Positions 1-64,000 of a DNA stretch of 64,000 nt are shown here, one piece after another. The position numbers and the translations under genes were made by a program. Positions within the stretch are counted from its first letter, which is position 1, and every line of letters starts with the position of its first letter. Source of the stretch: a virus; the IMG/VR virus record IMGVR_UViG_3300025096_000006, positions 1 to 64,000 of that record; one strand, written 5' to 3'. The notes beneath the pieces are model-generated. The model saw only the letters and a list, made by a program, of their open reading frames with translations, made no database searches and was not told the DNA's origin.

Positions 1-864
1 CCAGCTGGTACCGGATGTCTTGGCACTTCCGTACTCCTTCCCGCCGGAGCCTTGCACGACTTCATAGGTATTTGGTTTGCGGGTCCCGCAGTTGATATAC
101 ACTATTCTAAAAAGACTGTATTGCCCGGCGCCGGCGCGCTGGGCGCTGGCGTCACCGGGGAGATTATTTTTCAAAGCCTTCCACTGTCCAAGATGATCGC
201 ATATCCAATCATCTTTATTCCCTATTGCAAAGTTGTAAGCCGTTTCAACTGCAAGATCTTGTTTCGTCTTTCCACCGCTTGCAGGGGACATGTCTCCAAG
301 GGTGTTGTACACAGCCTTGGAGGTCAATCCATAGGAATCTGGATAGCAATTGTTTGTCCACTTTGTAGAAGACATGGAGAACCAAGAATATTGGAATTCT
401 CCCCAGATTCCTGATATTGGTGCTGTCCAGCCGTCTCTTGACCATGCCGAATAGTCAAAATTATCGCCCTCGGGCGCCCAGATGTATGACGCAGCAACAC
501 CGTTTTTGGTTGCAAAAAACGGTTTGTTTACGAGGGGTTCGACCGAGGCTTCGTACCATCGCCATCGCCAACCTTTGTAATTCTCTGCATCGCACCCGAA
601 GGCGCCGGGATCGAGCCTGACAGCTTTGGACTGCGGCTTGTAGCATCCCCAAATATGTTGGCTATAGTTGGTCCCGTGGTGAGCCACAGTGGTAGCGAGG
701 AGAGTAGACATTGCCTTCTGGACCGCTTCCGCTCTCGTCTTTAAGTTGTTGCCGTTTTTAACCATCCAATTCTTCCACTCATCGGCATCTTTGTTCATTG
801 CATTGGCGGCTTCGGCTATAGTCTTATACTTATTTAACGGTCCGCATTCGATATCACATCCCAT
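1..864 (-). CDS. Hypothetical protein, N-terminal part (runs off the window start); probably virion/baseplate by position
   Basis: Not in the ORF track. Manual translation from ATG 864 (MGCDIECGPLNKYKTIAEAANAMNKDADEW...) stays open for 288 codons to position 1. AGGAG SD upstream; directly follows the LysM-like baseplate gene. Confidence 0.75.
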   Translation of the reverse strand, partial: MGCDIECGPLNKYKTIAEAANAMNKDADEWKNWMVKNGNNLKTRAEAVQKAMSTLLATTVAHHGTNYSQHIWGCYKPQSKAVRLDPGAFGCDAENYKGWRWRWYEASVEPLVNKPFFATKNGVAASYIWAPEGDNFDYSAWSRDGWTAPISGIWGEFQYSWFSMSSTKWTNNCYPDSYGLTSKAVYNTLGDMSPASGGKTKQDLAVETAYNFAIGNKDDWICDHLGQWKALKNNLPGDASAQRAGAGQYSLFRIVYINCGTRKPNTYEVVQGSGGKEYGSAKTSGTSW

Positions 865-868
865 AGCT

Positions 869-1204
869 TTATGCTCCTAAAATTTCCAAAGCTTCTGAAA
901 TATCGAGTGGAATTCTTATAACATCTCCTGGAAAGATGTCTGCTTCGGTGGGATATCCATTCCACCATGCTATAACCCACCAATATCTAACATCGCTGTA
1001 ATACTGCTGTGCCAGCTGGTAAAATCTGTCTCCATAGCTCCATATAAGTGTCGTTGTTCTAGCCCTAGCTCTATCTGACACCGAAGGATGCCTCATAACA
1101 GGTGTTCCATAGTGGAGGGCGTTTTTTATCCCTCTCTTTTTTTTAAGGAACCGGTAGTGTTCCGTGTCGTTGAAAAATAATTTAGTATCTATGTATCTAG
1201 GCAT
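869..1204 (-). CDS. LysM-like baseplate wedge/tail X (gp53-like) protein
   Basis: YGDRFYQLAQQYYSDVRYWWVIAWWNG...PGDVIRIP is a LysM-type pattern; lies downstream of the tape measure and tube-initiator genes. Confidence 0.75.
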   Translation of the reverse strand: MPRYIDTKLFFNDTEHYRFLKKKRGIKNALHYGTPVMRHPSVSDRARARTTTLIWSYGDRFYQLAQQYYSDVRYWWVIAWWNGYPTEADIFPGDVIRIPLDISEALEILGA

Positions 1205-1224
1205 TTTGAATTCCTTTTATAATT

Positions 1225-2478
1225 TTAATCAACCCAATCGATCCAGGCGATGTTTCGGACCAGCCACTCTTGCGAAGAACCGTGCGCGCTGTCCAGCTTT
1301 TCTTCAAAATTGGCGGTGCGCTCTTCCATCCGCTGCCCAAATGTGGTCTCTTTGCGGTTTTCTTTCCTGTCGGCGCGTCTTGTTCCCATTCGACCAAGAA
1401 GTGTTTGTGCCTTCGCGGCCGCTTCGTCCTCGGCTTGTTGATCAGAAAGGGCTTTAACGCGGCCCTTTTCCGCGGCTTCTTGGTATTTGCGCGCTTCATG
1501 GCGCGCCTCACTGTTATAAGTTACCGTTTCTGAAAAATCTCGACTAGGGGCTGCATATTTTAGGTCGCCAGGATGGGATATCCCGTAAGGACCCGACATA
1601 TTTTGCTGCCAGTAATTATCCCAGCCGCGCGGTGTCTCGTGGATTACGTCAAACGATAATGAAACTTCTATAACTTTAGGCAAAATAGTGCCTTTCGAAA
1701 ATTCTATAACGCCGGCGTCTGGTTTTTCTAAATTATGATTAATAGTTAAACTGGTGATAATTCCTAGGGCGCCACTGCCGGCATTATTGGTGGTGCCTGA
1801 TTCTTTAAGTTCTTCAAATGTACGTCCGGACGATGCGGCGCGCTCTCTACCGGAGAGCTTTTCGAATTCCTCCTTGTTCTCTTTTTGGTACTTTAAAAAG
1901 CCAGAATATAGTGCTTTTTGGCTCATTAAAAGGTTCACAACTTTAAGACGAATTAGCGGCGATTGCGCAATCGTTTGCGCTGCTCCGACTTGTGTATAAT
2001 TTGGATACAGCATGTCGCTTAAAAGCCCAACTTTATATAAGTTCTCATATGCTTCGCTTTCTGAAGCTGCCGGTATATTAAAGTTTAACGTAATCGATCT
2101 GCCTGTGGATTTGAAGGAGTGGATGGGATCCACTCTACCAAACACATGCTCAGAGGCCCAATCAGACTTATAGGTCTCATTAAAAGAGGTTACAAACGCT
2201 TTGAAGTATACTTGCATTTTAGACGGCACATGTTGAATCGACAATACATATCTAGTTTTATTAGCATATGCATCACTTGCATCTGCATATTGTGGTCGGA
2301 ATTTAGTTATTCTATTGTGTGCGGTTTGCGACTTTATCTCGGTGCCGTTAACTTCGTCAAAAGTTTTAACCTTTTTAAGATAGCCGTCGATCGATTCAAT
2401 CTTTCTAAATTTGTTTGCGTCGAAGTCCGTCGCGAGTACTCCCGCCACCGAGCCGGGTATTTCATCGCTATATCCCAT
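1225..2478 (-). CDS. Baseplate/tail-tube initiator-like protein (gp48/gp54-like)
   Basis: FKAFVTSFNETYKSDW...VFGRVDPIHSFKSTGRSITLNF and PKVIEVSLSFDVI resemble tube-fold baseplate proteins; sits between the tape measure and LysM genes. Confidence 0.55.
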   Translation of the reverse strand: MGYSDEIPGSVAGVLATDFDANKFRKIESIDGYLKKVKTFDEVNGTEIKSQTAHNRITKFRPQYADASDAYANKTRYVLSIQHVPSKMQVYFKAFVTSFNETYKSDWASEHVFGRVDPIHSFKSTGRSITLNFNIPAASESEAYENLYKVGLLSDMLYPNYTQVGAAQTIAQSPLIRLKVVNLLMSQKALYSGFLKYQKENKEEFEKLSGRERAASSGRTFEELKESGTTNNAGSGALGIITSLTINHNLEKPDAGVIEFSKGTILPKVIEVSLSFDVIHETPRGWDNYWQQNMSGPYGISHPGDLKYAAPSRDFSETVTYNSEARHEARKYQEAAEKGRVKALSDQQAEDEAAAKAQTLLGRMGTRRADRKENRKETTFGQRMEERTANFEEKLDSAHGSSQEWLVRNIAWIDWVD

Positions 2479-2497
2479 TGTTTGTTTTCTCCTTCAT

Positions 2498-5113
2498 TTA
2501 TGTCTCTCCATAAAGCATTTGTCTTCCCTTATTGCCTTGGACCTCAATTACCGCCTCTCCAAACTTTTCTTTGTCTAATTTTAGTTCTATGGGAATTGTA
2601 ATTTTTCTAGCTTTTTCTGGGCGCGCGTCTCTCGGTCCACCGCCTCCGGGTCCACCACCACCACCTCCAGGGCTAGCTCTAAAGCCGACTGCTTCTGCCG
2701 CTTTAAGTGCTTTGGTTGAAGTGTTTAACAGTGCCTTCATAGCTACAAGTTTTACAAGGTTTATCGAATTAATACTTGTAGCAATATTTTTAAAGGAAGT
2801 CTCGATTGGTCCTAGTCCGTATTTATCTATCTCTTTAACTTGTCCAAGAATTTCGCCAAGAGCAATTGCTGCTGGACCCATGTTAACTGCCGAAGTTTCT
2901 AATTTCTCAAAAACTCTTCCCAAGTTCCAGACACCCATTAACGCCAATGGGTTACCCATTAAGGTAAGCGCCGCGGCTAAAGATATAACTCCTAGCGCAA
3001 AAACCTGAAGTGCGCCGGCGAATGTAACAAATGCGGCGGCGCTTCCTGGGTTTACAGCTTTGACTAACTCTGCCATACCTAACGCGGCGATACCAACGCC
3101 GGCGCCCATCAAGAATAAGGCGGCGCCGAGAGCAAGAATAATCGGATAAGTTACTGCTGCTGCAGGTGCCATTGTCAGCATCATATACGTAAAGCCTAAC
3201 ATGGCGGCGCCGATTAACACAAGAGCAACACTTACTCCAATCATCTGATCGACACTTAAAAGAGCAAACGATTCAGCTAATTTTGAAACTCCCCAAGCAG
3301 CCAAGCCCAAGCCAGCGCCCATCATTAATACTGCAGCTCCAACTGCTAAAATTACCGGCACTGATTTTGACATTGCTGCTAAGTTTCTCATTCCAGCGTT
3401 ACCCATTAAATTGGCGGAAAGTGCTGCGCTTCTTTCAACTGCAGCTTTGGCTGATATGACACCTGTGAGAAGTATAGTCAAAGTCTTGTACGCAACCCAG
3501 CCAGCAAGAAAGGCTGGCCAATTTGCTAGCATGTAGCCAATATAGCCCATTACTGTTTTTATTGGATCTATGAAGCCCTTAACCGAAGTCTCAAGCTCTT
3601 TAAATGCGTTATCGTTGCTGAGAACTGCATCTGCCCATTCGTGAAATTTATCTAAAACCGGCAGCAAGAGAGGCGTTAATTTAGCTATAATAGTTTGAAA
3701 CTTTTCTTGTAATGTCGCCATTTGCTGCTGTTTCTTTGCCATCTCTTCATAGTCTGCGGATGTTTTTCCTATTTCTCCACCAAGGGTACTCATATCGCCC
3801 GACATCATCATAGCTAATTCACTGACGTCACTTAGACCTAAAGAATCGGCATAGAACTTGCGCTGGTAGTACGACATGTCGTCAAAAGATAATCCAGCAT
3901 TTAAGAGAGAGTCTCGGAGCATTTCAAAACGCTCTACTGGATCGGTTGCTGTCATCAGATCCATTGCATTTACAAAGTTTCCACCCAAAGCAGCGTTAAG
4001 TTTACCAGCTTGAGTTGCGGCGCCTTCAAATGTATCAAACTTATCGGTCATTTGCAACAATTTGCCCATTTCCAAACCAGTGATTTTAGAAACTCTTGCC
4101 AGATCTTTGAAAGCCTTTTCTCCATCTTTGCCTAGCTTAGCTAAACTGCCGCCAAACTTGGCATAGTCAGAAGCCAACTGCTTAGGAGGTACCCCTAAAT
4201 CAATCGCTGTCGCTGTCAGTTCTCTCATTGTTTCAGCTGCTTCTCTGGGACCCTGACCCATTACCTTTGTAGCAAGTTCCATTCCTTTAGCGGCATCCTG
4301 AACAGCAACTCCATATTTGCTCAGCATTGTTACAGTGTCACCTATCTCGGCGCGCTGTTCAGCGCTGAGCATAGTGAAAGTGCTCATGCCCGAATATAGC
4401 CCTTCCCAGGCGGCAGAGGTTTCCTTTATGCTTGCAGTAAATTCTCTAGTTCGTGTATAAGAACGAGCTACTTCGTTTCCAAATTCACGGTTAGCGCCCG
4501 TTGCTCTTTGAAACGCAGTGCGCATTCCATCAATCTCAAACATAAGACCGATTATATTATTGATAAATCCAGTAATAATTCCACCAGCCAAAGCACCAAG
4601 AAACGGCATCACGCCCTTTGCGCCGGCTTCTTTAAAAGTCTTGCCAATGGCTGCTATTTTTTTAACGTTAAAAAGAGGGTGTGTTTTATAAACAGACATG
4701 CTGCCAGAAATGCTGTCGTTCATTCCTTCAATTTTCTTAATTGCCGCATCGCGCGCGGCGTTTGATCTTTTTAGAGCATTTGCTTCTTGCTCAGCAATTC
4801 GGACTTTCTCTCTGAGAGCTGCGAGTTCTTCTTCAGTGGCATCAGCTTCTGACTGTCTTAAAGTCAGCTTCATTTGTGCGACACGAACCTCTTGATCTGC
4901 AATTTGTTGTCGCGAGCGATCGCTCTTTTCCATGCTTTGAAGGCGCGCAAGATATTCTTCGGCATTCGACACGTCTTCGGCTGTAATCACTCTGGCGCCA
5001 GCAGGCGCAAAACCACCACCGCCGCCGCCTGCTCCACCAGGAGCGGCCGCAAAACCATCGACAATTCCCTGCGCTACCGCAGCTTGTATTTCTTCTAATG
5101 AAAATTCAGCCAT
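2498..5113 (-). CDS. Tail tape measure protein
   Basis: 871 aa, Ala/Gly/Leu-rich, helical/coiled-coil, with several hydrophobic segments in the C-terminal half; follows the tube and chaperone genes. Confidence 0.85.
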   Translation of the reverse strand: MAEFSLEEIQAAVAQGIVDGFAAAPGGAGGGGGGFAPAGARVITAEDVSNAEEYLARLQSMEKSDRSRQQIADQEVRVAQMKLTLRQSEADATEEELAALREKVRIAEQEANALKRSNAARDAAIKKIEGMNDSISGSMSVYKTHPLFNVKKIAAIGKTFKEAGAKGVMPFLGALAGGIITGFINNIIGLMFEIDGMRTAFQRATGANREFGNEVARSYTRTREFTASIKETSAAWEGLYSGMSTFTMLSAEQRAEIGDTVTMLSKYGVAVQDAAKGMELATKVMGQGPREAAETMRELTATAIDLGVPPKQLASDYAKFGGSLAKLGKDGEKAFKDLARVSKITGLEMGKLLQMTDKFDTFEGAATQAGKLNAALGGNFVNAMDLMTATDPVERFEMLRDSLLNAGLSFDDMSYYQRKFYADSLGLSDVSELAMMMSGDMSTLGGEIGKTSADYEEMAKKQQQMATLQEKFQTIIAKLTPLLLPVLDKFHEWADAVLSNDNAFKELETSVKGFIDPIKTVMGYIGYMLANWPAFLAGWVAYKTLTILLTGVISAKAAVERSAALSANLMGNAGMRNLAAMSKSVPVILAVGAAVLMMGAGLGLAAWGVSKLAESFALLSVDQMIGVSVALVLIGAAMLGFTYMMLTMAPAAAVTYPIILALGAALFLMGAGVGIAALGMAELVKAVNPGSAAAFVTFAGALQVFALGVISLAAALTLMGNPLALMGVWNLGRVFEKLETSAVNMGPAAIALGEILGQVKEIDKYGLGPIETSFKNIATSINSINLVKLVAMKALLNTSTKALKAAEAVGFRASPGGGGGGPGGGGPRDARPEKARKITIPIELKLDKEKFGEAVIEVQGNKGRQMLYGET

Positions 5114-5144
5114 TGATCGTAAACACCTATACTAGTACTAAAAA

Positions 5145-5151
5145 TAAATAG
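5145..5151 (-). promoter_or_regulatory. Putative late promoter motif CTATTTA (tape measure)
   Basis: Recurring intergenic motif, ~30 nt upstream of the ATG. Confidence 0.5.
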
Positions 5152-5176
5152 TTTCATAAAAAAAAGCAAGACAGAA

Positions 5177-5431
5177 TCATCTTGCTTTATTGCTGGTGCT
5201 ATATGGCGCATTTGGAGGGAGCGATGGCTGATTTTGAGCGGTTAAAGTTTGAGATTTTGAGGAACCGGAACCTTTGCTTGCATTCTCTATGGCTTCCCTT
5301 TCTTCATCTAGTTGTTTAACGAGCCTTAGAACAAACCACTTTCTTAGCCCAATTGGCAAGCTATATGCTTCACTAAAGCTCCATCCGCCAGCATATTTTA
5401 AATAGAAGAATTGTTCATATACATCTTCCAT
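5177..5431 (-). CDS. gp51-like tail/baseplate assembly chaperone, C-terminal module (own ATG at 5431, or reached by frameshift from the upstream gene)
   Basis: YEQFFYLKYAGGWSFSEAYSLPIGLRKWFVLRL pattern; frame is open across the end of the upstream gene; immediately upstream of the tape measure gene. Confidence 0.65.
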   Translation of the reverse strand: MEDVYEQFFYLKYAGGWSFSEAYSLPIGLRKWFVLRLVKQLDEEREAIENASKGSGSSKSQTLTAQNQPSLPPNAPYSTSNKAR

Positions 5432-5435
5432 ATAT

Positions 5436-6290
5436 TCATCGGTCAGGCCAAAAAAAGTCCGCCGTAAGCGGCACCTCCATTTGCTCTTCGTGATCACAAC
5501 TTTCACAAGCAAAATGCTGTGTTAAGTCAATATCTGGAGCCACCTGCTTATATGCTAATCTAACGTGTCTAGCGTCCATAGAAGGAATGTTCTCAATAGT
5601 GTAGTTAATCGCCTCTGGAGTACTATTTCCATTAACGGAAACCAGTGTGCTTCTTAAATGTCTTGTCACTGCGCGTTCGTGCTGGTTTCTGTTTTTTCGA
5701 TCTGCTTCAACGCCTGCAAGAAAAGACTTTTCTGATTTTCCAGTTAGTAGGCGAAAAGTTATGTTTAACTTAGTCTTGGGTAACTGAGTGGTAAAAGTGC
5801 CGTCTTGATTATTAGTAACCTCAAGCCCCTCTTCAAACTCTCCATGATATACATGCGCATGATTTAAGTCGAATTTATATTTCTGCACAGCATTGCAGCT
5901 TGGACAAGCAACTGATGTATCATATTCGTTACCATATCCAGAAACTCTAGCTGCAATAATGATCGCATTTCTATCACCAACCAGCAAGTTATCTGTCGTA
6001 ATTCTTTTATCAACAATTACATTTGATAATACTCTATCTAGCGCTACTCCTTTCTTAAGCAAGGTTCTGGAAGTTAGAATATCCTCTTCCTTAGCGGTCA
6101 TTTGTCTGACTTCAATGCTATCTTCTCCGCGAAGCGGATGATCTTCGGGATAAAATTTACCCTGCGAGGGCAACTCTACAAATTCAGTAGGCACCACAAA
6201 TGAAAAACCGCCCCCATCGTCGTGATGCTTTTGAGGGGGTGCGTCCGTGTTAGGATGTTGTGACCCTACACGATTCTTATTTCTTGACAA
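5436..6290 (-). CDS. gp26-like baseplate hub/tail assembly chaperone
   Basis: VELPSQG.FYP, MTAKEEDIL, LLVGDRNAIIIAARVSGYG, two CxxC motifs (CPSC, CESC), ends DFFWPDR; lies between tube and tape measure genes. Confidence 0.75.
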   Translation of the reverse strand: MSRNKNRVGSQHPNTDAPPQKHHDDGGGFSFVVPTEFVELPSQGKFYPEDHPLRGEDSIEVRQMTAKEEDILTSRTLLKKGVALDRVLSNVIVDKRITTDNLLVGDRNAIIIAARVSGYGNEYDTSVACPSCNAVQKYKFDLNHAHVYHGEFEEGLEVTNNQDGTFTTQLPKTKLNITFRLLTGKSEKSFLAGVEADRKNRNQHERAVTRHLRSTLVSVNGNSTPEAINYTIENIPSMDARHVRLAYKQVAPDIDLTQHFACESCDHEEQMEVPLTADFFWPDR

Positions 6291-6337
6291 TATACACCTC
6301 TTGTTATGTTATATTATAGTATAAATTTAGCTTTCTG

Positions 6338-6937
6338 TTAAGAGCTTTCTGTTAAGCCGAAAAATTCTGTTCCGCCTGCGCCGGCAACGGCGACGGAAGG
6401 ATTAGCGGTCTCTACGCGAGCCCAATCGTACCTAAGCCCAATCGTCATCTCGGTAATATCATCGCTTCCATATTCCAGATCGCCATACTTAACTTCTGTA
6501 ATAAAGGCATTCCAAAGAGTCCATGTTTCAAGTTTGGCTCCGTTAGAGTCCAGCTGTGAAATTGTTACTGTGCCCAGAGCACTGGTGGCTTTTGCTTTTG
6601 AGATTGTCGAAAGCTGATTTGGGTTTGCAGGAGGAGCATAGCCAGACTGAACAATAATATCAGAAAGAGTAGCAGACATGTCTGGCGAGACAGGATCAAC
6701 CAAAGTTATAGAGACCTCTTCCCATGTTACGGCGCCAGGATAATGAAATTTGTGATTTAAATATGAATGCTCAGTGCTTTCAACTTTAAACGAAGGCTTC
6801 CCGGCTGTTTTTGCGTACCAAAGCTGGGCGCCGCCCTGTGCAGCTTGAATGCCTTGAAATTCTACTATAAATCTAAATTTCCTTTTAGGATCTTTAAGTG
6901 TTGTGTCTTCACCAAAATTTGTTGACCAGAATGCCAT
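6338..6937 (-). CDS. Tail tube protein (T4 gp19-like)
   Basis: DPKRKFRF, YPGAVTWEEVSITLVDP, ETWTLWNAFITEVKYGDLEY, IGLRYDWA; directly downstream of the sheath gene. Confidence 0.9.
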   Translation of the reverse strand: MAFWSTNFGEDTTLKDPKRKFRFIVEFQGIQAAQGGAQLWYAKTAGKPSFKVESTEHSYLNHKFHYPGAVTWEEVSITLVDPVSPDMSATLSDIIVQSGYAPPANPNQLSTISKAKATSALGTVTISQLDSNGAKLETWTLWNAFITEVKYGDLEYGSDDITEMTIGLRYDWARVETANPSVAVAGAGGTEFFGLTESS

Positions 6938-6961
6938 AATTTATAACTCCTCTTATATATT

Positions 6962-6968
6962 TAATTAG
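6962..6968 (-). promoter_or_regulatory. Putative late promoter motif CTAATTA (tail tube)
   Basis: Variant motif ~25 nt upstream of the ATG, ahead of a GAGGAG SD. Confidence 0.5.
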
Positions 6969-7003
6969 TGTTGTGGGACAAAAAAGCTTGTCCCTTGCTT
7001 TTT

Positions 7004-10000
7004 TTAATCATCGAAAGAAGCACCCGAAGAAGCAATCACAAAGTCAATAGCAATGAACTCAATCGCCCTTGCTGGCTTAACCATGATCTTTGCATACAGA
7101 ATGTTCTGATCAATCAAATCTGGGGTTGTAGTGGAATCATCGAGAATTAACTTGTATTCAGTGATACCAAATCTTGTTTGAACATTCGCAAGGAATGGCT
7201 CAACTAATCCCTTAAAGCGAGTCCAAGTTGCATCGACATTCTGCTCAAAGAGAACCTGAGTAGAAAGAATGGAAATCTGCTTCTTCATGAAGATAACCAA
7301 CCTTCTAACATTAATTCTATCTAGAGCGCTCTGGCGATCTTGAAGTGTCTTTTGTCCGAATACCACAATCCCTGTTGAAGGAAAAGAGGCGATTGGATTA
7401 ATGTTATACTCATAAAGAGTATCTCTCTGCTTGGAAGTTAATCTTTCTGTAATTCCAGTAACTGGGATTCCTGCGGCTCCTTCAGTTAGTCCACCACGAT
7501 TGAAGCCAGCCGGTGCAAACCAAACTTCAGAAGCAGCCTGCGAACTTGCCATAACGCCAAGCATCGCAACACTAGGCGGTACCCAGATAAGCTGTCCGGA
7601 AGGATTATCGCGGGTTTGGACCCATGGATAGAAAGTGCACCCATAGCTTGAATCAATTCTTCTATCTCGGAGAGCCGTTGAGGCGTTTTGCGGAGTTGTG
7701 CCGATTCTATCTGCTTTAGTGCTCTTATAAGCTTCATGACTTGGAATATATACATCAGCAAGGTCAATAACAGCTAGTGCATCTGCACGATCCTCGCAAA
7801 CATCAACCATGTGACCGGTTAAAGCATCGAGAGTAAGCCCTGGAGCAGCTAAAACATTCATGTCCAGCAGTTCAGGATCTGCAACGGTGTCAATTGCACG
7901 AAGCCATGTCGCATATGCATAGTTTGTCGTCTCGGTTGCGCCGGCCATTCCAGCGTTGTAATAGGGGTCTGGTGCCTTAATATTTTCTCCATCGTGTCCA
8001 CCAAAGAATGGGGCGACAAAGCTATCCATTCCAGCATTTAGCAGGGTTGTGTAGCTTCCGCCAGCACTAACAGAAGCCTCACGTGCACGGGAACCAGAAG
8101 CGTAATAATATCCGTTGGTAACATCGGCATTTAGCTGAATATCATCCATTGTGAACACATAAGACCAAGGATCAATGCCGGCGCCCCAAGAAACTGAAGT
8201 TGGATCGTCAGAAATATCGGCAGTCAATCTTCTATGGAAGTCTTCAATTCCTAAGCGACCTCCCCTTGTGCTAGTTTCTGTTCTTCTGCTAGCCATACCA
8301 AACGATGCCTTTGTAGCATCAGAAAGCCCGCCATCAGAAGCCGAAACTCTAAGCGGAGCGTATGGAAATGATAAAGAAGCTGTCAAGTTCCAGGCTGCAG
8401 CTGTCGCAGACCATGGTCCATGACCGCCCATATCCTTAGCGCCAAAGAGAATGGAGCCAGAAGAGCCGATTGCTGAGGAGTCTGGGTACAAAAAGGATCC
8501 ACCGCTAACATAAGCCTGATTAAAGGCAACCCGACCGGAGCCGGCGGAAGACTCGCTATCGGAGTCTGTAACGTAGATAGCTGTTGTAGAATTGAAGGTA
8601 TCTGATATGTGCTCCGTTGTAAGACTAGCCAGACCAGAAAGGCGTGGAGGACCAAAATATCCGAATGGAAGTGTCTTTGCGGGAGTACCTCCAGCAGCAA
8701 CCTTTTCGTTCATCTCAATACGAACATACTTCGACATATTATCATATTCGCCGTAGCTCTTAACGCGCCTGTTCGTGTTGTCCCATTTTGTATATTTATC
8801 ACCAATTTTACGCTCAATATAATTTGGAGAAGTTGGATCTAAACTTAAATTGTCAAATCTCTCTAGAACTTGTGGGTTTGAATCAGTGTCGGTAAGCTTT
8901 CTAATAACCACCGAGAAAGTTCCATAGTCATCCACCAAGGAGGTCGACTGACGGATTCTTTCAACACCCACCTTGCAGTTCTTGTGCAGCCATTCTCCAT
9001 GCCCGCGACCAATAAGACGGAAAAGCTTCTGCTTGTTGAAGGGGACGTTATCAGCTGCAGAGCCAAAATCTTGTCCAATAAACCAGCCTGCAACTGCATC
9101 CTGAAATCCTGCCACAGTGCCCACTTGCTGCATTTTAGCAGGACCAACAGTGAAAGACGAACTACCAAGAGGCAAGACAAAACCCAGCTTGGCTTGTGTG
9201 TCAAGACTGTTCCATCTTAAGTGTTGTTCAAATGTTTCGCCAAGCCAGTAGCTCTTATAAGAAGCAGATGGATAAAAATCGCCTCTTGTAGAAGCTAACT
9301 GAGGATTTGTATTAAACTTGTTTCTGATGAACGTATCAGCGCCATCGTCAAATCCAAACCTAATGTTTTCAGTGGTCTCAGCCCCATCTGTTTGTGTAAT
9401 AAGCGAAACAGTAAACAGGTTGTCTGAGTCTGTTCCAATCACAGCGCCGTAAGAAGCCGTAGCACTACGACCAGTATCGCCGCGCGTCTCGGTGGCGGTG
9501 TCGTGGGTATTGCCGGGTCCACCATAAAGCGCGCCACTCAACTTAACGTGAGAGCCAGAGTCTACATACCAAACAGCAGCTAAGCTGGCTGTTCCCAAAA
9601 GGGATGTCGCTGCTGAACTCGATGCAATAACGAATAGACCATAAGCGCCGCCATTTGCATGGGTTGCCTCTGCGGGAGTATTAGTTGTGACCCACCCAGA
9701 ATAGCCCGAAGTTGCGTCGGGACTTTCAGTACCTAGTAATCGGATATATGTAAGAGGAGCGACATTTGCATTTAGGAAAGCTTTTGCAGCATATGTTCCG
9801 TACATGGGGGACTGATAGTTACCATAACGGTATACGTCTCCTCCTCCGTTACCGGGGACTGTGCCACCAAATACTTCTACAAACTCTTCATAAGACTGTA
9901 CTTTAATCGGCGTTAAAGCCATTCCTTGGGGTGCACGACCTACTACTACAGGACCGATAGCGTCTGCAGACTTGGGCAGAAATGAATTATCAATCTCGTT

Positions 10001-10045
10001 GATAAACACTCCAGGAGATACAAATTTAAAACTCTGTGATGACAT
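7004..10045 (-). CDS. Tail sheath protein (T4 gp18-like), enlarged to 1013 aa
   Basis: N-terminal FVSPGVFINEID; C-terminal WFAPAGFNRG, NINPIASFP, VFGQKTLQ, SALDRINVRRL, VKPARAIEFIAIDF. Confidence 0.95.
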   Translation of the reverse strand: MSSQSFKFVSPGVFINEIDNSFLPKSADAIGPVVVGRAPQGMALTPIKVQSYEEFVEVFGGTVPGNGGGDVYRYGNYQSPMYGTYAAKAFLNANVAPLTYIRLLGTESPDATSGYSGWVTTNTPAEATHANGGAYGLFVIASSSAATSLLGTASLAAVWYVDSGSHVKLSGALYGGPGNTHDTATETRGDTGRSATASYGAVIGTDSDNLFTVSLITQTDGAETTENIRFGFDDGADTFIRNKFNTNPQLASTRGDFYPSASYKSYWLGETFEQHLRWNSLDTQAKLGFVLPLGSSSFTVGPAKMQQVGTVAGFQDAVAGWFIGQDFGSAADNVPFNKQKLFRLIGRGHGEWLHKNCKVGVERIRQSTSLVDDYGTFSVVIRKLTDTDSNPQVLERFDNLSLDPTSPNYIERKIGDKYTKWDNTNRRVKSYGEYDNMSKYVRIEMNEKVAAGGTPAKTLPFGYFGPPRLSGLASLTTEHISDTFNSTTAIYVTDSDSESSAGSGRVAFNQAYVSGGSFLYPDSSAIGSSGSILFGAKDMGGHGPWSATAAAWNLTASLSFPYAPLRVSASDGGLSDATKASFGMASRRTETSTRGGRLGIEDFHRRLTADISDDPTSVSWGAGIDPWSYVFTMDDIQLNADVTNGYYYASGSRAREASVSAGGSYTTLLNAGMDSFVAPFFGGHDGENIKAPDPYYNAGMAGATETTNYAYATWLRAIDTVADPELLDMNVLAAPGLTLDALTGHMVDVCEDRADALAVIDLADVYIPSHEAYKSTKADRIGTTPQNASTALRDRRIDSSYGCTFYPWVQTRDNPSGQLIWVPPSVAMLGVMASSQAASEVWFAPAGFNRGGLTEGAAGIPVTGITERLTSKQRDTLYEYNINPIASFPSTGIVVFGQKTLQDRQSALDRINVRRLVIFMKKQISILSTQVLFEQNVDATWTRFKGLVEPFLANVQTRFGITEYKLILDDSTTTPDLIDQNILYAKIMVKPARAIEFIAIDFVIASSGASFDD

Positions 10046-10095
10046 ATTGTTTTCCTCTTATTAAAATTCACGCAAATGATGCTGCAATCATACAT

Positions 10096-10102
10096 TAAAT
10101 AG
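10096..10102 (-). promoter_or_regulatory. Putative late promoter motif CTATTTA (sheath)
   Basis: Recurring intergenic motif. Confidence 0.5.
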
Positions 10103-10150
10103 TATTTTCAGTCTCAAAAAGCTGTTCAGGAACTATAAAAAACCCATCTT

Positions 10151-11035
10151 TCACTTCAGGATGTCATTAAATATATTTGGGACACCGGGAGGAGCTATAG
10201 ATTCCTGCGGAAAAGTTACCTCCACAACATTCTCATCTAAACGAACTATTGGTCGATCGTCGCTTTCTCCCTCTCCAATTAGGTACCCTAATATCTTAAT
10301 GGTTATCTCACTTGTAAATAGTCTTGTCTCTTCGCCCATGGAACTAACATTGTTGCTGTGTGTAAAACCCTGTTCAATAAAGCCCTCATATATATGGCCG
10401 TTTCTACGCATGGTAAACGCATTAATCTGCCCAGTGCGTGTTATAAATGGCTGCATTAATTCGTTAATTTGCTGCTGATACTCTGTTCTTATGGTGATTT
10501 TATATTCGAGATCAACATACACCGGAATTGGAATTGATAAAAATTGAATTACTACTTTCTTATTAATTCTTGGATAGTGCCTTTGTAACTTCTGTCCAAC
10601 ATTATTTCTAGTGCCAGTCGCAACAGCAAAATTTTTAGTTTTATCTTGCACTATCCTTTTTGCAATTGTAAAGCGTCCGGAGCGTCCGTTTTTGTCTTTA
10701 GAAAATAGATTGGCTTGAAATGTGCCTTTTCTGGCAGGATCCTTGGTGATGCCTGTTCGCTCAACACTAATAAGGGGCAGAATTAAGGAGCCGGCGCCGT
10801 CTCTTAAATCCTTGTCGTGCTTAAGTTGATATGCCCTTTCTGGTGCTTGCCACAAAACGGGCGCTTTTTTAAAACCCGAACTGGTTGTGGTAGTTAAGTT
10901 TAAGTCTTCTTTTATCCACGACATCAGCGCATAATCAATACTCTCAATTGATGAGCCCAGCATTCCAATTTCTTGTAAAGTAAAATTTGTACTTCCAGAA
11001 GGAAGCATAGCAAAATCAAAATTATCAGGTAGCAT
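10151..11035 (-). CDS. Tail completion/sheath terminator protein (gp15-like)
   Basis: Between neck and sheath genes; LPLISVER, PVYVDLEYKITI..EYQQQINELM. Start moved to ATG 11035, which overlaps the end of the gp14-like gene. Confidence 0.6.
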   Translation of the reverse strand: MLPDNFDFAMLPSGSTNFTLQEIGMLGSSIESIDYALMSWIKEDLNLTTTTSSGFKKAPVLWQAPERAYQLKHDKDLRDGAGSLILPLISVERTGITKDPARKGTFQANLFSKDKNGRSGRFTIAKRIVQDKTKNFAVATGTRNNVGQKLQRHYPRINKKVVIQFLSIPIPVYVDLEYKITIRTEYQQQINELMQPFITRTGQINAFTMRRNGHIYEGFIEQGFTHSNNVSSMGEETRLFTSEITIKILGYLIGEGESDDRPIVRLDENVVEVTFPQESIAPPGVPNIFNDILK

Positions 11036-11513
11036 CGAATAGTCCCTTTCTTGCCCTCTTGCAAGTTGCTGAGATCTCAAGTTCCTTCTTGGCTTGTCCA
11101 AAGAGAAGCTTTGGCTCGCTTAACTTGATTATCTCATAATAATGGTCCCCATACAAAATAAAATCGCCTTCTCTCACAAATAGATCCTGATCTTCTGTCA
11201 ATCTACGTCTGTGAAAATGAACTTGAATCTCCCAAGTTCTGTCAACGCCGAAGCCATCCATATATGCTGTTTCATCGAGCATCCACTCTATTAGCGCGTA
11301 AACTCTAACTGGAGGTAAGTATGTTTTTTCAATTGCTTCCCCGTATAGTTCGTGAAATTGCGTTGTTTTCAAATCAATAGAATAATAGAGAATTTGCTGT
11401 CCGATGACTTTTTCAATAAGCTCATCATTAACTTGTTTTACTAAATCTCGTTCTTTTTTGCCAAGAAATAGTGGAGGAGGAGGCAGTTCTGGTTGTTTCC
11501 ATTCGTTTCCCAT
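11025..11513 (-). CDS. Neck/head completion protein (gp14-like)
   Basis: ELIEKVIGQQILYY, LYGEAIEK, VREGDFILY; follows the gp13-like gene. Confidence 0.75.
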   Translation of the reverse strand: MGNEWKQPELPPPPLFLGKKERDLVKQVNDELIEKVIGQQILYYSIDLKTTQFHELYGEAIEKTYLPPVRVYALIEWMLDETAYMDGFGVDRTWEIQVHFHRRRLTEDQDLFVREGDFILYGDHYYEIIKLSEPKLLFGQAKKELEISATCKRARKGLFDAT

Positions 11514-11520
11514 ATCTTAT

Positions 11521-12819
11521 TTACCCCACAAATATCGGCAATGGAGTAATCTTTATCACATTTGCAGATGCATCGGCGATCTCCTGATCCTGTTTAGCAA
11601 GAGCAACGTATTCGGTCTCTTTCAAGATTTCCATAAGCTTGTCCCTCAATTGTGTTTGCTCCTCTTTTGCTTGAGAAAGCAACTCAGAGTGGTTTAAAGT
11701 TACACTTTCTCCTGGGATCGGAATTGTTGTAAACTTACCGCGAATTTGCCCAAGCATCTCTTTACAAAGCGCTAGTGCATATTTTCGGATCCATTGTTTG
11801 CCTATTGCGTTAATTCGATCATATGGAATGTTGTCGAACGGCAATGTATTTAAATTATTGATTCCTTTTACTCCAGACCTATAGTCATCATTCTCTTCCC
11901 AGGGATCAGTATCAATATAGAACCTAAACCAAACACGATCTAAGCCACCATAATCCCAGTAACTTGGATCGGGATAAAGCCTTAGCCTATTGTTAATTAT
12001 TTCAAATGAATAATGCGATGTGCGAGTAAATAACGAATCTTCATACATAATTGCTTGCATTTTATTCTGCCAAGCTGGCACTACTTCAAATGTTGAATCG
12101 TCCGCATACTGTCCATAAGTTGAGTAGTTTCCAACCGTTCCTATGCCGCCATAATACCCATAGAAGCGCCATATCGAGGCAGGAGACTTATAAAAAACTT
12201 GCGTCACAAAAATACGGCTATCTGAGACTTTTCCAGCGTAATCAACCGCATTTCCGGCAGTATCCACGCCGCTATCACTGGCTGTCTCGACAATACTTTG
12301 CAAATCATAATCCTGTTTAGCCGTGCTGGGGGCAAACGAGGCCGAATACTGCCTTAGAGTGCCGCCAAATCCGCCAACTTCGGCTGCAGCATCGCCAACA
12401 CGACGAGAATAGCCTAATGTGTGCCTAGGATAGCGTAATTGTACGTAAGAGCCACTTAATCCGTCGCCGCCTACAAATTGACCATTATGGTCAAAGGCGC
12501 CAGTTGTCTCGCCTAAGACATTTGACAAAACATTCTTGCCTTGGTGCAAATTAAAGATATATGAGTATTCCAGCACAGCCTCTTCATAGGCAGCATAAAC
12601 ATTAGAAACCGTTAACTCAATATCAACGACATCTCCACCAAGTTTTCTATAAACATAAGATACTTGATCAGATGCACCGCTAATGAAGTCATATGAGCCG
12701 GTATACATACCGAAAACAACACCATCTTTAACGTCATCTCCGCTACCATCTGCAAGGTTTCCGGTTGCTGGTAGTATAATGGCGCTAGTTGTCGATTTTG
12801 GGGTCAAATCAGTGGGCAT
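11521..12819 (-). CDS. Neck/head-tail adaptor protein (gp13-like)
   Basis: RKLGGDVVDIELT, QWIRKYALALCKEMLGQIRGKF, PGESVTLN, C-terminal PLPIFVG. Confidence 0.8.
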   Translation of the reverse strand: MPTDLTPKSTTSAIILPATGNLADGSGDDVKDGVVFGMYTGSYDFISGASDQVSYVYRKLGGDVVDIELTVSNVYAAYEEAVLEYSYIFNLHQGKNVLSNVLGETTGAFDHNGQFVGGDGLSGSYVQLRYPRHTLGYSRRVGDAAAEVGGFGGTLRQYSASFAPSTAKQDYDLQSIVETASDSGVDTAGNAVDYAGKVSDSRIFVTQVFYKSPASIWRFYGYYGGIGTVGNYSTYGQYADDSTFEVVPAWQNKMQAIMYEDSLFTRTSHYSFEIINNRLRLYPDPSYWDYGGLDRVWFRFYIDTDPWEENDDYRSGVKGINNLNTLPFDNIPYDRINAIGKQWIRKYALALCKEMLGQIRGKFTTIPIPGESVTLNHSELLSQAKEEQTQLRDKLMEILKETEYVALAKQDQEIADASANVIKITPLPIFVG

Positions 12820-12836
12820 AAATCATCCTCCTACGG

Positions 12837-12843
12837 TAATTAG
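12837..12843 (-). promoter_or_regulatory. Putative late promoter motif CTAATTA (neck gp13)
   Basis: Just upstream of the AGGAGG SD and downstream of a terminator. Confidence 0.5.
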
Positions 12844-12936
12844 TTTTGATTGCTATTGATCTCATGATAAAACTAAAAATCTCAAAAATTTACCGGCGAA
12901 AAAATCTGGGAAACTATCATTTTTGATTATTAATTT

Positions 12937-12972
12937 CAAAATAAAAAACCCCGCCCTTTTAAAGGCGAGGTC
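12937..12972 (-). terminator. Rho-independent terminator
   Basis: Minus strand ACCTCGCCTTT-AA-AAGGGCGGGGT hairpin followed by TTTTTATTTT, just after the small Lys/Ala-rich ORF. Confidence 0.75.
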
Positions 12973-12991
12973 TTATTATTAAAAAGAGCTT

Positions 12992-13114
12992 TTAGCTTTT
13001 GGCGCCCTTAGCTGCTCCCTTAGCTTTGGGTGCTGCCTTCTTGGCTGCTCCTTTTGCCTTGGGTGCTGCCTTTTTAGGGGCTTGTCTTACTTTGGCCCAT
13101 GGAAATAATCTCAT
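12992..13114 (-). CDS. Small basic Lys/Ala/Pro-rich peptide (40 aa, histone H1-tail-like)
   Basis: Manual translation MRLFPWAKVRQAPKKAAPKAKGAAKKAAPKAKGAAKGAKS*; AAGGATAAGGTG SD 6 nt upstream; followed by a terminator; below the ORF track size cutoff. Confidence 0.75.
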   Translation of the reverse strand: MRLFPWAKVRQAPKKAAPKAKGAAKKAAPKAKGAAKGAKS

Positions 13115-13150
13115 TTTTTCACCTTATCCTTTTTTAGTTTGTTTTTTGTT

Positions 13151-13984
13151 TTATCTTTCCATACAACATCTGATATAGTCAACGCTTACTGTGTTAGCAG
13201 CACCCTCTCGGGCTGCAACGCTGATGTAAGGAAAGACAATTGTTCCGTCAGGAAAGCCAGTAGTTCCTCTACCAACAGTAGCCTTTAAAGAGCCGTTGAC
13301 ATAAGCTTTTATATCAGGTCCGCTGAAGTAAAAACTAAGAGTCATGTATGTGTCATCTACTACTGTGTGGCTGAGCGATGTGGCGGTCTCGTTATCGTCC
13401 TCAGCTGTTAAAAGCGTGAGAACTTCGGAAGCGGCGCCATCGGCAACGTAAAATCCGCATGCATCTTCAATATCAGCACCGTCTGCATCAGTTTCTTCGG
13501 AGCCGGCGGCTGAACCAAGACCGATAAAGAAACCAGTACCAGAAATATCACTAGTTTTAATTCTACATTCCCACCAAATATTTCTTGCCGTTGAAGAACT
13601 TGTATCGAACTTAAAGCAATGGTTGATTGCTGTCATAAATGTTGCCTCGTTATCACCCGTGCCATGAAGAATTTCAAGAATACCGCCGGGGAGCGCGGCA
13701 TCAATAGTGATTGTATCGCTCGTTCCGGTCGACACATTGGTACGCCAAACAATGTTATCGATGGCAGTTGCTTGCGCCAAAGACTCACCAGCACCTACTC
13801 CTGTTGAGCCGTTTGCAACCAGGAAGTCGTCCATAAATCCCCAGTACTTTGCGGGCTGTAGCTCCCATGCAGGCATATCAAAGCCTGTCTTTCCTGATCT
13901 ATCGCCGGTAGTATCGGCTGAGAGTGCGTTCATTCTTTTAAGAACGGTCTCAAGGCGCTTAGCACCTAATCTTCTATTTCCCAT
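13151..13984 (-). CDS. Capsid-adjacent virion protein (possible decoration protein, beta-rich ConA/LamG-like)
   Basis: Immediately downstream of the major capsid gene; alternating beta-strand patterns (WWECRIK, GFFIGL, YMTLSFYF, VSVDYIR); strong AAAGGAG SD. Confidence 0.45.
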   Translation of the reverse strand: MGNRRLGAKRLETVLKRMNALSADTTGDRSGKTGFDMPAWELQPAKYWGFMDDFLVANGSTGVGAGESLAQATAIDNIVWRTNVSTGTSDTITIDAALPGGILEILHGTGDNEATFMTAINHCFKFDTSSSTARNIWWECRIKTSDISGTGFFIGLGSAAGSEETDADGADIEDACGFYVADGAASEVLTLLTAEDDNETATSLSHTVVDDTYMTLSFYFSGPDIKAYVNGSLKATVGRGTTGFPDGTIVFPYISVAAREGAANTVSVDYIRCCMER

Positions 13985-14117
13985 AATTTAATTTCTCCTT
14001 TTATTATGTTATTGCAATAACTTGATTTTACTCAATGATTCTATTCCAGCCACTTCGAAATAGGGTCTTTCTGTGGGCAGTGGCCTCGCCCAAAGGAGAA
14101 TAATCTCAAGTCACTAA
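13985..14117 (-). ncRNA. Structured 5' leader RNA with kissing loops and anti-SD (candidate cis-regulatory switch)
   Basis: Closing helix AGUGACUUGA (14115-14106):UCAAGUUAUU (14025-14016); hairpins UGGGC-GAGGCCACU-GCCCA and CUAUUUC-GAAGUGGCU-GGAAUAG with complementary loops; UUCUCCUUU (14100-14092) complementary to the SD AAAGGAGAA (14001-13993). Confidence 0.6.
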
Positions 14118-14124
14118 TAAATAG
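14118..14124 (-). promoter_or_regulatory. Putative late promoter motif CTATTTA (starts the structured leader)
   Basis: Between the capsid terminator and the first base-paired segment of the leader. Confidence 0.55.
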
Positions 14125-14132
14125 CACCAACA

Positions 14133-14172
14133 AATAGAAAACTCCCACCTAAGTTGCCCTAGGTGGGAGTTT
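14133..14172 (-). terminator. Rho-independent terminator after the major capsid gene
   Basis: AAACTCCCACCTAGG-GCAA-CTTAGGTGGGAGTTT: long stem, GNRA tetraloop, U-rich tail. Confidence 0.85.
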
Positions 14173-14200
14173 GAGTATCTAACTTAGTTAGACTTGTCTA

Positions 14201-16027
14201 TTATAGACCAGCCTCACCAATGAGTCCGCGAACGATAACGAGACCGTACATATCAGGACGAACCATCTTCTTGGCATAACGAGTCATGACTCCCTTACGG
14301 GGCACGAAGTCCTCTGGTCCAAAGATGGTAGGTGTGGTCTGCAGTGGTACGTAAGGTGCGTACACATATCCGCTTTCAAGGAAAGAGGATCCGCGACGAC
14401 CAACGAGAACCACGTTGCGCAGGAAGTAGGGGTCAACAATAACGTCATACTTCTTGCTCAAGGAACCAGCCTTGACAGCACCAACAGAGCCCTTGGCATC
14501 ATCCATTGCGACACTTGCACGGAAACCGGAAGTGAACTCAAGGATGTTAGCAACCTCTGGGGAAACCACCAAGAAGTTAGCTCCACCACGAAGAGTCTTT
14601 CTGTGGATCTGGGCAGAAACATCGTTAATTGTCTCAACGAGAGTCTCATACCACTCGCTAACCGTACCAGTGAAGTCGGGAGCAGCAGAGCTAGCACCGA
14701 TTTCTGCACCAGTAACGCGGTTCACGAACAGACCTGGAGAACGAGACCAGTAGTAAGTAGCTGCTGTAGCACCATTCACAAGGTCAGCAAGGACCTCGCG
14801 ATCGATTTCGAGAGCAATCTGCTCCGAAAGGATGCTTGTAAGCTCGACCTCCGCATCAAGGTTGTGGTAGGCATTAAGATCTTGTCCTAATTCCGGCGTC
14901 CACTTAGCCTTGAGCTTCTTGGTCTGAGCGGTAACAGCAATGCTATCCACCTTGATGTCGATCTCAGGGATGAATTCGTTGGATTCAAGTCCCCAGGATG
15001 TAGCACCAACAACCGCACCAAGGGCAGTTGCGTTTGTAAGCTTATCCTTGAGAGGATAGCTAAACTCACCAGTAGCAATACCGGTAGCGCTGCTCTTGTC
15101 AGTATTACCAGCAGTTAAAGAACCACCAGCCATAGCTAAGACGACTCTGAGAGCCTTGTTAGTAAGAGTGGCATCAGCGGCAGCAATACGACTAGTCAAA
15201 CGACGAATCTGCTTCTGAAAGTCGGCACCAGCCGCGTCAGCAACAGCATCCAACGTTGCCAAAGCTGTGTCGCTAATTACGAATGCTCCGAGATTGTCGA
15301 AGTCCATGTAATCAACACCACGTGCGTCAGCAAGATCAGCCTCATCTATATCCATAATAACAATACCAATTGAAGAATCGGTGGACGAGAGAAGATCAGC
15401 ATCATAGTCGATAAGCTTTTTGTTAGCTTCAGTGACAGCACCATCAAGCAAGAATGCACCCATAACTGTGATGCTAGCCTGAGTAATATTAGCGTCGTTA
15501 CTTCCGGTTGGGGACGAGTAGTTGTAACCCATGGCAGTACGAGGACCACCAAAGTCTTCGGCATAAGTGCCTCCGACAAGATCCACACCCGAAACGATTT
15601 CGCTACCAACCTGATTAGTACCATAGATCGACTTGTCGACTGTGTTACCAGTTCTGGCGGCTAGGGTTCCGGAAGCGCCAATATCAGGCGAGTACACGAA
15701 GTCCAGGAAGAAGATGAGCCCACTTGGCAGACTCATGGGCTGAACACTAACGAGATCGTTAGCAACCAGACCGGCGAAAACACGACGGACGATGGGGAAT
15801 GCGACGGCTGCGAAACCTTCAACATCTCCAGCAGCCATACTGCTACTCTCGCGAAGAAGCTCCTTAGCCTGATTCTCTAAGAGTCGAGCCATGGTGCCTT
15901 TCTTACGATCATCTCCAAGACCCTCTAAGAGTCCTGTGCGCTCCCACTTTGATAACAAAGCATGACCTTCGGAGCGCATATTACGGTCAACAATACCTTC
16001 TGTCAACCTTTCAACAATACCAGACAT
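14201..16027 (-). CDS. Major capsid protein (T4 gp23-like)
   Basis: LSKWERTGLLEG, ARLLENQ, LVSVQPMSLPSGLIFFLDF, TKKLKAKWTPELGQDLNAYH, YAPYVPL, PRKGVMTRY. Confidence 0.97.
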   Translation of the reverse strand: MSGIVERLTEGIVDRNMRSEGHALLSKWERTGLLEGLGDDRKKGTMARLLENQAKELLRESSSMAAGDVEGFAAVAFPIVRRVFAGLVANDLVSVQPMSLPSGLIFFLDFVYSPDIGASGTLAARTGNTVDKSIYGTNQVGSEIVSGVDLVGGTYAEDFGGPRTAMGYNYSSPTGSNDANITQASITVMGAFLLDGAVTEANKKLIDYDADLLSSTDSSIGIVIMDIDEADLADARGVDYMDFDNLGAFVISDTALATLDAVADAAGADFQKQIRRLTSRIAAADATLTNKALRVVLAMAGGSLTAGNTDKSSATGIATGEFSYPLKDKLTNATALGAVVGATSWGLESNEFIPEIDIKVDSIAVTAQTKKLKAKWTPELGQDLNAYHNLDAEVELTSILSEQIALEIDREVLADLVNGATAATYYWSRSPGLFVNRVTGAEIGASSAAPDFTGTVSEWYETLVETINDVSAQIHRKTLRGGANFLVVSPEVANILEFTSGFRASVAMDDAKGSVGAVKAGSLSKKYDVIVDPYFLRNVVLVGRRGSSFLESGYVYAPYVPLQTTPTIFGPEDFVPRKGVMTRYAKKMVRPDMYGLVIVRGLIGEAGL

Positions 16028-16063
16028 TTTTAAATCACCTCCTTTTATATAATGATTTTTAGT

Positions 16064-17194
16064 TTATTTTATTCCAGCTAGTCTCTTCATCCTTTCACTG
16101 AAAGGATCAGAGCTTGTGCTCTCATTATTACTATGCCGAGAAGCACGAATTACAGATGAACTAGAACGACGATTAATTGCCTCGCTCAGCGATTGTGGTC
16201 CACGCTTGGGCGTTGACTCCGCTGTGCTTTGAAGCGTATCAAAAATTGTTCTTGCTTCCGTAACTGAACCGGCGCGTGAAATAGCTTCGACAATTCTATC
16301 TTTTTGTCGCTCATTTAAGGAGGTATTTCTCAATACACGGTTCGTGTAGAGCAAGCGAGCATTGGAAAGATTTACATCTTGTAAGCCTTCCTTCAGCTCA
16401 TTAGTTGCTTGCTTATATTGTTTGTTTTGCTCTTTAAGTTGTTTATTTTCGAAAAACAACTCTTCTTGAGCTTTCTTTAAATCTTTTAATTCTTCTTCAA
16501 CATCAGTTGAGCGGCGATGTGCCAGCTCTTTTTCCATTTGATGTTTCATATCTTCGTTAGAGCGTCCGGGCCAACCAGCTAAGTCGGCGCCCATGTCAAC
16601 AGTAAGTTTTTCTGTGATGGCGTCTACGAGGCTGTCGAGGTCAAGACCCTCCTCATATGGCTCTTCTTCTGGATCACCAGCTTTTTCAGGATCGTCGGCG
16701 GGCATCTCTGGCTCATCTTCTTCTTTCTCTCGACTGTCGCCATCCTCAGTGACCGTAACAGTCTCAGCTTCCTCTTCTTCGCTCTCTGAAAGAAGGTTTA
16801 CAAGCTCTGATTCATCGAACTCATACTCTTCCGATTCATTCAGTTCCTGCTCTAAATTGCTAATAGCTTCTTGCAATGCGTCTAGATCCACATTGAATTC
16901 TACAGACTCTCCCTGCTCTGGCAGTTTACTTAAATTTTGACCTTGCTCGTTAGACAGCCCATCAGTTGAAGCTAGGGGAATGTTCTTCGCGATCTCTTCC
17001 GGCTCTTCTTCGGGCTCGTCGCCCTCGTCGGCAGCGGGATCATCAGTAAAGATATCATCCTGCTCTAAAAGTTGATCTAGCGTCTTGCGAAATTCATCAG
17101 AATACTTCTCAACAATCGCAGCTTCTGCATTTTTTAAAGCTGTTTCGCGCAATGCTTTTGCGTCTACGATCGCTTCTTGTAATAAACTAGACAT
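16064..17194 (-). CDS. Prohead scaffolding protein (gp22-like)
   Basis: Highly acidic, coiled-coil, many L-x-E sites, ends RMKRLAGIK; directly upstream of the major capsid gene. Confidence 0.8.
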   Translation of the reverse strand: MSSLLQEAIVDAKALRETALKNAEAAIVEKYSDEFRKTLDQLLEQDDIFTDDPAADEGDEPEEEPEEIAKNIPLASTDGLSNEQGQNLSKLPEQGESVEFNVDLDALQEAISNLEQELNESEEYEFDESELVNLLSESEEEEAETVTVTEDGDSREKEEDEPEMPADDPEKAGDPEEEPYEEGLDLDSLVDAITEKLTVDMGADLAGWPGRSNEDMKHQMEKELAHRRSTDVEEELKDLKKAQEELFFENKQLKEQNKQYKQATNELKEGLQDVNLSNARLLYTNRVLRNTSLNERQKDRIVEAISRAGSVTEARTIFDTLQSTAESTPKRGPQSLSEAINRRSSSSVIRASRHSNNESTSSDPFSERMKRLAGIK

Positions 17195-17226
17195 ATAGTG
17201 GCTCCTAAAGAAATACTAATTCAAAA

Positions 17227-17233
17227 TAAATAG
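17227..17233 (-). promoter_or_regulatory. Putative late promoter motif CTATTTA (scaffold-capsid)
   Basis: Recurring intergenic motif; also at 22307, 26421, 37669, 52015 and 57029. Confidence 0.55.
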
Positions 17234-17268
17234 TATTTCTATGGCGAAAAAGCAATATATTATTACTA

Positions 17269-20200
17269 TCAGATTCCTGAAGTATCATATTCTATAACTA
17301 AAGTTACATTCACGTTGCCGGGGTTGGAGTCGGGCTCTACAGCGAAAGCAATGGAATCCCCAGCAACCCAGTGCGCGGAACCACTTGTGTTATAGACCCC
17401 CACGGCTGCAGCACCACCTTGGCTAACCACTACCTGCTCAATCTCAGTCGCAGTAGTCCAGTCGGATGCTGCGGTACCAGCGGACATTTTATGGATGCCG
17501 AAGGTGACATTTGCATTTTGAGCATTTTCCGTTCTTATGAACGCTCTTACAAGTCGACCATCGAAGGGAGCTACAATAGAATGGGTAGCGTCCGCGCTGG
17601 TGAGGTTTGCAGCGGAGCCCAGATGCATCGGAATAGCTTTTTGCTGGTCACCGGACGTGTCATACGAACAAAAGTGATTGTAGATAGATCCCGATGCTCT
17701 TAGCTTGCCGTTAACTTTTGTAACAGAAGCACCACCGGCACCAATAGTTACATCGATTTCGCCGTCTGCATTGCCGTCTTGCAGTTTAATACCGGTAGTA
17801 ACTGTACCGTCATGCTCAGCGACTTTAAGCTCTAACGTACCGCCTTCTGAGCCAGCGGTCATATCAGAGATAGAGCCGACAATTGCACTATACATATGAA
17901 CATTGCTGCCATCGTCTTCACTGACGAACGCTATATTACCGACAACATCGTTGTCTGCCACGCTACTACCGTTCTTGGTGAACTGCAGTGCGGGACCATT
18001 AGCATCAGCGTTTGTATTCTTGATCTCGACATTGGGCTTTTCAGAAGTTGCACTCGTAATAACCACAGAAGGTCCGTCAATCGTGACTGCGGTTGACGCA
18101 TTTAGATCAATTGTGGGCGCCGTCATGTCTAAAGTTGTACCAGAGTTGATTTCAAGGTGACCATCGGCGGAGGCAACAATGTTTTCATCACCACCAGCAT
18201 CGTTGAAGGAAATCTTAGCAGAAGAGCCTAAAACTAGCTCATCTCCAGACATGTCCCAATGTACGAATTTTCCAGCAGATTCGCCAAAGAACTTAAAGTC
18301 AACGCCATGATCATCAGCGCCACCAATTAACATTCCCTCTGTATTGCCGTCAGCATCCCACTGGATACCAACATGAGCTGCTGTGCCAGCTGTATAAAGG
18401 AAGGCGTCTGCGCCGCTACCTGCGGAAGCTCCAACCTTAACCTCGCCGGTAGCGGTTAAAAGACCAGCAGTAGTGGTAACAGATGCTGCGCCATTTCCGA
18501 TCGTAACATCAACTTCGTTGTCGGCGCTACCATCTGTAAGAACAAGACCGTGATTTAAGCCGCCGTCGTGTGAGGCAACTGAAAGGTGCATCTTTCCGCC
18601 TTCATCGCCATCAGTATGCACCGCAACTCGTGTTCTAATACGGCCGAATAATATTTGTTCCTGTGCGGCATTATCGCCGTAGAACTCAATTACTCCTACA
18701 TTGTCATCGGCGGCACCTGCAGCTCCCTTATCTTTAACGAAGCGTAAAACACCAGCATTTGCGTCATTTGTAGTGTTTTTAATCACAACTCTAGGTCTAG
18801 CAGAAGTGCTTGACTCGACGCTAACAATTGGACTATCAATAGTTGTCACAGTAGACGCATGAATCTCTGTTGTTGGCGCAGTCATATCAAGTGTTGTACC
18901 AGCGTTAACCTCTAAGTGTCCATTGGAAGAGGCAAGAATGTTTTCACCGCCGGCTGCATCGTGGAAAGAGAGCTTGGAGGATGAAGCGAGAACAAGCTCG
19001 TCACCAGACATGTCCCACTGGACATACTTTCCAGAAGTTTCTCCAAAGAACTTAAAGTCAACACCATGGTCATCAGCACCACCGATTAATGTTCCCTCTG
19101 TATTGCCGTCAGCATCCCACTGGATACCTACGTGTGCGGCAGTTCCAGCTGTGTACGCAAAGAAGTCTTGACCGGAGCCTGCGCTTGCACCTACCTTCGT
19201 AACACCACTGACTGTCAACCCTTGATTGTTTGTGGTAAGAGTTGTGCCGGGTTCATCAATGGTTTTGTCGTCTCCGTCACACGCCATGATAACGCCGGCA
19301 GTAGTAAAGGTGCTTCCCGCTGATACGTCACCGGAGCCTCCACCGGATGCGGCTTCCCAACCGGGCACAGCGCCATCTAATGTAAGCACATGATTATCAC
19401 TACCAACAGCGATTCTAGTTAAAACCCCGCTGGCATTTCGATAATACATGTCGCCAGATGCATCGGATCCTAAAGCAAATCCGCCATTTGGTATGTCTAA
19501 GTCGCCTGCAATTGTGGTGAGAGAATCTGCGCCAGCACCAATTGTGACATCAATTTCACCATCAGCGTCACCATCTTGTAACTTGAGACCGGTAGTCACC
19601 GTGCCGTCATGCTCTGCAACTTTAAGTTCTAGTTTACCGCCTTCGGTGCCGGCAGTCATATCAGAGATTGATCCAATAATTGATGCGTATGTGTGAGCAT
19701 TGCTTCCGTCATCTTCGCTTACGAATGTGATATTACCAATCACATCGGCATCAGCAACACTGCTTCCGTCTTTCAAGAACTTGAGAGAACCACCGGTTGC
19801 ATCAGCATTGGTATTCTTAAGGGTAAAGACTGGACAGTTTGTTACGCCATTGCCTTCTAAAATAAGACCCACATCGTGTTCGTGAGTTAAAGTAATTTCT
19901 GAGTTTGTACCAAAATGAATAACTGAGGAATCACTCAGAAGGATTAAGTCATCACCGACAACCGCATCAAGAGCAACACTTAGTCCGCCATCTGTCTGCA
20001 AAGAGCCGTCCGTCGTAGATGTTGCAGCAGTGGTATCGTCAACAATAACTCTACCCTTTCCAGTAATATTACCGGCGACGATCATATTGTGCGAGGCATC
20101 AATAGAAAGCGAATTGCTTGCCAATGTTCCATCAAAAGAAGCATCCGTGTTAATAATGAAGGCGTCAGCAGTATCGTCAATTCCCATAATGGTTTTGAGC

Positions 20201-21987
20201 GTGCTGTGACCAAAAGTAATTGTTCTGTCTGTTCCGTCAGAATCGGGGCCAATTGTTAAAGAACCAGTCATGGACACGTGATTTCCAAATGTAGCTGCCC
20301 CAACAACATGAGATGTGCCTGAGCCCGACATAGCACCAGCCACCTTTAAAATGCTTCCATTAAATGTAAGATTTCCTTCTGAAGATACCGTACCGTCACC
20401 ATCATCTGTAAGAAGCTGGTTAGCGGCGCCGTCTACGCCAACTGGGTGCAAGTCGGAAACAACAAGAGTAGCGCCCGATCTGTCTAATCCAGTTGTGCCC
20501 ACTGTTCCTGCTAGCACATCAAGAAAATCTGATAACGTTTCCTTTCTGCTTCCATTAGAATCGTTAGCATCAATGAACACAAGCGAATCGCCATCTGCGA
20601 TTGTTGCGGCTGTAAGCTCATTTAAGTCAAGCGCAAGACTAACACCGCCGCTAGTTCCGCCTCCAGAAAGTCCATCGCCAGCAGTTACACCAGTAATATC
20701 ACCGGTTGCAGCCAAAGAGGTGCCCGATGTGATTTGAATATCATCGCCCGCATCTGTTGTGAAGTAAAGCGCGTTAGGAGTATCGTCCTTGACCCAAAGC
20801 TGTCCGTAAGCAGCGGTGTCGCTATCGGCGGCGCTTTGCTCTTTAAGAGTTACAGCACCTTCAACGGTCAACAATGTGCTGGGCGAAGTAAGTCCGATTC
20901 CGACTTTTCCAGCACTAGTAATTCGCATTCTTTCACGATCGGTGTCTGGCACCTGATCATCAGTTGCAGTATGGAAAACCATAGCGGCATCAGAATCAGC
21001 ATCACTAGCTTCTTCGCGAATGACTGCCACCGTACCACCGTAATTAGAGCCACCAGTTTCACCAACATAGAAATCAATTCCAGGACCATTGCCAATGTTC
21101 ATGTCAACGCCTTCGTCTTTAATCTCTAATCTCATTATTTCTTGGTGCGCACCAGCTGTAGTAGCCGCCTTTTGTACGACAATCGGCTCTCCCTTAATTG
21201 TTACGCCCGTTGTTCCATCATGAGTAATTGTAAAATCATCCCCGGCGCCCATTGAAAATACAGCGGAATCACTATCAAGTCGTAAATCATTCTCTACTCT
21301 AACTTCTGAGGAACCAGAAAGTACGATGTCGGTGGTGGAGTCTAGCGTTAGATTGCCAGTTGAATTGACAGAGACCGGCGTTGCAGCAATCGTGAGACCA
21401 GTTGTGCCGTCATGTGTTAAAGTAGCGTCATTGCCAATACCCATTGACAATACAGAAGAGTCGCTATCGAGTCGAAGATCGTTTTCAACTCTAACGTCAG
21501 TTGATCCTGAAAGCGTAACAGTCGCCCCGCCATCAATTATAGATGTATGCACAGCTCCAGCTGAACTATAAATAACGCCCTTGCTGTTGGCAACTGTTCC
21601 AGCGGAGGAACCGTCAAGTAAATTAAGCTCTTCGGGGGTAGAAGTAATAGATGTTGTGCTAGCTGCAGCCAAAACTGGCAAATAATAGTTGCCGGCGCTC
21701 ATGGCAGGCAGGTAAATAGTGGTATCAGCCCCAGGTGCGGCGCCTGTTCCGTCACCACCAGCATGAAGAGTGGTTTCATGCGCGTCAGCAGGTCCCTCAA
21801 AAATAAAAGAGCTAGTAATGTTGATAGTGGTACTATTAATGGAAGTCGTTGTACCGTGAACAGTTAAGTTACCAGACATATAAACATTACCAGTAACTTG
21901 CATTGATCCGGTAACTTTATATGAGCCAGAGACAGTGACGGTATCTCCTGTTGTTGGTAAAATATTATTTACGTAAATTGTTGACAT
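17269..21987 (-). CDS. Long modular fibre/spike-like virion protein (1572 aa)
   Basis: G/S/T/D/A-rich beta-type repeats; two copies of a ~110-aa module A and three copies of a ~105-aa module B, both shared with the 22359-25931 protein. Confidence 0.65.
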   Translation of the reverse strand: MSTIYVNNILPTTGDTVTVSGSYKVTGSMQVTGNVYMSGNLTVHGTTTSINSTTINITSSFIFEGPADAHETTLHAGGDGTGAAPGADTTIYLPAMSAGNYYLPVLAAASTTSITSTPEELNLLDGSSAGTVANSKGVIYSSAGAVHTSIIDGGATVTLSGSTDVRVENDLRLDSDSSVLSMGIGNDATLTHDGTTGLTIAATPVSVNSTGNLTLDSTTDIVLSGSSEVRVENDLRLDSDSAVFSMGAGDDFTITHDGTTGVTIKGEPIVVQKAATTAGAHQEIMRLEIKDEGVDMNIGNGPGIDFYVGETGGSNYGGTVAVIREEASDADSDAAMVFHTATDDQVPDTDRERMRITSAGKVGIGLTSPSTLLTVEGAVTLKEQSAADSDTAAYGQLWVKDDTPNALYFTTDAGDDIQITSGTSLAATGDITGVTAGDGLSGGGTSGGVSLALDLNELTAATIADGDSLVFIDANDSNGSRKETLSDFLDVLAGTVGTTGLDRSGATLVVSDLHPVGVDGAANQLLTDDGDGTVSSEGNLTFNGSILKVAGAMSGSGTSHVVGAATFGNHVSMTGSLTIGPDSDGTDRTITFGHSTLKTIMGIDDTADAFIINTDASFDGTLASNSLSIDASHNMIVAGNITGKGRVIVDDTTAATSTTDGSLQTDGGLSVALDAVVGDDLILLSDSSVIHFGTNSEITLTHEHDVGLILEGNGVTNCPVFTLKNTNADATGGSLKFLKDGSSVADADVIGNITFVSEDDGSNAHTYASIIGSISDMTAGTEGGKLELKVAEHDGTVTTGLKLQDGDADGEIDVTIGAGADSLTTIAGDLDIPNGGFALGSDASGDMYYRNASGVLTRIAVGSDNHVLTLDGAVPGWEAASGGGSGDVSAGSTFTTAGVIMACDGDDKTIDEPGTTLTTNNQGLTVSGVTKVGASAGSGQDFFAYTAGTAAHVGIQWDADGNTEGTLIGGADDHGVDFKFFGETSGKYVQWDMSGDELVLASSSKLSFHDAAGGENILASSNGHLEVNAGTTLDMTAPTTEIHASTVTTIDSPIVSVESSTSARPRVVIKNTTNDANAGVLRFVKDKGAAGAADDNVGVIEFYGDNAAQEQILFGRIRTRVAVHTDGDEGGKMHLSVASHDGGLNHGLVLTDGSADNEVDVTIGNGAASVTTTAGLLTATGEVKVGASAGSGADAFLYTAGTAAHVGIQWDADGNTEGMLIGGADDHGVDFKFFGESAGKFVHWDMSGDELVLGSSAKISFNDAGGDENIVASADGHLEINSGTTLDMTAPTIDLNASTAVTIDGPSVVITSATSEKPNVEIKNTNADANGPALQFTKNGSSVADNDVVGNIAFVSEDDGSNVHMYSAIVGSISDMTAGSEGGTLELKVAEHDGTVTTGIKLQDGNADGEIDVTIGAGGASVTKVNGKLRASGSIYNHFCSYDTSGDQQKAIPMHLGSAANLTSADATHSIVAPFDGRLVRAFIRTENAQNANVTFGIHKMSAGTAASDWTTATEIEQVVVSQGGAAAVGVYNTSGSAHWVAGDSIAFAVEPDSNPGNVNVTLVIEYDTSGI

Positions 21988-22027
21988 AGTTATTGGTTTC
22001 CTTGTTTAATAATTTGTACAGCATGAA

Positions 22028-22231
22028 TTAAGCATCTTGAATATCTACAATTTTTAAGCTAGCTCCAGAATTAACCACCAATGTTGCACCAGACTGAACA
22101 GTTATTGGGCCGTATAAAAGGCAATTCCAGTTCGCAGTGATAGAGGCATCCATCGCAGCGGTAATAATTGTAGCATTTGCAGGGAGATTTAGTCCCGCAG
22201 CGTTAATAAACGCCCATCCAAAATTTGCCAT
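22028..22231 (-). CDS. Small fibre-associated hypothetical protein
   Basis: 67 aa; LYGPITVQSGATLVVNSGASLKIV beta pattern typical of small proteins beside fibre genes. Confidence 0.6.
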   Translation of the reverse strand: MANFGWAFINAAGLNLPANATIITAAMDASITANWNCLLYGPITVQSGATLVVNSGASLKIVDIQDA

Positions 22232-22232
22232 A

Positions 22233-22286
22233 CTAAAGCGATCTCCCGAAACTAATCTGAGTGCTCATTAAATTGTTTTTAAACAT
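22233..22286 (-). CDS. Possible 17-aa upstream mini-ORF (MFKNNLMSTQISFGRSL)
   Basis: Strong AAGGGGAG SD before ATG 22286; its TAG lies 1 nt before the ATG at 22231. Confidence 0.35.
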   Translation of the reverse strand: MFKNNLMSTQISFGRSL

Positions 22287-22358
22287 TTAATTCTCCCCTT
22301 TCAATATAAATAGAAGCTGTATTGATAAGAGGCATTAAGAAGTAGTAAAATGTGTGGA

Positions 22359-25300
22359 CTAGTCTATTCCGTAATATTCAATGTAAATAAGAAGCGTGCC
22401 GCTAGATGCATCCGATGTGCCGTTACTAGTGCCGGCATTCATAACATATGGATACACATCAGCTGTTGTCATGAAGGATGGAGTATCATTAATATAGCTT
22501 TCTTTTGCTGCGGTCAAATCAATATCAACGGGCGATCCAACATTCGTTGAAGATCTTGTGGTTGAAGCACCACCGCCCAAAGCTTCTGAAGATGTAGATG
22601 CTGCATCGTAGTCAGCGGCGCGACCATCGCCGGCGTCAAAACGGATGTTAACATTATGTGTACCAAGATTACTAGCTGTTTTAACTATAGCCACAACTCT
22701 GGTTACAACTGAATCCTGTGGAATTTTATTACCAAACTGAACGCTTACCGTGTTGTCGGTAGTATCGCATTTACGAACATCAACTTCTTCGTATATAACT
22801 CTTCTAGCATCTCCCTGAAAGAAGTCTTCTGTGACCTTCATTTCACCGGCAATTGTTGTTAAAGATGCGGCGCCGTTTCCAATTGTTACATCAACTTCAT
22901 CTTCGGCATCTCCGTCTTGGATTGTTATTCCAGATTGCATTTCTCCATCATGTGTCGCAACCCTAAGCACCAATCGTCCACCTTCAGCACCATTAGATGC
23001 ATCGGCGACCTGTGCGCCAATAGAAGCAAACTCCATATTGGTCTCTGCATCATCGTCGCCATAAAACTCAATTGTCCCAATGTTGTCATTGTCTTCGCCA
23101 GCAGCACCTCGATCTTTGACAAAACGAAGGCGAGCACTGGCTGTGTCATCAGTGGTGTTTTTGATTATAACGAGTGGATCATTAGCATTAGCCGATCCAA
23201 AAGTAACAAGATCAGAATCAACCGTTACAGCAGTAGAGGCATTGATGTCAACTGTGGGGGCTGTCATGTCTAATGTTGTGCCAGCATTGACCTCAAGATG
23301 ACCGTCTGCAGAAGCAACGATATTCTCATCGCCACCAGCATCATTAAATGAAAGCTTGGCTGAAGATGCTAGAACAAGTTCATCTCCGGACATATCCCAA
23401 TGAACATACTTGCCGGATGATTCTCCGAAGAATTTGAAATCAACACCATGGTCATTGGCGCCACCAATTAATATGCCTTCTGTCTCGCCATCTGCATCCC
23501 ACTGGATACCAACATGCCCAGCAGTCCCGGCTGTATATAAATATGCGTCGACTCCGGAGCCGGCGGCGGTTCCAACTTTGAGAGGCCAAGACGACACAAC
23601 CTCGCTAGCTGAACCATCTACTACTACGGCATTAGTTGTTCCTATCCGCAAATTAATATCTTTAGAAGAGTCTTCTTGGCGTATAAAAAAGTTTTCAGCA
23701 GAGTTCATATACATGCTAACTTTATCTGTGCCCTCACTTTCGAAAACGATCTCCCTGCTATCAGCATCAGCTTTTCCAATTCTCAAGGCTTCGGTACCAG
23801 AACTGGAAAGATGAGTAGTTCCTGCCACCAGGACGTCCCCGCTAACAGTTAAATTATCACTAACTGTTGTTTCAGATGTCGTATGTCCGATTGTAACTGG
23901 ACCACCGCTGGCATTTCCTACAATAACTCCATGGTCTGTATCGCCAGAGATAGTAACACCGCCGGCGGTAGAGGTAATGCCGACTGCTGAAGCACCGGTT
24001 CCAGCATCGTTAACAATCGTAATTGTCTGGTTTGCGCCTGCATCTGCGTGTAATTTGATAGCATCTGCTGCGTTTTCATTTGCTGTGACAATAACTTGTC
24101 CTGCTTCTGCCCATATTCTTTTATCATCTGCACCATGAAGTCCGATTCCGCCGACTGTAGCTTCTATAAGAATCGCTCCTTCAGCTTCAGCGCCATCGTC
24201 TGTGCCACCATCATTGACAATTACAATTGTCTGACTTGTACCGGCATCCGCGTGAAGCTTAATGCATTCTGCGGCGTCTTCGTTTGCTGTAATAATTGCT
24301 CGACCACCCTCGGCCCAGAGGTCTTTTCCATCGGCCCATTTTAGTCCTATGCCGCCGGCGGTCGCCTCAAACAACATAGCGCCTTGGCCATATGCACCAT
24401 CAGTTGTACCGGCAGTGTTAGTAACAGAATATGCTTCGCTTCCAGCAGTGCCGTGTGGAGCAATAATAGTTTCGACGGCGCCATTCTTGCCTAATTTCAA
24501 TGTTTGACCGTCAGCTAAAGCCGCTCCAATTGTTATTGAGCCGGCACTAGAATCTAATGATGCGGCGCCTGTTACATCGATATCGAGAATTCCCGCATCG
24601 ATCTGAACTTCCGAATCAGCATGTGCATTAGCGTCAAGATGAAAAGCCACGCCGGCGACATGTGCCGAAGTGAGCGTAATGTGTCCATCTGCCGAAGTGG
24701 TTGCGATCTCAATCTCATCAGCGGCGTCAATATTAATAGTGTCTTGAACATCGATATCTATAATACCGGCATCAATATCTAAAATAGCGCCAGCAGCGGC
24801 ATTAGCGCTAATTAATATAGATTGACCAGCGGTATGAGCAGATGTAATTGCGATATGGCCATCGGCAGAAGTTGTATCAATTGTAATTTCGTCAGCAGCA
24901 TCGATGTCAAGCATGTCAGCTGCATCAATGTTAATTCCGCCGGCACTAGCATTCAAGTGAAGCGCGCTGGCGCCCGTACCTGCTGAAGCAAGACGAAGCT
25001 CTTGGGTGCTTCCGCCAGCTACGGCTATATCTAGGTCTTTTCCTGATCCTGTGACTGTAACGTTTGAATCATCAGTACCGTCAACCGAAAATATAGCCGT
25101 GTCAATCGTAGCTGTCGTAGAAGCATTAATATCAACGGTTGGCGCAGTCATGTCTAGCGTTGTGCCAGAATTAATCTCAAGATGTCCGTTTGAAGAGGCA
25201 ACAATATTTTCGCCGCCTGCAGCATCATGGAAAGAAAGCTTGGATGTAGCCGCAAGAACCAATTCGTCTCCAGACATATCCCACTGAATATAGTTTCCGG

Positions 25301-25931
25301 CGGTTTCTCCAAAGAATTTAAAATCAACACCGTGATCATCGGCGCCGCCAATGAGCATACCTTCAGTGGCACCGTCAGCATCCCATTGAATACCGACATG
25401 GGCGGCTGTTCCTGCTGTATATAGATAAGCGTCTACTCCGCTGCCTGCGGCGGAGCCAATTTTAAGAGCACCGGTCGATGTAATCGCACCAACTCCTAAA
25501 GTTCCCACACCACTCATGTTGGCGCTGTCGTCAACAGTGATGCTGGATCCTTGAGCGGTCTCTCCGCCTGTGCCATTTGAACGCAACAGTCGATTATCGC
25601 TGCTGCCTAAGCCAGAAAGGCTACCCGCAGCTGCCGCTAAGGCTCCGTCAGCAGTGATCGCAACATCTTGACCCGTATCATCAGTAAAGTATAAGTTACA
25701 TGGGGCATCTGACTTTACCCACAACTGACCATAAGCAGCCGTGTCGCTTGAAGCGTTAGCCGCTTCTTTTAATGTTATGGCTCCTTCAACAGTTAATTCG
25801 GTTTTTGGAGTGGTCAGTCCAATACCAATTCTATTGTTGGACGCATCAACCGATAAAGTGCCGGAATCGACCTCAAGGTCATCCGCATTCATTACTGTAA
25901 CATTAGTATTGCTAGCTTTAAATCCGCCCAT
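22359..25931 (-). CDS. Modular fibre/spike-like virion protein (1190 aa), paralog of 17269-21987
   Basis: N-terminal VDASNNRIGIG..TP...LTVEG fibre motif; two copies of module A, one of module B, plus DIDAADEI repeats. Confidence 0.65.
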   Translation of the reverse strand: MGGFKASNTNVTVMNADDLEVDSGTLSVDASNNRIGIGLTTPKTELTVEGAITLKEAANASSDTAAYGQLWVKSDAPCNLYFTDDTGQDVAITADGALAAAAGSLSGLGSSDNRLLRSNGTGGETAQGSSITVDDSANMSGVGTLGVGAITSTGALKIGSAAGSGVDAYLYTAGTAAHVGIQWDADGATEGMLIGGADDHGVDFKFFGETAGNYIQWDMSGDELVLAATSKLSFHDAAGGENIVASSNGHLEINSGTTLDMTAPTVDINASTTATIDTAIFSVDGTDDSNVTVTGSGKDLDIAVAGGSTQELRLASAGTGASALHLNASAGGINIDAADMLDIDAADEITIDTTSADGHIAITSAHTAGQSILISANAAAGAILDIDAGIIDIDVQDTINIDAADEIEIATTSADGHITLTSAHVAGVAFHLDANAHADSEVQIDAGILDIDVTGAASLDSSAGSITIGAALADGQTLKLGKNGAVETIIAPHGTAGSEAYSVTNTAGTTDGAYGQGAMLFEATAGGIGLKWADGKDLWAEGGRAIITANEDAAECIKLHADAGTSQTIVIVNDGGTDDGAEAEGAILIEATVGGIGLHGADDKRIWAEAGQVIVTANENAADAIKLHADAGANQTITIVNDAGTGASAVGITSTAGGVTISGDTDHGVIVGNASGGPVTIGHTTSETTVSDNLTVSGDVLVAGTTHLSSSGTEALRIGKADADSREIVFESEGTDKVSMYMNSAENFFIRQEDSSKDINLRIGTTNAVVVDGSASEVVSSWPLKVGTAAGSGVDAYLYTAGTAGHVGIQWDADGETEGILIGGANDHGVDFKFFGESSGKYVHWDMSGDELVLASSAKLSFNDAGGDENIVASADGHLEVNAGTTLDMTAPTVDINASTAVTVDSDLVTFGSANANDPLVIIKNTTDDTASARLRFVKDRGAAGEDNDNIGTIEFYGDDDAETNMEFASIGAQVADASNGAEGGRLVLRVATHDGEMQSGITIQDGDAEDEVDVTIGNGAASLTTIAGEMKVTEDFFQGDARRVIYEEVDVRKCDTTDNTVSVQFGNKIPQDSVVTRVVAIVKTASNLGTHNVNIRFDAGDGRAADYDAASTSSEALGGGASTTRSSTNVGSPVDIDLTAAKESYINDTPSFMTTADVYPYVMNAGTSNGTSDASSGTLLIYIEYYGID

Positions 25932-25935
25932 AACT

Positions 25936-26394
25936 TTACTCCGTTATGCCGGATCCGGTAAGATGATACATGGATCCGGTATCGATTGTGGTTAGTTCAG
26001 CAAAAACTTGATACTTCAAGTTATTGGTTCCAGACCGATTAGATATGTAAATCTTCTTACATCGGGTATCCATTGTTAAAGAAGAGTTTCCAGCTGGGAC
26101 CGTAACATAATGAAATCTTGCCAAAACATCGTCTGTAGCGGCGATGGTTTGGGCGCCAGCAGAACCTGGAACTGTTAATGCGGTAACAGCCGAACCACTA
26201 TTAAAATGTACGAATATATCTTCGCCAGAAGTTGAGTTAGTGTTTACAACAGTAAACGATCTACAAACATAAGGAAACTCAATCATATGGACCTTATTAT
26301 TATCTAAATCATCAGAACCCGTAACAAACGGATGACCTGAAATTTGATATGAACCAACATTTCGTAATCCCGGTGAGGGCCATTTCGTAGCCAT
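25936..26394 (-). CDS. Hypothetical virion-associated protein
   Basis: 152 aa; AGGAG SD; late motif upstream; ends LTGSGITE. Confidence 0.6.
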   Translation of the reverse strand: MATKWPSPGLRNVGSYQISGHPFVTGSDDLDNNKVHMIEFPYVCRSFTVVNTNSTSGEDIFVHFNSGSAVTALTVPGSAGAQTIAATDDVLARFHYVTVPAGNSSLTMDTRCKKIYISNRSGTNNLKYQVFAELTTIDTGSMYHLTGSGITE

Positions 26395-26430
26395 TTTTTA
26401 TCTCCTAGTTGTGCTTAATATAAATAGTCG

Positions 26431-26673
26431 CTAATTTCTTCTATTGCGCCTTTCTTGTGCTCTTCTCATTTTTTGTTGATCTCTCAAGCGTTTCTTAGCT
26501 GCGCGAAGTCTTTTTTCTTTTTTAACAATAGAAGGTTTTTTATAGTACCTGCGATCTTTTATTTCTTCTATGATTCTATTCTTTTTTACTTTTTTCATGA
26601 ATTTTCGAATCATTTTTTCATGATTGCCGCGGCATTCGCGCGCCGTAACTTGAGTATTTATTTTCTTCGCCAT
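26431..26673 (-). CDS. rpsU: Phage-encoded ribosomal protein bS21
   Basis: EKMIRKFMKKVKKNRIIEEIKDRRYYKKPSIVKKEK matches the bS21 core (E..LRRFKK......EE.R.R.YYEKPS). Confidence 0.85.
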   Translation of the reverse strand: MAKKINTQVTARECRGNHEKMIRKFMKKVKKNRIIEEIKDRRYYKKPSIVKKEKRLRAAKKRLRDQQKMRRAQERRNRRN

Positions 26674-26680
26674 TTTATAC

Positions 26681-27088
26681 CTATTTCATCGCTTTCCAAA
26701 TTTGAGAAGCATTTCCCATAATTGATGATATATCAACACCCGGATCATTAGAGTTTCCAAGATCCGCATGACCTGATTGAGAGCCCTCATCCGCAATAGG
26801 CTGTGTATTCTCAAATAGATTAACTCCATTATATGCATCGGAATTAATAGAATTCATCAGCTTGGCGCGGTGTTCTTTTAATTTTACCCTTGACTCAGCA
26901 GATTTGCGCTGAATATGTGAATCATCTGTGACTGTTGTCTTGGGAGCGCTTTCAACTATAAGAGCACCTTGCATTCCTTTGGCAACCTCAACAACAACGC
27001 TAGATAGAAGCCCTTCCTCTAGAAGGACTTCATGTATGCATTCTTTTACGAGAGGCTTAATCAGCTCTTTTAGATCTGATTTCTTCAT
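26681..27088 (-). CDS. Hypothetical head-module protein
   Basis: 135 aa; N-terminus MKKSDLKELIKPLVKECIHEVLLEE resembles the shared leader family. Confidence 0.7.
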   Translation of the reverse strand: MKKSDLKELIKPLVKECIHEVLLEEGLLSSVVVEVAKGMQGALIVESAPKTTVTDDSHIQRKSAESRVKLKEHRAKLMNSINSDAYNGVNLFENTQPIADEGSQSGHADLGNSNDPGVDISSIMGNASQIWKAMK

Positions 27089-27091
27089 ATA

Positions 27092-29380
27092 TCACCCTTT
27101 AAGTATACCAGCAATTTCACCCCAACGAGAGAAAGTGCTTAGCTCTTCTGCAAGCTGCTTAACCGTCTCAGCTTCCTCTTCCTCTTCTTCTTCTGCAGCT
27201 TGAGCTGCGGCACCAGGACCGCCTTTAACTGTTTCGGCTGCAGCTAGCTGGGCATCTGCACCAGGGCCGCCTTTAACTGTTTCGGCTGCGGCGGCTTGAG
27301 CTTCTGCTCCGGGTCCACCTTTAACCGTTTCAGCTGTTTCGGCGCCGGCTTCTGCAGGGCGAAGAGCCATGCTAGACTGAGGATCAAGTTTAACCTTGTG
27401 CTGTCTAAGCATTTGAACAATTGCAGCTTTCGCCAATTCTTTTTGAGCTGGGTCCTGAATTTGTTCTAAAGCCTCTAGTGTTTGTACAAGAGCGATCATT
27501 TCTCTTTTTGCCTCTTCAAGAACATTGAACCCAGCAGCAGTTAGATCCGAACGCAGACCCTTCAATAGGCGACTCATATCTCCGCCTTTAATGCCACCGC
27601 GTGCAAATTGTGATTGCATTCCCTTGCCTGCTTTGCCGCGGAAAACATAAATATCGCCGCGCTTTGCTGCTGTTTCTGGATCTACTTCGGGTCCGGTTGG
27701 TCCAGGTCCAGGAGTGGTTGGTCCAGGTCCAGGAGTGGTTGGTCCAGGTCCAGGTCCAACAGGTCCAGGTCCAACAGGGGGCTGATCGACGCCAGGGGTT
27801 TCAGTTCCAGGTCCAGGAGGCTGATCAACACCAGTTTGCTGACCGGTTTCCGGATCAACGCCGGGAGGAGGCTCTTCTTTTCCTTTGGTTTTTGGGGGAA
27901 TTTCCTGCTCGCCACCCTTGAGTGGAGACTTTGCCTCGTCGGCATCCGGAAGGGGAGCCATTACTTTAAGCAGATCGCCTAGTTGCTGGGTGCGTGAAGA
28001 TTTATACATCTTCCATCTACCAACAGCCAAAGCAGCGACTCCAGCAGCTACACCAGCGATACCCAACATTGTGGCGGTAGACATTCCGGCGCTGGCAGCT
28101 TGGGCGCCGGCGCTGGCAGCGGTGCCAGCCGTGCCTGTACGACTTCGTGCGGGCTCTTCATCTTCATAGGGCGCCTGCTCGGATGTGCCGGGCTCTTCAT
28201 CTTCATAGGGCGCCTGCTCGGATGTGCCGGGCTCTTCATCTTCATAGGGCGCCTGCTCGGATGTGCCGGGCTCTTCATCTTCGCCGGGGTCGGGATCGGG
28301 AGCCGTAGAACCCATTTTGGCGGTGCGGCTCGTGGGCTCATCATCTGAGGGAGGTGCTTCATATCTGCCTTGCTTCTCCGCGTCAGACATCAGCTGATCT
28401 TCGGATGCATCGTCACCGAAGCCGGCGTCTTCTAGGCGCTCCATGGCATCAGATTGCCTGCGGTTTAGATCGCCACCTCTTCCTTGTTTTCTCGTCTGAG
28501 TTCTTGCAAGCTGATCATACATGCGCTTGCCTCTCTTAACTTGTCTAACTGTCTGGCGTCCTTTCTGAATTGTATTCCAAATATCGAAGGCGGCACCAAC
28601 GCTGATCTCGTTCATAAGCTCGTTCTCAGTAAGTGGCTCCACGCTCCAGTCGCGATCTCTTCGTAGCATTTCGTTAGTATGTTTGTAAATATCAGCCAAC
28701 TGATACTCTCTTGCATGGTCAACCACTTTGCGCAATGCATTGATAACGCTGTTAGCTGCAACAGGATCATAGTCTCCTTTTTGAGCCGCTTCTAGGACGG
28801 AATCATACAATTGTGCAATCTCTGTGGCTGCATCTTTGAACTCTTGTGTACCTTTAGTATTTGGCCATCCGGGGTACTTATCCTGCAAACCCTTAACAAG
28901 AGATTGCACGCCTTGGTCAGCGGATGCATCAAGTGCTGCTTGCAATTCTTCTTGAGCCTGTTGAGTGCGGCGCCCTCTACCAAACATAGAGCCGCCTTTT
29001 TCTAAAGAACCAGCCTTGGATAGAAAGTGTTTAAATCCTTCCCAGCGACTATAACCGCCACCTTTTCCGCCTTCAGGCGCCTCTTCACCTTCTGCGCCCT
29101 CGGCGCCTTCTTCACCTTCAGGAGGAGCTTCGGCTTCTTCATCTTTTCCGCGACCAAACATTTTGCCAACGCCGCGCTTAAGAGCATCCCAGGCTCCTTC
29201 GTCAATTGAATGAATATCTACAGGATATCCTACTCTATTTTCAAGCAAATTTTTGATAAAAAGACTTTCAAAATCTTTTCTTTCGGCTGCAAGTTTTTTG
29301 TGCTCCTGCAGTATCTTCTTATTAAGTTTGTACTGTGCTTTTTCTTCTTCAATAATTCTTCTTAAAGTTTTTTTATCCAT
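27092..29380 (-). CDS. Large low-complexity protein, probable internal head/ejected protein
   Basis: Starts MDKKTLRRIIEEE; several tandem repeats; one hydrophobic segment (MLGIAGVAAGVAALAVGRW); ends RWGEIAGILKG, like the scaffold C-terminus; directly downstream of the prohead protease. Confidence 0.65.
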   Translation of the reverse strand: MDKKTLRRIIEEEKAQYKLNKKILQEHKKLAAERKDFESLFIKNLLENRVGYPVDIHSIDEGAWDALKRGVGKMFGRGKDEEAEAPPEGEEGAEGAEGEEAPEGGKGGGYSRWEGFKHFLSKAGSLEKGGSMFGRGRRTQQAQEELQAALDASADQGVQSLVKGLQDKYPGWPNTKGTQEFKDAATEIAQLYDSVLEAAQKGDYDPVAANSVINALRKVVDHAREYQLADIYKHTNEMLRRDRDWSVEPLTENELMNEISVGAAFDIWNTIQKGRQTVRQVKRGKRMYDQLARTQTRKQGRGGDLNRRQSDAMERLEDAGFGDDASEDQLMSDAEKQGRYEAPPSDDEPTSRTAKMGSTAPDPDPGEDEEPGTSEQAPYEDEEPGTSEQAPYEDEEPGTSEQAPYEDEEPARSRTGTAGTAASAGAQAASAGMSTATMLGIAGVAAGVAALAVGRWKMYKSSRTQQLGDLLKVMAPLPDADEAKSPLKGGEQEIPPKTKGKEEPPPGVDPETGQQTGVDQPPGPGTETPGVDQPPVGPGPVGPGPGPTTPGPGPTTPGPGPTGPEVDPETAAKRGDIYVFRGKAGKGMQSQFARGGIKGGDMSRLLKGLRSDLTAAGFNVLEEAKREMIALVQTLEALEQIQDPAQKELAKAAIVQMLRQHKVKLDPQSSMALRPAEAGAETAETVKGGPGAEAQAAAAETVKGGPGADAQLAAAETVKGGPGAAAQAAEEEEEEEAETVKQLAEELSTFSRWGEIAGILKG
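28150..28282. repeat. 39-bp tandem repeat, 3 full copies plus a partial (EDEEPGTSEQAPY)
   Basis: cgggctcttcatcttcatagggcgcctgctcggatgtgc repeated identically. Confidence 0.95.
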
Positions 29381-29988
29381 TATTCAAAATCTCCTAAAAT
29401 ATCGTTTAAAACTCTATTAATCCTGTCTGCCTTGGTAAAGACTGTGTTGTTATAATTTTTTGCTTCTTGCATCATAAATGCATTTGGCGTTGATGGCTCT
29501 GATACAAAATCAAAACAAATTAGCTGAAAATCATCCTCGACCATAGTTTGCCCGGCGCTTTCTGTCACAGAGCCCATGCCACGAGAGGAAATGCCAAGTT
29601 TAACTCCAGAATCAACTAGGCTTTTAAGAACTTTTCCTGACGGTGTGTCGAGTACTTTTACTTTTCCCATAACGCTCTTATTGTCCCACCACACATCCGT
29701 CACAAGATGAGATGCATTTTTAAGATTAATAACGGAATCCTCTGGGTGGTCTAGTTCTCCTAGGGCTCGGCGTTCTTTTACGAGCTTCTGATAGTTTTTC
29801 ATTTCGCGCATCAGCACTCGATGCGGATATACCCTGCCATTGCCGTTTTGAATATCTGCTTCTTGAAGCTTGCCTGACAAGATCATGCCGCCGCTTGCCA
29901 CATATCTTTTTTCCTCTTCAGTCAAAAGATCTTGACAAACGCCACCTTCGCATAGTTCATAATATTCTCGTAAGAGCTTCTTACCCAT
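29380..29988 (-). CDS. Prohead core protease (T4 gp21-like)
   Basis: NGNGRVYP, ALGELDHP, NASH, LDTPSGKVL, GISSRGMGS, DFVSEPSTPNAF. Confidence 0.95.
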   Translation of the reverse strand: MGKKLLREYYELCEGGVCQDLLTEEEKRYVASGGMILSGKLQEADIQNGNGRVYPHRVLMREMKNYQKLVKERRALGELDHPEDSVINLKNASHLVTDVWWDNKSVMGKVKVLDTPSGKVLKSLVDSGVKLGISSRGMGSVTESAGQTMVEDDFQLICFDFVSEPSTPNAFMMQEAKNYNNTVFTKADRINRVLNDILGDFE

Positions 29989-29990
29989 AG

Positions 29991-30056
29991 CTAAGATCCT
30001 TTACAGCAACGGCGAACGGGCTGTAGCATCCATTTACTAGTCCAACTTGTGTTCAT
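29991..30056 (-). CDS. 21-aa peptide with Cys-Cys motif
   Basis: MNTSWTSKWMLQPVRRCCKGS*; GGAG SD 6 nt upstream; fills the gap between the membrane protein and the protease. Confidence 0.5.
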   Translation of the reverse strand: MNTSWTSKWMLQPVRRCCKGS

Positions 30057-30339
30057 GTTTTACTCCATCATCTCCGAAGAGCATTGTTAAAATATATGAT
30101 GTTCCTGAAGATATTCCTCCAAGTAAGAAGAAATTAAATACAGTTACATCAAAACTAAATAGTTCTGTAAACGGAGAAAGTAGCATTAAAAGCCACCCGA
30201 CGTGAAATCCCATACACATCGGGCAATTTGCTAATTCTCCGAGCTTGCCTTTCTTTGGTCTTAGCTTCGAAAAGACTTTACCATAGACAAGAATCTGTGT
30301 GAGCCCGTAGGCGCAAAGTATGAATGTCAATAACTCCAT
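30037..30339 (-). CDS. Small membrane protein with CxxC (DUF1360-like)
   Basis: Three hydrophobic segments and LANCPMCMGFHVGW. Confidence 0.65.
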   Translation of the reverse strand: MELLTFILCAYGLTQILVYGKVFSKLRPKKGKLGELANCPMCMGFHVGWLLMLLSPFTELFSFDVTVFNFFLLGGISSGTSYILTMLFGDDGVKHEHKLD

Positions 30340-30348
30340 TAGTGTTTC

Positions 30349-30891
30349 CTATTCAAAAGTATACATATATGACACCGAGTATGGATCTCTAATATAGTTC
30401 TGTTGCATGGAGCCTTGGTTAGCTGCCTGTGGAACTTCTCCCAATTCAGTAGAATCTGTCTTGTCTGGGTGTAGCAGCTCATCATCCTTCATAGAAATTA
30501 TAGCCTCAGTAGATTCGAAATATGGACGCTCTTCGTCAATAAATCTAGAAATATTAATGAGAGCCATCTTTGGTGCACTTAGATCTTCCGATATTGTCTC
30601 CTGCATAGTAGCCTCGATGGATCCGTAAAACGATCCGGCTTGGATAGAATCGGCGACAATTATGCCTTTCTTCTGCAATTCAGTAAACAATCTGTTTTGG
30701 GCGCCGTAAACTAAATCACTCATTGTATCTTTAGGGAAAGCAATGATTTTATTTTTTGCGGTGGACAAAACAATATCAACATCCGCGTGATCAAAAATCA
30801 TTAGATCGCCGCTCATACTCTTGCGAATATCCATCTCAAGACGGACAAAGGCATCATCAGCCCCTTTACCAATTCGAATTTTAATTGGCAT
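30349..30891 (-). CDS. Hypothetical protein
   Basis: ORF track entry; start moved to ATG 30891 (GAGG SD, overlaps the upstream stop). Confidence 0.7.
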   Translation of the reverse strand: MPIKIRIGKGADDAFVRLEMDIRKSMSGDLMIFDHADVDIVLSTAKNKIIAFPKDTMSDLVYGAQNRLFTELQKKGIIVADSIQAGSFYGSIEATMQETISEDLSAPKMALINISRFIDEERPYFESTEAIISMKDDELLHPDKTDSTELGEVPQAANQGSMQQNYIRDPYSVSYMYTFE

Positions 30892-31708
30892 CGCTATAAA
30901 TTTCCTCAACTAGTGATTGTGTCTTTAAAACAGTTAATAATATTTCATCATTAAAGTCTTGCTTTGCGAAGGTATTTAAGTGTTCAATAATTCTTTTGGC
31001 CTTATTGTGCATATCCGAATCGTTTTTAATCTCCTGCGTTTGCAAGGCTTCATTAAGCTTTAGTTTTAATCTTGAAATTTCTTCATTTAAAAAGACCTTC
31101 AACCCCAAAGCATTATCGGCAAAAGAAGAAATATAATGTGTAAGCAGCTCTTTCTGTTCGGATAACAGATTCTGCTCATATTTTTTATTAAACTTATCGA
31201 CGAATGCTCTATAAACAAGACCATCTACCAAATCAGTCGATACATGTCGTATATTAGACTTTTGCATGCTATCAACGATTCGGTTTTCTAAGATTACTAA
31301 TGACTTAGGAGAAGTTCTATCTGAAAATAATTGTCCAATTGTGGCAAGAGATTTGTAATTTGGCACAAAATTACCAAACACAGAAGACGATAATTGTTTA
31401 TTGATGTCGTGAATTAAGCTTGTTTGAGCATCGAAAACTGATTCAGGATTTATTAGTTTCTGTTGCAGCTTTGCTTCTTGTATAATTCTCTTTGATGTCT
31501 GCTTGTCTAGATTTTGCTCTTCATACAAAGAGCGATAGCATTCCAGATCTTTTCTCAAAATGCTGCCGGGCTTAAAGTATTTTTTAATTAGACTGGCTGC
31601 ATTGTTTTGTCTTTCAAGATCCTTTTTAAGAATAGCCACAGTTGCTTCTACTATTAAGGCTTCGTATACAAAGGCTGTGTTTCTCTTTTTATTGTGCTTT
31701 ATCTTCAT
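30881..31708 (-). CDS. Hypothetical head-module protein
   Basis: 275 aa (KHNKKRNTAFVYEAL, FVPNYKSLATI); directly downstream of the portal gene. Confidence 0.75.
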   Translation of the reverse strand: MKIKHNKKRNTAFVYEALIVEATVAILKKDLERQNNAASLIKKYFKPGSILRKDLECYRSLYEEQNLDKQTSKRIIQEAKLQQKLINPESVFDAQTSLIHDINKQLSSSVFGNFVPNYKSLATIGQLFSDRTSPKSLVILENRIVDSMQKSNIRHVSTDLVDGLVYRAFVDKFNKKYEQNLLSEQKELLTHYISSFADNALGLKVFLNEEISRLKLKLNEALQTQEIKNDSDMHNKAKRIIEHLNTFAKQDFNDEILLTVLKTQSLVEEIYSDAN

Positions 31709-33668
31709 TCTTTTGCTCCATTAATAAATTATTAGCCTCTAGTCCCTTAAGCAAGTTACGAAGAGAGTCGTTTATTTGAAATAGTCTATCTTCTTCTGTC
31801 TGCTCTCTTAAAGTATAATTAGATTCTTGTTTCTCATAAATACCTTTAGAAATCGAGGGTATCGTGTTAATTTCTCTTCCTGGATATAATGGTCGAGGAG
31901 AAGCGCCACGCATTTCATTGTCTCGCTTAGCGGCATAGTTCCTGGTTCTGGGTCCAGTAGACTTTCTTTTATCTACCTTTACAGGGGTATATTTTTCGCC
32001 GCGACCATATGTTCTTGTATTACGGGAGCCAGGAGGCACTGCAAGCAATGCAGAATCTTCACCACCGCCCTCGTCACCGCCGGCGTCGGGAGCCGGCATT
32101 TCTTCACCACCGCCGATGTCTCCTCCGAGGTCTCCTCCGAGGTCTCCTCCGAGATCACCACCAAGATCTCCTCCGAGATCATCGCCGCCTAAATCACCGC
32201 CGGCGCCACCTTCCGCAGCTGCGGCTTCTGCAACTGCCTGAAGTGCCGCGTCATGCTTGCGATCATAGTACATCTCGCGCTGATTGCGCATAAATTCTTC
32301 ATGAGACATTCCAAAGATATGTTCTGCGACCCAACGACGGGAGAAGAATCCTTCGGTTGCGCCACCAGCAATATCAAATTTAGACTTCCAATGTTCAATT
32401 TCTTGAAGTTCAGCAATCTTTGATGGATTATTTAACGCCAACTTAAATGCCAGCAAATCATCGCCTCTAAATCCTAGCGTGTAAAGATGGATAACTCCAA
32501 TTTTTGTAAGCTCAGCTACAACAACTCTTTGTAACCTTTGAATTGTTCTGGCGAACCTAAGATCTTTTTGTGCCAAGGTTGTTTTATCTTCTGCTGCTCC
32601 TTCACCCATTGCAAGGTAAGCTTGAGGTATCTTTAATGCAGAAAATAATTTATCGCGAAGATATTTAATATCATCAATCTGTGTCGTGTTTTGCCCACCA
32701 GCAAGATTGGTAATTTCCGTAGCAGAGCCAGGACGCACAGGAATAAAATAGTCTTCTTCGATAGACATTGGATTATATCGTAAATCAATTTGTCCGGTTG
32801 ATGCGTCTACAACTTGATGTCTTTTAAGCTGTGAGACAATCTTTTGCATATATTGCTCGACTTCGTTTGGAGGTATAGCGCCAACATCGATTTTAAACAA
32901 TCTTCTTTCAGAGGATCTAACAATCCTATATGCCATCATAGCGTCCTCCATTAAAACCAGCTGGCGCCAAATACGACGAGCAGGCTCAAGAATAGATGTG
33001 CCGTATGGAGCATACTTGTCATTGCCTAAAACACGAAAATGTGCAACTTGCCAATTTTCGAAAGTCATGCCGGCGCTGTTCCACTGATATTGGACGTAGT
33101 TAGGGTTGGTGGAATCTTGTCCCTCAAGCCTCTCAAGCTCAGAGGGAGGCAGCGCGATTACTGATTGTACGCCGTACTTTTCATCAATATCAAGATACAA
33201 AAAGAAGTCGCCATATTTAGACATCGTGCGACTCCAGCCAAAAAGATTGTACTGAACATTAAGAATGTTGTCAAAAAGGACCTCTAAAACTGCTCTAATC
33301 TCCTCATTAGGACATTTAACATTTAACATAGGGCTAAGACTTGAATGAGTTGTCATCTCGTCAGCGTAAATGTCTAACGTGGAGGCAATCTCGGGTGTAT
33401 ATTCCATCTGATCAAAATCAACATATCTTTCAACGCGCCTTTGATTGGCAATTGCATTTGTGGCAATTGTGTCCAAAGGATTGTAAAGTGCTTTTTTAAA
33501 CTGTTGACCTGAAGCTGATTTAAATCTAGTGCCAAATTTGTCTAAATGCTGTCTTCTGATCTTCCTTCCTGTCTGTGATCGATAATTAACTATTGGTCCG
33601 GAGAATAGTCTAGTTAATGCTTTGAATAAGCCTGATTGATCATTAGAAGGGTTTTTGTTTGGGGGCAT
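31689..33668 (-). CDS. Portal protein (T4 gp20-like)
   Basis: KYGDFFL, HFRVL, PYGTSILE, LMEDAMMAYRIVRSSERRLFKIDVG, EDYFIPVR, ALKIPQAYL; GGDL repeats in the C-terminal tail. Confidence 0.95.
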   Translation of the reverse strand: MPPNKNPSNDQSGLFKALTRLFSGPIVNYRSQTGRKIRRQHLDKFGTRFKSASGQQFKKALYNPLDTIATNAIANQRRVERYVDFDQMEYTPEIASTLDIYADEMTTHSSLSPMLNVKCPNEEIRAVLEVLFDNILNVQYNLFGWSRTMSKYGDFFLYLDIDEKYGVQSVIALPPSELERLEGQDSTNPNYVQYQWNSAGMTFENWQVAHFRVLGNDKYAPYGTSILEPARRIWRQLVLMEDAMMAYRIVRSSERRLFKIDVGAIPPNEVEQYMQKIVSQLKRHQVVDASTGQIDLRYNPMSIEEDYFIPVRPGSATEITNLAGGQNTTQIDDIKYLRDKLFSALKIPQAYLAMGEGAAEDKTTLAQKDLRFARTIQRLQRVVVAELTKIGVIHLYTLGFRGDDLLAFKLALNNPSKIAELQEIEHWKSKFDIAGGATEGFFSRRWVAEHIFGMSHEEFMRNQREMYYDRKHDAALQAVAEAAAAEGGAGGDLGGDDLGGDLGGDLGGDLGGDLGGDIGGGEEMPAPDAGGDEGGGEDSALLAVPPGSRNTRTYGRGEKYTPVKVDKRKSTGPRTRNYAAKRDNEMRGASPRPLYPGREINTIPSISKGIYEKQESNYTLREQTEEDRLFQINDSLRNLLKGLEANNLLMEQKNEDKAQ

Positions 33669-33676
33669 TTATTTTC

Positions 33677-35263
33677 TCACTTTATAATCCATTTATATTG
33701 TTCATACATTTTTTCTGCTTCAGTCATTTTATCAAAAATTTCATTGGTTTTGTAGCCATGCTGTCCTTTGATTTGTGTATTAATTTTTGTTCTAGAAGTA
33801 TAAATCGCGCCAACAAAAGCCTTTTGATAATTTAAATCTCGCGCGTTTGCTTGCAGTGCTGTATCTCTTACCCAGCACGCGATGGCTAGCGCCATAATCA
33901 AATCATCATTGTAGCCTTTCATTGCTTGCGGTTTGCCGTTCCTCCAAATAAAAGTCTTCATCTCGCTCACAGTGCGAGAAGAATATATGGTAATTAGTTT
34001 GTTTCTGACAAACTCCTCTAATTTAGCGACGATGAGGGGGCGCGTCTTCATAGAGGTCGTGAAGCCGGGCACTGCAGAATTCATTACTTCGGCTTGATGT
34101 TGCTCAATATATTCGTGCGTAGATTTAATCGAATGATAAACATTGGGATATTGGTAATCATCAATGAGTTTAGTGAGAACAGAATATCCGATGTTATTGT
34201 TTTCCACCACAAGCATACAATTACCGAACTCTTTACCGACACTGTTTAACATATTTGCAAACATATCCAATGTTGGTTTTCCTTGATACTCTCCCACCAC
34301 TTCAAGCGTTTCAAGTTTAACGATATGAAATGTAGAAAAATCGGTGGCGTCTCCGCGGGACACATCTGCAACTAAAAGATAATTGCAAGTTGGATCAAAC
34401 TCTTCCCATATCCAAAAGTTTCTATCAAAGCCAGTTCGATATTTCGGATCGCGAATGGTCGATAACATCCACTCCATACATTCGGGATCAATCACAGTCT
34501 CGCCAGATGTATTGAAGTTGCACTCAAGCTCTTGCGCAATCTGGCGCTTAGACATATTCTTGGTTTCTTTCTTATACCATTCCTGATTCCGATCTGGATG
34601 AACATTCCACGGCAAGGTGGTCAAATGAAAGTTGTTTGCTCCTGATTCTGAATCATTGCATGTTTTATGAAACCAGTTACCAACGCCGTTTGGTGTTGAC
34701 AGTGCAATGCAACGCCCACCAGTTGATAGCGTGGGATACAAACCGGTCCAAAGCTCCTCTAATCCTTCAATGTGGGCGGCCTCATCAAGCACTAAAAGCG
34801 ACAGGGCTTCTGAACGACCAGCATCGCCAGAAGTAGATGCCGCTTTAATTGAAGAGCCATTAGAAAGCTCAAACGAGGTGCGATTGTCAACACTTATTTG
34901 TGCAATTCTCAGCCAATCAGGAACATTGCGCATGATGTGCTTAACTTTCTTAACCAAGTTTCCCGCTGTAGCAAACTTTGTTGCCATAACAAGAATGGAT
35001 TTATCGCGATGAAATAACATCATCCACACAATATAGCCTGCAGTAATAGTTGAAATACCTAGCTGGCGAGCTTTTAAAATAACATTAAAGCGGTAATCAT
35101 TAAAATCTTTGAGAAGCTCATCTTGGAAGTCAAAAGTGTTAAAAAGAATAAGCCCGTGCATCGGATGAGATATTCTTGCATAAGTGTTAAGGAAGTAGGA
35201 GGGATCTTTTCCACACTTAAGTATCTCTTTTACTCTTTGTTGTTTGTCTAATTGGTAACTCAT
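33677..35263 (-). CDS. terL: Terminase large subunit (T4 gp17-like)
   Basis: Walker A KARQLGIST, Walker B LLVLDEAAH, STPNG, nuclease motifs VADVSRG and NDDLIMALA. Confidence 0.95.
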   Translation of the reverse strand: MSYQLDKQQRVKEILKCGKDPSYFLNTYARISHPMHGLILFNTFDFQDELLKDFNDYRFNVILKARQLGISTITAGYIVWMMLFHRDKSILVMATKFATAGNLVKKVKHIMRNVPDWLRIAQISVDNRTSFELSNGSSIKAASTSGDAGRSEALSLLVLDEAAHIEGLEELWTGLYPTLSTGGRCIALSTPNGVGNWFHKTCNDSESGANNFHLTTLPWNVHPDRNQEWYKKETKNMSKRQIAQELECNFNTSGETVIDPECMEWMLSTIRDPKYRTGFDRNFWIWEEFDPTCNYLLVADVSRGDATDFSTFHIVKLETLEVVGEYQGKPTLDMFANMLNSVGKEFGNCMLVVENNNIGYSVLTKLIDDYQYPNVYHSIKSTHEYIEQHQAEVMNSAVPGFTTSMKTRPLIVAKLEEFVRNKLITIYSSRTVSEMKTFIWRNGKPQAMKGYNDDLIMALAIACWVRDTALQANARDLNYQKAFVGAIYTSRTKINTQIKGQHGYKTNEIFDKMTEAEKMYEQYKWIIK

Positions 35264-35272
35264 TAATCATCT

Positions 35273-35686
35273 TTATTCAAACAGTTCTTCTAAAATTAGC
35301 CTATCATCTGAAGTGGGCAAGGACCAGTCATTTGTAAATCCGGTCCAGTCGATTTCGCATATATATTTTCTTTGACCCCGAAGAAGCGACTCTACCAATC
35401 TATGATACCCATCAACAACGAGAAACTTGTTTTCTTCTTTAATCCACACAACACTTAATGGTCGGTGGGATGATTTGCTTTTAATGCCTTCCGTAAAGTG
35501 ACGATAGGCTGCAAGGATTCCGTAATCAGAATTTCCTTTTTCTACAATCAAATCATTATAATGCAATTCGCAAACTTCAGGGATCTTATCAAAAAGATAT
35601 TTCTCAGATCTCTCTTCTGCCTGTTCTACAGTAAATCTAATTTCTTCTAAAATTAGCTGCCTTAACTTGGATTTAGTAAGGCGCAC
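35273..35686 (-). CDS. Leader-family protein with ParB/sulfiredoxin-like motif
   Basis: N-terminus MRLTKSKLRQLILEEI; PLSVV...FLVVDGYHRL is a ParB-N-type motif. Confidence 0.6.
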   Translation of the reverse strand: MRLTKSKLRQLILEEIRFTVEQAEERSEKYLFDKIPEVCELHYNDLIVEKGNSDYGILAAYRHFTEGIKSKSSHRPLSVVWIKEENKFLVVDGYHRLVESLLRGQRKYICEIDWTGFTNDWSLPTSDDRLILEELFE

Positions 35687-35689
35687 TTT

Positions 35690-36259
35690 TTAAGATTCCT
35701 TTTTGCGAGTATCGTTTTTTGGTCTCTTTCCTTTCCAGCCGCCTAATTCAACAAACTTTTTCCAAGCTGCTTCATGGCTAGCATGAACCGGATCTACATT
35801 TGCTTCGCCAACTAGTCCGACGCTATCTAATCCACCGATCTTATAGTGACACTTGGCTGTTACCCAGCTTCGAATTCTAGATGAGTTTTCAACCAAAACC
35901 TCTATTTCGCCTTCTTTTGTTAGGCTAACCGATTTACCGGTAATTCTACGATACTCTTTCTTTAAATAAGAAGCAATATCAGCAATTTTTTGCTCAATCT
36001 CGCCTTCAAAGCCGCTATCGTGCACCTCTTTAAGCTGCACTTCTGAATGATACTTAATACACATCATAGGTCCATAAAACGCAACCCCAAATCCATCTAG
36101 AACTCTTTTATCTAAGATAAGATCACCTTCTTCTCTCTTTAACCCAATCTCTAATAGTTCTCCATCTTCAGTATACGCGCCATCATATGCGTTGGCTGCA
36201 GCCTGAGCTAAACCACTTACGATATCTGAGACAGATGCTGCTTCTTGTTTTTTAGCCAT
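35690..36259 (-). CDS. Hypothetical protein
   Basis: 189-aa ORF tightly packed with its neighbours. Confidence 0.75.
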   Translation of the reverse strand: MAKKQEAASVSDIVSGLAQAAANAYDGAYTEDGELLEIGLKREEGDLILDKRVLDGFGVAFYGPMMCIKYHSEVQLKEVHDSGFEGEIEQKIADIASYLKKEYRRITGKSVSLTKEGEIEVLVENSSRIRSWVTAKCHYKIGGLDSVGLVGEANVDPVHASHEAAWKKFVELGGWKGKRPKNDTRKKES

Positions 36260-36648
36260 TATGACTCTTCTCCTTCATTTGGTCTCCATCCTTTTTGCCA
36301 TCTTTCTTCTCTGCCTTCGACAAATTGAATGTAACACTTATTGCAACAATCAAACTTGACTAAGCAAACATCATCCATAGAACTCTTTGGGAAGAACCCG
36401 CAGACAGGACAACATTTTAAAGATTCTCTATTAAGTAGTTTTTTTGAGATCTTAATACCATTAACATCTACTTTTTCTTGCCACTCGCCAATCTTGTTTT
36501 GTTTTTTGTAAAATTGTTTAGATTGCTTGAGATATTCTTTTTCCTTCGTCTCGTCCCAGTTTCCTTTAGGGTTTTGAACCGCTTCTTTGCCATACTTTTC
36601 TACAATAGCTTTTTCAATTGCTGCAATCTTGTTGAAATCTTTACTCAT
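36259..36648 (-). CDS. Hypothetical Zn-finger protein
   Basis: CPVC...CCNKC; start probably ATG 36648 (MSKDFN), overlapping the upstream gene end. Confidence 0.65.
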   Translation of the reverse strand: MSKDFNKIAAIEKAIVEKYGKEAVQNPKGNWDETKEKEYLKQSKQFYKKQNKIGEWQEKVDVNGIKISKKLLNRESLKCCPVCGFFPKSSMDDVCLVKFDCCNKCYIQFVEGREERWQKGWRPNEGEES

Positions 36649-37057
36649 CAAATGCCCTATATGCGCCATAAGTCGCAGCTGCGCCGGCGGCTATACCGCC
36701 AACAAACCACCACCACTTATTAGAAGGCGCTTGTTTCAACATTGCTTCTTGCAGGGCGACAATTTCAATGTCTTTCTGCTCGATCCGCAAATCATATTCT
36801 TTAGTAAGCGCGTCCAATCGAATCTGAAAATTTTGTCGCTCAAGCTGAAACTCAGTTGCCTGAACATCGATCCGATACTCTACTTCTAAATCGCAATCCA
36901 TCCGATATTCTTCAGGAAGCACCAATAATTCTGCGATACCACGCTTGTTAAACAAAACACCCTCAAAGGGTGCTGGCTCATTCTCTCCAAGAATGGCAAA
37001 TTGCGGAGGCTCACCAGCGTGAGCCACCATCGAAAATAATAGCGCTTTAAGGAACAT
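36641..37057 (-). CDS. Secreted/membrane coiled-coil protein (possible spanin component)
   Basis: Signal-peptide-like N-terminus ending AHA, coiled coil, C-terminal hydrophobic WWWFVGGIAAGAAATY. Confidence 0.45.
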   Translation of the reverse strand: MFLKALLFSMVAHAGEPPQFAILGENEPAPFEGVLFNKRGIAELLVLPEEYRMDCDLEVEYRIDVQATEFQLERQNFQIRLDALTKEYDLRIEQKDIEIVALQEAMLKQAPSNKWWWFVGGIAAGAAATYGAYRAFDE

Positions 37058-37460
37058 ACTGGAATCCGAATGTATCTGTTACTTGTTCTGCGAGTTCTTC
37101 TTTGTTTTCTGTGAACTGTCTGCGGTTGTCGATCGTTGTTTCAATTTCAACAATTCGTTCTTCAACCACCACTTCAATCTCATCTCTGTCTTGCTCATAT
37201 TGCCTCTCCAATAATTCTAGTGCATCACGATAGGTTTGCAATGCTTGTTCTTTTCTTTGTAATTCTTCTGCATGTATATCTTGTAAACCGTCGATCTGGT
37301 TCTGAAGAGACTGCTGGCTAGTTTGATAGGTGTTCTCAAGTTGTTTATAATCATAGCGCATTTTTCCAATAACTGTAAGCAAAAGAATAACAATTGTTAT
37401 TTCTTTCCAGTTTTTCTTTGCGACGTAAACAACTTTAAGCCAGTCAACTTTAATCATCAA
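37047..37460 (-). CDS. Putative inner-membrane spanin (Rz-like)
   Basis: N-terminal TM (ITIVILLLTVIG) then a long coiled coil; directly after the holin-like gene. Confidence 0.5.
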   Translation of the reverse strand: MMIKVDWLKVVYVAKKNWKEITIVILLLTVIGKMRYDYKQLENTYQTSQQSLQNQIDGLQDIHAEELQRKEQALQTYRDALELLERQYEQDRDEIEVVVEERIVEIETTIDNRRQFTENKEELAEQVTDTFGFQYVP

Positions 37461-37651
37461 ACACCTTTCATTCTAGCAATACCATCGATAACAGCTTGAC
37501 CGCCAATGTAGATTGCAGAGATCATAACCCAATCGCTGGATGCTAAATCATAAAATGCGAATAGACCTGTAGCTGTTAGCCAAACCATAAATTTACGAGA
37601 AATTGCTTTCTCAACTAATCTATCTAATTTTCCTTGTACATAAACCATCAT
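37457..37651 (-). CDS. Putative holin
   Basis: About 64 aa from ATG 37651 (AAGGA SD; MM dual ATG); SRKF motif followed by two hydrophobic segments. Confidence 0.55.
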   Translation of the reverse strand: MMVYVQGKLDRLVEKAISRKFMVWLTATGLFAFYDLASSDWVMISAIYIGGQAVIDGIARMKGV

Positions 37652-37704
37652 TTGTTTTTCCTTTCTTGTAAATAGTTTTTTATTTCTTCCTTGGATTTGG
37701 ATCT

Positions 37705-38805
37705 TCACGGATCCGTAAGCGGGAATCCGCCGCCTGTAGCAGCATATGCGGCTCGTCGCTCTTCTGGAGTTGGGTGGCGCGCGTTGCCGCCAGGACCGCC
37801 TAAGCCGCCGCCGGCGGGACGTGGACCGGCATCGTGTTGTTGAATATTGCCTGTAGTATTTAAATAATTGTAGAAGGCAGCTAGCGCATCCAATATTGTT
37901 TCTTCCTCGTCATTATCTGCCTGAATTGTTTCCATAGCGCTGCGAAGATCTCCTTTGTATTGGCGCCACATATTTTCCAGTTGTTTAATTTGACTAGTCG
38001 TGCGTCTCATTGGATTGGTAATTACGCCATCAACACCCGTCATAGCTTGCTGGCGCAACTCGGCGGGGTCAACATAGTCACCGGCTTCAAACTCTTTCAC
38101 AGTTTCCTTGGCATCCCATGCATCCTCGCGCGTCACAGTAGGATCGCCAGGATCAGCCTCAAGTTTTGCCATAATCTCACGGGCACGGTCGATACTCATG
38201 CCGCGGACTTCGTTTAAAAGTTCGGTACGCATATGTTGCTCAATTAGATAAAGATAATATTCTTCTTGAACAATGTTCTCAGCCACTTGCACATCTTCGG
38301 GATGAGGATCCATTTTTTTCAGCTGAATGGCCATGTTGATAATATCTTCTTGAGAATATCCAGCCTTCAACAAGGCTATTAACATTTTTTCAATTTCATA
38401 GCTCATGTCTCCAATCTGTGCGCGCATTGCCGCGATCTGCCTATCGGGAGCTAGACCTTCCGAAAATTCCCCGTGACCTTCATTAAGCATTTTATTAATT
38501 TCTTCCTTAATAATCTCGGTTAACTCAGCTAAGCTCTCTTTAAATCCCATCACGGGGCGATCGCCTTCGCCGCCTCCAGGCTGATACTCTGTGGGGAACT
38601 CTTCTTCTTCTGGCTCGGGGCTGGGCTCTGAGACATCAGCGTCATACATTTCATCATACACCGCGCCCATAATGTCGCCGGTCACATTTGGTGGAGTGCC
38701 CTGCAGTAGTGCAACAATAGTACGCTGGGCATCTTCGGCGCTCACCTCCTCTTTGATAACTTCCTCGGCTATAATCTCACGTAATCTTTTAAGGGTAATT
38801 TTCAT
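37705..38805 (-). CDS. Leader-family acidic protein
   Basis: Starts MKITLKRLREIIAEE; internal echoes LTEIIKEEINKMLNE and NIVQEE. Confidence 0.75.
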   Translation of the reverse strand: MKITLKRLREIIAEEVIKEEVSAEDAQRTIVALLQGTPPNVTGDIMGAVYDEMYDADVSEPSPEPEEEEFPTEYQPGGGEGDRPVMGFKESLAELTEIIKEEINKMLNEGHGEFSEGLAPDRQIAAMRAQIGDMSYEIEKMLIALLKAGYSQEDIINMAIQLKKMDPHPEDVQVAENIVQEEYYLYLIEQHMRTELLNEVRGMSIDRAREIMAKLEADPGDPTVTREDAWDAKETVKEFEAGDYVDPAELRQQAMTGVDGVITNPMRRTTSQIKQLENMWRQYKGDLRSAMETIQADNDEEETILDALAAFYNYLNTTGNIQQHDAGPRPAGGGLGGPGGNARHPTPEERRAAYAATGGGFPLTDP

Positions 38806-38806
38806 C

Positions 38807-39037
38807 TTAGTATTTTGCCTGTATTAATTCTGCCACAATACTAGCTAATGCCTCTGGTCCCAAGCCAGAATCTCCAGTAAGGGCTTCAATCTGAGTTCTA
38901 ATATCCTTGGCTAAGGACTGGGCTGCAGCCGGAATTTCTTTTACAGCTTGCATAACTTTTTCGCCCTCTTCTTCTTCTTTAAGTGCCTTAAGTTCTTCTT
39001 TAATAATTTGTTTAAGCTGTGTTTTTGTTATTTTCAT
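38807..39037 (-). CDS. Leader-family small protein
   Basis: True start ATG 39037 (TAATG overlap): MKITKTQLKQIIKEE. Confidence 0.75.
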   Translation of the reverse strand: MKITKTQLKQIIKEELKALKEEEEGEKVMQAVKEIPAAAQSLAKDIRTQIEALTGDSGLGPEALASIVAELIQAKY

Positions 39038-39267
39038 TATTTGCATCCTTCTGGTAAATGTGATTTTAGCGTCTCTTTGTAAGTATTTAGTGGCGGCTGT
39101 TCCCATTCAATATGTGGGCAATAATCTTTATGATCTTGTTTGTCTTGTAAGTATAGCTCTAATGCTAAAGCATCTCGCTCCATATCATTTAAATCTGATT
39201 TTAATTTATCTATATCAATCGGCAGCACAACAGCAGCAAATAAGATACCCGCAAGAATAACTTTCAT
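39037..39267 (-). CDS. Small secreted/membrane hypothetical protein
   Basis: N-terminal hydrophobic stretch MKVILAGILFAAVVLP; two Cys. Confidence 0.65.
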   Translation of the reverse strand: MKVILAGILFAAVVLPIDIDKLKSDLNDMERDALALELYLQDKQDHKDYCPHIEWEQPPLNTYKETLKSHLPEGCK

Positions 39268-39521
39268 TGTGTTACTAAGCCCTCAATTCTATCAAGTATA
39301 TCCCTGAGATGTGTAAGCTCGCTCTCGACTCTAATTAATGTTCTCGTTGCTTCTTCCTGTTCGTCAACCTGTTCCTCAAGTTCTGCTACCTGTCGCTCCA
39401 AGTCTCCCATATCATTTCTTAATTGAGATACTTCTACATTTACAGACCACACCCAGCCAGCAAGAGGCATAATAATTGCCCCTAATACAAGTGTAAATAT
39501 TTTCCACATATCTGGTTTCAT
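39264..39521 (-). CDS. Single-TM coiled-coil protein
   Basis: TM IFTLVLGAIIMPLAGWVW followed by heptad repeats; ATGA-coupled to the tubulin gene. Confidence 0.7.
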   Translation of the reverse strand: MKPDMWKIFTLVLGAIIMPLAGWVWSVNVEVSQLRNDMGDLERQVAELEEQVDEQEEATRTLIRVESELTHLRDILDRIEGLVTQ

Positions 39522-40657
39522 GTCGCTAATCCATTCATACTTAGTATCGCAATCAATCCAGGCACATTCTTACGCACGTAAACACCAGAGAATAGTGTCT
39601 CGCATCTACCGCCGACATAAGCGATTGCTGACTCAATGTTTTTACTAACTCTTGGATCTGCCACCATTTCCTCAGACGCCACTAAGATTAGGGAGCCGGC
39701 TGCAGCTTTTCCTTTAGGTGGTGGGCAGGCAGACCTATTCATACAGTTGTGTAGGATCACCGATCCAAGCTTTCCAGTATTTGGATCTTTTATCATGGTT
39801 GAGCCGAGAAAAGCTCTCCCGTCGTTGCCCAAGCATGTTTCCAGATCTTTACTATCAAAAGATTGGATCGGTGAATCCTCGGTGGAGAGTTTTAGCACCT
39901 GGGCGAACGACTTAGCAAATTGTGTGTTGGCGACAGGATACATGCCGAGCATGCCGATCCTACCGCGAAGCAAGCGCGTTGCGCGCTCGTTATCTAGAAT
40001 GATGTGTGGGTGCTTGGCAACATCGTTTGCCAATGTCAGCGCATTTCTAGCGATTGTGGGGTTAAGGTTTTCCTGTGCTGTTGGCCAAGAGACAATATAT
40101 ACTACCTTTCCGGAAGACTGAACAGACTTCATATAACGTTCGAATACCGGGTGAAGTGCAGTCACAGAACTACCGGTTCCGCCGCCTCCGCCAGCAAGAA
40201 CAAACAGCCAGTCAACCTTTCCAAGTTTAATGCGCAATGCGTCTTCTACGATTGCACCGTTAGTAGAGAAAACCTCTTTACCGTAATCTACATTCTTCCC
40301 GATGCCGTCACTGTCGGGAATAAGAACAACGTGATCTTCTTCCACGTTCTTCGGGATGTCCTTGCCTGTGGAATTCACAAGCAGAGTCTTATTAAAGCCA
40401 AGCTCTAAGAAAGCATTAGCCATCTTGTTTCCGCCCCCACCAACACCAACAAAGCCTACGTTAATAGACGAAGGAGCAGTGTTTTCTGGAAGGAGATCTT
40501 CATCAGAGTATTCCATCTGTAGTCCGAAGTCCTCAACCATTCCAAAATCTTCTGCTGCGACTTCTTCGTGATAGCTGTCTTTCTCCTGATTAAAGGAGGG
40601 TGGTGGTTCTGCGGGAGGCAAAAAATCAAATTCATTATCGTTGTCTTTATTGCTCAT
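39518..40657 (-). CDS. Tubulin/FtsZ-family GTPase (PhuZ/TubZ-like)
   Basis: GFVGVGGGGNKMA (T1 loop), DGIGKN, tubulin signature AGGGGGTGS, ILDNE, FDSKDL (T7-like); ~60-aa acidic N-terminal extension. Confidence 0.9.
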   Translation of the reverse strand: MSNKDNDNEFDFLPPAEPPPSFNQEKDSYHEEVAAEDFGMVEDFGLQMEYSDEDLLPENTAPSSINVGFVGVGGGGNKMANAFLELGFNKTLLVNSTGKDIPKNVEEDHVVLIPDSDGIGKNVDYGKEVFSTNGAIVEDALRIKLGKVDWLFVLAGGGGGTGSSVTALHPVFERYMKSVQSSGKVVYIVSWPTAQENLNPTIARNALTLANDVAKHPHIILDNERATRLLRGRIGMLGMYPVANTQFAKSFAQVLKLSTEDSPIQSFDSKDLETCLGNDGRAFLGSTMIKDPNTGKLGSVILHNCMNRSACPPPKGKAAAGSLILVASEEMVADPRVSKNIESAIAYVGGRCETLFSGVYVRKNVPGLIAILSMNGLAT

Positions 40658-41202
40658 TGTTGCTCCATTGCAAATTCTTCTTCGGCCTGTGCGAGAAGTC
40701 TATTTTGTCTTTCGTTGTTAGGAGATGCTGTCACTCTCACGCCGGGCATGCCTCTCATAATGCCTTTTACCATATCGATATATTCTCTATCAGGGTCTCT
40801 CTCGGCTTGTCGCTTCTCCCAAGCTTCTCTATCAACATCGCTCATTCCGCCTCCATAACTTTTCTTAGGCTTTTTTCGATACGGAGATGCAATCTCGGGT
40901 TCGCCTTGCGAATCAAAAACAGCGCCATAATCGTGACGACCATAGGACTCTTCAAGCTCTTCTTCAGAAGCAGGTGCACGCTTGAAAAGAGTAGCCAACT
41001 GATTAATCAGAGCAACTCCTGCGGTTCCAATGGTTGCCGCGAGCACTTCGGGCTGTCGAATAAAATGTTGTGCTGCATCGGCCACTAGCTGGAGATTTTC
41101 TGGCGTAACATTTTCAAGCCCTTCGTCCAACTCTCGTGACTCCATGGTCAATTCAAGCTCTTCTTTGATAATCTGTTTAAGTTGGGATTTTGTGATTTTC
41201 AT
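40654..41202 (-). CDS. Leader-family protein
   Basis: True start ATG 41202 (ATGA overlap): MKITKSQLKQIIKEE. Confidence 0.75.
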   Translation of the reverse strand: MKITKSQLKQIIKEELELTMESRELDEGLENVTPENLQLVADAAQHFIRQPEVLAATIGTAGVALINQLATLFKRAPASEEELEESYGRHDYGAVFDSQGEPEIASPYRKKPKKSYGGGMSDVDREAWEKRQAERDPDREYIDMVKGIMRGMPGVRVTASPNNERQNRLLAQAEEEFAMEQQ

Positions 41203-41441
41203 TTCTTCTTTTCGCAATAGCCTTTCAAACCTCTAGAGAGATCATAGCTTTTGGATTTGGAGCCTTTAGACTCTTTCGCGTATCTCCATTTTCCACCTTC
41301 GCTTTCGCATTTCTCTATCTTGCCTGGGTCATCTTGACCCGAGGCGCCACCAGCGGGCTGATCGTGTGGATCTGTTGCTTCCAGCACCGCTGCTAGTTCT
41401 TCCTTGATGATCTGTTTAAGGTGTGATTTTGTGACTTTCAT
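41199..41441 (-). CDS. Leader-family small protein
   Basis: MKVTKSHLKQIIKEE; C-terminal CESEGGKW...GYC. Confidence 0.75.
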   Translation of the reverse strand: MKVTKSHLKQIIKEELAAVLEATDPHDQPAGGASGQDDPGKIEKCESEGGKWRYAKESKGSKSKSYDLSRGLKGYCEKKK

Positions 41442-44400
41442 TATTGGTTAACCCTTGCGTATCCGCGTTTTTTGTCTATAACAATTTGCATATCAACGCA
41501 GTCTTTGAGCGAATCAAGGTGAGAGATAAGCAAAACGTTCTTAAAATACACTTTAATTAGTTCCAAGATTCGAATAAAACCCTCCATATTTTCTTCGTCT
41601 AGTGCTGTTCCTGGCTCATCAAGAATGAATAAGTCACTCTTGGGTAACGAAGACACAGACAGAAGTGCCAACCTGATAGCCATCGCTGCCATTGTTTTTT
41701 CGGCGCCTGACGCCATTTCAATCGGGCGCTCATCATATTGCGGGTGCTTGATAAAAATGTCAAACTTGTTGCCAGAGCTTTCAAAGAAAATCTCAAACTC
41801 TACAATGTTAGCGAGCACCTTAGCAATCTCTTGATTGATTACTGGAATTTTCTTCTTGATAACATCGTAAGCGATTCCGTTAGGGTGCATGCACCGCATA
41901 AACAAGTCGTATGCCGCAAATGATGATCTAAGATCGTGGTATTCTTGCTTTTGCTCTCGCAGTGTTTCTACACGTTGTTCGTAGGATCCCACAAGTTTAA
42001 CAAGGTCGAGTGTCTCTTCTTCGCAAGATGTAATCTTCTTGTTCTTGCTCTTGATGCTTTTCTCCAGATCGCGCTGCTCTCCTAAGAGCTTCTCAAGGTT
42101 TTCGATAGCTTCCTTGTTGTCTTCATACTCGGTAATTTTTAATGAGATATCCTTAAGGGCTAGCTCGATTTTTGACCTCACGGTCTTATTGCGCTCGCGT
42201 TCTAAATCAAGCTGTGTTATTTCTGCTTCAAGCTTGGCAACCATGCCTGTTATACGCGTGTGTTCCATAAGCTGTGTAAACACATCCGATGGATTTAATG
42301 CTGCTAAATCAACCACCGTGTTCTGTAATTCATACTGAACCAGTTCTTTGCTGGCTACAGCTAAATTAGCCTCTCTAACAAACTTATTGTCAGAGCAAAA
42401 TTTGCAATCCGGATCGTATTCGTGATCATGAAGTAATGCTTCTTTTTTTGCAATTTCATTCAGCTCTTCATTAAGTTTCTTTTCTTTTTCGTTAAGCAGT
42501 TCGATCTCGCGTTGAAGCTTCATAAGTTTAGTGATATTTACGTGTTCAAGCTTGCCTCTACAATTTTTAAGCACACGCTTCTTTCTTTCAATTTCTTTTG
42601 ATTGCTCTTTGATCTGTTCCATAAGCGTTGCGGCTTTTTTAGTTTTGCCTTTCTGCTCTTCGCGAAGCTTGGCAATATCAATAAGTTCATTAGGAATTGC
42701 TGAGATTTGCGCATCTAGGGCACCGAGGGTATCCTGGAGCATAGTCAACTCTTCTCTAAGTTCAGCGCAGAAATACTTATTAGTCTTTACACTGTCTCGA
42801 TGATCTTCAAGTGTTTCTGTCGCAGCTTCGATCTCCTCGTTATAGTCTCTGTCTTCGTGTTTCTTTAGCATCACCTTCGCTTCAACAGAATCATCCTTTG
42901 CCATTCGAAACTTCTTCTCAAATACTTCAAGGTCCAAGAACTTAGCGATAATCTCCTTGCGCCTAGTTGAACCTTCATCAATAAACGCCAGGGCGCCGTG
43001 TTGTGAAGCCAGCGAAGAAACCATAAAATCGTCAATCGTTCCAAAGTGCTTGCGAATGTTTGCGTCTGTTTCGTTACGAGTTGTGCCATTCAGAGAAATT
43101 ATCTCATCAGTGATGTGATCGCGCTTCTCAAAATTTAAATCAGTCTTGGCTTCAAGTGTTTCAACACCCTTCAATCGCTTTGTATATTTTGTAGATTCTC
43201 GGCTAATTGTATACGTGGCATTGTTGGCTTCAATCGTAAGTCTTCCTCTTCCACTATCTCTATTCTGGTTAATGACATTGAGGTTCTTTCGTTCATTTTT
43301 TGAAGTTGTATTAAAAAGAGTATACAAAGCAGCATCGATAATAGAACTTTTGCCGCTGAAATTCTTTCCGAAAATGCCAACAATACCATTAAGCCTATCA
43401 AAATTGACAGCATTCTTTTCCCCATAATTAAAAAGATTATCGAACTCAAATGACTTTAGTCTCCAATTTACATTGCGCGCTATCTCTTCTTTCTCTTCGA
43501 TAATTTTGTTGTAAGTGCGATTAAGTTCATAAACTTTTTCCATAGTATCAGAAGGCGCCTGGAAGTCTTTAAGATACTCTGAAATGAGTTCCTCTTGGAT
43601 CTTTGGATCTCGCAAGTTCTCTGACTGCAGTCCGTTGGTAATATCCTCTACATTTCCGCGTTGACCGCTGGCACGATTCAGAAACGAAATGCTTTCTGGC
43701 TTGAAGCGGTGTTTGGCAATATCCATCGCTCTGCGCATTACATCGAGCGGTAAGTTGTTGTTACTCACAAGGCGAAGTCTTGCGCCAGTTGGCACGTCAA
43801 TCTTGCGAGGCATGCGCCCCTTTAACGTAAGCGGGATTGTGAAGAACGGCTTTGGATTCTTGAGCACAATCGGCTCAATATCCCAATCATCCTTTGATTT
43901 GATGTCCCATATAAGAATGCCCTTGTCGTTAGTCTCGCCGTGATTCTGCTGAACAGTTGAGCCTGCGTACCATACGCGACCCTCTTCGTCCAAGAACTGA
44001 CGCCTGTGAATATCACCAAGCATTGAGAAGTCGTGGTCATCAAAGATTGTGATCGTGTCTTCGCCGTTAACCATTGTCCAGCCAACATCAGTTTTGCAGT
44101 TGCTGATTGAGCCATGGTAAAGTGCGATGTTGATCTTGTCGGGATTGGTTGGCTTAATCCATTGCTCACGATCAAACACAGAAAGCACGTTCAAACAAAA
44201 CTTGTCATCCAAATGTGTTTCACCGGAGTCTTTTAGCAGATGCAGAGCTGGCAAGTTTAGCGCATCTACAATCGGCGTAAGCGCATCTTGGCGGCTGCTG
44301 TTTTTTAGATTGCCGTCATGGTTGCCCAAGATAATATATGTGGGCGCAATCGTCGCTAAGTTACGGAAGAAGTCAGAACACATCTCCACAAACTCTGGTG

Positions 44401-44557
44401 AGATTTGTGTTTTGGTGTGCGCGATGTCGCCGCAGTGAACAATGTAGTCGACTTCTTGTTCTCGTAATGTTTCGTATAATTGCTCAAAAACAATTCTATA
44501 CTCGTAATGATACTTCAAATTTTTGATATGAGTATCGCTTATGTGTGCAAACTTCAA
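41441..44557 (-). CDS. Fused Mre11/SbcD nuclease plus Rad50/SbcC ATPase (gp47-gp46-like)
   Basis: Metallophosphoesterase motifs SDTH, GDIAH, GNHD, YHG, GDIH; Walker A GKNFSGKS; coiled coil with CKFC hook; signature ASGAE; Walker B FILDEP; ISH. Confidence 0.92.
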   Translation of the reverse strand: MKFAHISDTHIKNLKYHYEYRIVFEQLYETLREQEVDYIVHCGDIAHTKTQISPEFVEMCSDFFRNLATIAPTYIILGNHDGNLKNSSRQDALTPIVDALNLPALHLLKDSGETHLDDKFCLNVLSVFDREQWIKPTNPDKINIALYHGSISNCKTDVGWTMVNGEDTITIFDDHDFSMLGDIHRRQFLDEEGRVWYAGSTVQQNHGETNDKGILIWDIKSKDDWDIEPIVLKNPKPFFTIPLTLKGRMPRKIDVPTGARLRLVSNNNLPLDVMRRAMDIAKHRFKPESISFLNRASGQRGNVEDITNGLQSENLRDPKIQEELISEYLKDFQAPSDTMEKVYELNRTYNKIIEEKEEIARNVNWRLKSFEFDNLFNYGEKNAVNFDRLNGIVGIFGKNFSGKSSIIDAALYTLFNTTSKNERKNLNVINQNRDSGRGRLTIEANNATYTISRESTKYTKRLKGVETLEAKTDLNFEKRDHITDEIISLNGTTRNETDANIRKHFGTIDDFMVSSLASQHGALAFIDEGSTRRKEIIAKFLDLEVFEKKFRMAKDDSVEAKVMLKKHEDRDYNEEIEAATETLEDHRDSVKTNKYFCAELREELTMLQDTLGALDAQISAIPNELIDIAKLREEQKGKTKKAATLMEQIKEQSKEIERKKRVLKNCRGKLEHVNITKLMKLQREIELLNEKEKKLNEELNEIAKKEALLHDHEYDPDCKFCSDNKFVREANLAVASKELVQYELQNTVVDLAALNPSDVFTQLMEHTRITGMVAKLEAEITQLDLERERNKTVRSKIELALKDISLKITEYEDNKEAIENLEKLLGEQRDLEKSIKSKNKKITSCEEETLDLVKLVGSYEQRVETLREQKQEYHDLRSSFAAYDLFMRCMHPNGIAYDVIKKKIPVINQEIAKVLANIVEFEIFFESSGNKFDIFIKHPQYDERPIEMASGAEKTMAAMAIRLALLSVSSLPKSDLFILDEPGTALDEENMEGFIRILELIKVYFKNVLLISHLDSLKDCVDMQIVIDKKRGYARVNQ

Positions 44558-44590
44558 GTTCCCTCCAGACGTAGTTATGCCGTTAGTATT

Positions 44591-44619
44591 ATAATACCCT
44601 ATGCGGGATCTGTTGTCAA
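44591..44619 (-). promoter_or_regulatory. Sigma70-type promoter for the SbcDC fusion
   Basis: TTGACA (44619-44614), 17 nt, TATTAT (44596-44591), with an overlapping TATAAT; GGAGGG SD downstream. Confidence 0.7.
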
Positions 44620-44626
44620 GACTTTT

Positions 44627-44767
44627 TTATAGAAAGAGTGCCCCGATCGCTCCATAAAGCATCATTCCCATAACAAACGCGCCCATTCCAAGAATCCCCA
44701 ATATCTTTAAAAGCTCTAAATCGCTTATGCCTTTCTTAAAAAGATATCGTGAGAGTTTTCTTAACAT
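44627..44767 (-). CDS. Small membrane protein (46 aa)
   Basis: Manual translation MLRKLSRYLFKKGISDLELLKILGILGMGAFVMGMMLYGAIGALFL*; starts 2 nt after the upstream stop. Confidence 0.55.
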   Translation of the reverse strand: MLRKLSRYLFKKGISDLELLKILGILGMGAFVMGMMLYGAIGALFL

Positions 44768-44769
44768 TA

Positions 44770-45285
44770 TTATCTTCTTGACATACTCTTGCTATAGCCG
44801 CTACGGGCTGGTGCGCCTTCATATCCGCCGGCGCGTTGACCAGATGGGGCAAGATTCCCTATTGCGTCAATCACCAGGGCGACTTTCTTGTCTATCCATT
44901 TGGGAGCGGTGACCATTAGATTTCCAATAGTTTGAGTAATTGTGTTGGTGACTCCTTCAGCTTCGAGTGCATCACCTTTACTATCCCAGTAATCCTCAAT
45001 ATCTCCCATATTCATAGCTTGTTTCAGAGCATGTCCCATATTAGAATCCAGAAGCTCCGCAAAATCCGTTCCTTCTAAAGATGATGGTGTATAATTACCG
45101 TCTCTTATATCTGCCATATAGTGCTGAAGAAATTTCATACCATCTCCACCCATCTCAAAATTGGTCCGATCGTCTCCTCTTGGTTTTCCCACCATGGTGC
45201 GCATCGTATCCATAAAACCTTCGTCTAGGCTTTTTTCAATCTCTTCTTTGATGATCTGCTTAAGTTGTTTCTTTGTGATTTTCAC
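44770..45285 (-). CDS. Leader-family protein
   Basis: GTG 45285 with AAGGA SD gives (M)KITKKQLKQIIKEEIEKSLDEG. Confidence 0.7.
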   Translation of the reverse strand: MKITKKQLKQIIKEEIEKSLDEGFMDTMRTMVGKPRGDDRTNFEMGGDGMKFLQHYMADIRDGNYTPSSLEGTDFAELLDSNMGHALKQAMNMGDIEDYWDSKGDALEAEGVTNTITQTIGNLMVTAPKWIDKKVALVIDAIGNLAPSGQRAGGYEGAPARSGYSKSMSRR

Positions 45286-45319
45286 TTCATTATTCCTTAT
45301 GTCGCTAATCCATTCATAC

Positions 45320-45601
45320 TTAGTACTCTTCTTCTTCTCGATACAGAAGGGGTCCCTGCGGACTAAGCATCGTATCCCAGAATTGAGCCACATCACCGCG
45401 GTCTCCCTTGGTGTTAATAGCGTCCACTATCATGTCATAAGCTTCTTTGCCTGAGAGCGCACCGGGGCCCATTGAATTCATGATCTCGCTGACTTCCTGC
45501 GCCATTTCCATAGCATCGCCACGTTCGCGGATGCTTTCAATGCTGTAGGCATCATACTCTTCCTTGATAATCTGTTTAAGTTGTGATTTTGTGATTTTCA
45601 T
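45320..45601 (-). CDS. Leader-family small acidic protein
   Basis: MKITKSQLKQIIKEE; AGGAG SD. Confidence 0.75.
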   Translation of the reverse strand: MKITKSQLKQIIKEEYDAYSIESIRERGDAMEMAQEVSEIMNSMGPGALSGKEAYDMIVDAINTKGDRGDVAQFWDTMLSPQGPLLYREEEEY

Positions 45602-45620
45602 TCAGTTACTCCTGGGTCGA

Positions 45621-46031
45621 TTACCTGCGCTGAGTTTGTCGCACTTGTTTAACTGTGCCGCGTTCATCTTTAGGAACTCTCGGATTAACGAGCGCCACGA
45701 GGACTTTTCCCAAGGCGCGCATGTCTACTCCCATCGAAGTATCCATACCGGCTTTTTTTAAAATCTCGGATGTAACCTGCACGAAGGTGCCACCTTCCAG
45801 TTGAGCATTTTGACCAGATGCGTGCTGTAGAAAAACTTGAAATGGCTTTTGTGCTATGATTAGCTTCTGTACATTTTTAGGAACCATGAGGTTCGCCCGC
45901 TCCCCGTCAATAAACCAGACATTATTGGTAAATTTGGTGTATGCGTCCGCTCGGACCTCATCTAATCTTTCCTGTTTCTCGTCCATAAAATAACGAGGAT
46001 CAATAAATTTTGTGTTTTTTCTTCTAGCCAT
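45621..46031 (-). CDS. Hypothetical protein
   Basis: MARRKNTKFIDPRYFMDEK; AAGGAG SD. Confidence 0.7.
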   Translation of the reverse strand: MARRKNTKFIDPRYFMDEKQERLDEVRADAYTKFTNNVWFIDGERANLMVPKNVQKLIIAQKPFQVFLQHASGQNAQLEGGTFVQVTSEILKKAGMDTSMGVDMRALGKVLVALVNPRVPKDERGTVKQVRQTQRR

Positions 46032-46041
46032 GGTGTTCTCC

Positions 46042-46980
46042 TTAGATAGCCGATAGCAAATCTAACAATAAATAGTTGTCTCTGTCGATAAAGGTTGCTT
46101 TTTGCTTTCTTTCCTCAAACACATCTTTTGGCATAGAGCCTACGTCTTCATAACCGCTTACATCTATCTTGTATAATTCCACATCATACTTTAACAAAGT
46201 CTTGATTATTTTCCGTTCTTTTTCTGCTGCATCAGGATCCAAGGCGACATAGACTGGCGTGTCGTTGAAAACAATTTTTTTGATGAGCGAAGAATCAGTG
46301 CGTAACGTCGAACCCAATATTGGGACAGAATTTCCTGCGTTGATTGCATCGAATACCCCCTCTACAAGAATCAGGTCTTCGTTCCAATTAACATACAATT
46401 CGTTAAACACGATGTTTTTGGAGGCACGTGGATTCTTGTATTTGTAAGTATCACCATTGTAACTTCTTGCCACAAAATAACTAACATTTCCGTCATCATT
46501 GAAAGAAGGCACAACAATTCTGTTACGGTATTCTCCGCTAAAGCAGTATCCTATCTTCCATTTTAGAATCTCAGAATTAGTAATTCCGCGTGATTTCAAA
46601 TAGTTGCGAGCATATATACCGGTCTTCGGTATGTTGTCGTGGCAGAGACTTACGAATTCTTCCGGTAAATCAACTGTCTGTTCGTCTCTCTCCACGCTTC
46701 TCTCAGCAAAGAGATCATCAAATCTTTCCAGATCTTCCCTACCGAATATCGCGTCCCATTTCTGTAATTGAGTATAGGAACCAAAAGACCTAATAACACG
46801 CCTAACAGAGCGGCCCCGATAATCACAAATCCAACACTTAAATACATTTTTATCAATGTTAACAGAAAGCTTAGATTTGTGGTGATTGCACTTCGGGCAT
46901 TTGAAAAGAATTTCCGAACCATGATCATAGCCGCGCCCAAGCGCTTCATTCAGTATCTTCTTCGCTGCTACTTTGTTCAA
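46042..46980 (-). CDS. DNA primase (Zn-binding plus TOPRIM)
   Basis: CPKC...H...CWIC Zn ribbon, YLKSRGI, RIVVP, YKNP, LVEGVFDA, ALDPDA. Confidence 0.9.
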   Translation of the reverse strand: MNKVAAKKILNEALGRGYDHGSEILFKCPKCNHHKSKLSVNIDKNVFKCWICDYRGRSVRRVIRSFGSYTQLQKWDAIFGREDLERFDDLFAERSVERDEQTVDLPEEFVSLCHDNIPKTGIYARNYLKSRGITNSEILKWKIGYCFSGEYRNRIVVPSFNDDGNVSYFVARSYNGDTYKYKNPRASKNIVFNELYVNWNEDLILVEGVFDAINAGNSVPILGSTLRTDSSLIKKIVFNDTPVYVALDPDAAEKERKIIKTLLKYDVELYKIDVSGYEDVGSMPKDVFEERKQKATFIDRDNYLLLDLLSAI

Positions 46981-47530
46981 TCGCCCACCCGGCTTTTGCT
47001 ACCACAATTGCGTCAGCGCGGTCATACGATTCAGGTTTCGGATTTCCATGCTTTGTATATTCTATCTTGAAAGCAGGTTCGTTGTCAAGTAAATATTGTA
47101 AAACAACCTGTTTTGCTTTTTGCCCTCTCGGAACTTTAATGCCGGCGTGCTTGCGTGCGGATGTGGCGGCGATATATTTCGGCTCCATCTCAAACATCTC
47201 ATAGATTAGCCACGAAACAATACCGTTAAAGCGAGTAAGAGTTGAAAGTGTTTTGGCTGACGATTTACCGCCCATAAACATATGAAGAGATTGTTCAATA
47301 TAAATATGGTTTATCTTGTTTTCTCTATCTTGATCTACTTCCATCCAGTGATCTTCTCTATCAAACTGATAGTTATCAAAGATTTTAAAAATTGCTTCTT
47401 TTATTCTTTCTGCTTTTTCAAATAAGTTTTTGTACTTGCGAAGATCTACTGAGTCGTAAAATACGATTTCGTCTTCGGCCACAACAGCAAAACCAGTTAT
47501 ACTGGTTGAAATATCTATTCCAAGAATCAT
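46946..47530 (-). CDS. RuvC-like Holliday junction resolvase
   Basis: ILGIDISTSITGFAV, IYIEQ, DRADAIVVA catalytic pattern. Confidence 0.85.
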   Translation of the reverse strand: MILGIDISTSITGFAVVAEDEIVFYDSVDLRKYKNLFEKAERIKEAIFKIFDNYQFDREDHWMEVDQDRENKINHIYIEQSLHMFMGGKSSAKTLSTLTRFNGIVSWLIYEMFEMEPKYIAATSARKHAGIKVPRGQKAKQVVLQYLLDNEPAFKIEYTKHGNPKPESYDRADAIVVAKAGWAIEQSSSEEDTE

Positions 47531-47536
47531 ATTGTT

Positions 47537-47542
47537 ATTATA
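47537..47542 (-). promoter_or_regulatory. Possible -10 element giving a leaderless resolvase/primase mRNA
   Basis: TATAAT 6 nt before ATG 47530; no SD. Confidence 0.4.
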
Positions 47543-49876
47543 CTATATGTCTAGTTTTAACTTAAATGTTAAATCTTGATCTTCTTTCTTGAGAATTGGG
47601 TTGGATAATGACGCAACACCAATTAAGTTCTTATTTTCATCATATATTCCAATTTTAGAAATATATACTTGCCTGTTAAAAGAAGCCGAATGCCCCTCAA
47701 AGCTAGAGCTAACAATATTTTTTATTCTTAATTTAGGATTTTCCTGATATATGACTGACGAAGTTAGCTGCAAGCGATCTTGACCATATTCTATAGAAGT
47801 AACATTATTAGAATAATTGGTTTCGCCGCGACGAGCATGCGCATGCATGGTCATAACCTGTGTCTCAGTTGTCCCTTCAAAAGATAAATCAAAGGACATA
47901 GATATGAATCTAGTGCCAGTGTTAGAGGTGCCTCCTCCTACTGTGCTTTGGGTTAGACCATCTTCTGCGCCGGCTCCAAAATATTTCCACTTTGGATAAT
48001 CCCACTCTTCAGTATCTTTAATTAATGGCATTGAACCGGTTGCTCCTAGCTGCCAATTGCCAGTCAATAGCAATATTCCTTCTTCATACAAAGCAACACC
48101 AGCCACACTACCGGAGCCCGTTTGAGCATCTGGTCCATCCATGGCTCCAGATACCTGAATAAGCTCTCCATTTTGTTTAAGATCTCTAAGTTCACCTATT
48201 AAAGTTCCAGTCACAAACATTTTTAATGAAAGCGATCCTGGTTTGATTTCCGAACCATAAAAGATAGACGGAATCATTATTGCATTAATTTGTTGGCGAT
48301 CCTTGTCCCAACCAACATCTGTCCCTCCATCTGCATATGCTGCTAAACTTGAACTAACTGCGTAATGCTCACTTCTTGTTCTATAAAGCTCCAATGAGTT
48401 TCGAAGCGCATGGTAGTGAGGGTGCACTGCGGTGCCTTTTGCGCACTCTACAGAAGTATCATCGCGGTATACCGTTTTGGCATCGTGAGCATCGCCATCG
48501 TCTTCATCGTGCGTTGGCAAGCGCTGTGCCGCATAATGTCCGCATTTTCCATCGGTAAAGGTAGAGCTTCCAGTCCAATATTCTCTGCTAATAGAAGCAG
48601 ACATAGGATAGTTTCCATAAAATATGGTACCATCTTCTATGGCGCGCCAGTTATCTAGTTGGCTACCAGTAAAAGCGCTTCTGAATATAGCTCTATCGCT
48701 GCTTTTTACTAGAAAAGGATAAATAAATTCATTTGTAGTTTCGGCGTTAGCATCGGTAGTAGTAGCACCGGCAAAGGCAGTAGCAGTAATCCCTCCATTA
48801 ACTCTTATATCCGATAAATTTCCATTTGTGATAGCTGCGATCGTAGTATTGCCTGCAATGCCAGGAGTGACTTGAGTAACAGTCAATGTATCATTTGTAG
48901 CGGTATGTGTGCTAAGTACGGCAGTCAATTTTCCGCTGTGCCCGGCAGAACCCTCAATGGCTTCCTTAAACTTAGTCGCAATCTCTCCTTGATCACTGCA
49001 TGCAGCAATATTAACGCGGATTGTTGTGCCGCTAACCACGGCACCATTTGCATAAGAGCCGCCATTTTGGAACGCATAAGTTCTTTCCGTTCCATCGCTA
49101 GAAGTTAGCGTAATTGAAGGAGGCGAGCCGTCATCAATACCACCAGAGCCGCCAACTGCATGATTTACAACTCTGATAGTGGCTGTGGAGCCTCCACCGG
49201 CGCCTTCAGCGGCTCCTCCAGTAAAAGCAGTAGCAGTAATGCCGGCATTTACCGTTATATCCGACGTATCACCGTTTGTCACAGCCGCAATTTCGGTGTT
49301 GCCAGCAATACCATCTGTTGCCTGAGTTAAGGTCATTGTATCATTTGTGGCAGTGACCGTACTTAAAACAACAGTAATCTTTCCATTATGCCCAGCGCTG
49401 CCTTCAATAGCTTCTTTAAATTTAGCTGCAATTTCTCCTTGATCGCTGCATGCAGCAATATTGACACGAATTGTTGTACCGCTAACCACGGCGCCATTTG
49501 CATAAGAACCACCATTCTGAAATGCATAGGTTCTCTCTGTTCCGTCACTAGAAGTTAGTACGATAGAGGGCGGCGAACCATCATCAATACCGCCGGATCC
49601 TCCGACTGCATGATTTACAATTTTAATTGTAGCTGTTGCGCCCCCTGCATCAATATTGGCAGCATGTCGAACATAGCCAGTTCCTTTATCTATATTGTAT
49701 TCATATAGACTAATATGTCCTGGACCTACATTTCTAACATTGTGACTAAAGGCGCCAGACTGTTCAGCTCTCTGGTTGTAGTAAACAGTTCCGTCATAAA
49801 TGAAAAACTCACTTTTTGGGTGAGCTTTCATTGTGTTAATCAGAAGATCGTTTTCTCCAAACTTTTTAATAGACAT
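47543..49876 (-). CDS. Baseplate/virion structural protein with a duplicated inserted domain
   Basis: C-terminus YISKIGIYDENKNLIGVASLSNP...FKLKLDI shared with the neighbouring gene; internal ~140-aa duplication. Confidence 0.65.
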   Translation of the reverse strand: MSIKKFGENDLLINTMKAHPKSEFFIYDGTVYYNQRAEQSGAFSHNVRNVGPGHISLYEYNIDKGTGYVRHAANIDAGGATATIKIVNHAVGGSGGIDDGSPPSIVLTSSDGTERTYAFQNGGSYANGAVVSGTTIRVNIAACSDQGEIAAKFKEAIEGSAGHNGKITVVLSTVTATNDTMTLTQATDGIAGNTEIAAVTNGDTSDITVNAGITATAFTGGAAEGAGGGSTATIRVVNHAVGGSGGIDDGSPPSITLTSSDGTERTYAFQNGGSYANGAVVSGTTIRVNIAACSDQGEIATKFKEAIEGSAGHSGKLTAVLSTHTATNDTLTVTQVTPGIAGNTTIAAITNGNLSDIRVNGGITATAFAGATTTDANAETTNEFIYPFLVKSSDRAIFRSAFTGSQLDNWRAIEDGTIFYGNYPMSASISREYWTGSSTFTDGKCGHYAAQRLPTHDEDDGDAHDAKTVYRDDTSVECAKGTAVHPHYHALRNSLELYRTRSEHYAVSSSLAAYADGGTDVGWDKDRQQINAIMIPSIFYGSEIKPGSLSLKMFVTGTLIGELRDLKQNGELIQVSGAMDGPDAQTGSGSVAGVALYEEGILLLTGNWQLGATGSMPLIKDTEEWDYPKWKYFGAGAEDGLTQSTVGGGTSNTGTRFISMSFDLSFEGTTETQVMTMHAHARRGETNYSNNVTSIEYGQDRLQLTSSVIYQENPKLRIKNIVSSSFEGHSASFNRQVYISKIGIYDENKNLIGVASLSNPILKKEDQDLTFKLKLDI
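48765..49640 (-). repeat. Two diverged copies of a ~140-aa domain (approx. 49215-49640 and 48765-49190)
   Basis: ATI..VNHAVGGSGGIDDGSPPSI.LTSSDGTERTYAFQNGGSYANGAVVSGTTIRVNIAACSDQGEIA.KFKEAIEGSAGH occurs twice. Confidence 0.9.
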
Positions 49877-49891
49877 AGTTAGTGCATTTTT

Positions 49892-50986
49892 TTAGTAGTC
49901 TAATCTAACGCGAATTGTCATATCAACTTCAGGAGTTTTCTTGAGAGGTTCTGACAATTTCGCAACCGCTAGCAATTCGTTAGCAGCGCTATACAAGCCG
50001 ACTGTTGTGATATACGATATCGGCGGATCAGAAGCCACACTTTTAACTCTCATTTTGCTGGCGGACACATATGTTGGATTAGTGCTGTAATTAAATTTAT
50101 TGTGCGGAACTCTACAGAAATAAATTGTTGAGTTAATCTCAGTAGTATTCTGAAAAGAAACATTTACAAATCTAGCTCTGATGGCATCGCAGTTACCGGA
50201 AATAGAAGAGCCGGTAAATGAAGCGGATACGCCATCAAGCTGTTTTCCATTGGTGGCGAGACTGCCACTAACAAACCTGGGGTTTCCATCCCATATTGAC
50301 GAAGTAAGCGCCACCACACCAGCTTCATAAAAGATCACGCCATAACCTGTGCCATCTTTTGCAACATCGTTATATAAGACAGCCATCTTGCCGCCTTGAG
50401 TAGCAAGTGTTCCTTCTCCAGAAACAGTTCCGGACGGATCTGATAAGACAATCTTGCTTCCATTGGGGTATGCTGCGCCGGCATCACTATCAGAATTAGA
50501 GATCGGCCAAGAACCAGAGAACATCGTAAGACTAAACGATCCAGGTTTGATCTGGTCTTTGTAAAGCAGACGACTAAAATTCAAGAAAACGCACGAATCC
50601 ATAGATCCGGTGCCATCTAGTTTAAGATCGCTTTCAAATTTTCTAATTACACCAGAGCCGGTAACTCCAAGAAGCACCAAAGCTTCTTGATCGTACATAT
50701 TTCGTTTCTTTGCATTTTGTGTGCTACTAGAAGCCGAAAAAGCTGAATCAACAGAATACCCAATAGATATATCAAGGATATGGTTTGCAGATGAGCTTAG
50801 ATACGGATAGTCGTACACTGACTGAAACATTCCGTGTGAATAATCCTTAATATTGAAGGACGTACCATCTGGACTATCATATGTTCCAGACACAATCGTA
50901 CCGCTTAGAGGCAGAGACTCATGAAGTAAAGTTTTTGTAGTTGTAACATCCGTGCTAGGATTTAAAGGTTCATAATTTCGTGGCAT
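49892..50986 (-). CDS. Baseplate/virion structural protein
   Basis: C-terminus FNYSTNPT...YITTVGLYSAANELLAVAKLSEP...VRLDY; paralogous to the 47543 gene. Confidence 0.65.
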   Translation of the reverse strand: MPRNYEPLNPSTDVTTTKTLLHESLPLSGTIVSGTYDSPDGTSFNIKDYSHGMFQSVYDYPYLSSSANHILDISIGYSVDSAFSASSSTQNAKKRNMYDQEALVLLGVTGSGVIRKFESDLKLDGTGSMDSCVFLNFSRLLYKDQIKPGSFSLTMFSGSWPISNSDSDAGAAYPNGSKIVLSDPSGTVSGEGTLATQGGKMAVLYNDVAKDGTGYGVIFYEAGVVALTSSIWDGNPRFVSGSLATNGKQLDGVSASFTGSSISGNCDAIRARFVNVSFQNTTEINSTIYFCRVPHNKFNYSTNPTYVSASKMRVKSVASDPPISYITTVGLYSAANELLAVAKLSEPLKKTPEVDMTIRVRLDY

Positions 50987-51008
50987 TTATTTTCTCCATG
51001 TCCATAAT

Positions 51009-51995
51009 TTAAGTACCGGCATATCTAATAATTCTTACTGGTATTTGAATGCGTGCGGAAGTTGTAGTTCCCTCGCAATAAACCGTTGAATCGATATAAT
51101 CATATTTTTTGCTTCCACCAAATAACGCTTCAGACTGAACTCCATAAAGCGCATATTTAGTGTCAGAAACTCCGGTTGAGGTTGATGTTAGTTCTTGTGG
51201 AATGTTAAGGTTTAGTGCAGTGGCTGAAGATTTGCATCCTCGAATAGCCGTATACGAAGAAACATCAACTGACGCATGTTCTGTTATGTTATTTGGCACA
51301 CAGTTAATTACGTGGGCACTATAATTTTTAACTGCGAACGAAACAGATGTTGTTGATGACTGCATGAGGCTTCCAAAATTTACTTTAACTTTACCGGCAT
51401 TAGTATTTGTAAATATTGCAGTCTTAGGTGGACCCATAACAGTATTTATAAAACGATGATCAGTAAAAACATACATACTCTTATCAAGCAAATTTGTATT
51501 AGCAAGATAAGTTCTTGAGTTTTCTAAAGTCTGTGCAATATCTGGACTGTCAATACCCATTTCAAGAATAACTTTTGTCGAGGTGGGTGAGCCAGCATTT
51601 AAGAAATAGTTGTCCGAACCAAAAGTCGATTTAAGCTCATCAGCTGTTTCTTGATTAGCAGCAAGATAGTGAACGCTACCAGTCACTAGACTAGATTCAT
51701 TTAGGTGCGGGTTTACTTTAACCTCTGGCATATATAATAAATCGGTTCGTGCGTATGATGAAAGCCCATACGCGATACCAAGATCTGATGCCTCTTTGAT
51801 TGGCGTCTGCAGAATCTCTAAGTCAAAGTAGGGACTGCCTGAAACGTGTGTTAGGTTGTATAGCTCATAATTTATCTCATCGTCTCCAAGTGCAAACTTA
51901 GTAACTCTAAATCTGCCTTGAGCCATCCTTTTTCTACCAGCGCTAGTTAGGATAGCATCTAAAATTATGTCGCCTGAATTGTCTAAAAAAGCCAT
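51009..51995 (-). CDS. Baseplate/virion structural protein
   Basis: MAFLDNSGDIILDAILTSAGRKRMAQG...TKFALGDDEINY; late motif and GAGGAG SD upstream. Confidence 0.65.
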   Translation of the reverse strand: MAFLDNSGDIILDAILTSAGRKRMAQGRFRVTKFALGDDEINYELYNLTHVSGSPYFDLEILQTPIKEASDLGIAYGLSSYARTDLLYMPEVKVNPHLNESSLVTGSVHYLAANQETADELKSTFGSDNYFLNAGSPTSTKVILEMGIDSPDIAQTLENSRTYLANTNLLDKSMYVFTDHRFINTVMGPPKTAIFTNTNAGKVKVNFGSLMQSSTTSVSFAVKNYSAHVINCVPNNITEHASVDVSSYTAIRGCKSSATALNLNIPQELTSTSTGVSDTKYALYGVQSEALFGGSKKYDYIDSTVYCEGTTTSARIQIPVRIIRYAGT

Positions 51996-52041
51996 TTATT
52001 AACTCCTCTCTTGATAAATAGTTGTATTTTTTTATCTTTCA

Positions 52042-54942
52042 CTATTGATTTACATTTTTATAAGTAATATTAATATCCATTTTTTTACCGGTTTTCTTTG
52101 ATGTCAATCTTAGTTTAAAAGTATTTCCCCAAATTGTCTCCTCAAGATTGTCTGCTCCAATCGTCACATTTTGCATTTCTTCATGTGATTCGTTTGAAAT
52201 ATCAGCATCTGTATCATCTATTATTGTTTGGTTTATGTTGGGTTTTATCATAAATAGTTTTTTAAATGATTTTGAGGGTTCTGTGTAATGAGTGAGAGTC
52301 GGATCTAAATCTTCCTCACAATAAGCTTCAAAGATAGAATATTTGAAAGCTCCATCATCAACTAATTCAGCTTCGTATATTTCAGATTCAAAGCCGGGTA
52401 TTCCGGCCTCATTTACGGCTCTAAATAAATAATAATATTTTCTATTAGTTGCAATCTTATCATAAAATATTGTTTGCGATAAGGTATTTTTTGAATTTTC
52501 TATTTTTAAGTCTATTCTTGAGATAATTTGATTATCAAAATCCGCAATAGATCGTGGTTTTTCGGACACTCTATACACTTCAATAGCAGCTTGTCTAGAC
52601 ACGGATATTCGATTGACCTGATCTTCAACAGCATTATCTATATCAATCATATCAAGAGAATGAATATAAGAACCTCTAATATCATAATCATCATCCATAA
52701 TGGGAGAAGGGGGCAAATAATGCGTAGTAAAGTCATCATATTTAATATCAAATCCAATTATTTGCGAATTATCCATCAGTTGGAACGGCGAAACATCAAC
52801 TATGTTTGGGGGGTTATCTAACGCTTTTAAAACTTTAGTAGCAATTGGTATTTCTATTATTTTAGCAGAGGCTTCAAAATTTAAATAAAAATCTGCTAGG
52901 TATTGGTAGTTTTTAGATATACTCTGAGTGCTATCGATAAAAGTATTAATTCCTAGCAAGGCGTTATCTTCGTCTGTTTCATATAATTGCGTTTCTGGTC
53001 CTGCAGTTAAAGGGTCATACCACTGAATACAATACCACCCTTCGTAATCAGCAGCTTCTTCCCCAACTATTCCGGAAGGTCTGCCTAAACGAACAGTATC
53101 TACTGAATATTTGCTGCCACACACAAGGACATAAGCATAAACATTATACGTATAATCTTGATCATATTTTATTTGGCTATCATATAATAAAATATCATCT
53201 CCCTCTTTGCCTTCAGCGATCCAAAAATCTTGTAATACGCCCAATGATCCACCGGTAGCAACATTGCCACCTATTTTTTCAACCCTGTAGGCTATTGTTT
53301 CTAAATATTTATGCTGATCACCTCCTACAGATACGGGACCGGCATAATAAGAAGTTGGATTAACTATAGCATCTAAAATTAATTCTTCAGAGGCGCCTGT
53401 GCCGGCGCGGCTGTATGTTGAAAGAGCAGCTTTATCTAAAGAATAAGCTAGTGTAGTATTAGATAATTCTTCAAAATCTTTTACAAAATGAGCTATATTA
53501 ATTGAATTATAGTGAGCGTATAAAAGAGTTGATTCCTTTGCAGACAGTCGATCAATATTTGGAGCACCTATAAAATAACAATCAGACGATGGGTTCACTG
53601 CTGCTTCGCTAGCCTGCTGAGAAGAGATATTATTAATTGCAGAATAGTTAATGAATTCCGCAAAATCCAGCGTTCTGTACGTTTCACTGTTTGTTTCAGT
53701 TAGATCCTCTGAGCCCTCTAGCGAAGCGGATGTATACATTTTTTCGACCATGAAGGTCATATCCTCCAGCCGACTAGGTTCTGCAGAAATTTGTCCAAAT
53801 AAATCTTTTAAATCTTTCATAAACTTGCTACTAAGATTGTGCTCAGTTATTAAATCTCTTACATAGCTCAAGCCTGCAAAAGATTCACTTCCAAAATTAG
53901 ACAGATATGCTGAATTTAATGATTGGAAATCAATTTTAATATAAAAAGGTATTTTACTAATGTTGTCAACAATAGATTTACATTCTTCAGATACTGCATT
54001 TTGATCAAATATCACATTGCGCATAGCCGAATCAATACTGTTTATTGTACTTTGCGAGAGAGGATACCTTAATAAAGATGCAGAATAATAATTTCTCAAG
54101 TTTAAATCAATATCTTCAAATTGAGGAGTAGGAAATCCAGCGCCGGCGCCGGCATCCGCAGTTTCATCCCACGAATCTGCAGAATAAAATGGCGGCAAAT
54201 AAGTGCTAATTAAGACAGGATCTAACAAGCTATCTGGCTCTACTGATGTTAAGTCTGGATATGCATTTTCTAATGTTATAAATCTAAGTATTGCGTCTGC
54301 GTATCCGTATGTCGGCTCTGGAGTATCTTCAATTGTCTGAAATAAATATGCATTTGGAAGAACGCGCTCTGACGCAACCCCATTAGTATAGTCTAAATAC
54401 TCCGAATAATGTCTGTTATAGCTAGGGGTTATCGATATTGTATTGTTTCCCTGAGCGGCGGCGGCATTATGATCTATTATATTAGAGTCATATTTGTGAT
54501 ATGGCAATTGCAAATACCTAATGGAGTGGTCTCCGAATACCGTATTGTGTTGAGACAGCGGTCCTACATATGATTTATCTGAATATTCTCCACCCATTAT
54601 ATAGGCTTCCCACCATAGATAATTGTCAAACCCAAAACTAGTATCTTCATAAATTCGACAAGGCACTCTATAGCTATTAAAAAAAGATAAATTATTTATT
54701 TCTTCCATAAGATCAAAATTTGGAATAATCGCATGCATTCCTTCTTGCTCTGGAACATATTGAACTCCTAATTCATCAAATGTATACTCAGTTCCAAACA
54801 AGGAGTAAGAGAAGTACTCTTCATCATCCGAAATTTCTTCAACTGATATAAAGGCGCCCATGGCTGTTCTGAAAGGATCAGAACCGCTTATAATATCTAA
54901 ATTTGCTAAGCTTAATGCAATGGCGGGGTATTCAGTACTCAT
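52042..54942 (-). CDS. Large acidic hypothetical protein, probably virion structural
   Basis: 966-aa ORF in the structural block; Tyr/Asp-rich; FN3-like YDQDYTYNVYAY and KYYYLFRAVN. Confidence 0.6.
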   Translation of the reverse strand: MSTEYPAIALSLANLDIISGSDPFRTAMGAFISVEEISDDEEYFSYSLFGTEYTFDELGVQYVPEQEGMHAIIPNFDLMEEINNLSFFNSYRVPCRIYEDTSFGFDNYLWWEAYIMGGEYSDKSYVGPLSQHNTVFGDHSIRYLQLPYHKYDSNIIDHNAAAAQGNNTISITPSYNRHYSEYLDYTNGVASERVLPNAYLFQTIEDTPEPTYGYADAILRFITLENAYPDLTSVEPDSLLDPVLISTYLPPFYSADSWDETADAGAGAGFPTPQFEDIDLNLRNYYSASLLRYPLSQSTINSIDSAMRNVIFDQNAVSEECKSIVDNISKIPFYIKIDFQSLNSAYLSNFGSESFAGLSYVRDLITEHNLSSKFMKDLKDLFGQISAEPSRLEDMTFMVEKMYTSASLEGSEDLTETNSETYRTLDFAEFINYSAINNISSQQASEAAVNPSSDCYFIGAPNIDRLSAKESTLLYAHYNSINIAHFVKDFEELSNTTLAYSLDKAALSTYSRAGTGASEELILDAIVNPTSYYAGPVSVGGDQHKYLETIAYRVEKIGGNVATGGSLGVLQDFWIAEGKEGDDILLYDSQIKYDQDYTYNVYAYVLVCGSKYSVDTVRLGRPSGIVGEEAADYEGWYCIQWYDPLTAGPETQLYETDEDNALLGINTFIDSTQSISKNYQYLADFYLNFEASAKIIEIPIATKVLKALDNPPNIVDVSPFQLMDNSQIIGFDIKYDDFTTHYLPPSPIMDDDYDIRGSYIHSLDMIDIDNAVEDQVNRISVSRQAAIEVYRVSEKPRSIADFDNQIISRIDLKIENSKNTLSQTIFYDKIATNRKYYYLFRAVNEAGIPGFESEIYEAELVDDGAFKYSIFEAYCEEDLDPTLTHYTEPSKSFKKLFMIKPNINQTIIDDTDADISNESHEEMQNVTIGADNLEETIWGNTFKLRLTSKKTGKKMDINITYKNVNQ

Positions 54943-54954
54943 ATTGCGCTCTCT

Positions 54955-56262
54955 TTAGTAAGTAGTAGAAGTGCCGGATGGGTTTCCTGCAAATATCATT
55001 AGATCAGATTCTTCGGTTGCTATTTCGGCGCCGAGGGCTAAAGAAGTAAAATTACCAAACTTAAATATATCATATTTTCGACTTCTAAACTCGTCACTAG
55101 TTTCATAGCTGCGTGCTATTAATTCATCATATAGCGATGAAATGGTATTGTCTAATATTTCTGACCATGTATTATCTGAGCCAAATCTTTCCTTGAGAGC
55201 CGCTAGTTCACCCGAATAATATTCAACATACGTGGCACCTTCAGCATATTGTTCTTCATCAGTTGGCTCTTCTTCTCCATCATAATACGTATGAGAAAAC
55301 ATCGGCGCATAATCACTACTATTCATAAAATCCCAATATATTTGTCGTTCTTCTCCCCACAAATCTTCAAAAGATGTATATGCTATCTCCATAACTTGGC
55401 CGGCTTCAAATCTATCAGTATAATTAACGCTGTCAAAATCAAAATCAGATTCAAATTCAGCAGCAATTGAGCCTAGGGCGGCGCGCATAAGTATGCTTCC
55501 TTCTACTTCATTTTCCCAGTCGTCTGTATTGGGAGCAATGATGTCTATAAGTCCTATTCTGTTCTCACGTTCTTCAAAATCTGATCCCAAAGCCAATTCC
55601 GGGAGTCCGTTTTCGCACGGTTTATCTCCGCTAGTTGAATATTCAGTTTCTTGTTCAGGCGCAGCGTCCTCACCAGTATCGGGATCTGCTGAGTCAGCGG
55701 CTTGGCTAGCAACTTGACCGAATGGATCCTGATCTGCTGCCAGCTCGCCAGCTCCTCCTTGCGGATCTTGTTTAGTGTCAGATACATAGGCTCCACCGCC
55801 GCGGGTTCTAGATTGCCATAGGGATCCAACTTCTTTTGGTCCACGGGTTCGATCTCCTGCTTCTCCACCGCCGCGGGTTCTAGATTGCCATAGGGATCCA
55901 ACTTCTTTTGGTCCACGGGTTCGATCTCCTGCTTCTTCTTCTTCAGGGGTGGGTATGCCGAATTTTGGATCCGAAACTTCTTTTTCAAGCGGAGATCCGT
56001 ATAAGGTAGCCCAGCTAGACTGGGCGCCGCCGGCGGATTGAATCATATAGCCTATGCTCATTGTTCCAAGAGATTCGTGAATAATAACATCTTCATCTGG
56101 ATCGCCATATACTCTGGAACCACCTCCAGAAAACCAATCATCCTCTTCGTCTGGTGGCTCTTCGATAACGCATTGCCCCAGGTCCCAAGACCACACATAA
56201 GGTTCGCCATATAAATCTTTACATTCTTGATCTAAGCGTTCAGTTTCTTCATCAGTGGGCAT
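54955..56262 (-). CDS. Acidic hypothetical protein with an internal duplication
   Basis: 435 aa; AAGGA SD. Confidence 0.65.
   Translation of the reverse strand: MPTDEETERLDQECKDLYGEPYVWSWDLGQCVIEEPPDEEDDWFSGGGSRVYGDPDEDVIIHESLGTMSIGYMIQSAGGAQSSWATLYGSPLEKEVSDPKFGIPTPEEEEAGDRTRGPKEVGSLWQSRTRGGGEAGDRTRGPKEVGSLWQSRTRGGGAYVSDTKQDPQGGAGELAADQDPFGQVASQAADSADPDTGEDAAPEQETEYSTSGDKPCENGLPELALGSDFEERENRIGLIDIIAPNTDDWENEVEGSILMRAALGSIAAEFESDFDFDSVNYTDRFEAGQVMEIAYTSFEDLWGEERQIYWDFMNSSDYAPMFSHTYYDGEEEPTDEEQYAEGATYVEYYSGELAALKERFGSDNTWSEILDNTISSLYDELIARSYETSDEFRSRKYDIFKFGNFTSLALGAEIATEESDLMIFAGNPSGTSTTY
55791..55934. repeat. Perfect 72-bp tandem duplication (EAGDRTRGPKEVGSLWQSRTRGGG x2)
   Basis: 55791-55862 is identical to 55863-55934. 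Confidence 0.95.
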
Positions 56263-56284
56263 AAAAATATATTTCCTTAATTAT

Positions 56285-56995
56285 TTAAGTAAGTTGTTTT
56301 AATGGAGTGCTAGGCATTTCGCGTAAAATTTGAGCTGATTTATTAGCGTCAACGGCGCCAGCATCCATGCTAAACACTACCTGATCGCCATTGGGGCTAT
56401 TCGTATTGTTGCCGCGATTATTGTTTTTATTAACGGCTCTATTAGTATTATTATTAGAGCTGCCAATATCACTCATCAGGACGCTAATATTTTTATTCTG
56501 TTGTATTTGTTTTGAGCTATTGCGTTTTCGCTTGTCATTTTCGTTTCGTTTATTTTGAGGAATATCATCATCCAAACAGTAAAATGGATCATTTGGATTA
56601 GCAAAATTCTTTTTTGCATCTCTTTGTTTGTTTTTCATATTTTTTGTCGATTGTTCATCAATTATATTTGGGTTATCTACAGTTTCTTTATCGGTTTGCT
56701 GTAGTAATAGCGAATAATCATATTTTTCATCACTAATGTCACAGCCCAGTGAAAATAACAATTTAGTAGAGATTTCTGCGGTGTTGCCGTTCGACTCATA
56801 GGCGCCTGCAATTCTTTTTGCTTTCATGATGGCTAAAGATTTTTGAATATTGGCTACTCTTGTTCTTCTTTTGTCAGTAACTTTGCCGTTTATTAAAAAC
56901 TTATTTTTTGTTGCAATAATTCGGTTTAAAGCTCTATCTTCGACTATTTCTCTAGTTAGCATTCGACTGCTTGCGCCGCGTTTACGTTTTGCCAA
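56285..56995 (-). CDS. Basic, Asn-rich hypothetical protein
   Basis: TTG start with GGAG SD; late motif upstream. Confidence 0.6.
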   Translation of the reverse strand: MAKRKRGASSRMLTREIVEDRALNRIIATKNKFLINGKVTDKRRTRVANIQKSLAIMKAKRIAGAYESNGNTAEISTKLLFSLGCDISDEKYDYSLLLQQTDKETVDNPNIIDEQSTKNMKNKQRDAKKNFANPNDPFYCLDDDIPQNKRNENDKRKRNSSKQIQQNKNISVLMSDIGSSNNNTNRAVNKNNNRGNNTNSPNGDQVVFSMDAGAVDANKSAQILREMPSTPLKQLT

Positions 56996-57048
56996 AATAA
57001 TTCTCCATTTTTTAATATAATCTCATGATAAATAGTGCACATATGATT

Positions 57049-59874
57049 TTAAAACCCGCCGGGAAGTTCGGAGGGGTCGCCGCCCTCGTCATCGGTTTCG
57101 AGTTCTGGATCCTCGCGTCCATAGTCTCGCTCGAATTTATCCATAATCTCCACTATATCAAAAAGCTCATCGTCTCCAAGTTTATCCGTACCGCCAAAGC
57201 CTCCGCGCCTCCAGCCGCCACCGGATCCTTCTTCAGCTGGCGGGTCTTCTTCAACAGTCGGCTCACCGCCCAATGTTGTAACAATGTCTGCTGTATAAAC
57301 AATAGGAGGAAAACATTCTAAAACGCCTTCGAACTGCATATCTATTGGATCTGTGCCCCATTCATTTATAAAAGCGGCGAAAGGCTTCAGGTCCCGGTGA
57401 ACGGTGTCTCGAGCGTGGACGTAGACCGCAGCTTCATCTAGTGAATCAACGCCGGCATAAAGTTCAGCGATTGCTTGAATTCCTTCCAATAAAAACACAA
57501 CAGAATCTAGCGTTCCGGTTTCAGGATGCACCATTGTCATTAGTGAGTTTGTATTAAGAACAAGATCTACCCTGCTTCCTTGAAATGTAAAATATAGCAT
57601 TTCTCTATGAATATTAAAAATTAATGGCGCCAAAATCCATGGCTCAGAGCCGGGTGTATAACGCTCAACCATAGCTTGTGCAAAAAAAGAATTAAACTTA
57701 TCATCAATAGCGTTATATGAGCAAGCTTCTTTAGCATATTCGCCGTATTCTACAAAATCGTCAACGATTTTTAAAAAGGATTCTATTAGTTTAACAACGG
57801 CAGCTAACGAATGATCTTCAATATGAAAAACGGTATGATAATATTCAGTAGAAATTTCTTCATCTATTTGAAAATATCCTCCTTCTTTTTCTCGACCAAC
57901 GTCGGTTGCCCACTCCCACGAATAATAATCTTCAAACGACATGCACAGTAATCTATAATTATCGTAAGCATTATAAAAAGTTGATGTATTTAAGACGTCA
58001 AAATTTCTTGGTATTACGTAAGAATATACCATATTGTCATCTTCTGATAGTTCTTCAATGTAATATCCATCACTTTCTGAGTCTATTGAAAATCTATAAT
58101 CGGTTTCCAGCACAGCATGTCCAGAAGGAGATTCATAATCTGTGTAAGCTAAATTTTGATGAGTCATATACTTTACTTTTGGATACGAGTAATCTTCATC
58201 AAAGGCGATCCAAAACTCTTTGATTGGCTTATCAAAGATTGGGGCGCCGTCCAGCTGGACTTCTTCTAATTCTATTTTTGAATTATATCTGGTTAACGAA
58301 AGTGTTTTTTCCTTAATCAAAGAGTTGGTAAATTCTTTTCCGAAAACAGCTTCAACACCTTTCACATGATAAACCCTAGACATTAGCAAATAATCATTAA
58401 CTATTCTTTCATAATCGATAAAATAATATCCTTTGTTTAAGATATCCTCAAATCCAGACTCAATTACATCAGATACATCATCAACTTCAATTGGATTAAG
58501 ATTTACACCAACTCGATGCATAAAATAGTTGTTATAAATTACATAATGTTCGTACTCTGTATCCACATAGAAGCCTGTGTAAGGATACTCAGCACCATCT
58601 CCAGTGTAAAATGCGCGCTCCTCGGCTGTTGGTACGTTAGCAGAACCAAAAAAGCTTGAGTTTACTTCTGACCAAGTTGCCGCGTCCATGGAAGCATTTG
58701 ATCTTCTATCTAAAATTTTATTATTATATATTAGTCTTTTATGAAGAAGATGTTCGTCGATTAATGAATTATTAAACTTGTGAATCATATTTCTATATCC
58801 ACGATAAAAACGACCCATAGATGTTCCTGGAGTTTTTATTGGCCAAGTCCTTCTTAATTGATTAAGTTGAACAAGTAACTCTGGTTTTCTACCATAAACC
58901 GATTGAATGTATTTAATACTATTTATAATTTCTAATAATTCTTCTGATATCCTACCTGTGTCTATAGAATCTTGATACTGTTCATAAAAAACTTCTAATG
59001 CAATATGAATTTCATCATGAGTTACAGCCTCTTGTGTATAATATCTGCCATTGATACCTTGTATGGGGACATCATTATATGTTGATTCTGTAGTTTTTGA
59101 TCCGCCTACAAACTGCTCTTGCGGTTCGTCATTTAAAATTCCATCTTTAAAAACATGCTCATATGAGGCGTCTGATACTGTAATCTCTGATATTGTTTGA
59201 TCAAAGTATATTCTATTATATCGGTCTTCTGGGCTATCTACATATTCCGCCGTGTCCTTATCGACCGTAGTGCTAAACGCATATAAAAATAAGTTGCTAT
59301 AGTCGTCAGACATCATAGTAAAAATATGAAACGGGTCTTCAAATGGGTCGTTTTCGCTAAAGCTCCATATATGAACACCCACGGACTCTTCGGCGCCGTA
59401 GAAGTCTTCAACACCATAATTATACCACGACAAGTCTATATCAACTTCAGTAGTCAGCTTATAGTGTAAAGTTGTAGTATCATACCAGTCCTCTACTGGT
59501 TCCGAGTCGCTAAAATCTGCATACCAAAAATTTCCATGATGACCGCCTAAAGTAGACATTACATTAGCGCCGAAGAAATCAATCGTGCTATTTTCACGCA
59601 ATTCTGCAGAGCTTGACATCATAGTCAACACATTAATATCATTATTTAGAAATCTTTCATGGTATTTTTGTGAAAGCCCACACATCACATAAAAGTTTAA
59701 GTTATCCACCATATATTCAATAAGTTCAGTGGGCGCATTATAATCGTAATCGCCGCCTACCTTAATAGACACTTGAGCTGTAATTTTTTCATCATATACT
59801 GTAATTTTTTCTATGAATGGTGTTGGAAGCCATCTGCCATAGCGATTTAATTTATCTAGGTTTGCTATTGACAT
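57049..59874 (-). CDS. Large acidic hypothetical protein, probably virion structural
   Basis: 941-aa ORF (GRWLPTPFIEKIT) in the structural block. Confidence 0.6.
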   Translation of the reverse strand: MSIANLDKLNRYGRWLPTPFIEKITVYDEKITAQVSIKVGGDYDYNAPTELIEYMVDNLNFYVMCGLSQKYHERFLNNDINVLTMMSSSAELRENSTIDFFGANVMSTLGGHHGNFWYADFSDSEPVEDWYDTTTLHYKLTTEVDIDLSWYNYGVEDFYGAEESVGVHIWSFSENDPFEDPFHIFTMMSDDYSNLFLYAFSTTVDKDTAEYVDSPEDRYNRIYFDQTISEITVSDASYEHVFKDGILNDEPQEQFVGGSKTTESTYNDVPIQGINGRYYTQEAVTHDEIHIALEVFYEQYQDSIDTGRISEELLEIINSIKYIQSVYGRKPELLVQLNQLRRTWPIKTPGTSMGRFYRGYRNMIHKFNNSLIDEHLLHKRLIYNNKILDRRSNASMDAATWSEVNSSFFGSANVPTAEERAFYTGDGAEYPYTGFYVDTEYEHYVIYNNYFMHRVGVNLNPIEVDDVSDVIESGFEDILNKGYYFIDYERIVNDYLLMSRVYHVKGVEAVFGKEFTNSLIKEKTLSLTRYNSKIELEEVQLDGAPIFDKPIKEFWIAFDEDYSYPKVKYMTHQNLAYTDYESPSGHAVLETDYRFSIDSESDGYYIEELSEDDNMVYSYVIPRNFDVLNTSTFYNAYDNYRLLCMSFEDYYSWEWATDVGREKEGGYFQIDEEISTEYYHTVFHIEDHSLAAVVKLIESFLKIVDDFVEYGEYAKEACSYNAIDDKFNSFFAQAMVERYTPGSEPWILAPLIFNIHREMLYFTFQGSRVDLVLNTNSLMTMVHPETGTLDSVVFLLEGIQAIAELYAGVDSLDEAAVYVHARDTVHRDLKPFAAFINEWGTDPIDMQFEGVLECFPPIVYTADIVTTLGGEPTVEEDPPAEEGSGGGWRRGGFGGTDKLGDDELFDIVEIMDKFERDYGREDPELETDDEGGDPSELPGGF

Positions 59875-61394
59875 ATTTCAGGCTCCGTTGCTCTTCCATA
59901 AATATCAAAGTAAATAGCCTCTTCTGATTGAGTTTTGCAATCGAAATCTAAATCAACATAATAGGATTGCTTATTGAATGTTTCTGCGCCTTTACATGCC
60001 AATTCATTATCAATTTCATGATCCACCAATATATCAAAATAATATTCGACGCTGGCAGTAGTATAATTTGTCGATGGAATTGTTACTGGCTGATTAGCAA
60101 CCATATATCCATCTTGAACATTGTTATATTCTTTTTTGAAATATTTTCTCTTATAGCGAACGTACTCATCCTTACCGCCTGCCCAAGAATCAAGTATCCA
60201 CGCCGATTCATCATCAACAGTTAAACTAATTTCGCCATCATTAGAGCGCTCGCCACAAGTAGCTGAAACCAACACTATACTAAGATCAGATGTTAAGTCA
60301 TATAAATTTCCTTCCTGCACACCTTCGATATCTAATTCAGTTCCAAAGTTATCTATTGCTTCAAGTAAATAAAGCAACAGTTCGGCGCCTCTTGATTGTT
60401 CGGTAACTCCAGCAAGCGATTCCTCTTCGGTATAACTATCCAATAATACCGTTGCGGTTCCGGTGCCGGCACCTCCGTCTGCTATAGTATCTTCTTTTGT
60501 GTTTATTACAAAGCCAGATGCAGGACCGCCAGATGCAGAGTCTTTAATTGTAATAGTTACAGTATAATTATTATGATTAATAGTGAGGATATCGCCGCTT
60601 GTGACCCCAGTCCAGCCATGGTTGCCGCCAAAGTCCTCATAAAGACCAATCCGACCATTGGCCGCAGTGCACGAAGTAACCGTTTCTTTTTGAAACACTT
60701 CAATGTCGAAATTTTCTACCAGGAGCGCGGTATTTACCTCCTCCATGTATATCAAAGCATCGTCAGCCTTTAATCCGACCGTGTGCAAATCGGCAAAAAC
60801 CCTACTGGAGCCTATTATATCGTTTACAGAATCAGGTAGCAGATCCTGATCAAGACGAGCAATTTGTTTTTCATATTCCAAAGTTATATTAATTTGAGGT
60901 ATGTCCGAAAGGGTTACAGAATCTCTATTCGCTGATGATGATATTTTATTTTGTAAAGCAACAACCTTCCATGCTGGTGCGTAATTATTTGAATCTGAAT
61001 CTAAAACCGCATCGCCAATTGACTTTTCAAATCTGAACATTTCTGCGCGAGCTATTTGCTGCTGCGGGGTGGCATCAACATATTGAGTTTCGCCAGGATT
61101 TTGAATTTGTTCGTCATGGCGCTCAATATCCGTGAACAAAATTGGGGACTCAAGATATGCAGTGCTCTGCTTAATTCTTTTGTGAATATCATTTTGTGGC
61201 TCAGGAAGCGCAGTGGTCTCAACTGTGGTTCCATGGAGCACATCACCTGTACAGTATCTTTTATCATATAAAATATTATCATCAAAAAATGCATAATAAA
61301 CAGGCTGCAGCTTTCCAATAGACATTAAATATCTACCATATGTTGTTAACTGGATATCAAAAACTTGCTCTTTTTTGTTTAAAAACTTAGCCAT
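59865..61394 (-). CDS. Baseplate/virion structural protein
   Basis: N-terminus DIQLTTYGRYLMSIG...YAFFDDNILYD resembles the 51009-51995 N-terminus. Confidence 0.6.
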   Translation of the reverse strand: MAKFLNKKEQVFDIQLTTYGRYLMSIGKLQPVYYAFFDDNILYDKRYCTGDVLHGTTVETTALPEPQNDIHKRIKQSTAYLESPILFTDIERHDEQIQNPGETQYVDATPQQQIARAEMFRFEKSIGDAVLDSDSNNYAPAWKVVALQNKISSSANRDSVTLSDIPQINITLEYEKQIARLDQDLLPDSVNDIIGSSRVFADLHTVGLKADDALIYMEEVNTALLVENFDIEVFQKETVTSCTAANGRIGLYEDFGGNHGWTGVTSGDILTINHNNYTVTITIKDSASGGPASGFVINTKEDTIADGGAGTGTATVLLDSYTEEESLAGVTEQSRGAELLLYLLEAIDNFGTELDIEGVQEGNLYDLTSDLSIVLVSATCGERSNDGEISLTVDDESAWILDSWAGGKDEYVRYKRKYFKKEYNNVQDGYMVANQPVTIPSTNYTTASVEYYFDILVDHEIDNELACKGAETFNKQSYYVDLDFDCKTQSEEAIYFDIYGRATEPEICQ

Positions 61395-64000
61395 TAATAA
61401 CCTTTTCCCTTTCTTTTAGGGCTTCGTTTAATTTTGGAGTCCAGGTCTGGAGGGTCACCTGCCAGCCCTTCTACGCGGGAGGCAAAATCATTTTTCTTTT
61501 CTTGCCATTCGGTATTGCGCTTAGAACCAAAACTACTTGGCATCCCATTCGTCAGTTCTTCTACGCGGGAGGCAAAATCTAGATCTGTGATTTCTGCTCT
61601 AATGGGACCTGACCCCATTATTGGATTTTTTTCATCAGCGCCAGAAAAAGTTGGACCTATAAGTTCAACAAGCTCAGGATCTCTATATAAAACTTCTGCA
61701 TCTACTTTAATCAATTCAACAAAAGACAAGTAATCATAAGGCCAATTATACATTATCTTATATCCTTCAGAATCCTCGTTAAAAGTAAATAGATCTTTTG
61801 TTGATTCCCCAAGCTGTGCGGTGATTAAATCAGAATAGTCAACTTGAGATTTCTGCTTGACTTTGAACACCATCCATCGCAGATTTTCACTTTCGCAAAG
61901 ATCATCTGCAGACAATAACTCGTTAATGTCCAAAGTGTGGGCAATTGATTGATGCTGGCTTGTTATTTTTTTATAATCTCTAGGTGCTAAATTTTGCCAC
62001 ATGTAAGATAAATCGTCTTTATCAAATTCATATTCAAATTCAAAAATATACATAACTAAAGGATCAGTATCTGGATTATTTATAAAATCAAATTGTGGCG
62101 GTAAAACATAGCGCTGCATTTTTTGAATCATTTTTCTTATAGAAACTCCAGCAGCTGATAATGAGTCACCTAAAGCCGTTCCTGATTGTGCCAGCGCTGC
62201 CTCAACTCTTATCTGAGGGATTTCAAAAAATCTTTTTCTTGTGGTAGCAAATTCGCCGCACTTGTCTTTCTTTGATACATCTACACTTTCTATAGTATAT
62301 GGAACTGCCACTATCGCCTCTCTAATAATTAAACTTTCACGCAATTCTCCCAATCTTTTTGTTGTCTCTTTAGTCTCGAATCCCATTAAATCAGTTAAAG
62401 ATTGCATTGTTCGGTGAAGTTTTAAGCCAGTATCGGCTGCATCAGAATTATTATAAACAGTATTATTATTGACAACATCATAATGAAACTTTAATGTTTC
62501 AATAGGAATATCTCCAATTTCCATAAAAATTCCTGTAGAAGAATCTGTTGGCAGCAATCCAAATTGGTGCCACATTCCGCGCGGGACAGACCCTGACGCA
62601 AATATTGGTAGTGTTGGGTCGACAGCTCGAACTGTATTGTCCGCAAAATTCATCATTGGAGTTTCAAATTTAGGTTGAATGACCCAGCGCTGTCCTGCGG
62701 TTGTATTTTCAATCATTTCTGGGTTGCCTAGCTCGTCTTTTCTTTGTGTCAATATTCTTTCAACGCCTAATAAGTTTAAGCTAGCGCTAATTTGCATTGC
62801 ATTGCTGTTAATATTATAGCCAGAATAAGGACGTGTTTTACTCTGGGCGTCTGCCGCATATGGAAGCGCGGAAATTAATATTGGTCCGTGAGAGTTTGGA
62901 GCTGTTGATGCTGTTATAAATCCGGGATCAGCTCTCCAATAAACCATATTTATTTCTGATAATATGGTTTCTAGATCGTAGCTTCTTGTGTGAGATGGTC
63001 TGAAAACAATATCGCACCATGCCTCACCATTGGTATATGGAGGAGTATATGCCCAATTAAATCCATTTATACTGTCCATGGGCGCCGTATTTAACGCATA
63101 ACTAGTAGCTGCAACGCCTTCTGCAGGTCTTCCTGAAAACGGAGGACCAAATGCGGTTGGTCTTGAATACATTGTAAAGGTTTCTCTAAATCCGTCTTCA
63201 TTCTGTCTAGGATCTTGTGGTATTGGAAACTCTGCTTTTTGAAAAGCCGAAGCACTATAGAGCTGGGCTCCAAATACCCCATACCCAGTATTATCACCCA
63301 TACTGCTTGATTCATCTTGATAAGTTCGGGGTCCGGTGTGACTTCTTCTCAATTTAATTCTCGCGCCGTATACACTTCCCGCTTTAAAATTCAAGTCATC
63401 GGTAATTATACCTGATTTTAGTTGCGTATAATTTGACTCTTTTAAGAAAAAATTACCAACTTCGCCTAAAAAGTTACTAACCATTAGAGAATATGTCTCA
63501 TCAGCTGGAGCACCACAAGAAGAAGAGGCATATAAAGAAGCTGATAAATGTGGCTCCATGTCAATTGGTCGCACCTTGCTAAGATATTTATCAGGCTTAA
63601 GGATTGCCTCAAATGGCACTCTTAAATCAAAAAGTTCGCCACCTTGATAACCAGTAGCAGCCTTGCGATCAACTTGAAAAGTGCCACTAACTGCTGTTAG
63701 CATCCAGTTTCCTGGGGTAGCTCCAGGGTTATCTACTCCATAAAAAGAAGCACTTAGTTTAAGAGGATCTGTTATTATAGGATAATCAACGGCTAGTCCC
63801 GACTTAATAGAGTTAAAAAGAATTCCTGGCGAGTATAGCGTCTGCATTAAAGGTCTTAATAGTCCACCATGGCTTTCTACAAGAGTTTTTCCATAATATG
63901 GGAAAACATTTGCCCCTATAGCCGAAGCGCCAACCAAGCCATTGCCGTAAGATTTAGAAAATTGACTTACTATATCTATTGTTCGCTGAGCTGGATAGAA
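61394..64000 (-). CDS. C-terminal part of a large virion structural protein (start probably beyond the window)
   Basis: The frame stays open upstream of the track start at 63937 to the window edge; C-terminal NWPYDYLSFVEL. Confidence 0.65.
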   Translation of the reverse strand, partial: FYPAQRTIDIVSQFSKSYGNGLVGASAIGANVFPYYGKTLVESHGGLLRPLMQTLYSPGILFNSIKSGLAVDYPIITDPLKLSASFYGVDNPGATPGNWMLTAVSGTFQVDRKAATGYQGGELFDLRVPFEAILKPDKYLSKVRPIDMEPHLSASLYASSSCGAPADETYSLMVSNFLGEVGNFFLKESNYTQLKSGIITDDLNFKAGSVYGARIKLRRSHTGPRTYQDESSSMGDNTGYGVFGAQLYSASAFQKAEFPIPQDPRQNEDGFRETFTMYSRPTAFGPPFSGRPAEGVAATSYALNTAPMDSINGFNWAYTPPYTNGEAWCDIVFRPSHTRSYDLETILSEINMVYWRADPGFITASTAPNSHGPILISALPYAADAQSKTRPYSGYNINSNAMQISASLNLLGVERILTQRKDELGNPEMIENTTAGQRWVIQPKFETPMMNFADNTVRAVDPTLPIFASGSVPRGMWHQFGLLPTDSSTGIFMEIGDIPIETLKFHYDVVNNNTVYNNSDAADTGLKLHRTMQSLTDLMGFETKETTKRLGELRESLIIREAIVAVPYTIESVDVSKKDKCGEFATTRKRFFEIPQIRVEAALAQSGTALGDSLSAAGVSIRKMIQKMQRYVLPPQFDFINNPDTDPLVMYIFEFEYEFDKDDLSYMWQNLAPRDYKKITSQHQSIAHTLDINELLSADDLCESENLRWMVFKVKQKSQVDYSDLITAQLGESTKDLFTFNEDSEGYKIMYNWPYDYLSFVELIKVDAEVLYRDPELVELIGPTFSGADEKNPIMGSGPIRAEITDLDFASRVEELTNGMPSSFGSKRNTEWQEKKNDFASRVEGLAGDPPDLDSKIKRSPKRKGKGY

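Follow-up and report, generated by a model that had tools for sequence, protein, structure and literature searches.

A conserved kissing-hairpin leader RNA with two predicted alternative folds precedes a putative capsid-associated protein gene in marine T4-like phages

Introduction

Phage T4 carries translational operators and hairpins that mask ribosome-binding sites; the gene 32 leader contains a pseudoknot, and soc, e and gene 49 are masked in long transcripts. The leader of the MS2 maturation gene was reportedly the subject of work by Groeneveld (1995) and van Meerten (2001). In this leader of the maturation (A-protein) gene, an upstream complement pairs with the Shine-Dalgarno (SD) sequence over a long range and closes a multi-hairpin 'cloverleaf', while an earlier, mutually exclusive structure that takes in part of this complement delays closure and only young transcripts are translated, a control that keeps the minor virion protein low relative to the coat protein (PMC4615214).

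Hairpins in loop-loop contact occur in other described RNAs. Purine riboswitches (RF00167) consist of a closing helix P1, a three-way junction with conserved strands and two parallel hairpins whose loops touch, and the translational adenine (add) riboswitch acts through alternative pairing involving the SD. Retroviral DIS and ColE1 RNA I/RNA II kiss through 9-nt loops, in which two unpaired 5′ purines are followed by six or seven pairing bases, and phi29 pRNA, a free ~120-nt transcript that combines a three-way junction with a pair of complementary loops, forms intermolecular rings on the portal.

Here, we describe a leader RNA whose presumed logic resembles that of the MS2 leader and whose shape recalls the purine riboswitch; it is a member of neither family. 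It lies in the window, the whole 64,000-nucleotide stretch of DNA that was analysed (positions 1–64,000 of IMG/VR record IMGVR_UViG_3300025096_000006), which derives from an uncultured marine T4-like phage, a double-stranded DNA phage with a Gp23-type capsid protein. The original prediction had listed a promoter motif, a closing helix, two hairpins with their loops, an anti-SD and a palindrome in this region, all of which are present on the minus strand at the window coordinates given below.

Results

A long leader follows the major capsid gene

Behind the stop of the gp23-like capsid gene at 14201 lies an intrinsic terminator (14139–14172, minus strand) with a 15-pair stem, a 4-nt loop and a T-rich tail; all relatives have a terminator in the equivalent position after the capsid gene. 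Downstream of it is a conserved, late-promoter-like CTATTTA motif (14118–14124), the presumed start of the leader transcript, in which C1, T2, A3, T5, T6 and A7 are invariant (n = 79 homologs). The window contains 15 copies of ACTAYTTA against 4.7 expected, 14 of them on the coding strand. The leader, measured from motif to AUG, is 133 nt long, and the earlier observation that this far exceeds the length at other copies of the motif was confirmed, except that the ten other intergenic CTAYTTA copies lie 16–50 nt ahead of start codons and not 18–51 nt.

The SD region AAAGGAGAA (13993–14001, with GGAG at 13995–13998) is located 8 nt upstream of the AUG. Strong SDs are frequent in this phage (14 of the 50 genes of the window), which rules out a Bacteroidetes-style SD-less host with one special SD. 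In all members the element, which occurs in a single copy per genome, is placed after the terminator and CTAYTTA and is continuous with the SD and AUG; these follow directly, and no terminator separates the element from the open reading frame. A leader peptide was likewise ruled out, as the element holds no ATG and no SD, and its indels do not come in threes.

Comparison of homologs establishes the fold

Folded as a single sequence, the window's leader is not more stable than expected by chance (MFE z = −1.49, with 14 of 200 shuffles equally stable); the structure was established by comparison of homologs. We gathered ~85 distinct versions of the element from IMG/VR contigs of marine T4-like phages, with search patterns that left the kissing-loop bases unconstrained. 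The capsid proteins of the phages bearing the element are only 58–72% identical. On an alignment of 80 sequences, a five-helix model pairs in 92% of cells, includes 19 pairs with compensatory changes and has a covariation score of 0.346. Shuffled alignments scored 0.171, none of 500 reaching the observed value, and slid registers did not exceed 0.084. The covariation that the original prediction anticipated in related contigs was hence found in the stems as well as in the loop-loop pairs. In a structure-blind MAFFT alignment, the pairs with the highest mutual information were those of P4, P3 and the loop-loop contact, all 94–100% canonical. Furthermore, one invariant G-U pair (80/80) and many additional G-U pairs would be C-A on the opposite strand, showing that the fold belongs to the sense RNA. 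Judged by these sequence comparisons, the leader is a genuine, evolutionarily conserved folded RNA, and covariation shows P1 stacked on P2, a three-way junction, and P3 and P4 arms locked together by a 7-bp loop-loop helix.

The closing helix P1 is formed by AGUGACUUGA (14106–14115) and UCAAGUUAUU (14016–14025). It has the predicted 10 bp with two G-U pairs; it does not start immediately after the promoter motif, 2 nt lying between them. P1 pairs in 88% of cells (n = 80), with mostly one-sided changes among G-U, A-U and G-C, and its inner pairs are replaced in a compensatory manner in homologs L408, L409 and L020. P2, in which UUAUUC (14098–14103) pairs with GAGUAA (14028–14033), shows compensatory changes at five of six pairs and reads UUCUGG/CCAGAA in L020; its cognate arms pair at −10.55 kcal/mol versus −9.21 kcal/mol for non-cognate arms (0 of 5000 permutations).

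Hairpin P3 (14075–14091; GGGC/GCCC) covaries, being paired in 99% of cells with G-C swapped for A-U, U-A and C-G, and carries the loop L3, GAGGCCACU (14079–14087), whose length of 9 nt holds without exception (79 of 79 sequences). Hairpin P4 (14041–14063; CUAUUUC/GGAAUAG), with the 9-nt loop L4, GAAGUGGCU (14048–14056), pairs in 94.5% of cells and has compensatory changes at six of its seven pairs. The predicted 7-nt loop complementarity (GGCCACU:AGUGGCU, including one G-U) was confirmed as a kissing helix that joins 14079–14085 with 14048–14054, spanning 14048–14085, and that forms in all 80 sequences. It covaries as the hairpins do: one position is A-U in 66 sequences, G-C in 13 and C-G in one, another is C-G in 72 and G-C in eight, and seven loop-pair combinations were seen.

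Conserved single strands link these helices. The anti-SD UUCUCCUUU (14092–14100), unpaired as J2/3 when P1 and P2 are formed, is the exact complement of the SD region at 13993–14001; the junction strand UCUCCUUU, which complements the SD of the gene, has three bases in common with P2, namely the last three of its 5′ strand. The conservation of UCUCC could instead reflect a tertiary contact or a protein. The purine-rich J3/4, ACAGAAAGACC (14064–14074), which is 10–11 nt long, connects the two kissing hairpins, has the conserved core AGAAAG/UGAAG and, if the kissing is intramolecular, would have to span the stacked P3-kissing-P4 rod. The correlation between the lengths of stem and linker follows trivially from how they are defined and was set aside. 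J4/2 (AAUCAUU) and the 3′ strand of P2 together occupy 14028–14040 and contain the conserved UCAUUGA; the variant blocks UUCGUGA and CUCGAAGA change jointly with J3/4.

The perfect palindrome GUUAUUGCAAUAAC (14008–14021) is overlapped in its 5′ half by the 3′ strand of P1, an overlap retained in every clade. Of 85 members, 83 have a perfect even palindrome of at least 12 nt; six or more forms of it occur, with the centres UGCA, UCGA or ACGU, and the long palindrome is absent from L020. A dimeric DNA-binding protein at this site was ruled out by the spacing between GUUA and UAAC, which ranges from 2 to 6 nt.

In line with the original prediction, which had recognised no known family, the element matches no Rfam family: cmscan of 13000–15000 against Rfam 15, at E up to 10, gave no minus-strand match. 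The only hits, sub-threshold and on the plus strand, were RefA9 and RsaJ at the terminator and glutamine-II at E = 9, and were taken as chance. No relatives turned up when the region was compared by blastn with 50,697 cultured-phage records; the matches were chance stretches of 30–40 nt at the A-rich SD region.

The likeness to purine riboswitches, which lies in P1, the three-way junction with its conserved strands, the two parallel hairpins and the loop-loop contact, is one of shape. In contrast to RF00167, which has no match here at E up to 10, the loops, of 9 nt each, meet in a full 7-bp Watson-Crick helix, one arm is shorter than the other (4–5 versus 7–8 bp), an extra helix P2 is present, the anti-SD sits within the junction, and the gene context suggests no ligand. 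The proposed resemblance to DIS holds for the geometry of the loops, with their two unpaired 5′ purines before the pairing bases, and the loop-loop helix is expected, as in DIS and ColE1 RNAs, to stack between the two stems. The DIS loops, however, are self-complementary and join two molecules, whereas GGCCACU and AGUGGCU differ, are non-palindromic and complement each other within one molecule; the only self-complementary part here is the 14-nt palindrome.

Two predicted competing folds differ in SD accessibility

The fold described above would leave the SD and AUG in an A/U-rich single strand, with P1 and P2 formed and the 5′ end paired (ON). In the alternative (OFF), the anti-SD would pair with the SD, the palindrome would form a hairpin and the 5′ end would be free, so that two mutually exclusive closing helices may surround one kissing-hairpin core. 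The original prediction of two competing folds is borne out by the computed energies, which are nearly equal in the window (ON −37.4, OFF −36.7 kcal/mol), where the MFE structure is, marginally, the ON fold. Both folds are accessible in all 80 homologs, in which nearest-neighbour folding favours OFF within a narrow range (E(ON) − E(OFF) = +3.7 ± 1.7 kcal/mol). These energies come from a nested model that has the kissing helix, Mg2+ and tertiary structure outside its scope; the ON energies were computed with an 'SD unpaired' constraint, forcing P1 and P2 from alignment columns having given spuriously poor values for ~22 sequences. P1 and the anti-SD:SD helix could also coexist as a pseudoknot, which would alter the ON/OFF balance.

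In nested MFE predictions, 76 of 80 homologs adopt P1 when the transcript lacks the SD; with the full leader, 70 of 80 switch to anti-SD:SD pairing. The computed direct-path refolding barrier is ~9.7 ± 2.5 kcal/mol over the homologs and 12.9 kcal/mol in the window. The anti-SD:SD duplex has a mean energy of −10.9 kcal/mol (n = 84 homologs), and cognate pairs are better than swapped ones by 0.4 kcal/mol (0 of 5000, kinship ignored). The YCUCC of the anti-SD is retained in all members. Since anti-SD and SD are both nearly invariant, covariation cannot prove their pairing; column by column, no signal was readable, with the SD out of register in the alignment and both sides hardly varying.

The computed order of folding, with P1/P2 early and anti-SD:SD pairing preferred in the full leader, is where a likeness to the MS2 leader would lie. 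There is no sequence or structural homology between the two. The MS2 early structure is a small metastable hairpin in a replicating genome, whereas here a long closing helix would form in a DNA phage mRNA transcribed from its own promoter, the hairpins are locked by the 7-bp kissing helix, and the kinetics are computed only. With T4, the leader would share control of a late or structural gene at translation initiation through mRNA structure near a late promoter. In soc and e, late transcripts lack the mask, which is encoded upstream of the late promoter, whereas here it lies inside the presumed late-promoter transcript; the gene 32 pseudoknot shows no similarity to this leader.

The downstream gene and the leaders of related phages

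The product of the putative regulated gene (13151–13984, minus strand) is 277 aa long and combines a basic helix at the N-terminus with a disordered linker and a ConA-like β-sandwich. The protein itself has no match in Pfam or PHROG, and PF13385 (Laminin_G_3) is present in its distant homologs. The best Foldseek matches to its AlphaFold2 model (pLDDT 69, pTM 0.72) were PL7 alginate lyases, GH16 glucanases and legume lectins. The product is probably a sugar-binding, lectin-like, optional capsid-associated protein. The product starts with MGNRRLGAKRLE, showing the conserved basic pattern MGNRRLG.KR, and is mostly unalignable among relatives carrying the leader element.

Related phages have quite different, simpler structured leaders ahead of the same kind of gene. 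In this gene family, a stem directly follows the presumed start in every leader type, and the other types also complement their own initiation region, either as an SD-mimic:anti-SD hairpin or by CCCAU opposite AUGGG. Type B leaders have a non-palindromic hairpin in the position of the palindrome. Leader type tracks the N-terminal peptide: type A occurs with MGNRR, type B with MGTKRVGWARI, and types C and D with MG[TS]KRVGLAR.

Discussion

The leader most likely controls the amount of the sugar-binding capsid-associated protein that is made. The mechanism that we favour, and judge to be an even call, is a translational gate in which a 5′ leader of ~130 nt acts in cis on the gene behind that of the major capsid protein. 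Transcription reaches the SD only once P1 and P2 are complete, so the transcript would be born in the ON fold; later it would relax, or be forced, into the OFF fold, whose stability equals or exceeds that of ON. The resulting limited yield per transcript could set the level of the optional lectin-like protein relative to the capsid protein. Sequential folding alone, ON first and OFF later, could explain the design; the rate of switching might depend on time alone, on occupancy by ribosomes, on a protein, on a small ligand bound at the conserved junction or on two leaders pairing through the palindrome.

The leader could alternatively be a riboswitch-like or protein-responsive ON switch, in which the kissing-held junction binds a ligand or a phage or host protein that stabilises P1/P2, a reading that we consider unlikely. 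Its shape, with P1, two hairpins and a loop-loop contact, recalls that of a purine riboswitch, the junction strands UCUCC, AGAAAG and UCAUUGA are strongly conserved between covarying stems in an aptamer-like manner, and the model preference for OFF by ~3.7 kcal/mol may mean that a binder is required. The basic N-terminus MGNRRLG.KR of the gene's own product would be a candidate for keeping the anti-SD off the SD, and the link between leader type and N-terminal peptide type fits this idea but may be common descent. The different leaders in related phages argue against a metabolite sensor, as unrelated, simpler leaders before the same kind of gene are hard to square with one metabolite signal; additionally, it is not obvious which metabolite a late structural gene should sense, and even at E = 10 no Rfam aptamer was matched.

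We are similarly sceptical that the leader is a static 5′ stabiliser or insulator, which would block 5′-end-dependent decay and keep the A/U-rich initiation region open so that expression is high, with the anti-SD being incidental or tertiary. This would agree with the stem that begins every leader type after the presumed start, with an ON fold that pairs the first transcribed bases and leaves SD and AUG free, and with the MFE structure of the window itself. For such a role, however, a simple hairpin would suffice, as in types B and C, and it leaves unexplained why an SD complement of 6–9 nt is invariant and has bases in common with P2, why the overlap between P1 and palindrome is conserved, why the ON/OFF gap is narrow across 80 homologs, and why the other leader types carry anti-initiation-region sequences.

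Two further readings involve pairing between leader molecules; for the palindrome, the hairpin is worth only −1.6 kcal/mol and the self-duplex −16.3 kcal/mol in computed energy. In the first, which is improbable, the leader, its kissing-locked core balancing two closing helices, would by itself sense time or message concentration, the palindromes of two leaders pairing, after P1 has opened, and tipping both into the SD-masked fold. Were this true, translation of the capsid-surface protein would stop once late mRNA accumulates, an RNA-only feedback on message density in a DNA phage. In the second, RNA-RNA association would itself be the functional state, through intermolecular loop pairing into phi29 pRNA-like rings or dimers or through a DIS-like palindrome duplex. 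The duplex energy, a palindrome that stays perfect, centre included, in six or more forms, its variable GUUA–UAAC spacing, which argues against a dimeric DNA-binding protein, and 9-nt loops that, with two unpaired purines on the 5′ side, look like known kissing loops speak for association. We nevertheless hold it to be very improbable: L3 and L4 are mutually and not self-complementary, and their adjacent hairpins and conserved-length linker suit intramolecular pairing; the palindrome is replaced by a non-palindromic hairpin in type B leaders and missing in its long form from L020, and perfect palindromes could also arise from DNA-level template switching. The phi29-like oligomers suggested in the original prediction are unlikely because, in contrast to the free pRNA, the element belongs to an mRNA leader, running into the SD and AUG of its reading frame without a terminator of its own.

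Finally, a self-cleaving ribozyme, another processing element or a DNA-level signal is hardly credible: three helices with a distal loop-loop contact recall natural hammerheads, but the hammerhead core CUGANGA / GAAA / UH is absent (the junctions being UCUCCUUU, ACAGAAAGACC and AAUCAUU), no ribozyme family matched at E up to 10, and the many sense-strand-specific G-U pairs exclude a double-stranded DNA signal.

The leader represents a widespread RNA family that is absent from Rfam and strongly supported by covariation; its bearers, uncultured marine T4-like phages, form an abundant group. Few long Watson-Crick kissing helices within one mRNA leader have been demonstrated by compensatory evolution, and this is one of them. 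The leader also appears to join a riboswitch-like shape with MS2-like sequential-folding control of the ribosome-binding site. If confirmed, the translational gate would be a means by which large DNA phages post-transcriptionally set the level of an optional, rapidly swapped capsid-surface protein, and folding kinetics could be studied on it as a compact, natural two-state RNA.

The element could also, if confirmed, serve as a conserved marker of this phage group in metagenomes and metatranscriptomes. In metatranscriptome contigs from four runs, which are blind to transcript start, strand and level and may include DNA carry-over, the 3′ end of the relatives' capsid gene was heavily covered, and the element was seen at a depth of 2–7 in two runs only. 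A metagenome scan for the GGCCGC/GCGGC loop variant returned no true member among the 120 matches listed, all of them GC-rich chance matches. The same loop pattern yielded five new members in IMG/VR.

A leader RNA between the major capsid gene and its neighbour

The source record (108 kb, estimated 59% complete) derives from an uncultured marine T4-like phage in IMG/VR, and the minus strand, on which the leader lies, is the coding strand for all window genes. The gene for a Gp23-type major capsid protein of 608 aa (16027-14201; Pfam PF07068, E = 1.7e-73; PHROG 138) is followed, 3′ of its stop codon, by a strong intrinsic terminator (14172-14139), a CTATTTA motif (14124-14118), a 133-nt leader running from this motif to the AUG, and AAAGGAGAA preceding the AUG at 13984 that starts a 277-aa ORF. 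The nearest cultured relatives of the capsid protein are those of Flavobacterium phage vB_FspM_immuto (45.6% identity), Microcystis phage Mel-JY01 and Rhodothermus phage RM378; no similar DNA was found in cultured phages. The 3′ end of the capsid gene (14201-14500 region in the window) of many related phages is covered by contigs from four marine metatranscriptome runs with summed depths in the hundreds, indicating that this phage group is common in seawater RNA libraries.

The motif ACTAYTTA occurs 15 times in the window versus 4.7 expected, with 14 copies on the coding strand, and is distinct from the TATAAATA of the T4 late promoter. For ten intergenic copies the distance to the following start codon is 16-50 nt, confirming that the 133-nt leader is exceptional in length. 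If transcription starts 5-7 nt past the motif, the first transcribed bases would be the 5′ strand of the closing helix P1. The promoter-like motif was listed at 20 window sites, including 5145-5152, 17227-17234, 26421-26428 and 52015-52022, and TATTTA is the reverse complement of TAAATA.

Conservation and covariation of the leader

All pairings and coordinates of the original prediction proved correct when re-checked on the sequence; the minimum free energy (MFE) of the 161-nt window segment (-36.7 kcal/mol, z = -1.49, with 14 of 200 shuffles equally stable) is unconvincing by itself. A search of the leader strand against Rfam 15 returned no match up to E = 10, in line with the novelty proposed for the element. 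To collect relatives, we searched IMG/VR with the capsid protein, obtaining more than 590 loci, the best 80 at 58-72% identity; the 277-aa protein as query found two loci only, and tblastn recognised it in 3 of 82 fetched loci. The leader itself was matched by blastn in nine of these loci at 76-93% nucleotide identity, with similarity starting precisely at the CTATTTA motif. Conservation is thus higher in the non-coding leader than in both of the genes that flank it. Two pattern scans, one leaving the two central bases of each loop unconstrained and the other leaving loops and stems wholly unconstrained, yielded 79 distinct full-length leader versions; a covariance model, which found a single copy in the window and a single copy in the 108-kb record, added a divergent member (L020, 58.9 bits), and a third scan added five more.

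When the sequences were aligned with MAFFT without regard to structure, corrected mutual information was highest for five column pairs in P4, two in P3 and two in the loop-loop helix, each 94-100% canonical. Pairs were then counted in a model-based alignment of 80 sequences. P1 (14115-14106 with 14025-14016) is paired in 88% of cells, its changes being mostly one-sided (G-U, A-U, G-C) and certain clades having exchanged inner pairs; P2 (14103-14098 with 14033-14028) in 81.5%, with compensatory change in 5 of 6 pairs; P3 (14091-14088 with 14078-14075) in 99%, with 3 of 4 pairs compensated; and P4 (14063-14057 with 14047-14041) in 94.5%, with 6 of 7. The loop-loop helix (14085-14079 with 14054-14048) is paired in all 80 sequences (100%) and shows compensatory change in 2 of 7 pairs, one position being A-U in 66, G-C in 13 and C-G in one sequence, and another C-G in 72 and G-C in eight. 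The stems and loop-loop pairs originally predicted are thus borne out by compensatory changes in P3, P4 and the loop-loop helix. Over all five helices, 92% of cells are paired and two-sided changes occur in 19 pairs, giving a covariation score of 0.346; shuffled controls give 0.171, none of the 500 attaining the observed score, and slid registers no more than 0.084. Because P2 is hard to align, we tested it alignment-free: cognate arms pair at -10.55 kcal/mol, compared with -9.21 for arms of other members (0 of 5000 permutations). P2 is UUCUGG/CCAGAA in L020 versus UUAUUC/GAGUAA in the window, and the inner part of P1 is compensatorily swapped in two homologous loci, L408 and L409 (AAGA/UCUU and GAGA/UCUU for UGA/UCA).

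These pair counts and covariation therefore describe a P1-P2 stem opening into a three-way junction, with two arms locked by a 7-bp kissing helix. In 78 of 79 sequences both loops have exactly 9 nt; each loop starts with two purines that stay unpaired, the other seven bases being those that pair, and the homologs show seven different loop-pair combinations. One pair of the kissing helix is G-U in all 80 sequences, and G-U pairs are frequent in the other helices too; since these would be C-A on the other strand, it is the sense RNA that folds, and a reading as a DNA signal, whose defining features are also absent, was rejected. The junction strands are conserved as UCUCC(U)n, a purine-rich linker (AGAAAG or UGAAG), and UCAUUGA or variants. 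The strand between P3 and P4 (14064-14074) and that between P4 and P2 (14034-14040) vary jointly as blocks, YAGAAAG occurring with UCAUUGA, and UUGAAG with UUCGUGA or CUCGAAGA; this sequence pattern hints at tertiary or alternative pairing between them (UGAA/UUCG in the second block).

Two folds predicted to compete

The anti-SD UUCUCCUUU (14100-14092), an exact complement of the SD region, shares UUC with P2. The original prediction held that a fold with the closing helix formed and the SD free competes with one in which the palindrome hairpin forms and the SD is sequestered. We call these folds ON, with P2 formed along with P1, and OFF, with the anti-SD paired to the SD. Nearest-neighbour energies, computed without pseudoknots, make both available in the window (-37.4 kcal/mol for ON; -36.7 for the best fold with anti-SD:SD forced, in which P3 and P4 are retained, the palindrome folds into a hairpin and the 5′ arm is released). 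The original interpretation is thereby supported in part, as regards its two folds. Across 80 homologs, the energy of ON with the SD unpaired minus that of OFF is +3.7 ± 1.7 kcal/mol (range -0.5 to 7.5), and the mean anti-SD:SD pairing probability in the unconstrained ensemble is 0.68. P1 is folded in 76 of 80 homologs when the transcript ends just before the SD, and the anti-SD:SD fold is the MFE structure of the complete leader in 70 of 80, so that, according to the model, the order of synthesis would matter for which fold forms. To pass from ON to OFF along the direct path, the RNA would have to cross a barrier of about 9.7 ± 2.5 kcal/mol (12.9 in the window), from which refolding times of seconds to hours might very roughly be expected.

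Covariation in P1 and P2 gives good support for the ON fold as a structure under selection. All members can form an anti-SD:SD duplex (mean -10.9 kcal/mol), and exchanging partners between members makes it slightly weaker (0 of 5000 permutations do as well); three of the four CCUCC variants occur together with a GGAGG SD. Neither side varies appreciably, which makes the comparative evidence weak and a column-wise covariation test uninformative. The OFF fold is instead suggested by the invariance of UCUCC, the conserved overlaps (P2 with anti-SD, P1 with palindrome) and computed energies.

Of 85 members, 83 have a perfect even palindrome of at least 12 nt at one and the same site (14008-14021 in the window); at least six forms of it exist (GUUAUUGCAAUAAC, GGUUAUUGCAAUAACC, AAGUUAUCGAUAACUU, (U)GGUUACGUAACC(A), GGUUAACGUUAACC and GGUUAUCGAUAACC). 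In each case the outer part of the P1 3′ strand supplies its 5′ half. Although its hairpin is marginal (-1.6 kcal/mol, versus -16.3 for the self-duplex), we regard it, on the modelled folds, as the OFF-state hairpin. Its centre is self-complementary in every variant (UGCA, UCGA or ACGU), which a hairpin loop does not need, so the RNA may dimerise or the palindrome may have arisen by inverted duplication; we assign a low probability to the palindrome being a leader dimerisation site. Variable half-spacing argues against a site for a dimeric DNA-binding protein.

Comparison with known RNAs

The element defines a new RNA family whose functional kind is known but whose architecture is unusual. Its closest analogue in working logic appears to be the MS2 maturation-gene leader, in which an upstream SD complement closes a cloverleaf and an earlier-forming structure delays this closure, so that only nascent RNA is translated (PMC4615214); in shape, it comes closest to the purine (add) riboswitch aptamer. 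It is a member of neither family, because Rfam gives no match, its tertiary contact is of a different kind from that of the purine riboswitch and it has an extra helix, while the genome type differs from that of MS2. The proposed likeness to retroviral DIS-type kissing loops holds for loop geometry but not beyond, and the suggestion of phi29 pRNA-like oligomers fails on the defining features of pRNA. Those of a hammerhead ribozyme are likewise lacking.

Other leaders at the site and the putatively regulated gene

Nearly all relatives share one layout: capsid gene, terminator, CTAYTTA, structured leader, SD and AUG GGN. The kissing-loop leader (type A) accompanies MGNRR-type N-termini. At least three other structured leader types occupy the same site in relatives (L004-L082; for example L011:2993-3132, L036:1895-2033 and L004:3199-3380), and in types B, C and D the stem begins directly after the CTAYTTA motif. 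Type B has a 5′ hairpin pairing an exact SD copy, AAAGGAGAAA, with CCUUU, and carries an ordinary non-palindromic hairpin at the site of the palindrome. Leaders of types C and D pair their AUGGG start region with CCCAU or CCAnAGUUA, the complement being listed as CCCAU or CCAAAGUUA. As each type carries a complement to the initiation region, such a complement inside a late-promoter transcript is a shared theme realised by different RNAs, which favours general translation control and argues against a single metabolite signal.

The post-capsid proteins start with MG[NTS][KR]R[LVI]G and then diverge totally. Across the ORFs examined (window 13984-13900 region; L002-L080), which encode 120-280 aa, the basic N-terminus MG[NTS][KR]R[LVI]G.(A/K)R... 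alone is common; the pattern suggests exchangeable cargo domains attached to a conserved anchor or expression cassette. The structure model of the 277-aa protein (13151-13984; pLDDT 69, pTM 0.72) has an N-terminal helix (residues 8-20), a disordered linker (28-77) and a ConA-like jelly-roll beta-sandwich in the C-terminal 200 residues. Foldseek matches it best to PL7 alginate lyases, GH16 glucanases/laminarinases and legume lectins (E ~1e-7, TM 0.45-0.6), and on this model the protein may act on algal or bacterial polysaccharide, by binding or by cleaving it. Most likely, it is an optional, swappable glycan-binding protein anchored by the conserved N-terminus; a location on the capsid would follow from gene position only. 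Pfam Laminin_G_3 is present in its distant homologs.

What the first reader, a model, noticed from the sequence alone, without database searches (positions are those of the whole stretch)
35273..45601. Family of unrelated cargo proteins sharing a MKITKSQLKQIIKEE leader: a candidate capsid-targeting/protein-injection system
Seen: at least seven genes begin with the same ~15-aa amphipathic leader and then diverge completely: 45601 MKITKSQLKQIIKEE, 45285 (V)KITKKQLKQIIKEE, 41441 MKVTKSHLKQIIKEE, 41202 MKITKSQLKQIIKEE, 39037 MKITKTQLKQIIKEE, 38805 MKITLKRLREIIAEE, 35686 MRLTKSKLRQLILEE. Weaker versions start the genes at 29380 and 27088, next to the prohead protease. Cargoes include a ParB-like motif, a Cys-containing mini-domain and acidic helical domains. 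Established: T4 internal proteins IPI-III carry a short N-terminal capsid-targeting sequence that gp21 removes after Glu at (I/L)-x-E sites, and they are injected with the DNA; IPI* blocks the GmrSD restriction enzyme. Inference: the leader ends in I-x-EE and a gp21-like protease is encoded here, so this may be an address tag loading a variable set of effectors (for example anti-defence proteins) into the head. It could also serve as a protein-delivery tag.
Basis: partly seen in the sequence, partly recalled or inferred. Interest (0 to 1): 0.85.

Follow-up and report, generated by a model that had tools for sequence, protein, structure and literature searches.

The report
Shared capsid-loading tag on phage proteins
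Seven otherwise unrelated small genes of this uncultured marine T4-like phage begin with the same 16-residue peptide. It most likely works like phage T4's capsid-targeting sequence: it loads a protein into the head and is then cut off by the head protease. The same tag heads over 13,000 protein clusters in public sequence data, but none of this has been tested at the bench.

Summary
Seven minus-strand genes (35273-45601) start with M-K-I-T-K-x-Q-L-K-Q-I-I-K-E-E-[L/I] and then diverge. No other copy exists in the 108-kb genome, and chance expects none.

Selection acts on the peptide, because synonymous codons vary freely. In 1.8 Mb of related viral contigs, 382 of 385 copies sit on a start codon. 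They head about 200 BLAST-distinct, mostly acidic, Pfam-less cargoes in variable slots between core genes. A leader profile finds 13,362 protein clusters among 1.84 billion.

The phage is a distant T4 relative with a gp21-type (S77) protease. The leader has an invariant I-x-E, which is the gp21 cleavage motif. The capsid protein has L-R-E exactly where T4 gp23 is cut.

Best reading (about 0.55): a T4-style capsid-targeting propeptide on a very large, fast-changing set of internal proteins. Presence in virions, cleavage, injection and anti-defence roles are untested.

The two "weak" copies beside the protease are only resemblances, and the ParB-like cargo is unconfirmed. The principle is known from T-even phages, so this is a new variant at much larger scale. 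The cultured Flavobacterium phage immuto carries a related tag. This scan has noted analogous tags on other phage DNA.

The parts
45320..45601 (-). Leader gene, 93 aa, canonical leader, acidic cargo (pI 4.1)
   Evidence: 46 bits; cargo homologues 64-93% identical in metagenomes keep the leader
44770..45285 (-). Leader gene, 171 aa, GTG start, canonical leader followed by a second L-D-E
   Evidence: 42 bits; AGGA 8-10 nt upstream of the GTG
41199..41441 (-). Leader gene, 80 aa, small basic cargo with two Cys
   Evidence: 45 bits
40654..41202 (-). Leader gene, 182 aa; with 41441 it fills the variable slot between the Mre11-Rad50 fusion gene and the tubulin-like gene
   Evidence: 44 bits; the same slot holds 0-2 different leader genes in 26 relatives
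38807..39037 (-). Leader gene, 76 aa; its start overlaps the stop of the upstream gene by 1 nt
   Evidence: 40 bits
37705..38805 (-). Leader gene, 366 aa, divergent leader subtype conserved in many relatives; a second, internal half-leader lies at about 38461-38517
   Evidence: 21.5 bits at the N-terminus; 15.9 bits internal
35273..35686 (-). Leader gene, 137 aa, GTG start, divergent leader, cargo with a D-G-Y-H-R motif; inserted between a conserved 189-aa gene and the large terminase gene
   Evidence: 21 bits; two homologues of the cargo (P0023, P0024) begin just after the leader and lack it
29380..29988 (-). Prohead protease, T4 gp21 / Peptidase_S77 family; its own N-terminus has L-R-E ending at residue 8
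27092..29380 (-). 762-aa repeat-rich protein just after the protease; its N-terminus resembles the leader core (L-R-R-I-I-E-E-E); poorly conserved among relatives
   Evidence: not significant by the HMM
26681..27088 (-). 135-aa conserved head-module protein with a leader-like N-terminus and the highest [LI]-x-E density (5.2 per 100 aa); candidate prohead core protein
16064..17194 (-). 376-aa acidic helical protein just upstream of the capsid gene (the T4 gp22 position); candidate scaffold, with L-Q-E ending at residue 7
   Evidence: no Pfam or PHROG hit
14201..16027 (-). Major capsid protein (Gp23 family); predicted maturation cut after L58-R59-E60 (nt 15848-15856); 5 of its 11 [LI]-x-E motifs lie in the first 60 residues
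31689..33668 (-). Portal protein (T4 gp20 type), used to collect relatives

Best explanation
The 16-residue leader is a capsid-targeting propeptide of the T4 type. As an amphipathic N-terminal helix, it docks newly made proteins onto the scaffolding core of the assembling prohead. After the shell closes, the gp21-type protease cuts it off after the invariant Glu14 (I12-x-E14), and often again at a second hydrophobic-x-Glu around residues 18-22. This leaves the cargo free inside the head, to be expelled with the DNA. The tag is portable, so the lineage keeps swapping small cargo genes in and out of a few variable slots. SHOWN: the tag, its modularity, its strict N-terminal position, peptide-level selection, the protease, and T4-like cut-site motifs in the capsid protein and core proteins. 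INFERRED: binding to the core, cleavage, residence in the virion, and ejection. SPECULATIVE: that the cargoes are anti-defence or host-takeover effectors.
For: (1) The phage is T4-like: portal phrog_213, capsid PF07068 Gp23, sheath, terminase, and an S77 protease 34% identical to T4 gp21 over 144 aligned residues, including the His- and Ser-containing segments it shares with T4. (2) In 307 leader proteins, I-x-E ends at residue 14 in every one (the collecting pattern required E or D there; E was always found). A second [LIVMF]-x-E ends at residues 20-24 in 54%, against 9% for windows further along. In T4, processing depends on CTS residues 8 and 10, i.e. I-x-E (PMC9026906). (3) The protease's specificity looks conserved. 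The capsid protein's L58-R-E60|S aligns with T4 gp23 L-T-E65|A, resembles the L-R-E-S at the N-terminus of T4 gp24 (the cut there is from memory), and is L-[RK]-E in 7 relatives. The capsid propeptide, the 135-aa protein and the scaffold-like protein are the richest in [LI]-x-E, and the protease itself has L-R-E at residue 8, as T4 gp21 has L-I-E at 9 (PMC9026906). (4) The leader resembles the N-termini of two proteins encoded right after the protease. T4's CTS likewise resembles the N-terminus of its scaffold gp22. (5) In two relatives, three canonical leader genes sit between the protease and the 135-aa gene, inside the head module. (6) The tag is modular: 387 leader ORFs, 327 unique proteins and about 200 cargo families in 1.83 Mb; 382 of 385 on ATG or GTG; cargo homologues exist without the leader; syntenic slots hold different cargoes. 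(7) Selection is on the peptide: Leu8 uses all six codons and Ile12 uses ATT 155, ATC 136 and ATA 24 times. (8) One cargo is a YkuD L,D-transpeptidase with no signal peptide. That enzyme family acts on peptidoglycan outside the cytoplasm, which fits delivery by ejection. (9) T-even internal proteins are described as a diverse set sharing only the CTS (PMC3012670).
Against: There are no virion, cleavage or ejection data for any member, and no close cultured relative was found in the phage collection. The leader shows no significant sequence similarity to the T4 CTS. Cargoes are mostly acidic (median pI 5.0, 73% below 6), whereas T4 internal proteins are basic (PMC9026906). Only 3.6% of leader genes have the candidate late-promoter motif within 100 nt upstream, against 5.2% of other genes. 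Four of the window's leader genes lie downstream of a sigma70-like promoter at 44588-44619. The residue after the proposed cut is Glu, not the Ala or Ser seen at the T4 sites examined here. An E/K-rich amphipathic helix yields hydrophobic-x-Glu triplets easily, so the motif argument is weaker than it looks. The two structure models were of low confidence.
Confidence: 0.55

Rival explanations
1. The leader is a common docking or oligomerisation helix for a partner outside the capsid. The partner could be a host hub such as RNA polymerase or the ribosome, the phage's tubulin-like filament, or the leaders of sibling proteins. On this reading it assembles or localises a changing set of small early proteins in the infected cell.
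For: It is predicted as an amphipathic helix, at low confidence. Four leader genes are co-oriented with, and downstream of, a sigma70-like promoter, the Mre11-Rad50 fusion gene and a tubulin-like gene. Cargoes are acidic and small, like many early host-takeover proteins. Database proteins carry 2-4 leader copies in one chain, 57 of 148 internal copies not starting with Met, so the motif can function away from an N-terminus.
Against: This does not explain the invariant I-x-E with a clustered second site. It does not explain the resemblance to the N-termini of head-module proteins, or leader genes lying inside the head module. The strict N-terminal position in 382 of 385 cases is also unexplained. 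No candidate partner co-varies with the tag.
Confidence: 0.2
2. All leader proteins are one very old paralogous family, and only the N-terminal helix is still recognisable. The 'unrelated cargo' would be extreme divergence, not modular shuffling.
For: One single-linkage cluster joins 82 of 317 cargoes, including three from the window. Many cargoes are low-complexity, acidic and helical, and fold poorly.
Against: Cargo lengths run from 46 to 524 aa. Cargoes include a YkuD enzyme and a FliG_C domain. Cargo homologues occur without the leader. 171 of 200 families are singletons by BLAST. The leader is 93-100% conserved while the sequence just after it drops to background.
Confidence: 0.1
4. The conservation serves the nucleic acid, as a translation-initiation enhancer or a recombination handle for cassette exchange.
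For: A-rich 5' codons favour initiation. A 26-bp exact repeat links two cassette borders (39520-39545 and 45299-45324), which points to recombination between cassettes.
Against: Synonymous sites vary freely at every conserved residue and the upstream DNA is not conserved. Amino-acid identity stays at 93-100% through residue 15.
Confidence: 0.03

Closest known systems
Capsid targeting sequence (CTS) of phage T4 internal proteins IPI, IPII, IPIII (and the Alt propeptide), removed by the gp21 prohead protease
   Same: A short N-terminal tag on otherwise unrelated small proteins. It starts M-K and ends in I-x-E. The phage encodes an S77 protease. The tagged genes are scattered among non-structural genes. 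The tag resembles the N-terminus of a core or scaffold protein (PMC9026906, PMC5694885).
   Different: No detectable sequence homology. It is 16 residues plus a frequent second site, against 10-19 in T4. There are 7 tagged genes per genome against 3-4, and cargoes are mostly acidic rather than basic. Targeting and cleavage are proven in T4 and untested here.
Hyperplastic internal-protein loci of T-even phages (Repoila et al. 1994, as cited in PMC3012670; CTS-like proteins in T2 and T6, PMC9026906)
   Same: Cargo genes differ between close relatives at syntenic positions, while the tag and the flanking core genes are kept.
   Different: The scale differs: about 200 cargo families in 195 loci and 13,362 clusters in the global protein set. 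Several slots exist per genome, including inside the head module.
Processed ejection and inner-body proteins of giant phages (phiKZ, 201phi2-1, SPN3US), cut at [A/S/G]-x-E by a gp21-related protease
   Same: Propeptides are removed after Glu, with several sites per propeptide. The SPN3US paralogues gp53 and gp54 share an identical 15-residue N-terminus (PMC5694885).
   Different: The motif has a different P3 residue (here I or L, as in T4). The protease family is S80 rather than S77. The shared tag there covers a few paralogues, not hundreds of unrelated cargoes.
Related tag in cultured Flavobacterium phage vB_FspM_immuto (Immutovirus)
   Same: A T4-like head module with 39% portal identity. 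At least three proteins start M-K-K-S-[QE]-L followed by a similar I/L-rich core; the best scores 20.5 bits with the leader HMM. A fourth such protein lies between portal and protease.
   Different: There are fewer copies and the tag has diverged. No virion proteome was found in the literature held here.
Cargo-loading peptides of encapsulins
   Same: A short portable peptide suffices to load unrelated cargo into an HK97-fold shell (from memory).
   Different: Those peptides are usually C-terminal, are not cleaved, and do not deliver cargo to another cell. This is an analogy only.

Membership tests
T4-type capsid targeting sequence (CTS) / internal proteins | Short N-terminal peptide shared by otherwise unrelated proteins of one phage | tested here: met
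   Seven genes in the window. 382 of 385 copies in relatives sit on start codons. About 200 cargo families.
T4-type capsid targeting sequence (CTS) / internal proteins | Tag ends in the prohead-protease motif (L/I)-x-E | tested here: met
   I12-x-E14 is present in 307 of 307 proteins (the collecting pattern allowed E or D at 14). A second site ends at residues 20-24 in 54%, against a 9% background.
T4-type capsid targeting sequence (CTS) / internal proteins | Phage encodes a gp21-family (Peptidase S77) prohead protease | tested here: met
   PF03420, E 2.9e-30; phrog_207, E 1.7e-54; 34% identical to T4 gp21 over 144 aligned residues.
T4-type capsid targeting sequence (CTS) / internal proteins | Sequence homology of the tag to the T4 CTS (MKTYQEFIAE) | tested here: not met
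   Only M-K at the start and I-x-E at the end are shared (one search compared). This is a functional analogue or a highly diverged form, not a recognisable homologue.
T4-type capsid targeting sequence (CTS) / internal proteins | Tagged proteins are present in the virion with the tag removed | not testable with these tools
   No virion proteome exists for this lineage. No cultured phage with the canonical tag was found in the phage collection. The literature search for immuto found no proteome.
T4-type capsid targeting sequence (CTS) / internal proteins | The tag alone suffices to load a foreign protein into the head | not testable with these tools
   This needs a bench experiment.
T4-type capsid targeting sequence (CTS) / internal proteins | Basic, DNA-associated cargo expressed with the head proteins | tested here: not met
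   Median cargo pI is 5.0 and only 13% are basic. The late-promoter-like motif is not enriched upstream. This is not a strict requirement, since cargoes in T-even phages vary.
ParB-like nuclease domain (claimed for the cargo at 35273-35686) | Significant match to a ParB/Srx profile or fold | tested here: not met
   Pfam gave none. phrog_33277 scored only E 0.073. PDB sequence and profile searches gave none. The AlphaFold model had pLDDT 37.

The most novel reading that the evidence does not exclude
The leader marks an ocean-wide, fast-evolving library of more than 13,000 protein clusters that an abundant marine T4-like lineage (probably infecting Bacteroidota-like hosts) loads into its capsids and injects with the DNA. 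Some occur as multi-module polyproteins that the head protease cuts apart at each internal leader. If so, injected phage effectors could be read from sequence alone, and the leader could serve as a portable protein-packaging tag for non-model phages.
Probability: 0.3. Interest if true: 0.8.

Novelty: new variant of a known kind. Interest (0 to 1): 0.62.

Why it matters
Internal, injected phage proteins are the first phage products to meet host defences. Outside T4 and a few giant phages they cannot be recognised from sequence. This tag would label thousands of candidates in a lineage that is very common in marine metagenomes: more than 3,400 homologues of its scaffold-like protein and over 590 portal loci. 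That would turn a large block of viral 'dark matter' into a testable class. It would also show that the capsid-targeting principle is ancient and general in T4-like phages rather than special to T-even phages. A cultured relative with a related tag (Flavobacterium phage immuto) makes the test feasible. If the tag is not a capsid signal, a 16-residue peptide under this much selection on so many cargoes still needs an explanation.

Tried and rejected
1. Nucleic-acid-level conservation was rejected: synonymous codons vary at all conserved positions and the upstream DNA is not conserved.
2. The idea that the 137-aa leader protein upstream of the terminase is a small terminase was rejected. That position is a variable slot, holding no gene or different tagged genes in relatives, and the conserved neighbour is the 189-aa gene (a crude method).
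3. ParB-like cargo: not confirmed.
4. Structure models: the 35686 family gave pLDDT 37 and the 45601 family gave 58. Both were too poor for fold searches, so none were run.
5. The ESM Atlas look-up for the 366-aa protein gave only unnamed viral clusters.
6. Pfam on 140 cargo representatives gave 2 informative hits.
7. Searches for the tag in cultured phages (tblastn with 22 aa, blastn with 63 nt) gave nothing meaningful. A profile search of the immuto and Mel-JY01 records found one weak hit each. Reading the immuto genome directly found the related tag.
8. Late-promoter test: the CTATTTA[TA] motif is strand-biased (12 against 2) and lies upstream of structural genes. It is not enriched upstream of leader genes, so expression timing stays open.
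9. A full-text search for the leader string found no paper.
10. Context of the multi-leader proteins: the search for related loci for P0160 found nothing.
No complex, contig-context or expression data were obtained.

Full report
WHAT IS THERE. The window is the first 64 kb of a single 108,230-bp contig, and every gene examined lies on the minus strand. The contig is a distant T4 relative. It encodes a gp20-type portal (31689-33668, phrog_213, E 3e-71) and a large terminase (33677-35263). It also encodes a Peptidase_S77/gp21 prohead protease (29380-29988, PF03420, E 2.9e-30), a Gp23-family capsid protein (14201-16027, PF07068, E 1.7e-73) and a tail sheath. The nearest cultured phages are Microcystis phage Mel-JY01 and Flavobacterium phage immuto, at about 40% portal identity.

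Seven genes start with the leader at exactly the stated coordinates, and none occurs elsewhere in the genome. The degenerate DNA pattern with up to 3 mismatches hits five times, against 0.00 expected. A leader HMM scores five copies at 40-46 bits and the two divergent ones (38805, 35686) at about 21 bits. The two 'weak' copies next to the protease (29380, 27088) are not significant by the HMM. However, the 762-aa protein matches the core L-[KR]-x-I-I-x-E-E pattern at residues 6-13. That pattern otherwise hits only the seven leader genes and one non-coding frame in 64 kb. The N-terminus of the 135-aa protein is conserved in 46 relatives.

THE LEADER IS A PORTABLE PEPTIDE MODULE. In 195 related viral loci (1.83 Mb) I found 387 leader ORFs, 327 of them unique. 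With the first residue left free, 382 of 385 matches start on ATG or GTG. Conservation is 85-100% at most of residues 1-15 (positions 6, 7, 10 and 13 are looser), 56% Leu (95% L/I/V/M) at 16, and near background beyond. Selection is on the peptide: Leu8 uses all six codons and Ile12 uses ATT, ATC and ATA 155, 136 and 24 times, while the upstream DNA is not conserved. By BLAST the cargoes fall into about 200 families, 171 of them singletons. One loose cluster of 82 includes three window genes. Cargo lengths run from 46 to 524 aa (median 120). Cargoes are mostly acidic and soluble, and only 2 of 140 representatives gave an informative Pfam match: a YkuD L,D-transpeptidase and a FliG_C domain. 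Two homologues of the 35686 cargo start right after the leader and lack it. In the syntenic slot between the Mre11-Rad50 fusion gene and the tubulin-like gene, 26 relatives carry 0, 1 or 2 leader genes of 80-524 aa with different cargoes. Of 114 loci found through the leader pattern alone, 98 also hold homologues of this phage's core genes, so the tag is essentially a property of this lineage. A 30-position leader profile finds 13,362 cluster representatives at E <= 0.001 among 1.84 billion.

WHY A CAPSID-TARGETING, PROTEASE-REMOVED PROPEPTIDE IS THE BEST READING. In T4, all internal head proteins reach the scaffolding core through a 10-19-residue N-terminal CTS. Targeting depends on residues 4 and 7 and processing on residues 8 and 10, the I-x-E. 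gp21 removes the propeptides of gp23, gp24, Alt and the internal proteins, and shreds gp22, gp67 and gp68 (PMC9026906, PMC5694885). The T-even internal proteins are described as a diverse set sharing only the CTS (PMC3012670). Six points here match that picture.

(i) The protease is a clear gp21 homologue, 34% identical over 144 aligned residues, and keeps the His- and Ser-containing segments it shares with T4.

(ii) The leader has I12-x-E14 in 307 of 307 proteins (the collecting pattern allowed E or D at 14). A second hydrophobic-x-Glu ends at residues 20-24 in 54%, against 9% for windows further along. Multiple sites within one propeptide are usual in T4-type systems (PMC5694885).

(iii) The capsid protein's L58-R-E60|S aligns with T4 gp23 L63-T-E65|A in a BLAST alignment and resembles the L-R-E-S at the N-terminus of T4 gp24 (the gp24 cut is recalled from memory). 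It is L-[RK]-E in all seven relatives at hand. Five of the capsid protein's eleven [LI]-x-E motifs lie in its first 60 residues. The 135-aa protein (5.2 per 100 aa) and the scaffold-like 376-aa protein (3.7 per 100 aa) are the richest in the motif. The protease's own N-terminus has L-R-E ending at residue 8, where T4 gp21 has L-I-E at 9 (PMC9026906).

(iv) The leader resembles the N-termini of the two proteins encoded just after the protease. T4's CTS likewise resembles the N-terminus of its scaffold gp22, sharing [F/L]-I-A-E-A.

(v) In two more distant relatives, three canonical leader genes sit between the protease and the 135-aa gene, inside the head module.

(vi) One cargo is a YkuD enzyme with no signal peptide (L114:6258-7055). 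That enzyme family acts on peptidoglycan outside the cytoplasm, which fits delivery by ejection. This is a single case.

WHAT WEAKENS IT. Nothing shows that these proteins are in virions, are cut, or are injected. The tag is not recognisably homologous to the T4 CTS. Cargoes are acidic, whereas T4 internal proteins are basic. A strand-biased motif, CTATTTA[TA], occurs 12 times on the coding strand and twice on the other. It lies 25-45 nt upstream of many structural genes (scaffold-like, sheath and others), so it is a plausible late promoter. One copy at 46075 could drive the unit containing 45601 and 45285. Across relatives, however, the motif is no commoner upstream of leader genes (3.6%) than of other genes (5.2%). 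Leader genes 41441, 41202, 39037 and 38805 lie downstream of a near-consensus sigma70-like promoter at 44588-44619. Whether early transcription would count against the reading is unclear (I recall, unchecked, that T4 internal-protein genes are also read early). A K/E-rich amphipathic helix also produces hydrophobic-x-Glu triplets readily. Both AlphaFold models were of low confidence, showing only that the leader is predicted helical.

RIVALS. A docking or oligomerisation helix for a partner outside the capsid is the main alternative (0.2). It fits the early-looking context and the multi-copy proteins. It does not explain the cleavage-motif pattern or the links to the head module. Extreme divergence of one paralogous family (0.1) is contradicted by the enzyme cargoes, the leaderless homologues and the length range. 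A tag for another enzyme (0.07) lacks any candidate enzyme nearby. A nucleic-acid role (0.03) is contradicted by the synonymous variation.

AN UNEXPECTED EXTENSION. The best-scoring database proteins carry 2-4 leaders in one chain, spaced a median of 146 residues apart. Of 148 internal copies in the top 150 hits, 57 begin with a residue that cannot be a start codon, so these are true in-frame fusions. The window's own 366-aa protein has an internal half-leader. If the leader holds a protease site, such chains would be polyproteins cut into modules inside the head. I could not obtain their genomic context.

COMPARISON AND NOVELTY. Functionally this matches the T4 CTS and internal-protein system and the hyperplastic internal-protein loci of T-even phages. 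It is not a sequence homologue of the T4 tag, and it differs in tag length, a frequent second site, cargo charge, copies per genome and above all scale. I rate it a new variant of a known kind. Flavobacterium phage immuto carries a related tag (M-K-K-S-[QE]-L plus a similar hydrophobic core) on at least three proteins, and on a fourth between portal and protease. That gives a cultured system for the decisive virion-proteomics test. Earlier notes of this scan report analogous shared leaders in other T4-like and giant phages; I did not test those.

VERDICT. Confidence in the capsid-targeting reading is about 0.55. Confidence that the cargoes are injected effectors is about 0.3. Interest is 0.62.

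Noticed in passing
window 26431-26673 (-): An 80-aa, very basic protein inside the head module is a ribosomal protein S21 homologue (PF01165, E 4e-9, above the curated cut-off). Mel-JY01 has an annotated RpsU at the syntenic position after its protease.
   Followed up: partly
window 39520-39545 and 45299-45324 (-): An exact 26-bp repeat. One copy is the 3' end of the tubulin-like gene. The other lies just upstream of the GTG-start leader gene at 45285. This suggests past recombination between cassette borders.
   Followed up: partly
window 46075, 26427, 22313, 17233, 14124, 10102, 5151 and others (-): The motif [A/G]CTATTTA[T/A] occurs 12 times on the coding strand and twice on the other in the genome, mostly 25-45 nt upstream of structural-gene starts. 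It is a candidate late promoter, different from T4's TATAAATA.
   Followed up: partly
window 44588-44619 (-): A near-consensus sigma70-like promoter (TTGACA, 17 nt, TATTAT) lies upstream of the Mre11-Rad50 fusion gene. Two others of the kind lie outside the window, near 102096 and 107662 of the genome.
   Followed up: no
window 41441-44557 (-) and 39518-40657 (-): A 1038-aa fusion of an Mre11-like phosphoesterase with a Rad50/SMC-like ATPase (PF00149, PF02463). Downstream lies a tubulin/FtsZ-family protein (PF00091, E 2.8e-7, just below the curated cut-off), followed by small single-pass coiled-coil genes.
   Followed up: no
proteins P0145-P0294 (database hits): Many proteins carry 2-4 tandem leader-plus-cargo modules in one reading frame. 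A third of the internal leaders do not begin with Met. Their genomic context is unknown.
   Followed up: partly
window 27092-29380 (-): The 762-aa protein after the protease has threefold tandem peptide repeats (an acidic 13-residue unit and a Gly/Pro/Ala-rich unit), a Pro/Gly-rich stretch and one hydrophobic segment that looks transmembrane. Relatives have at this position either no gene or a 145-914-aa protein with a different conserved N-terminus rich in W-S-S-F.
   Followed up: no
L198 (immuto) 3180-3728, 18006-18305, 24615-24842: Phage immuto has a second shared N-terminal motif (M-E-N-x-F-D-[LI]-[KH]-K...) on three otherwise different proteins. One of them is encoded right after the prohead protease.
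   Followed up: no
L114:6258-7055 (-): A leader-tagged YkuD L,D-transpeptidase domain protein without a signal peptide, in a contig with at least five leader genes.
   Followed up: partly
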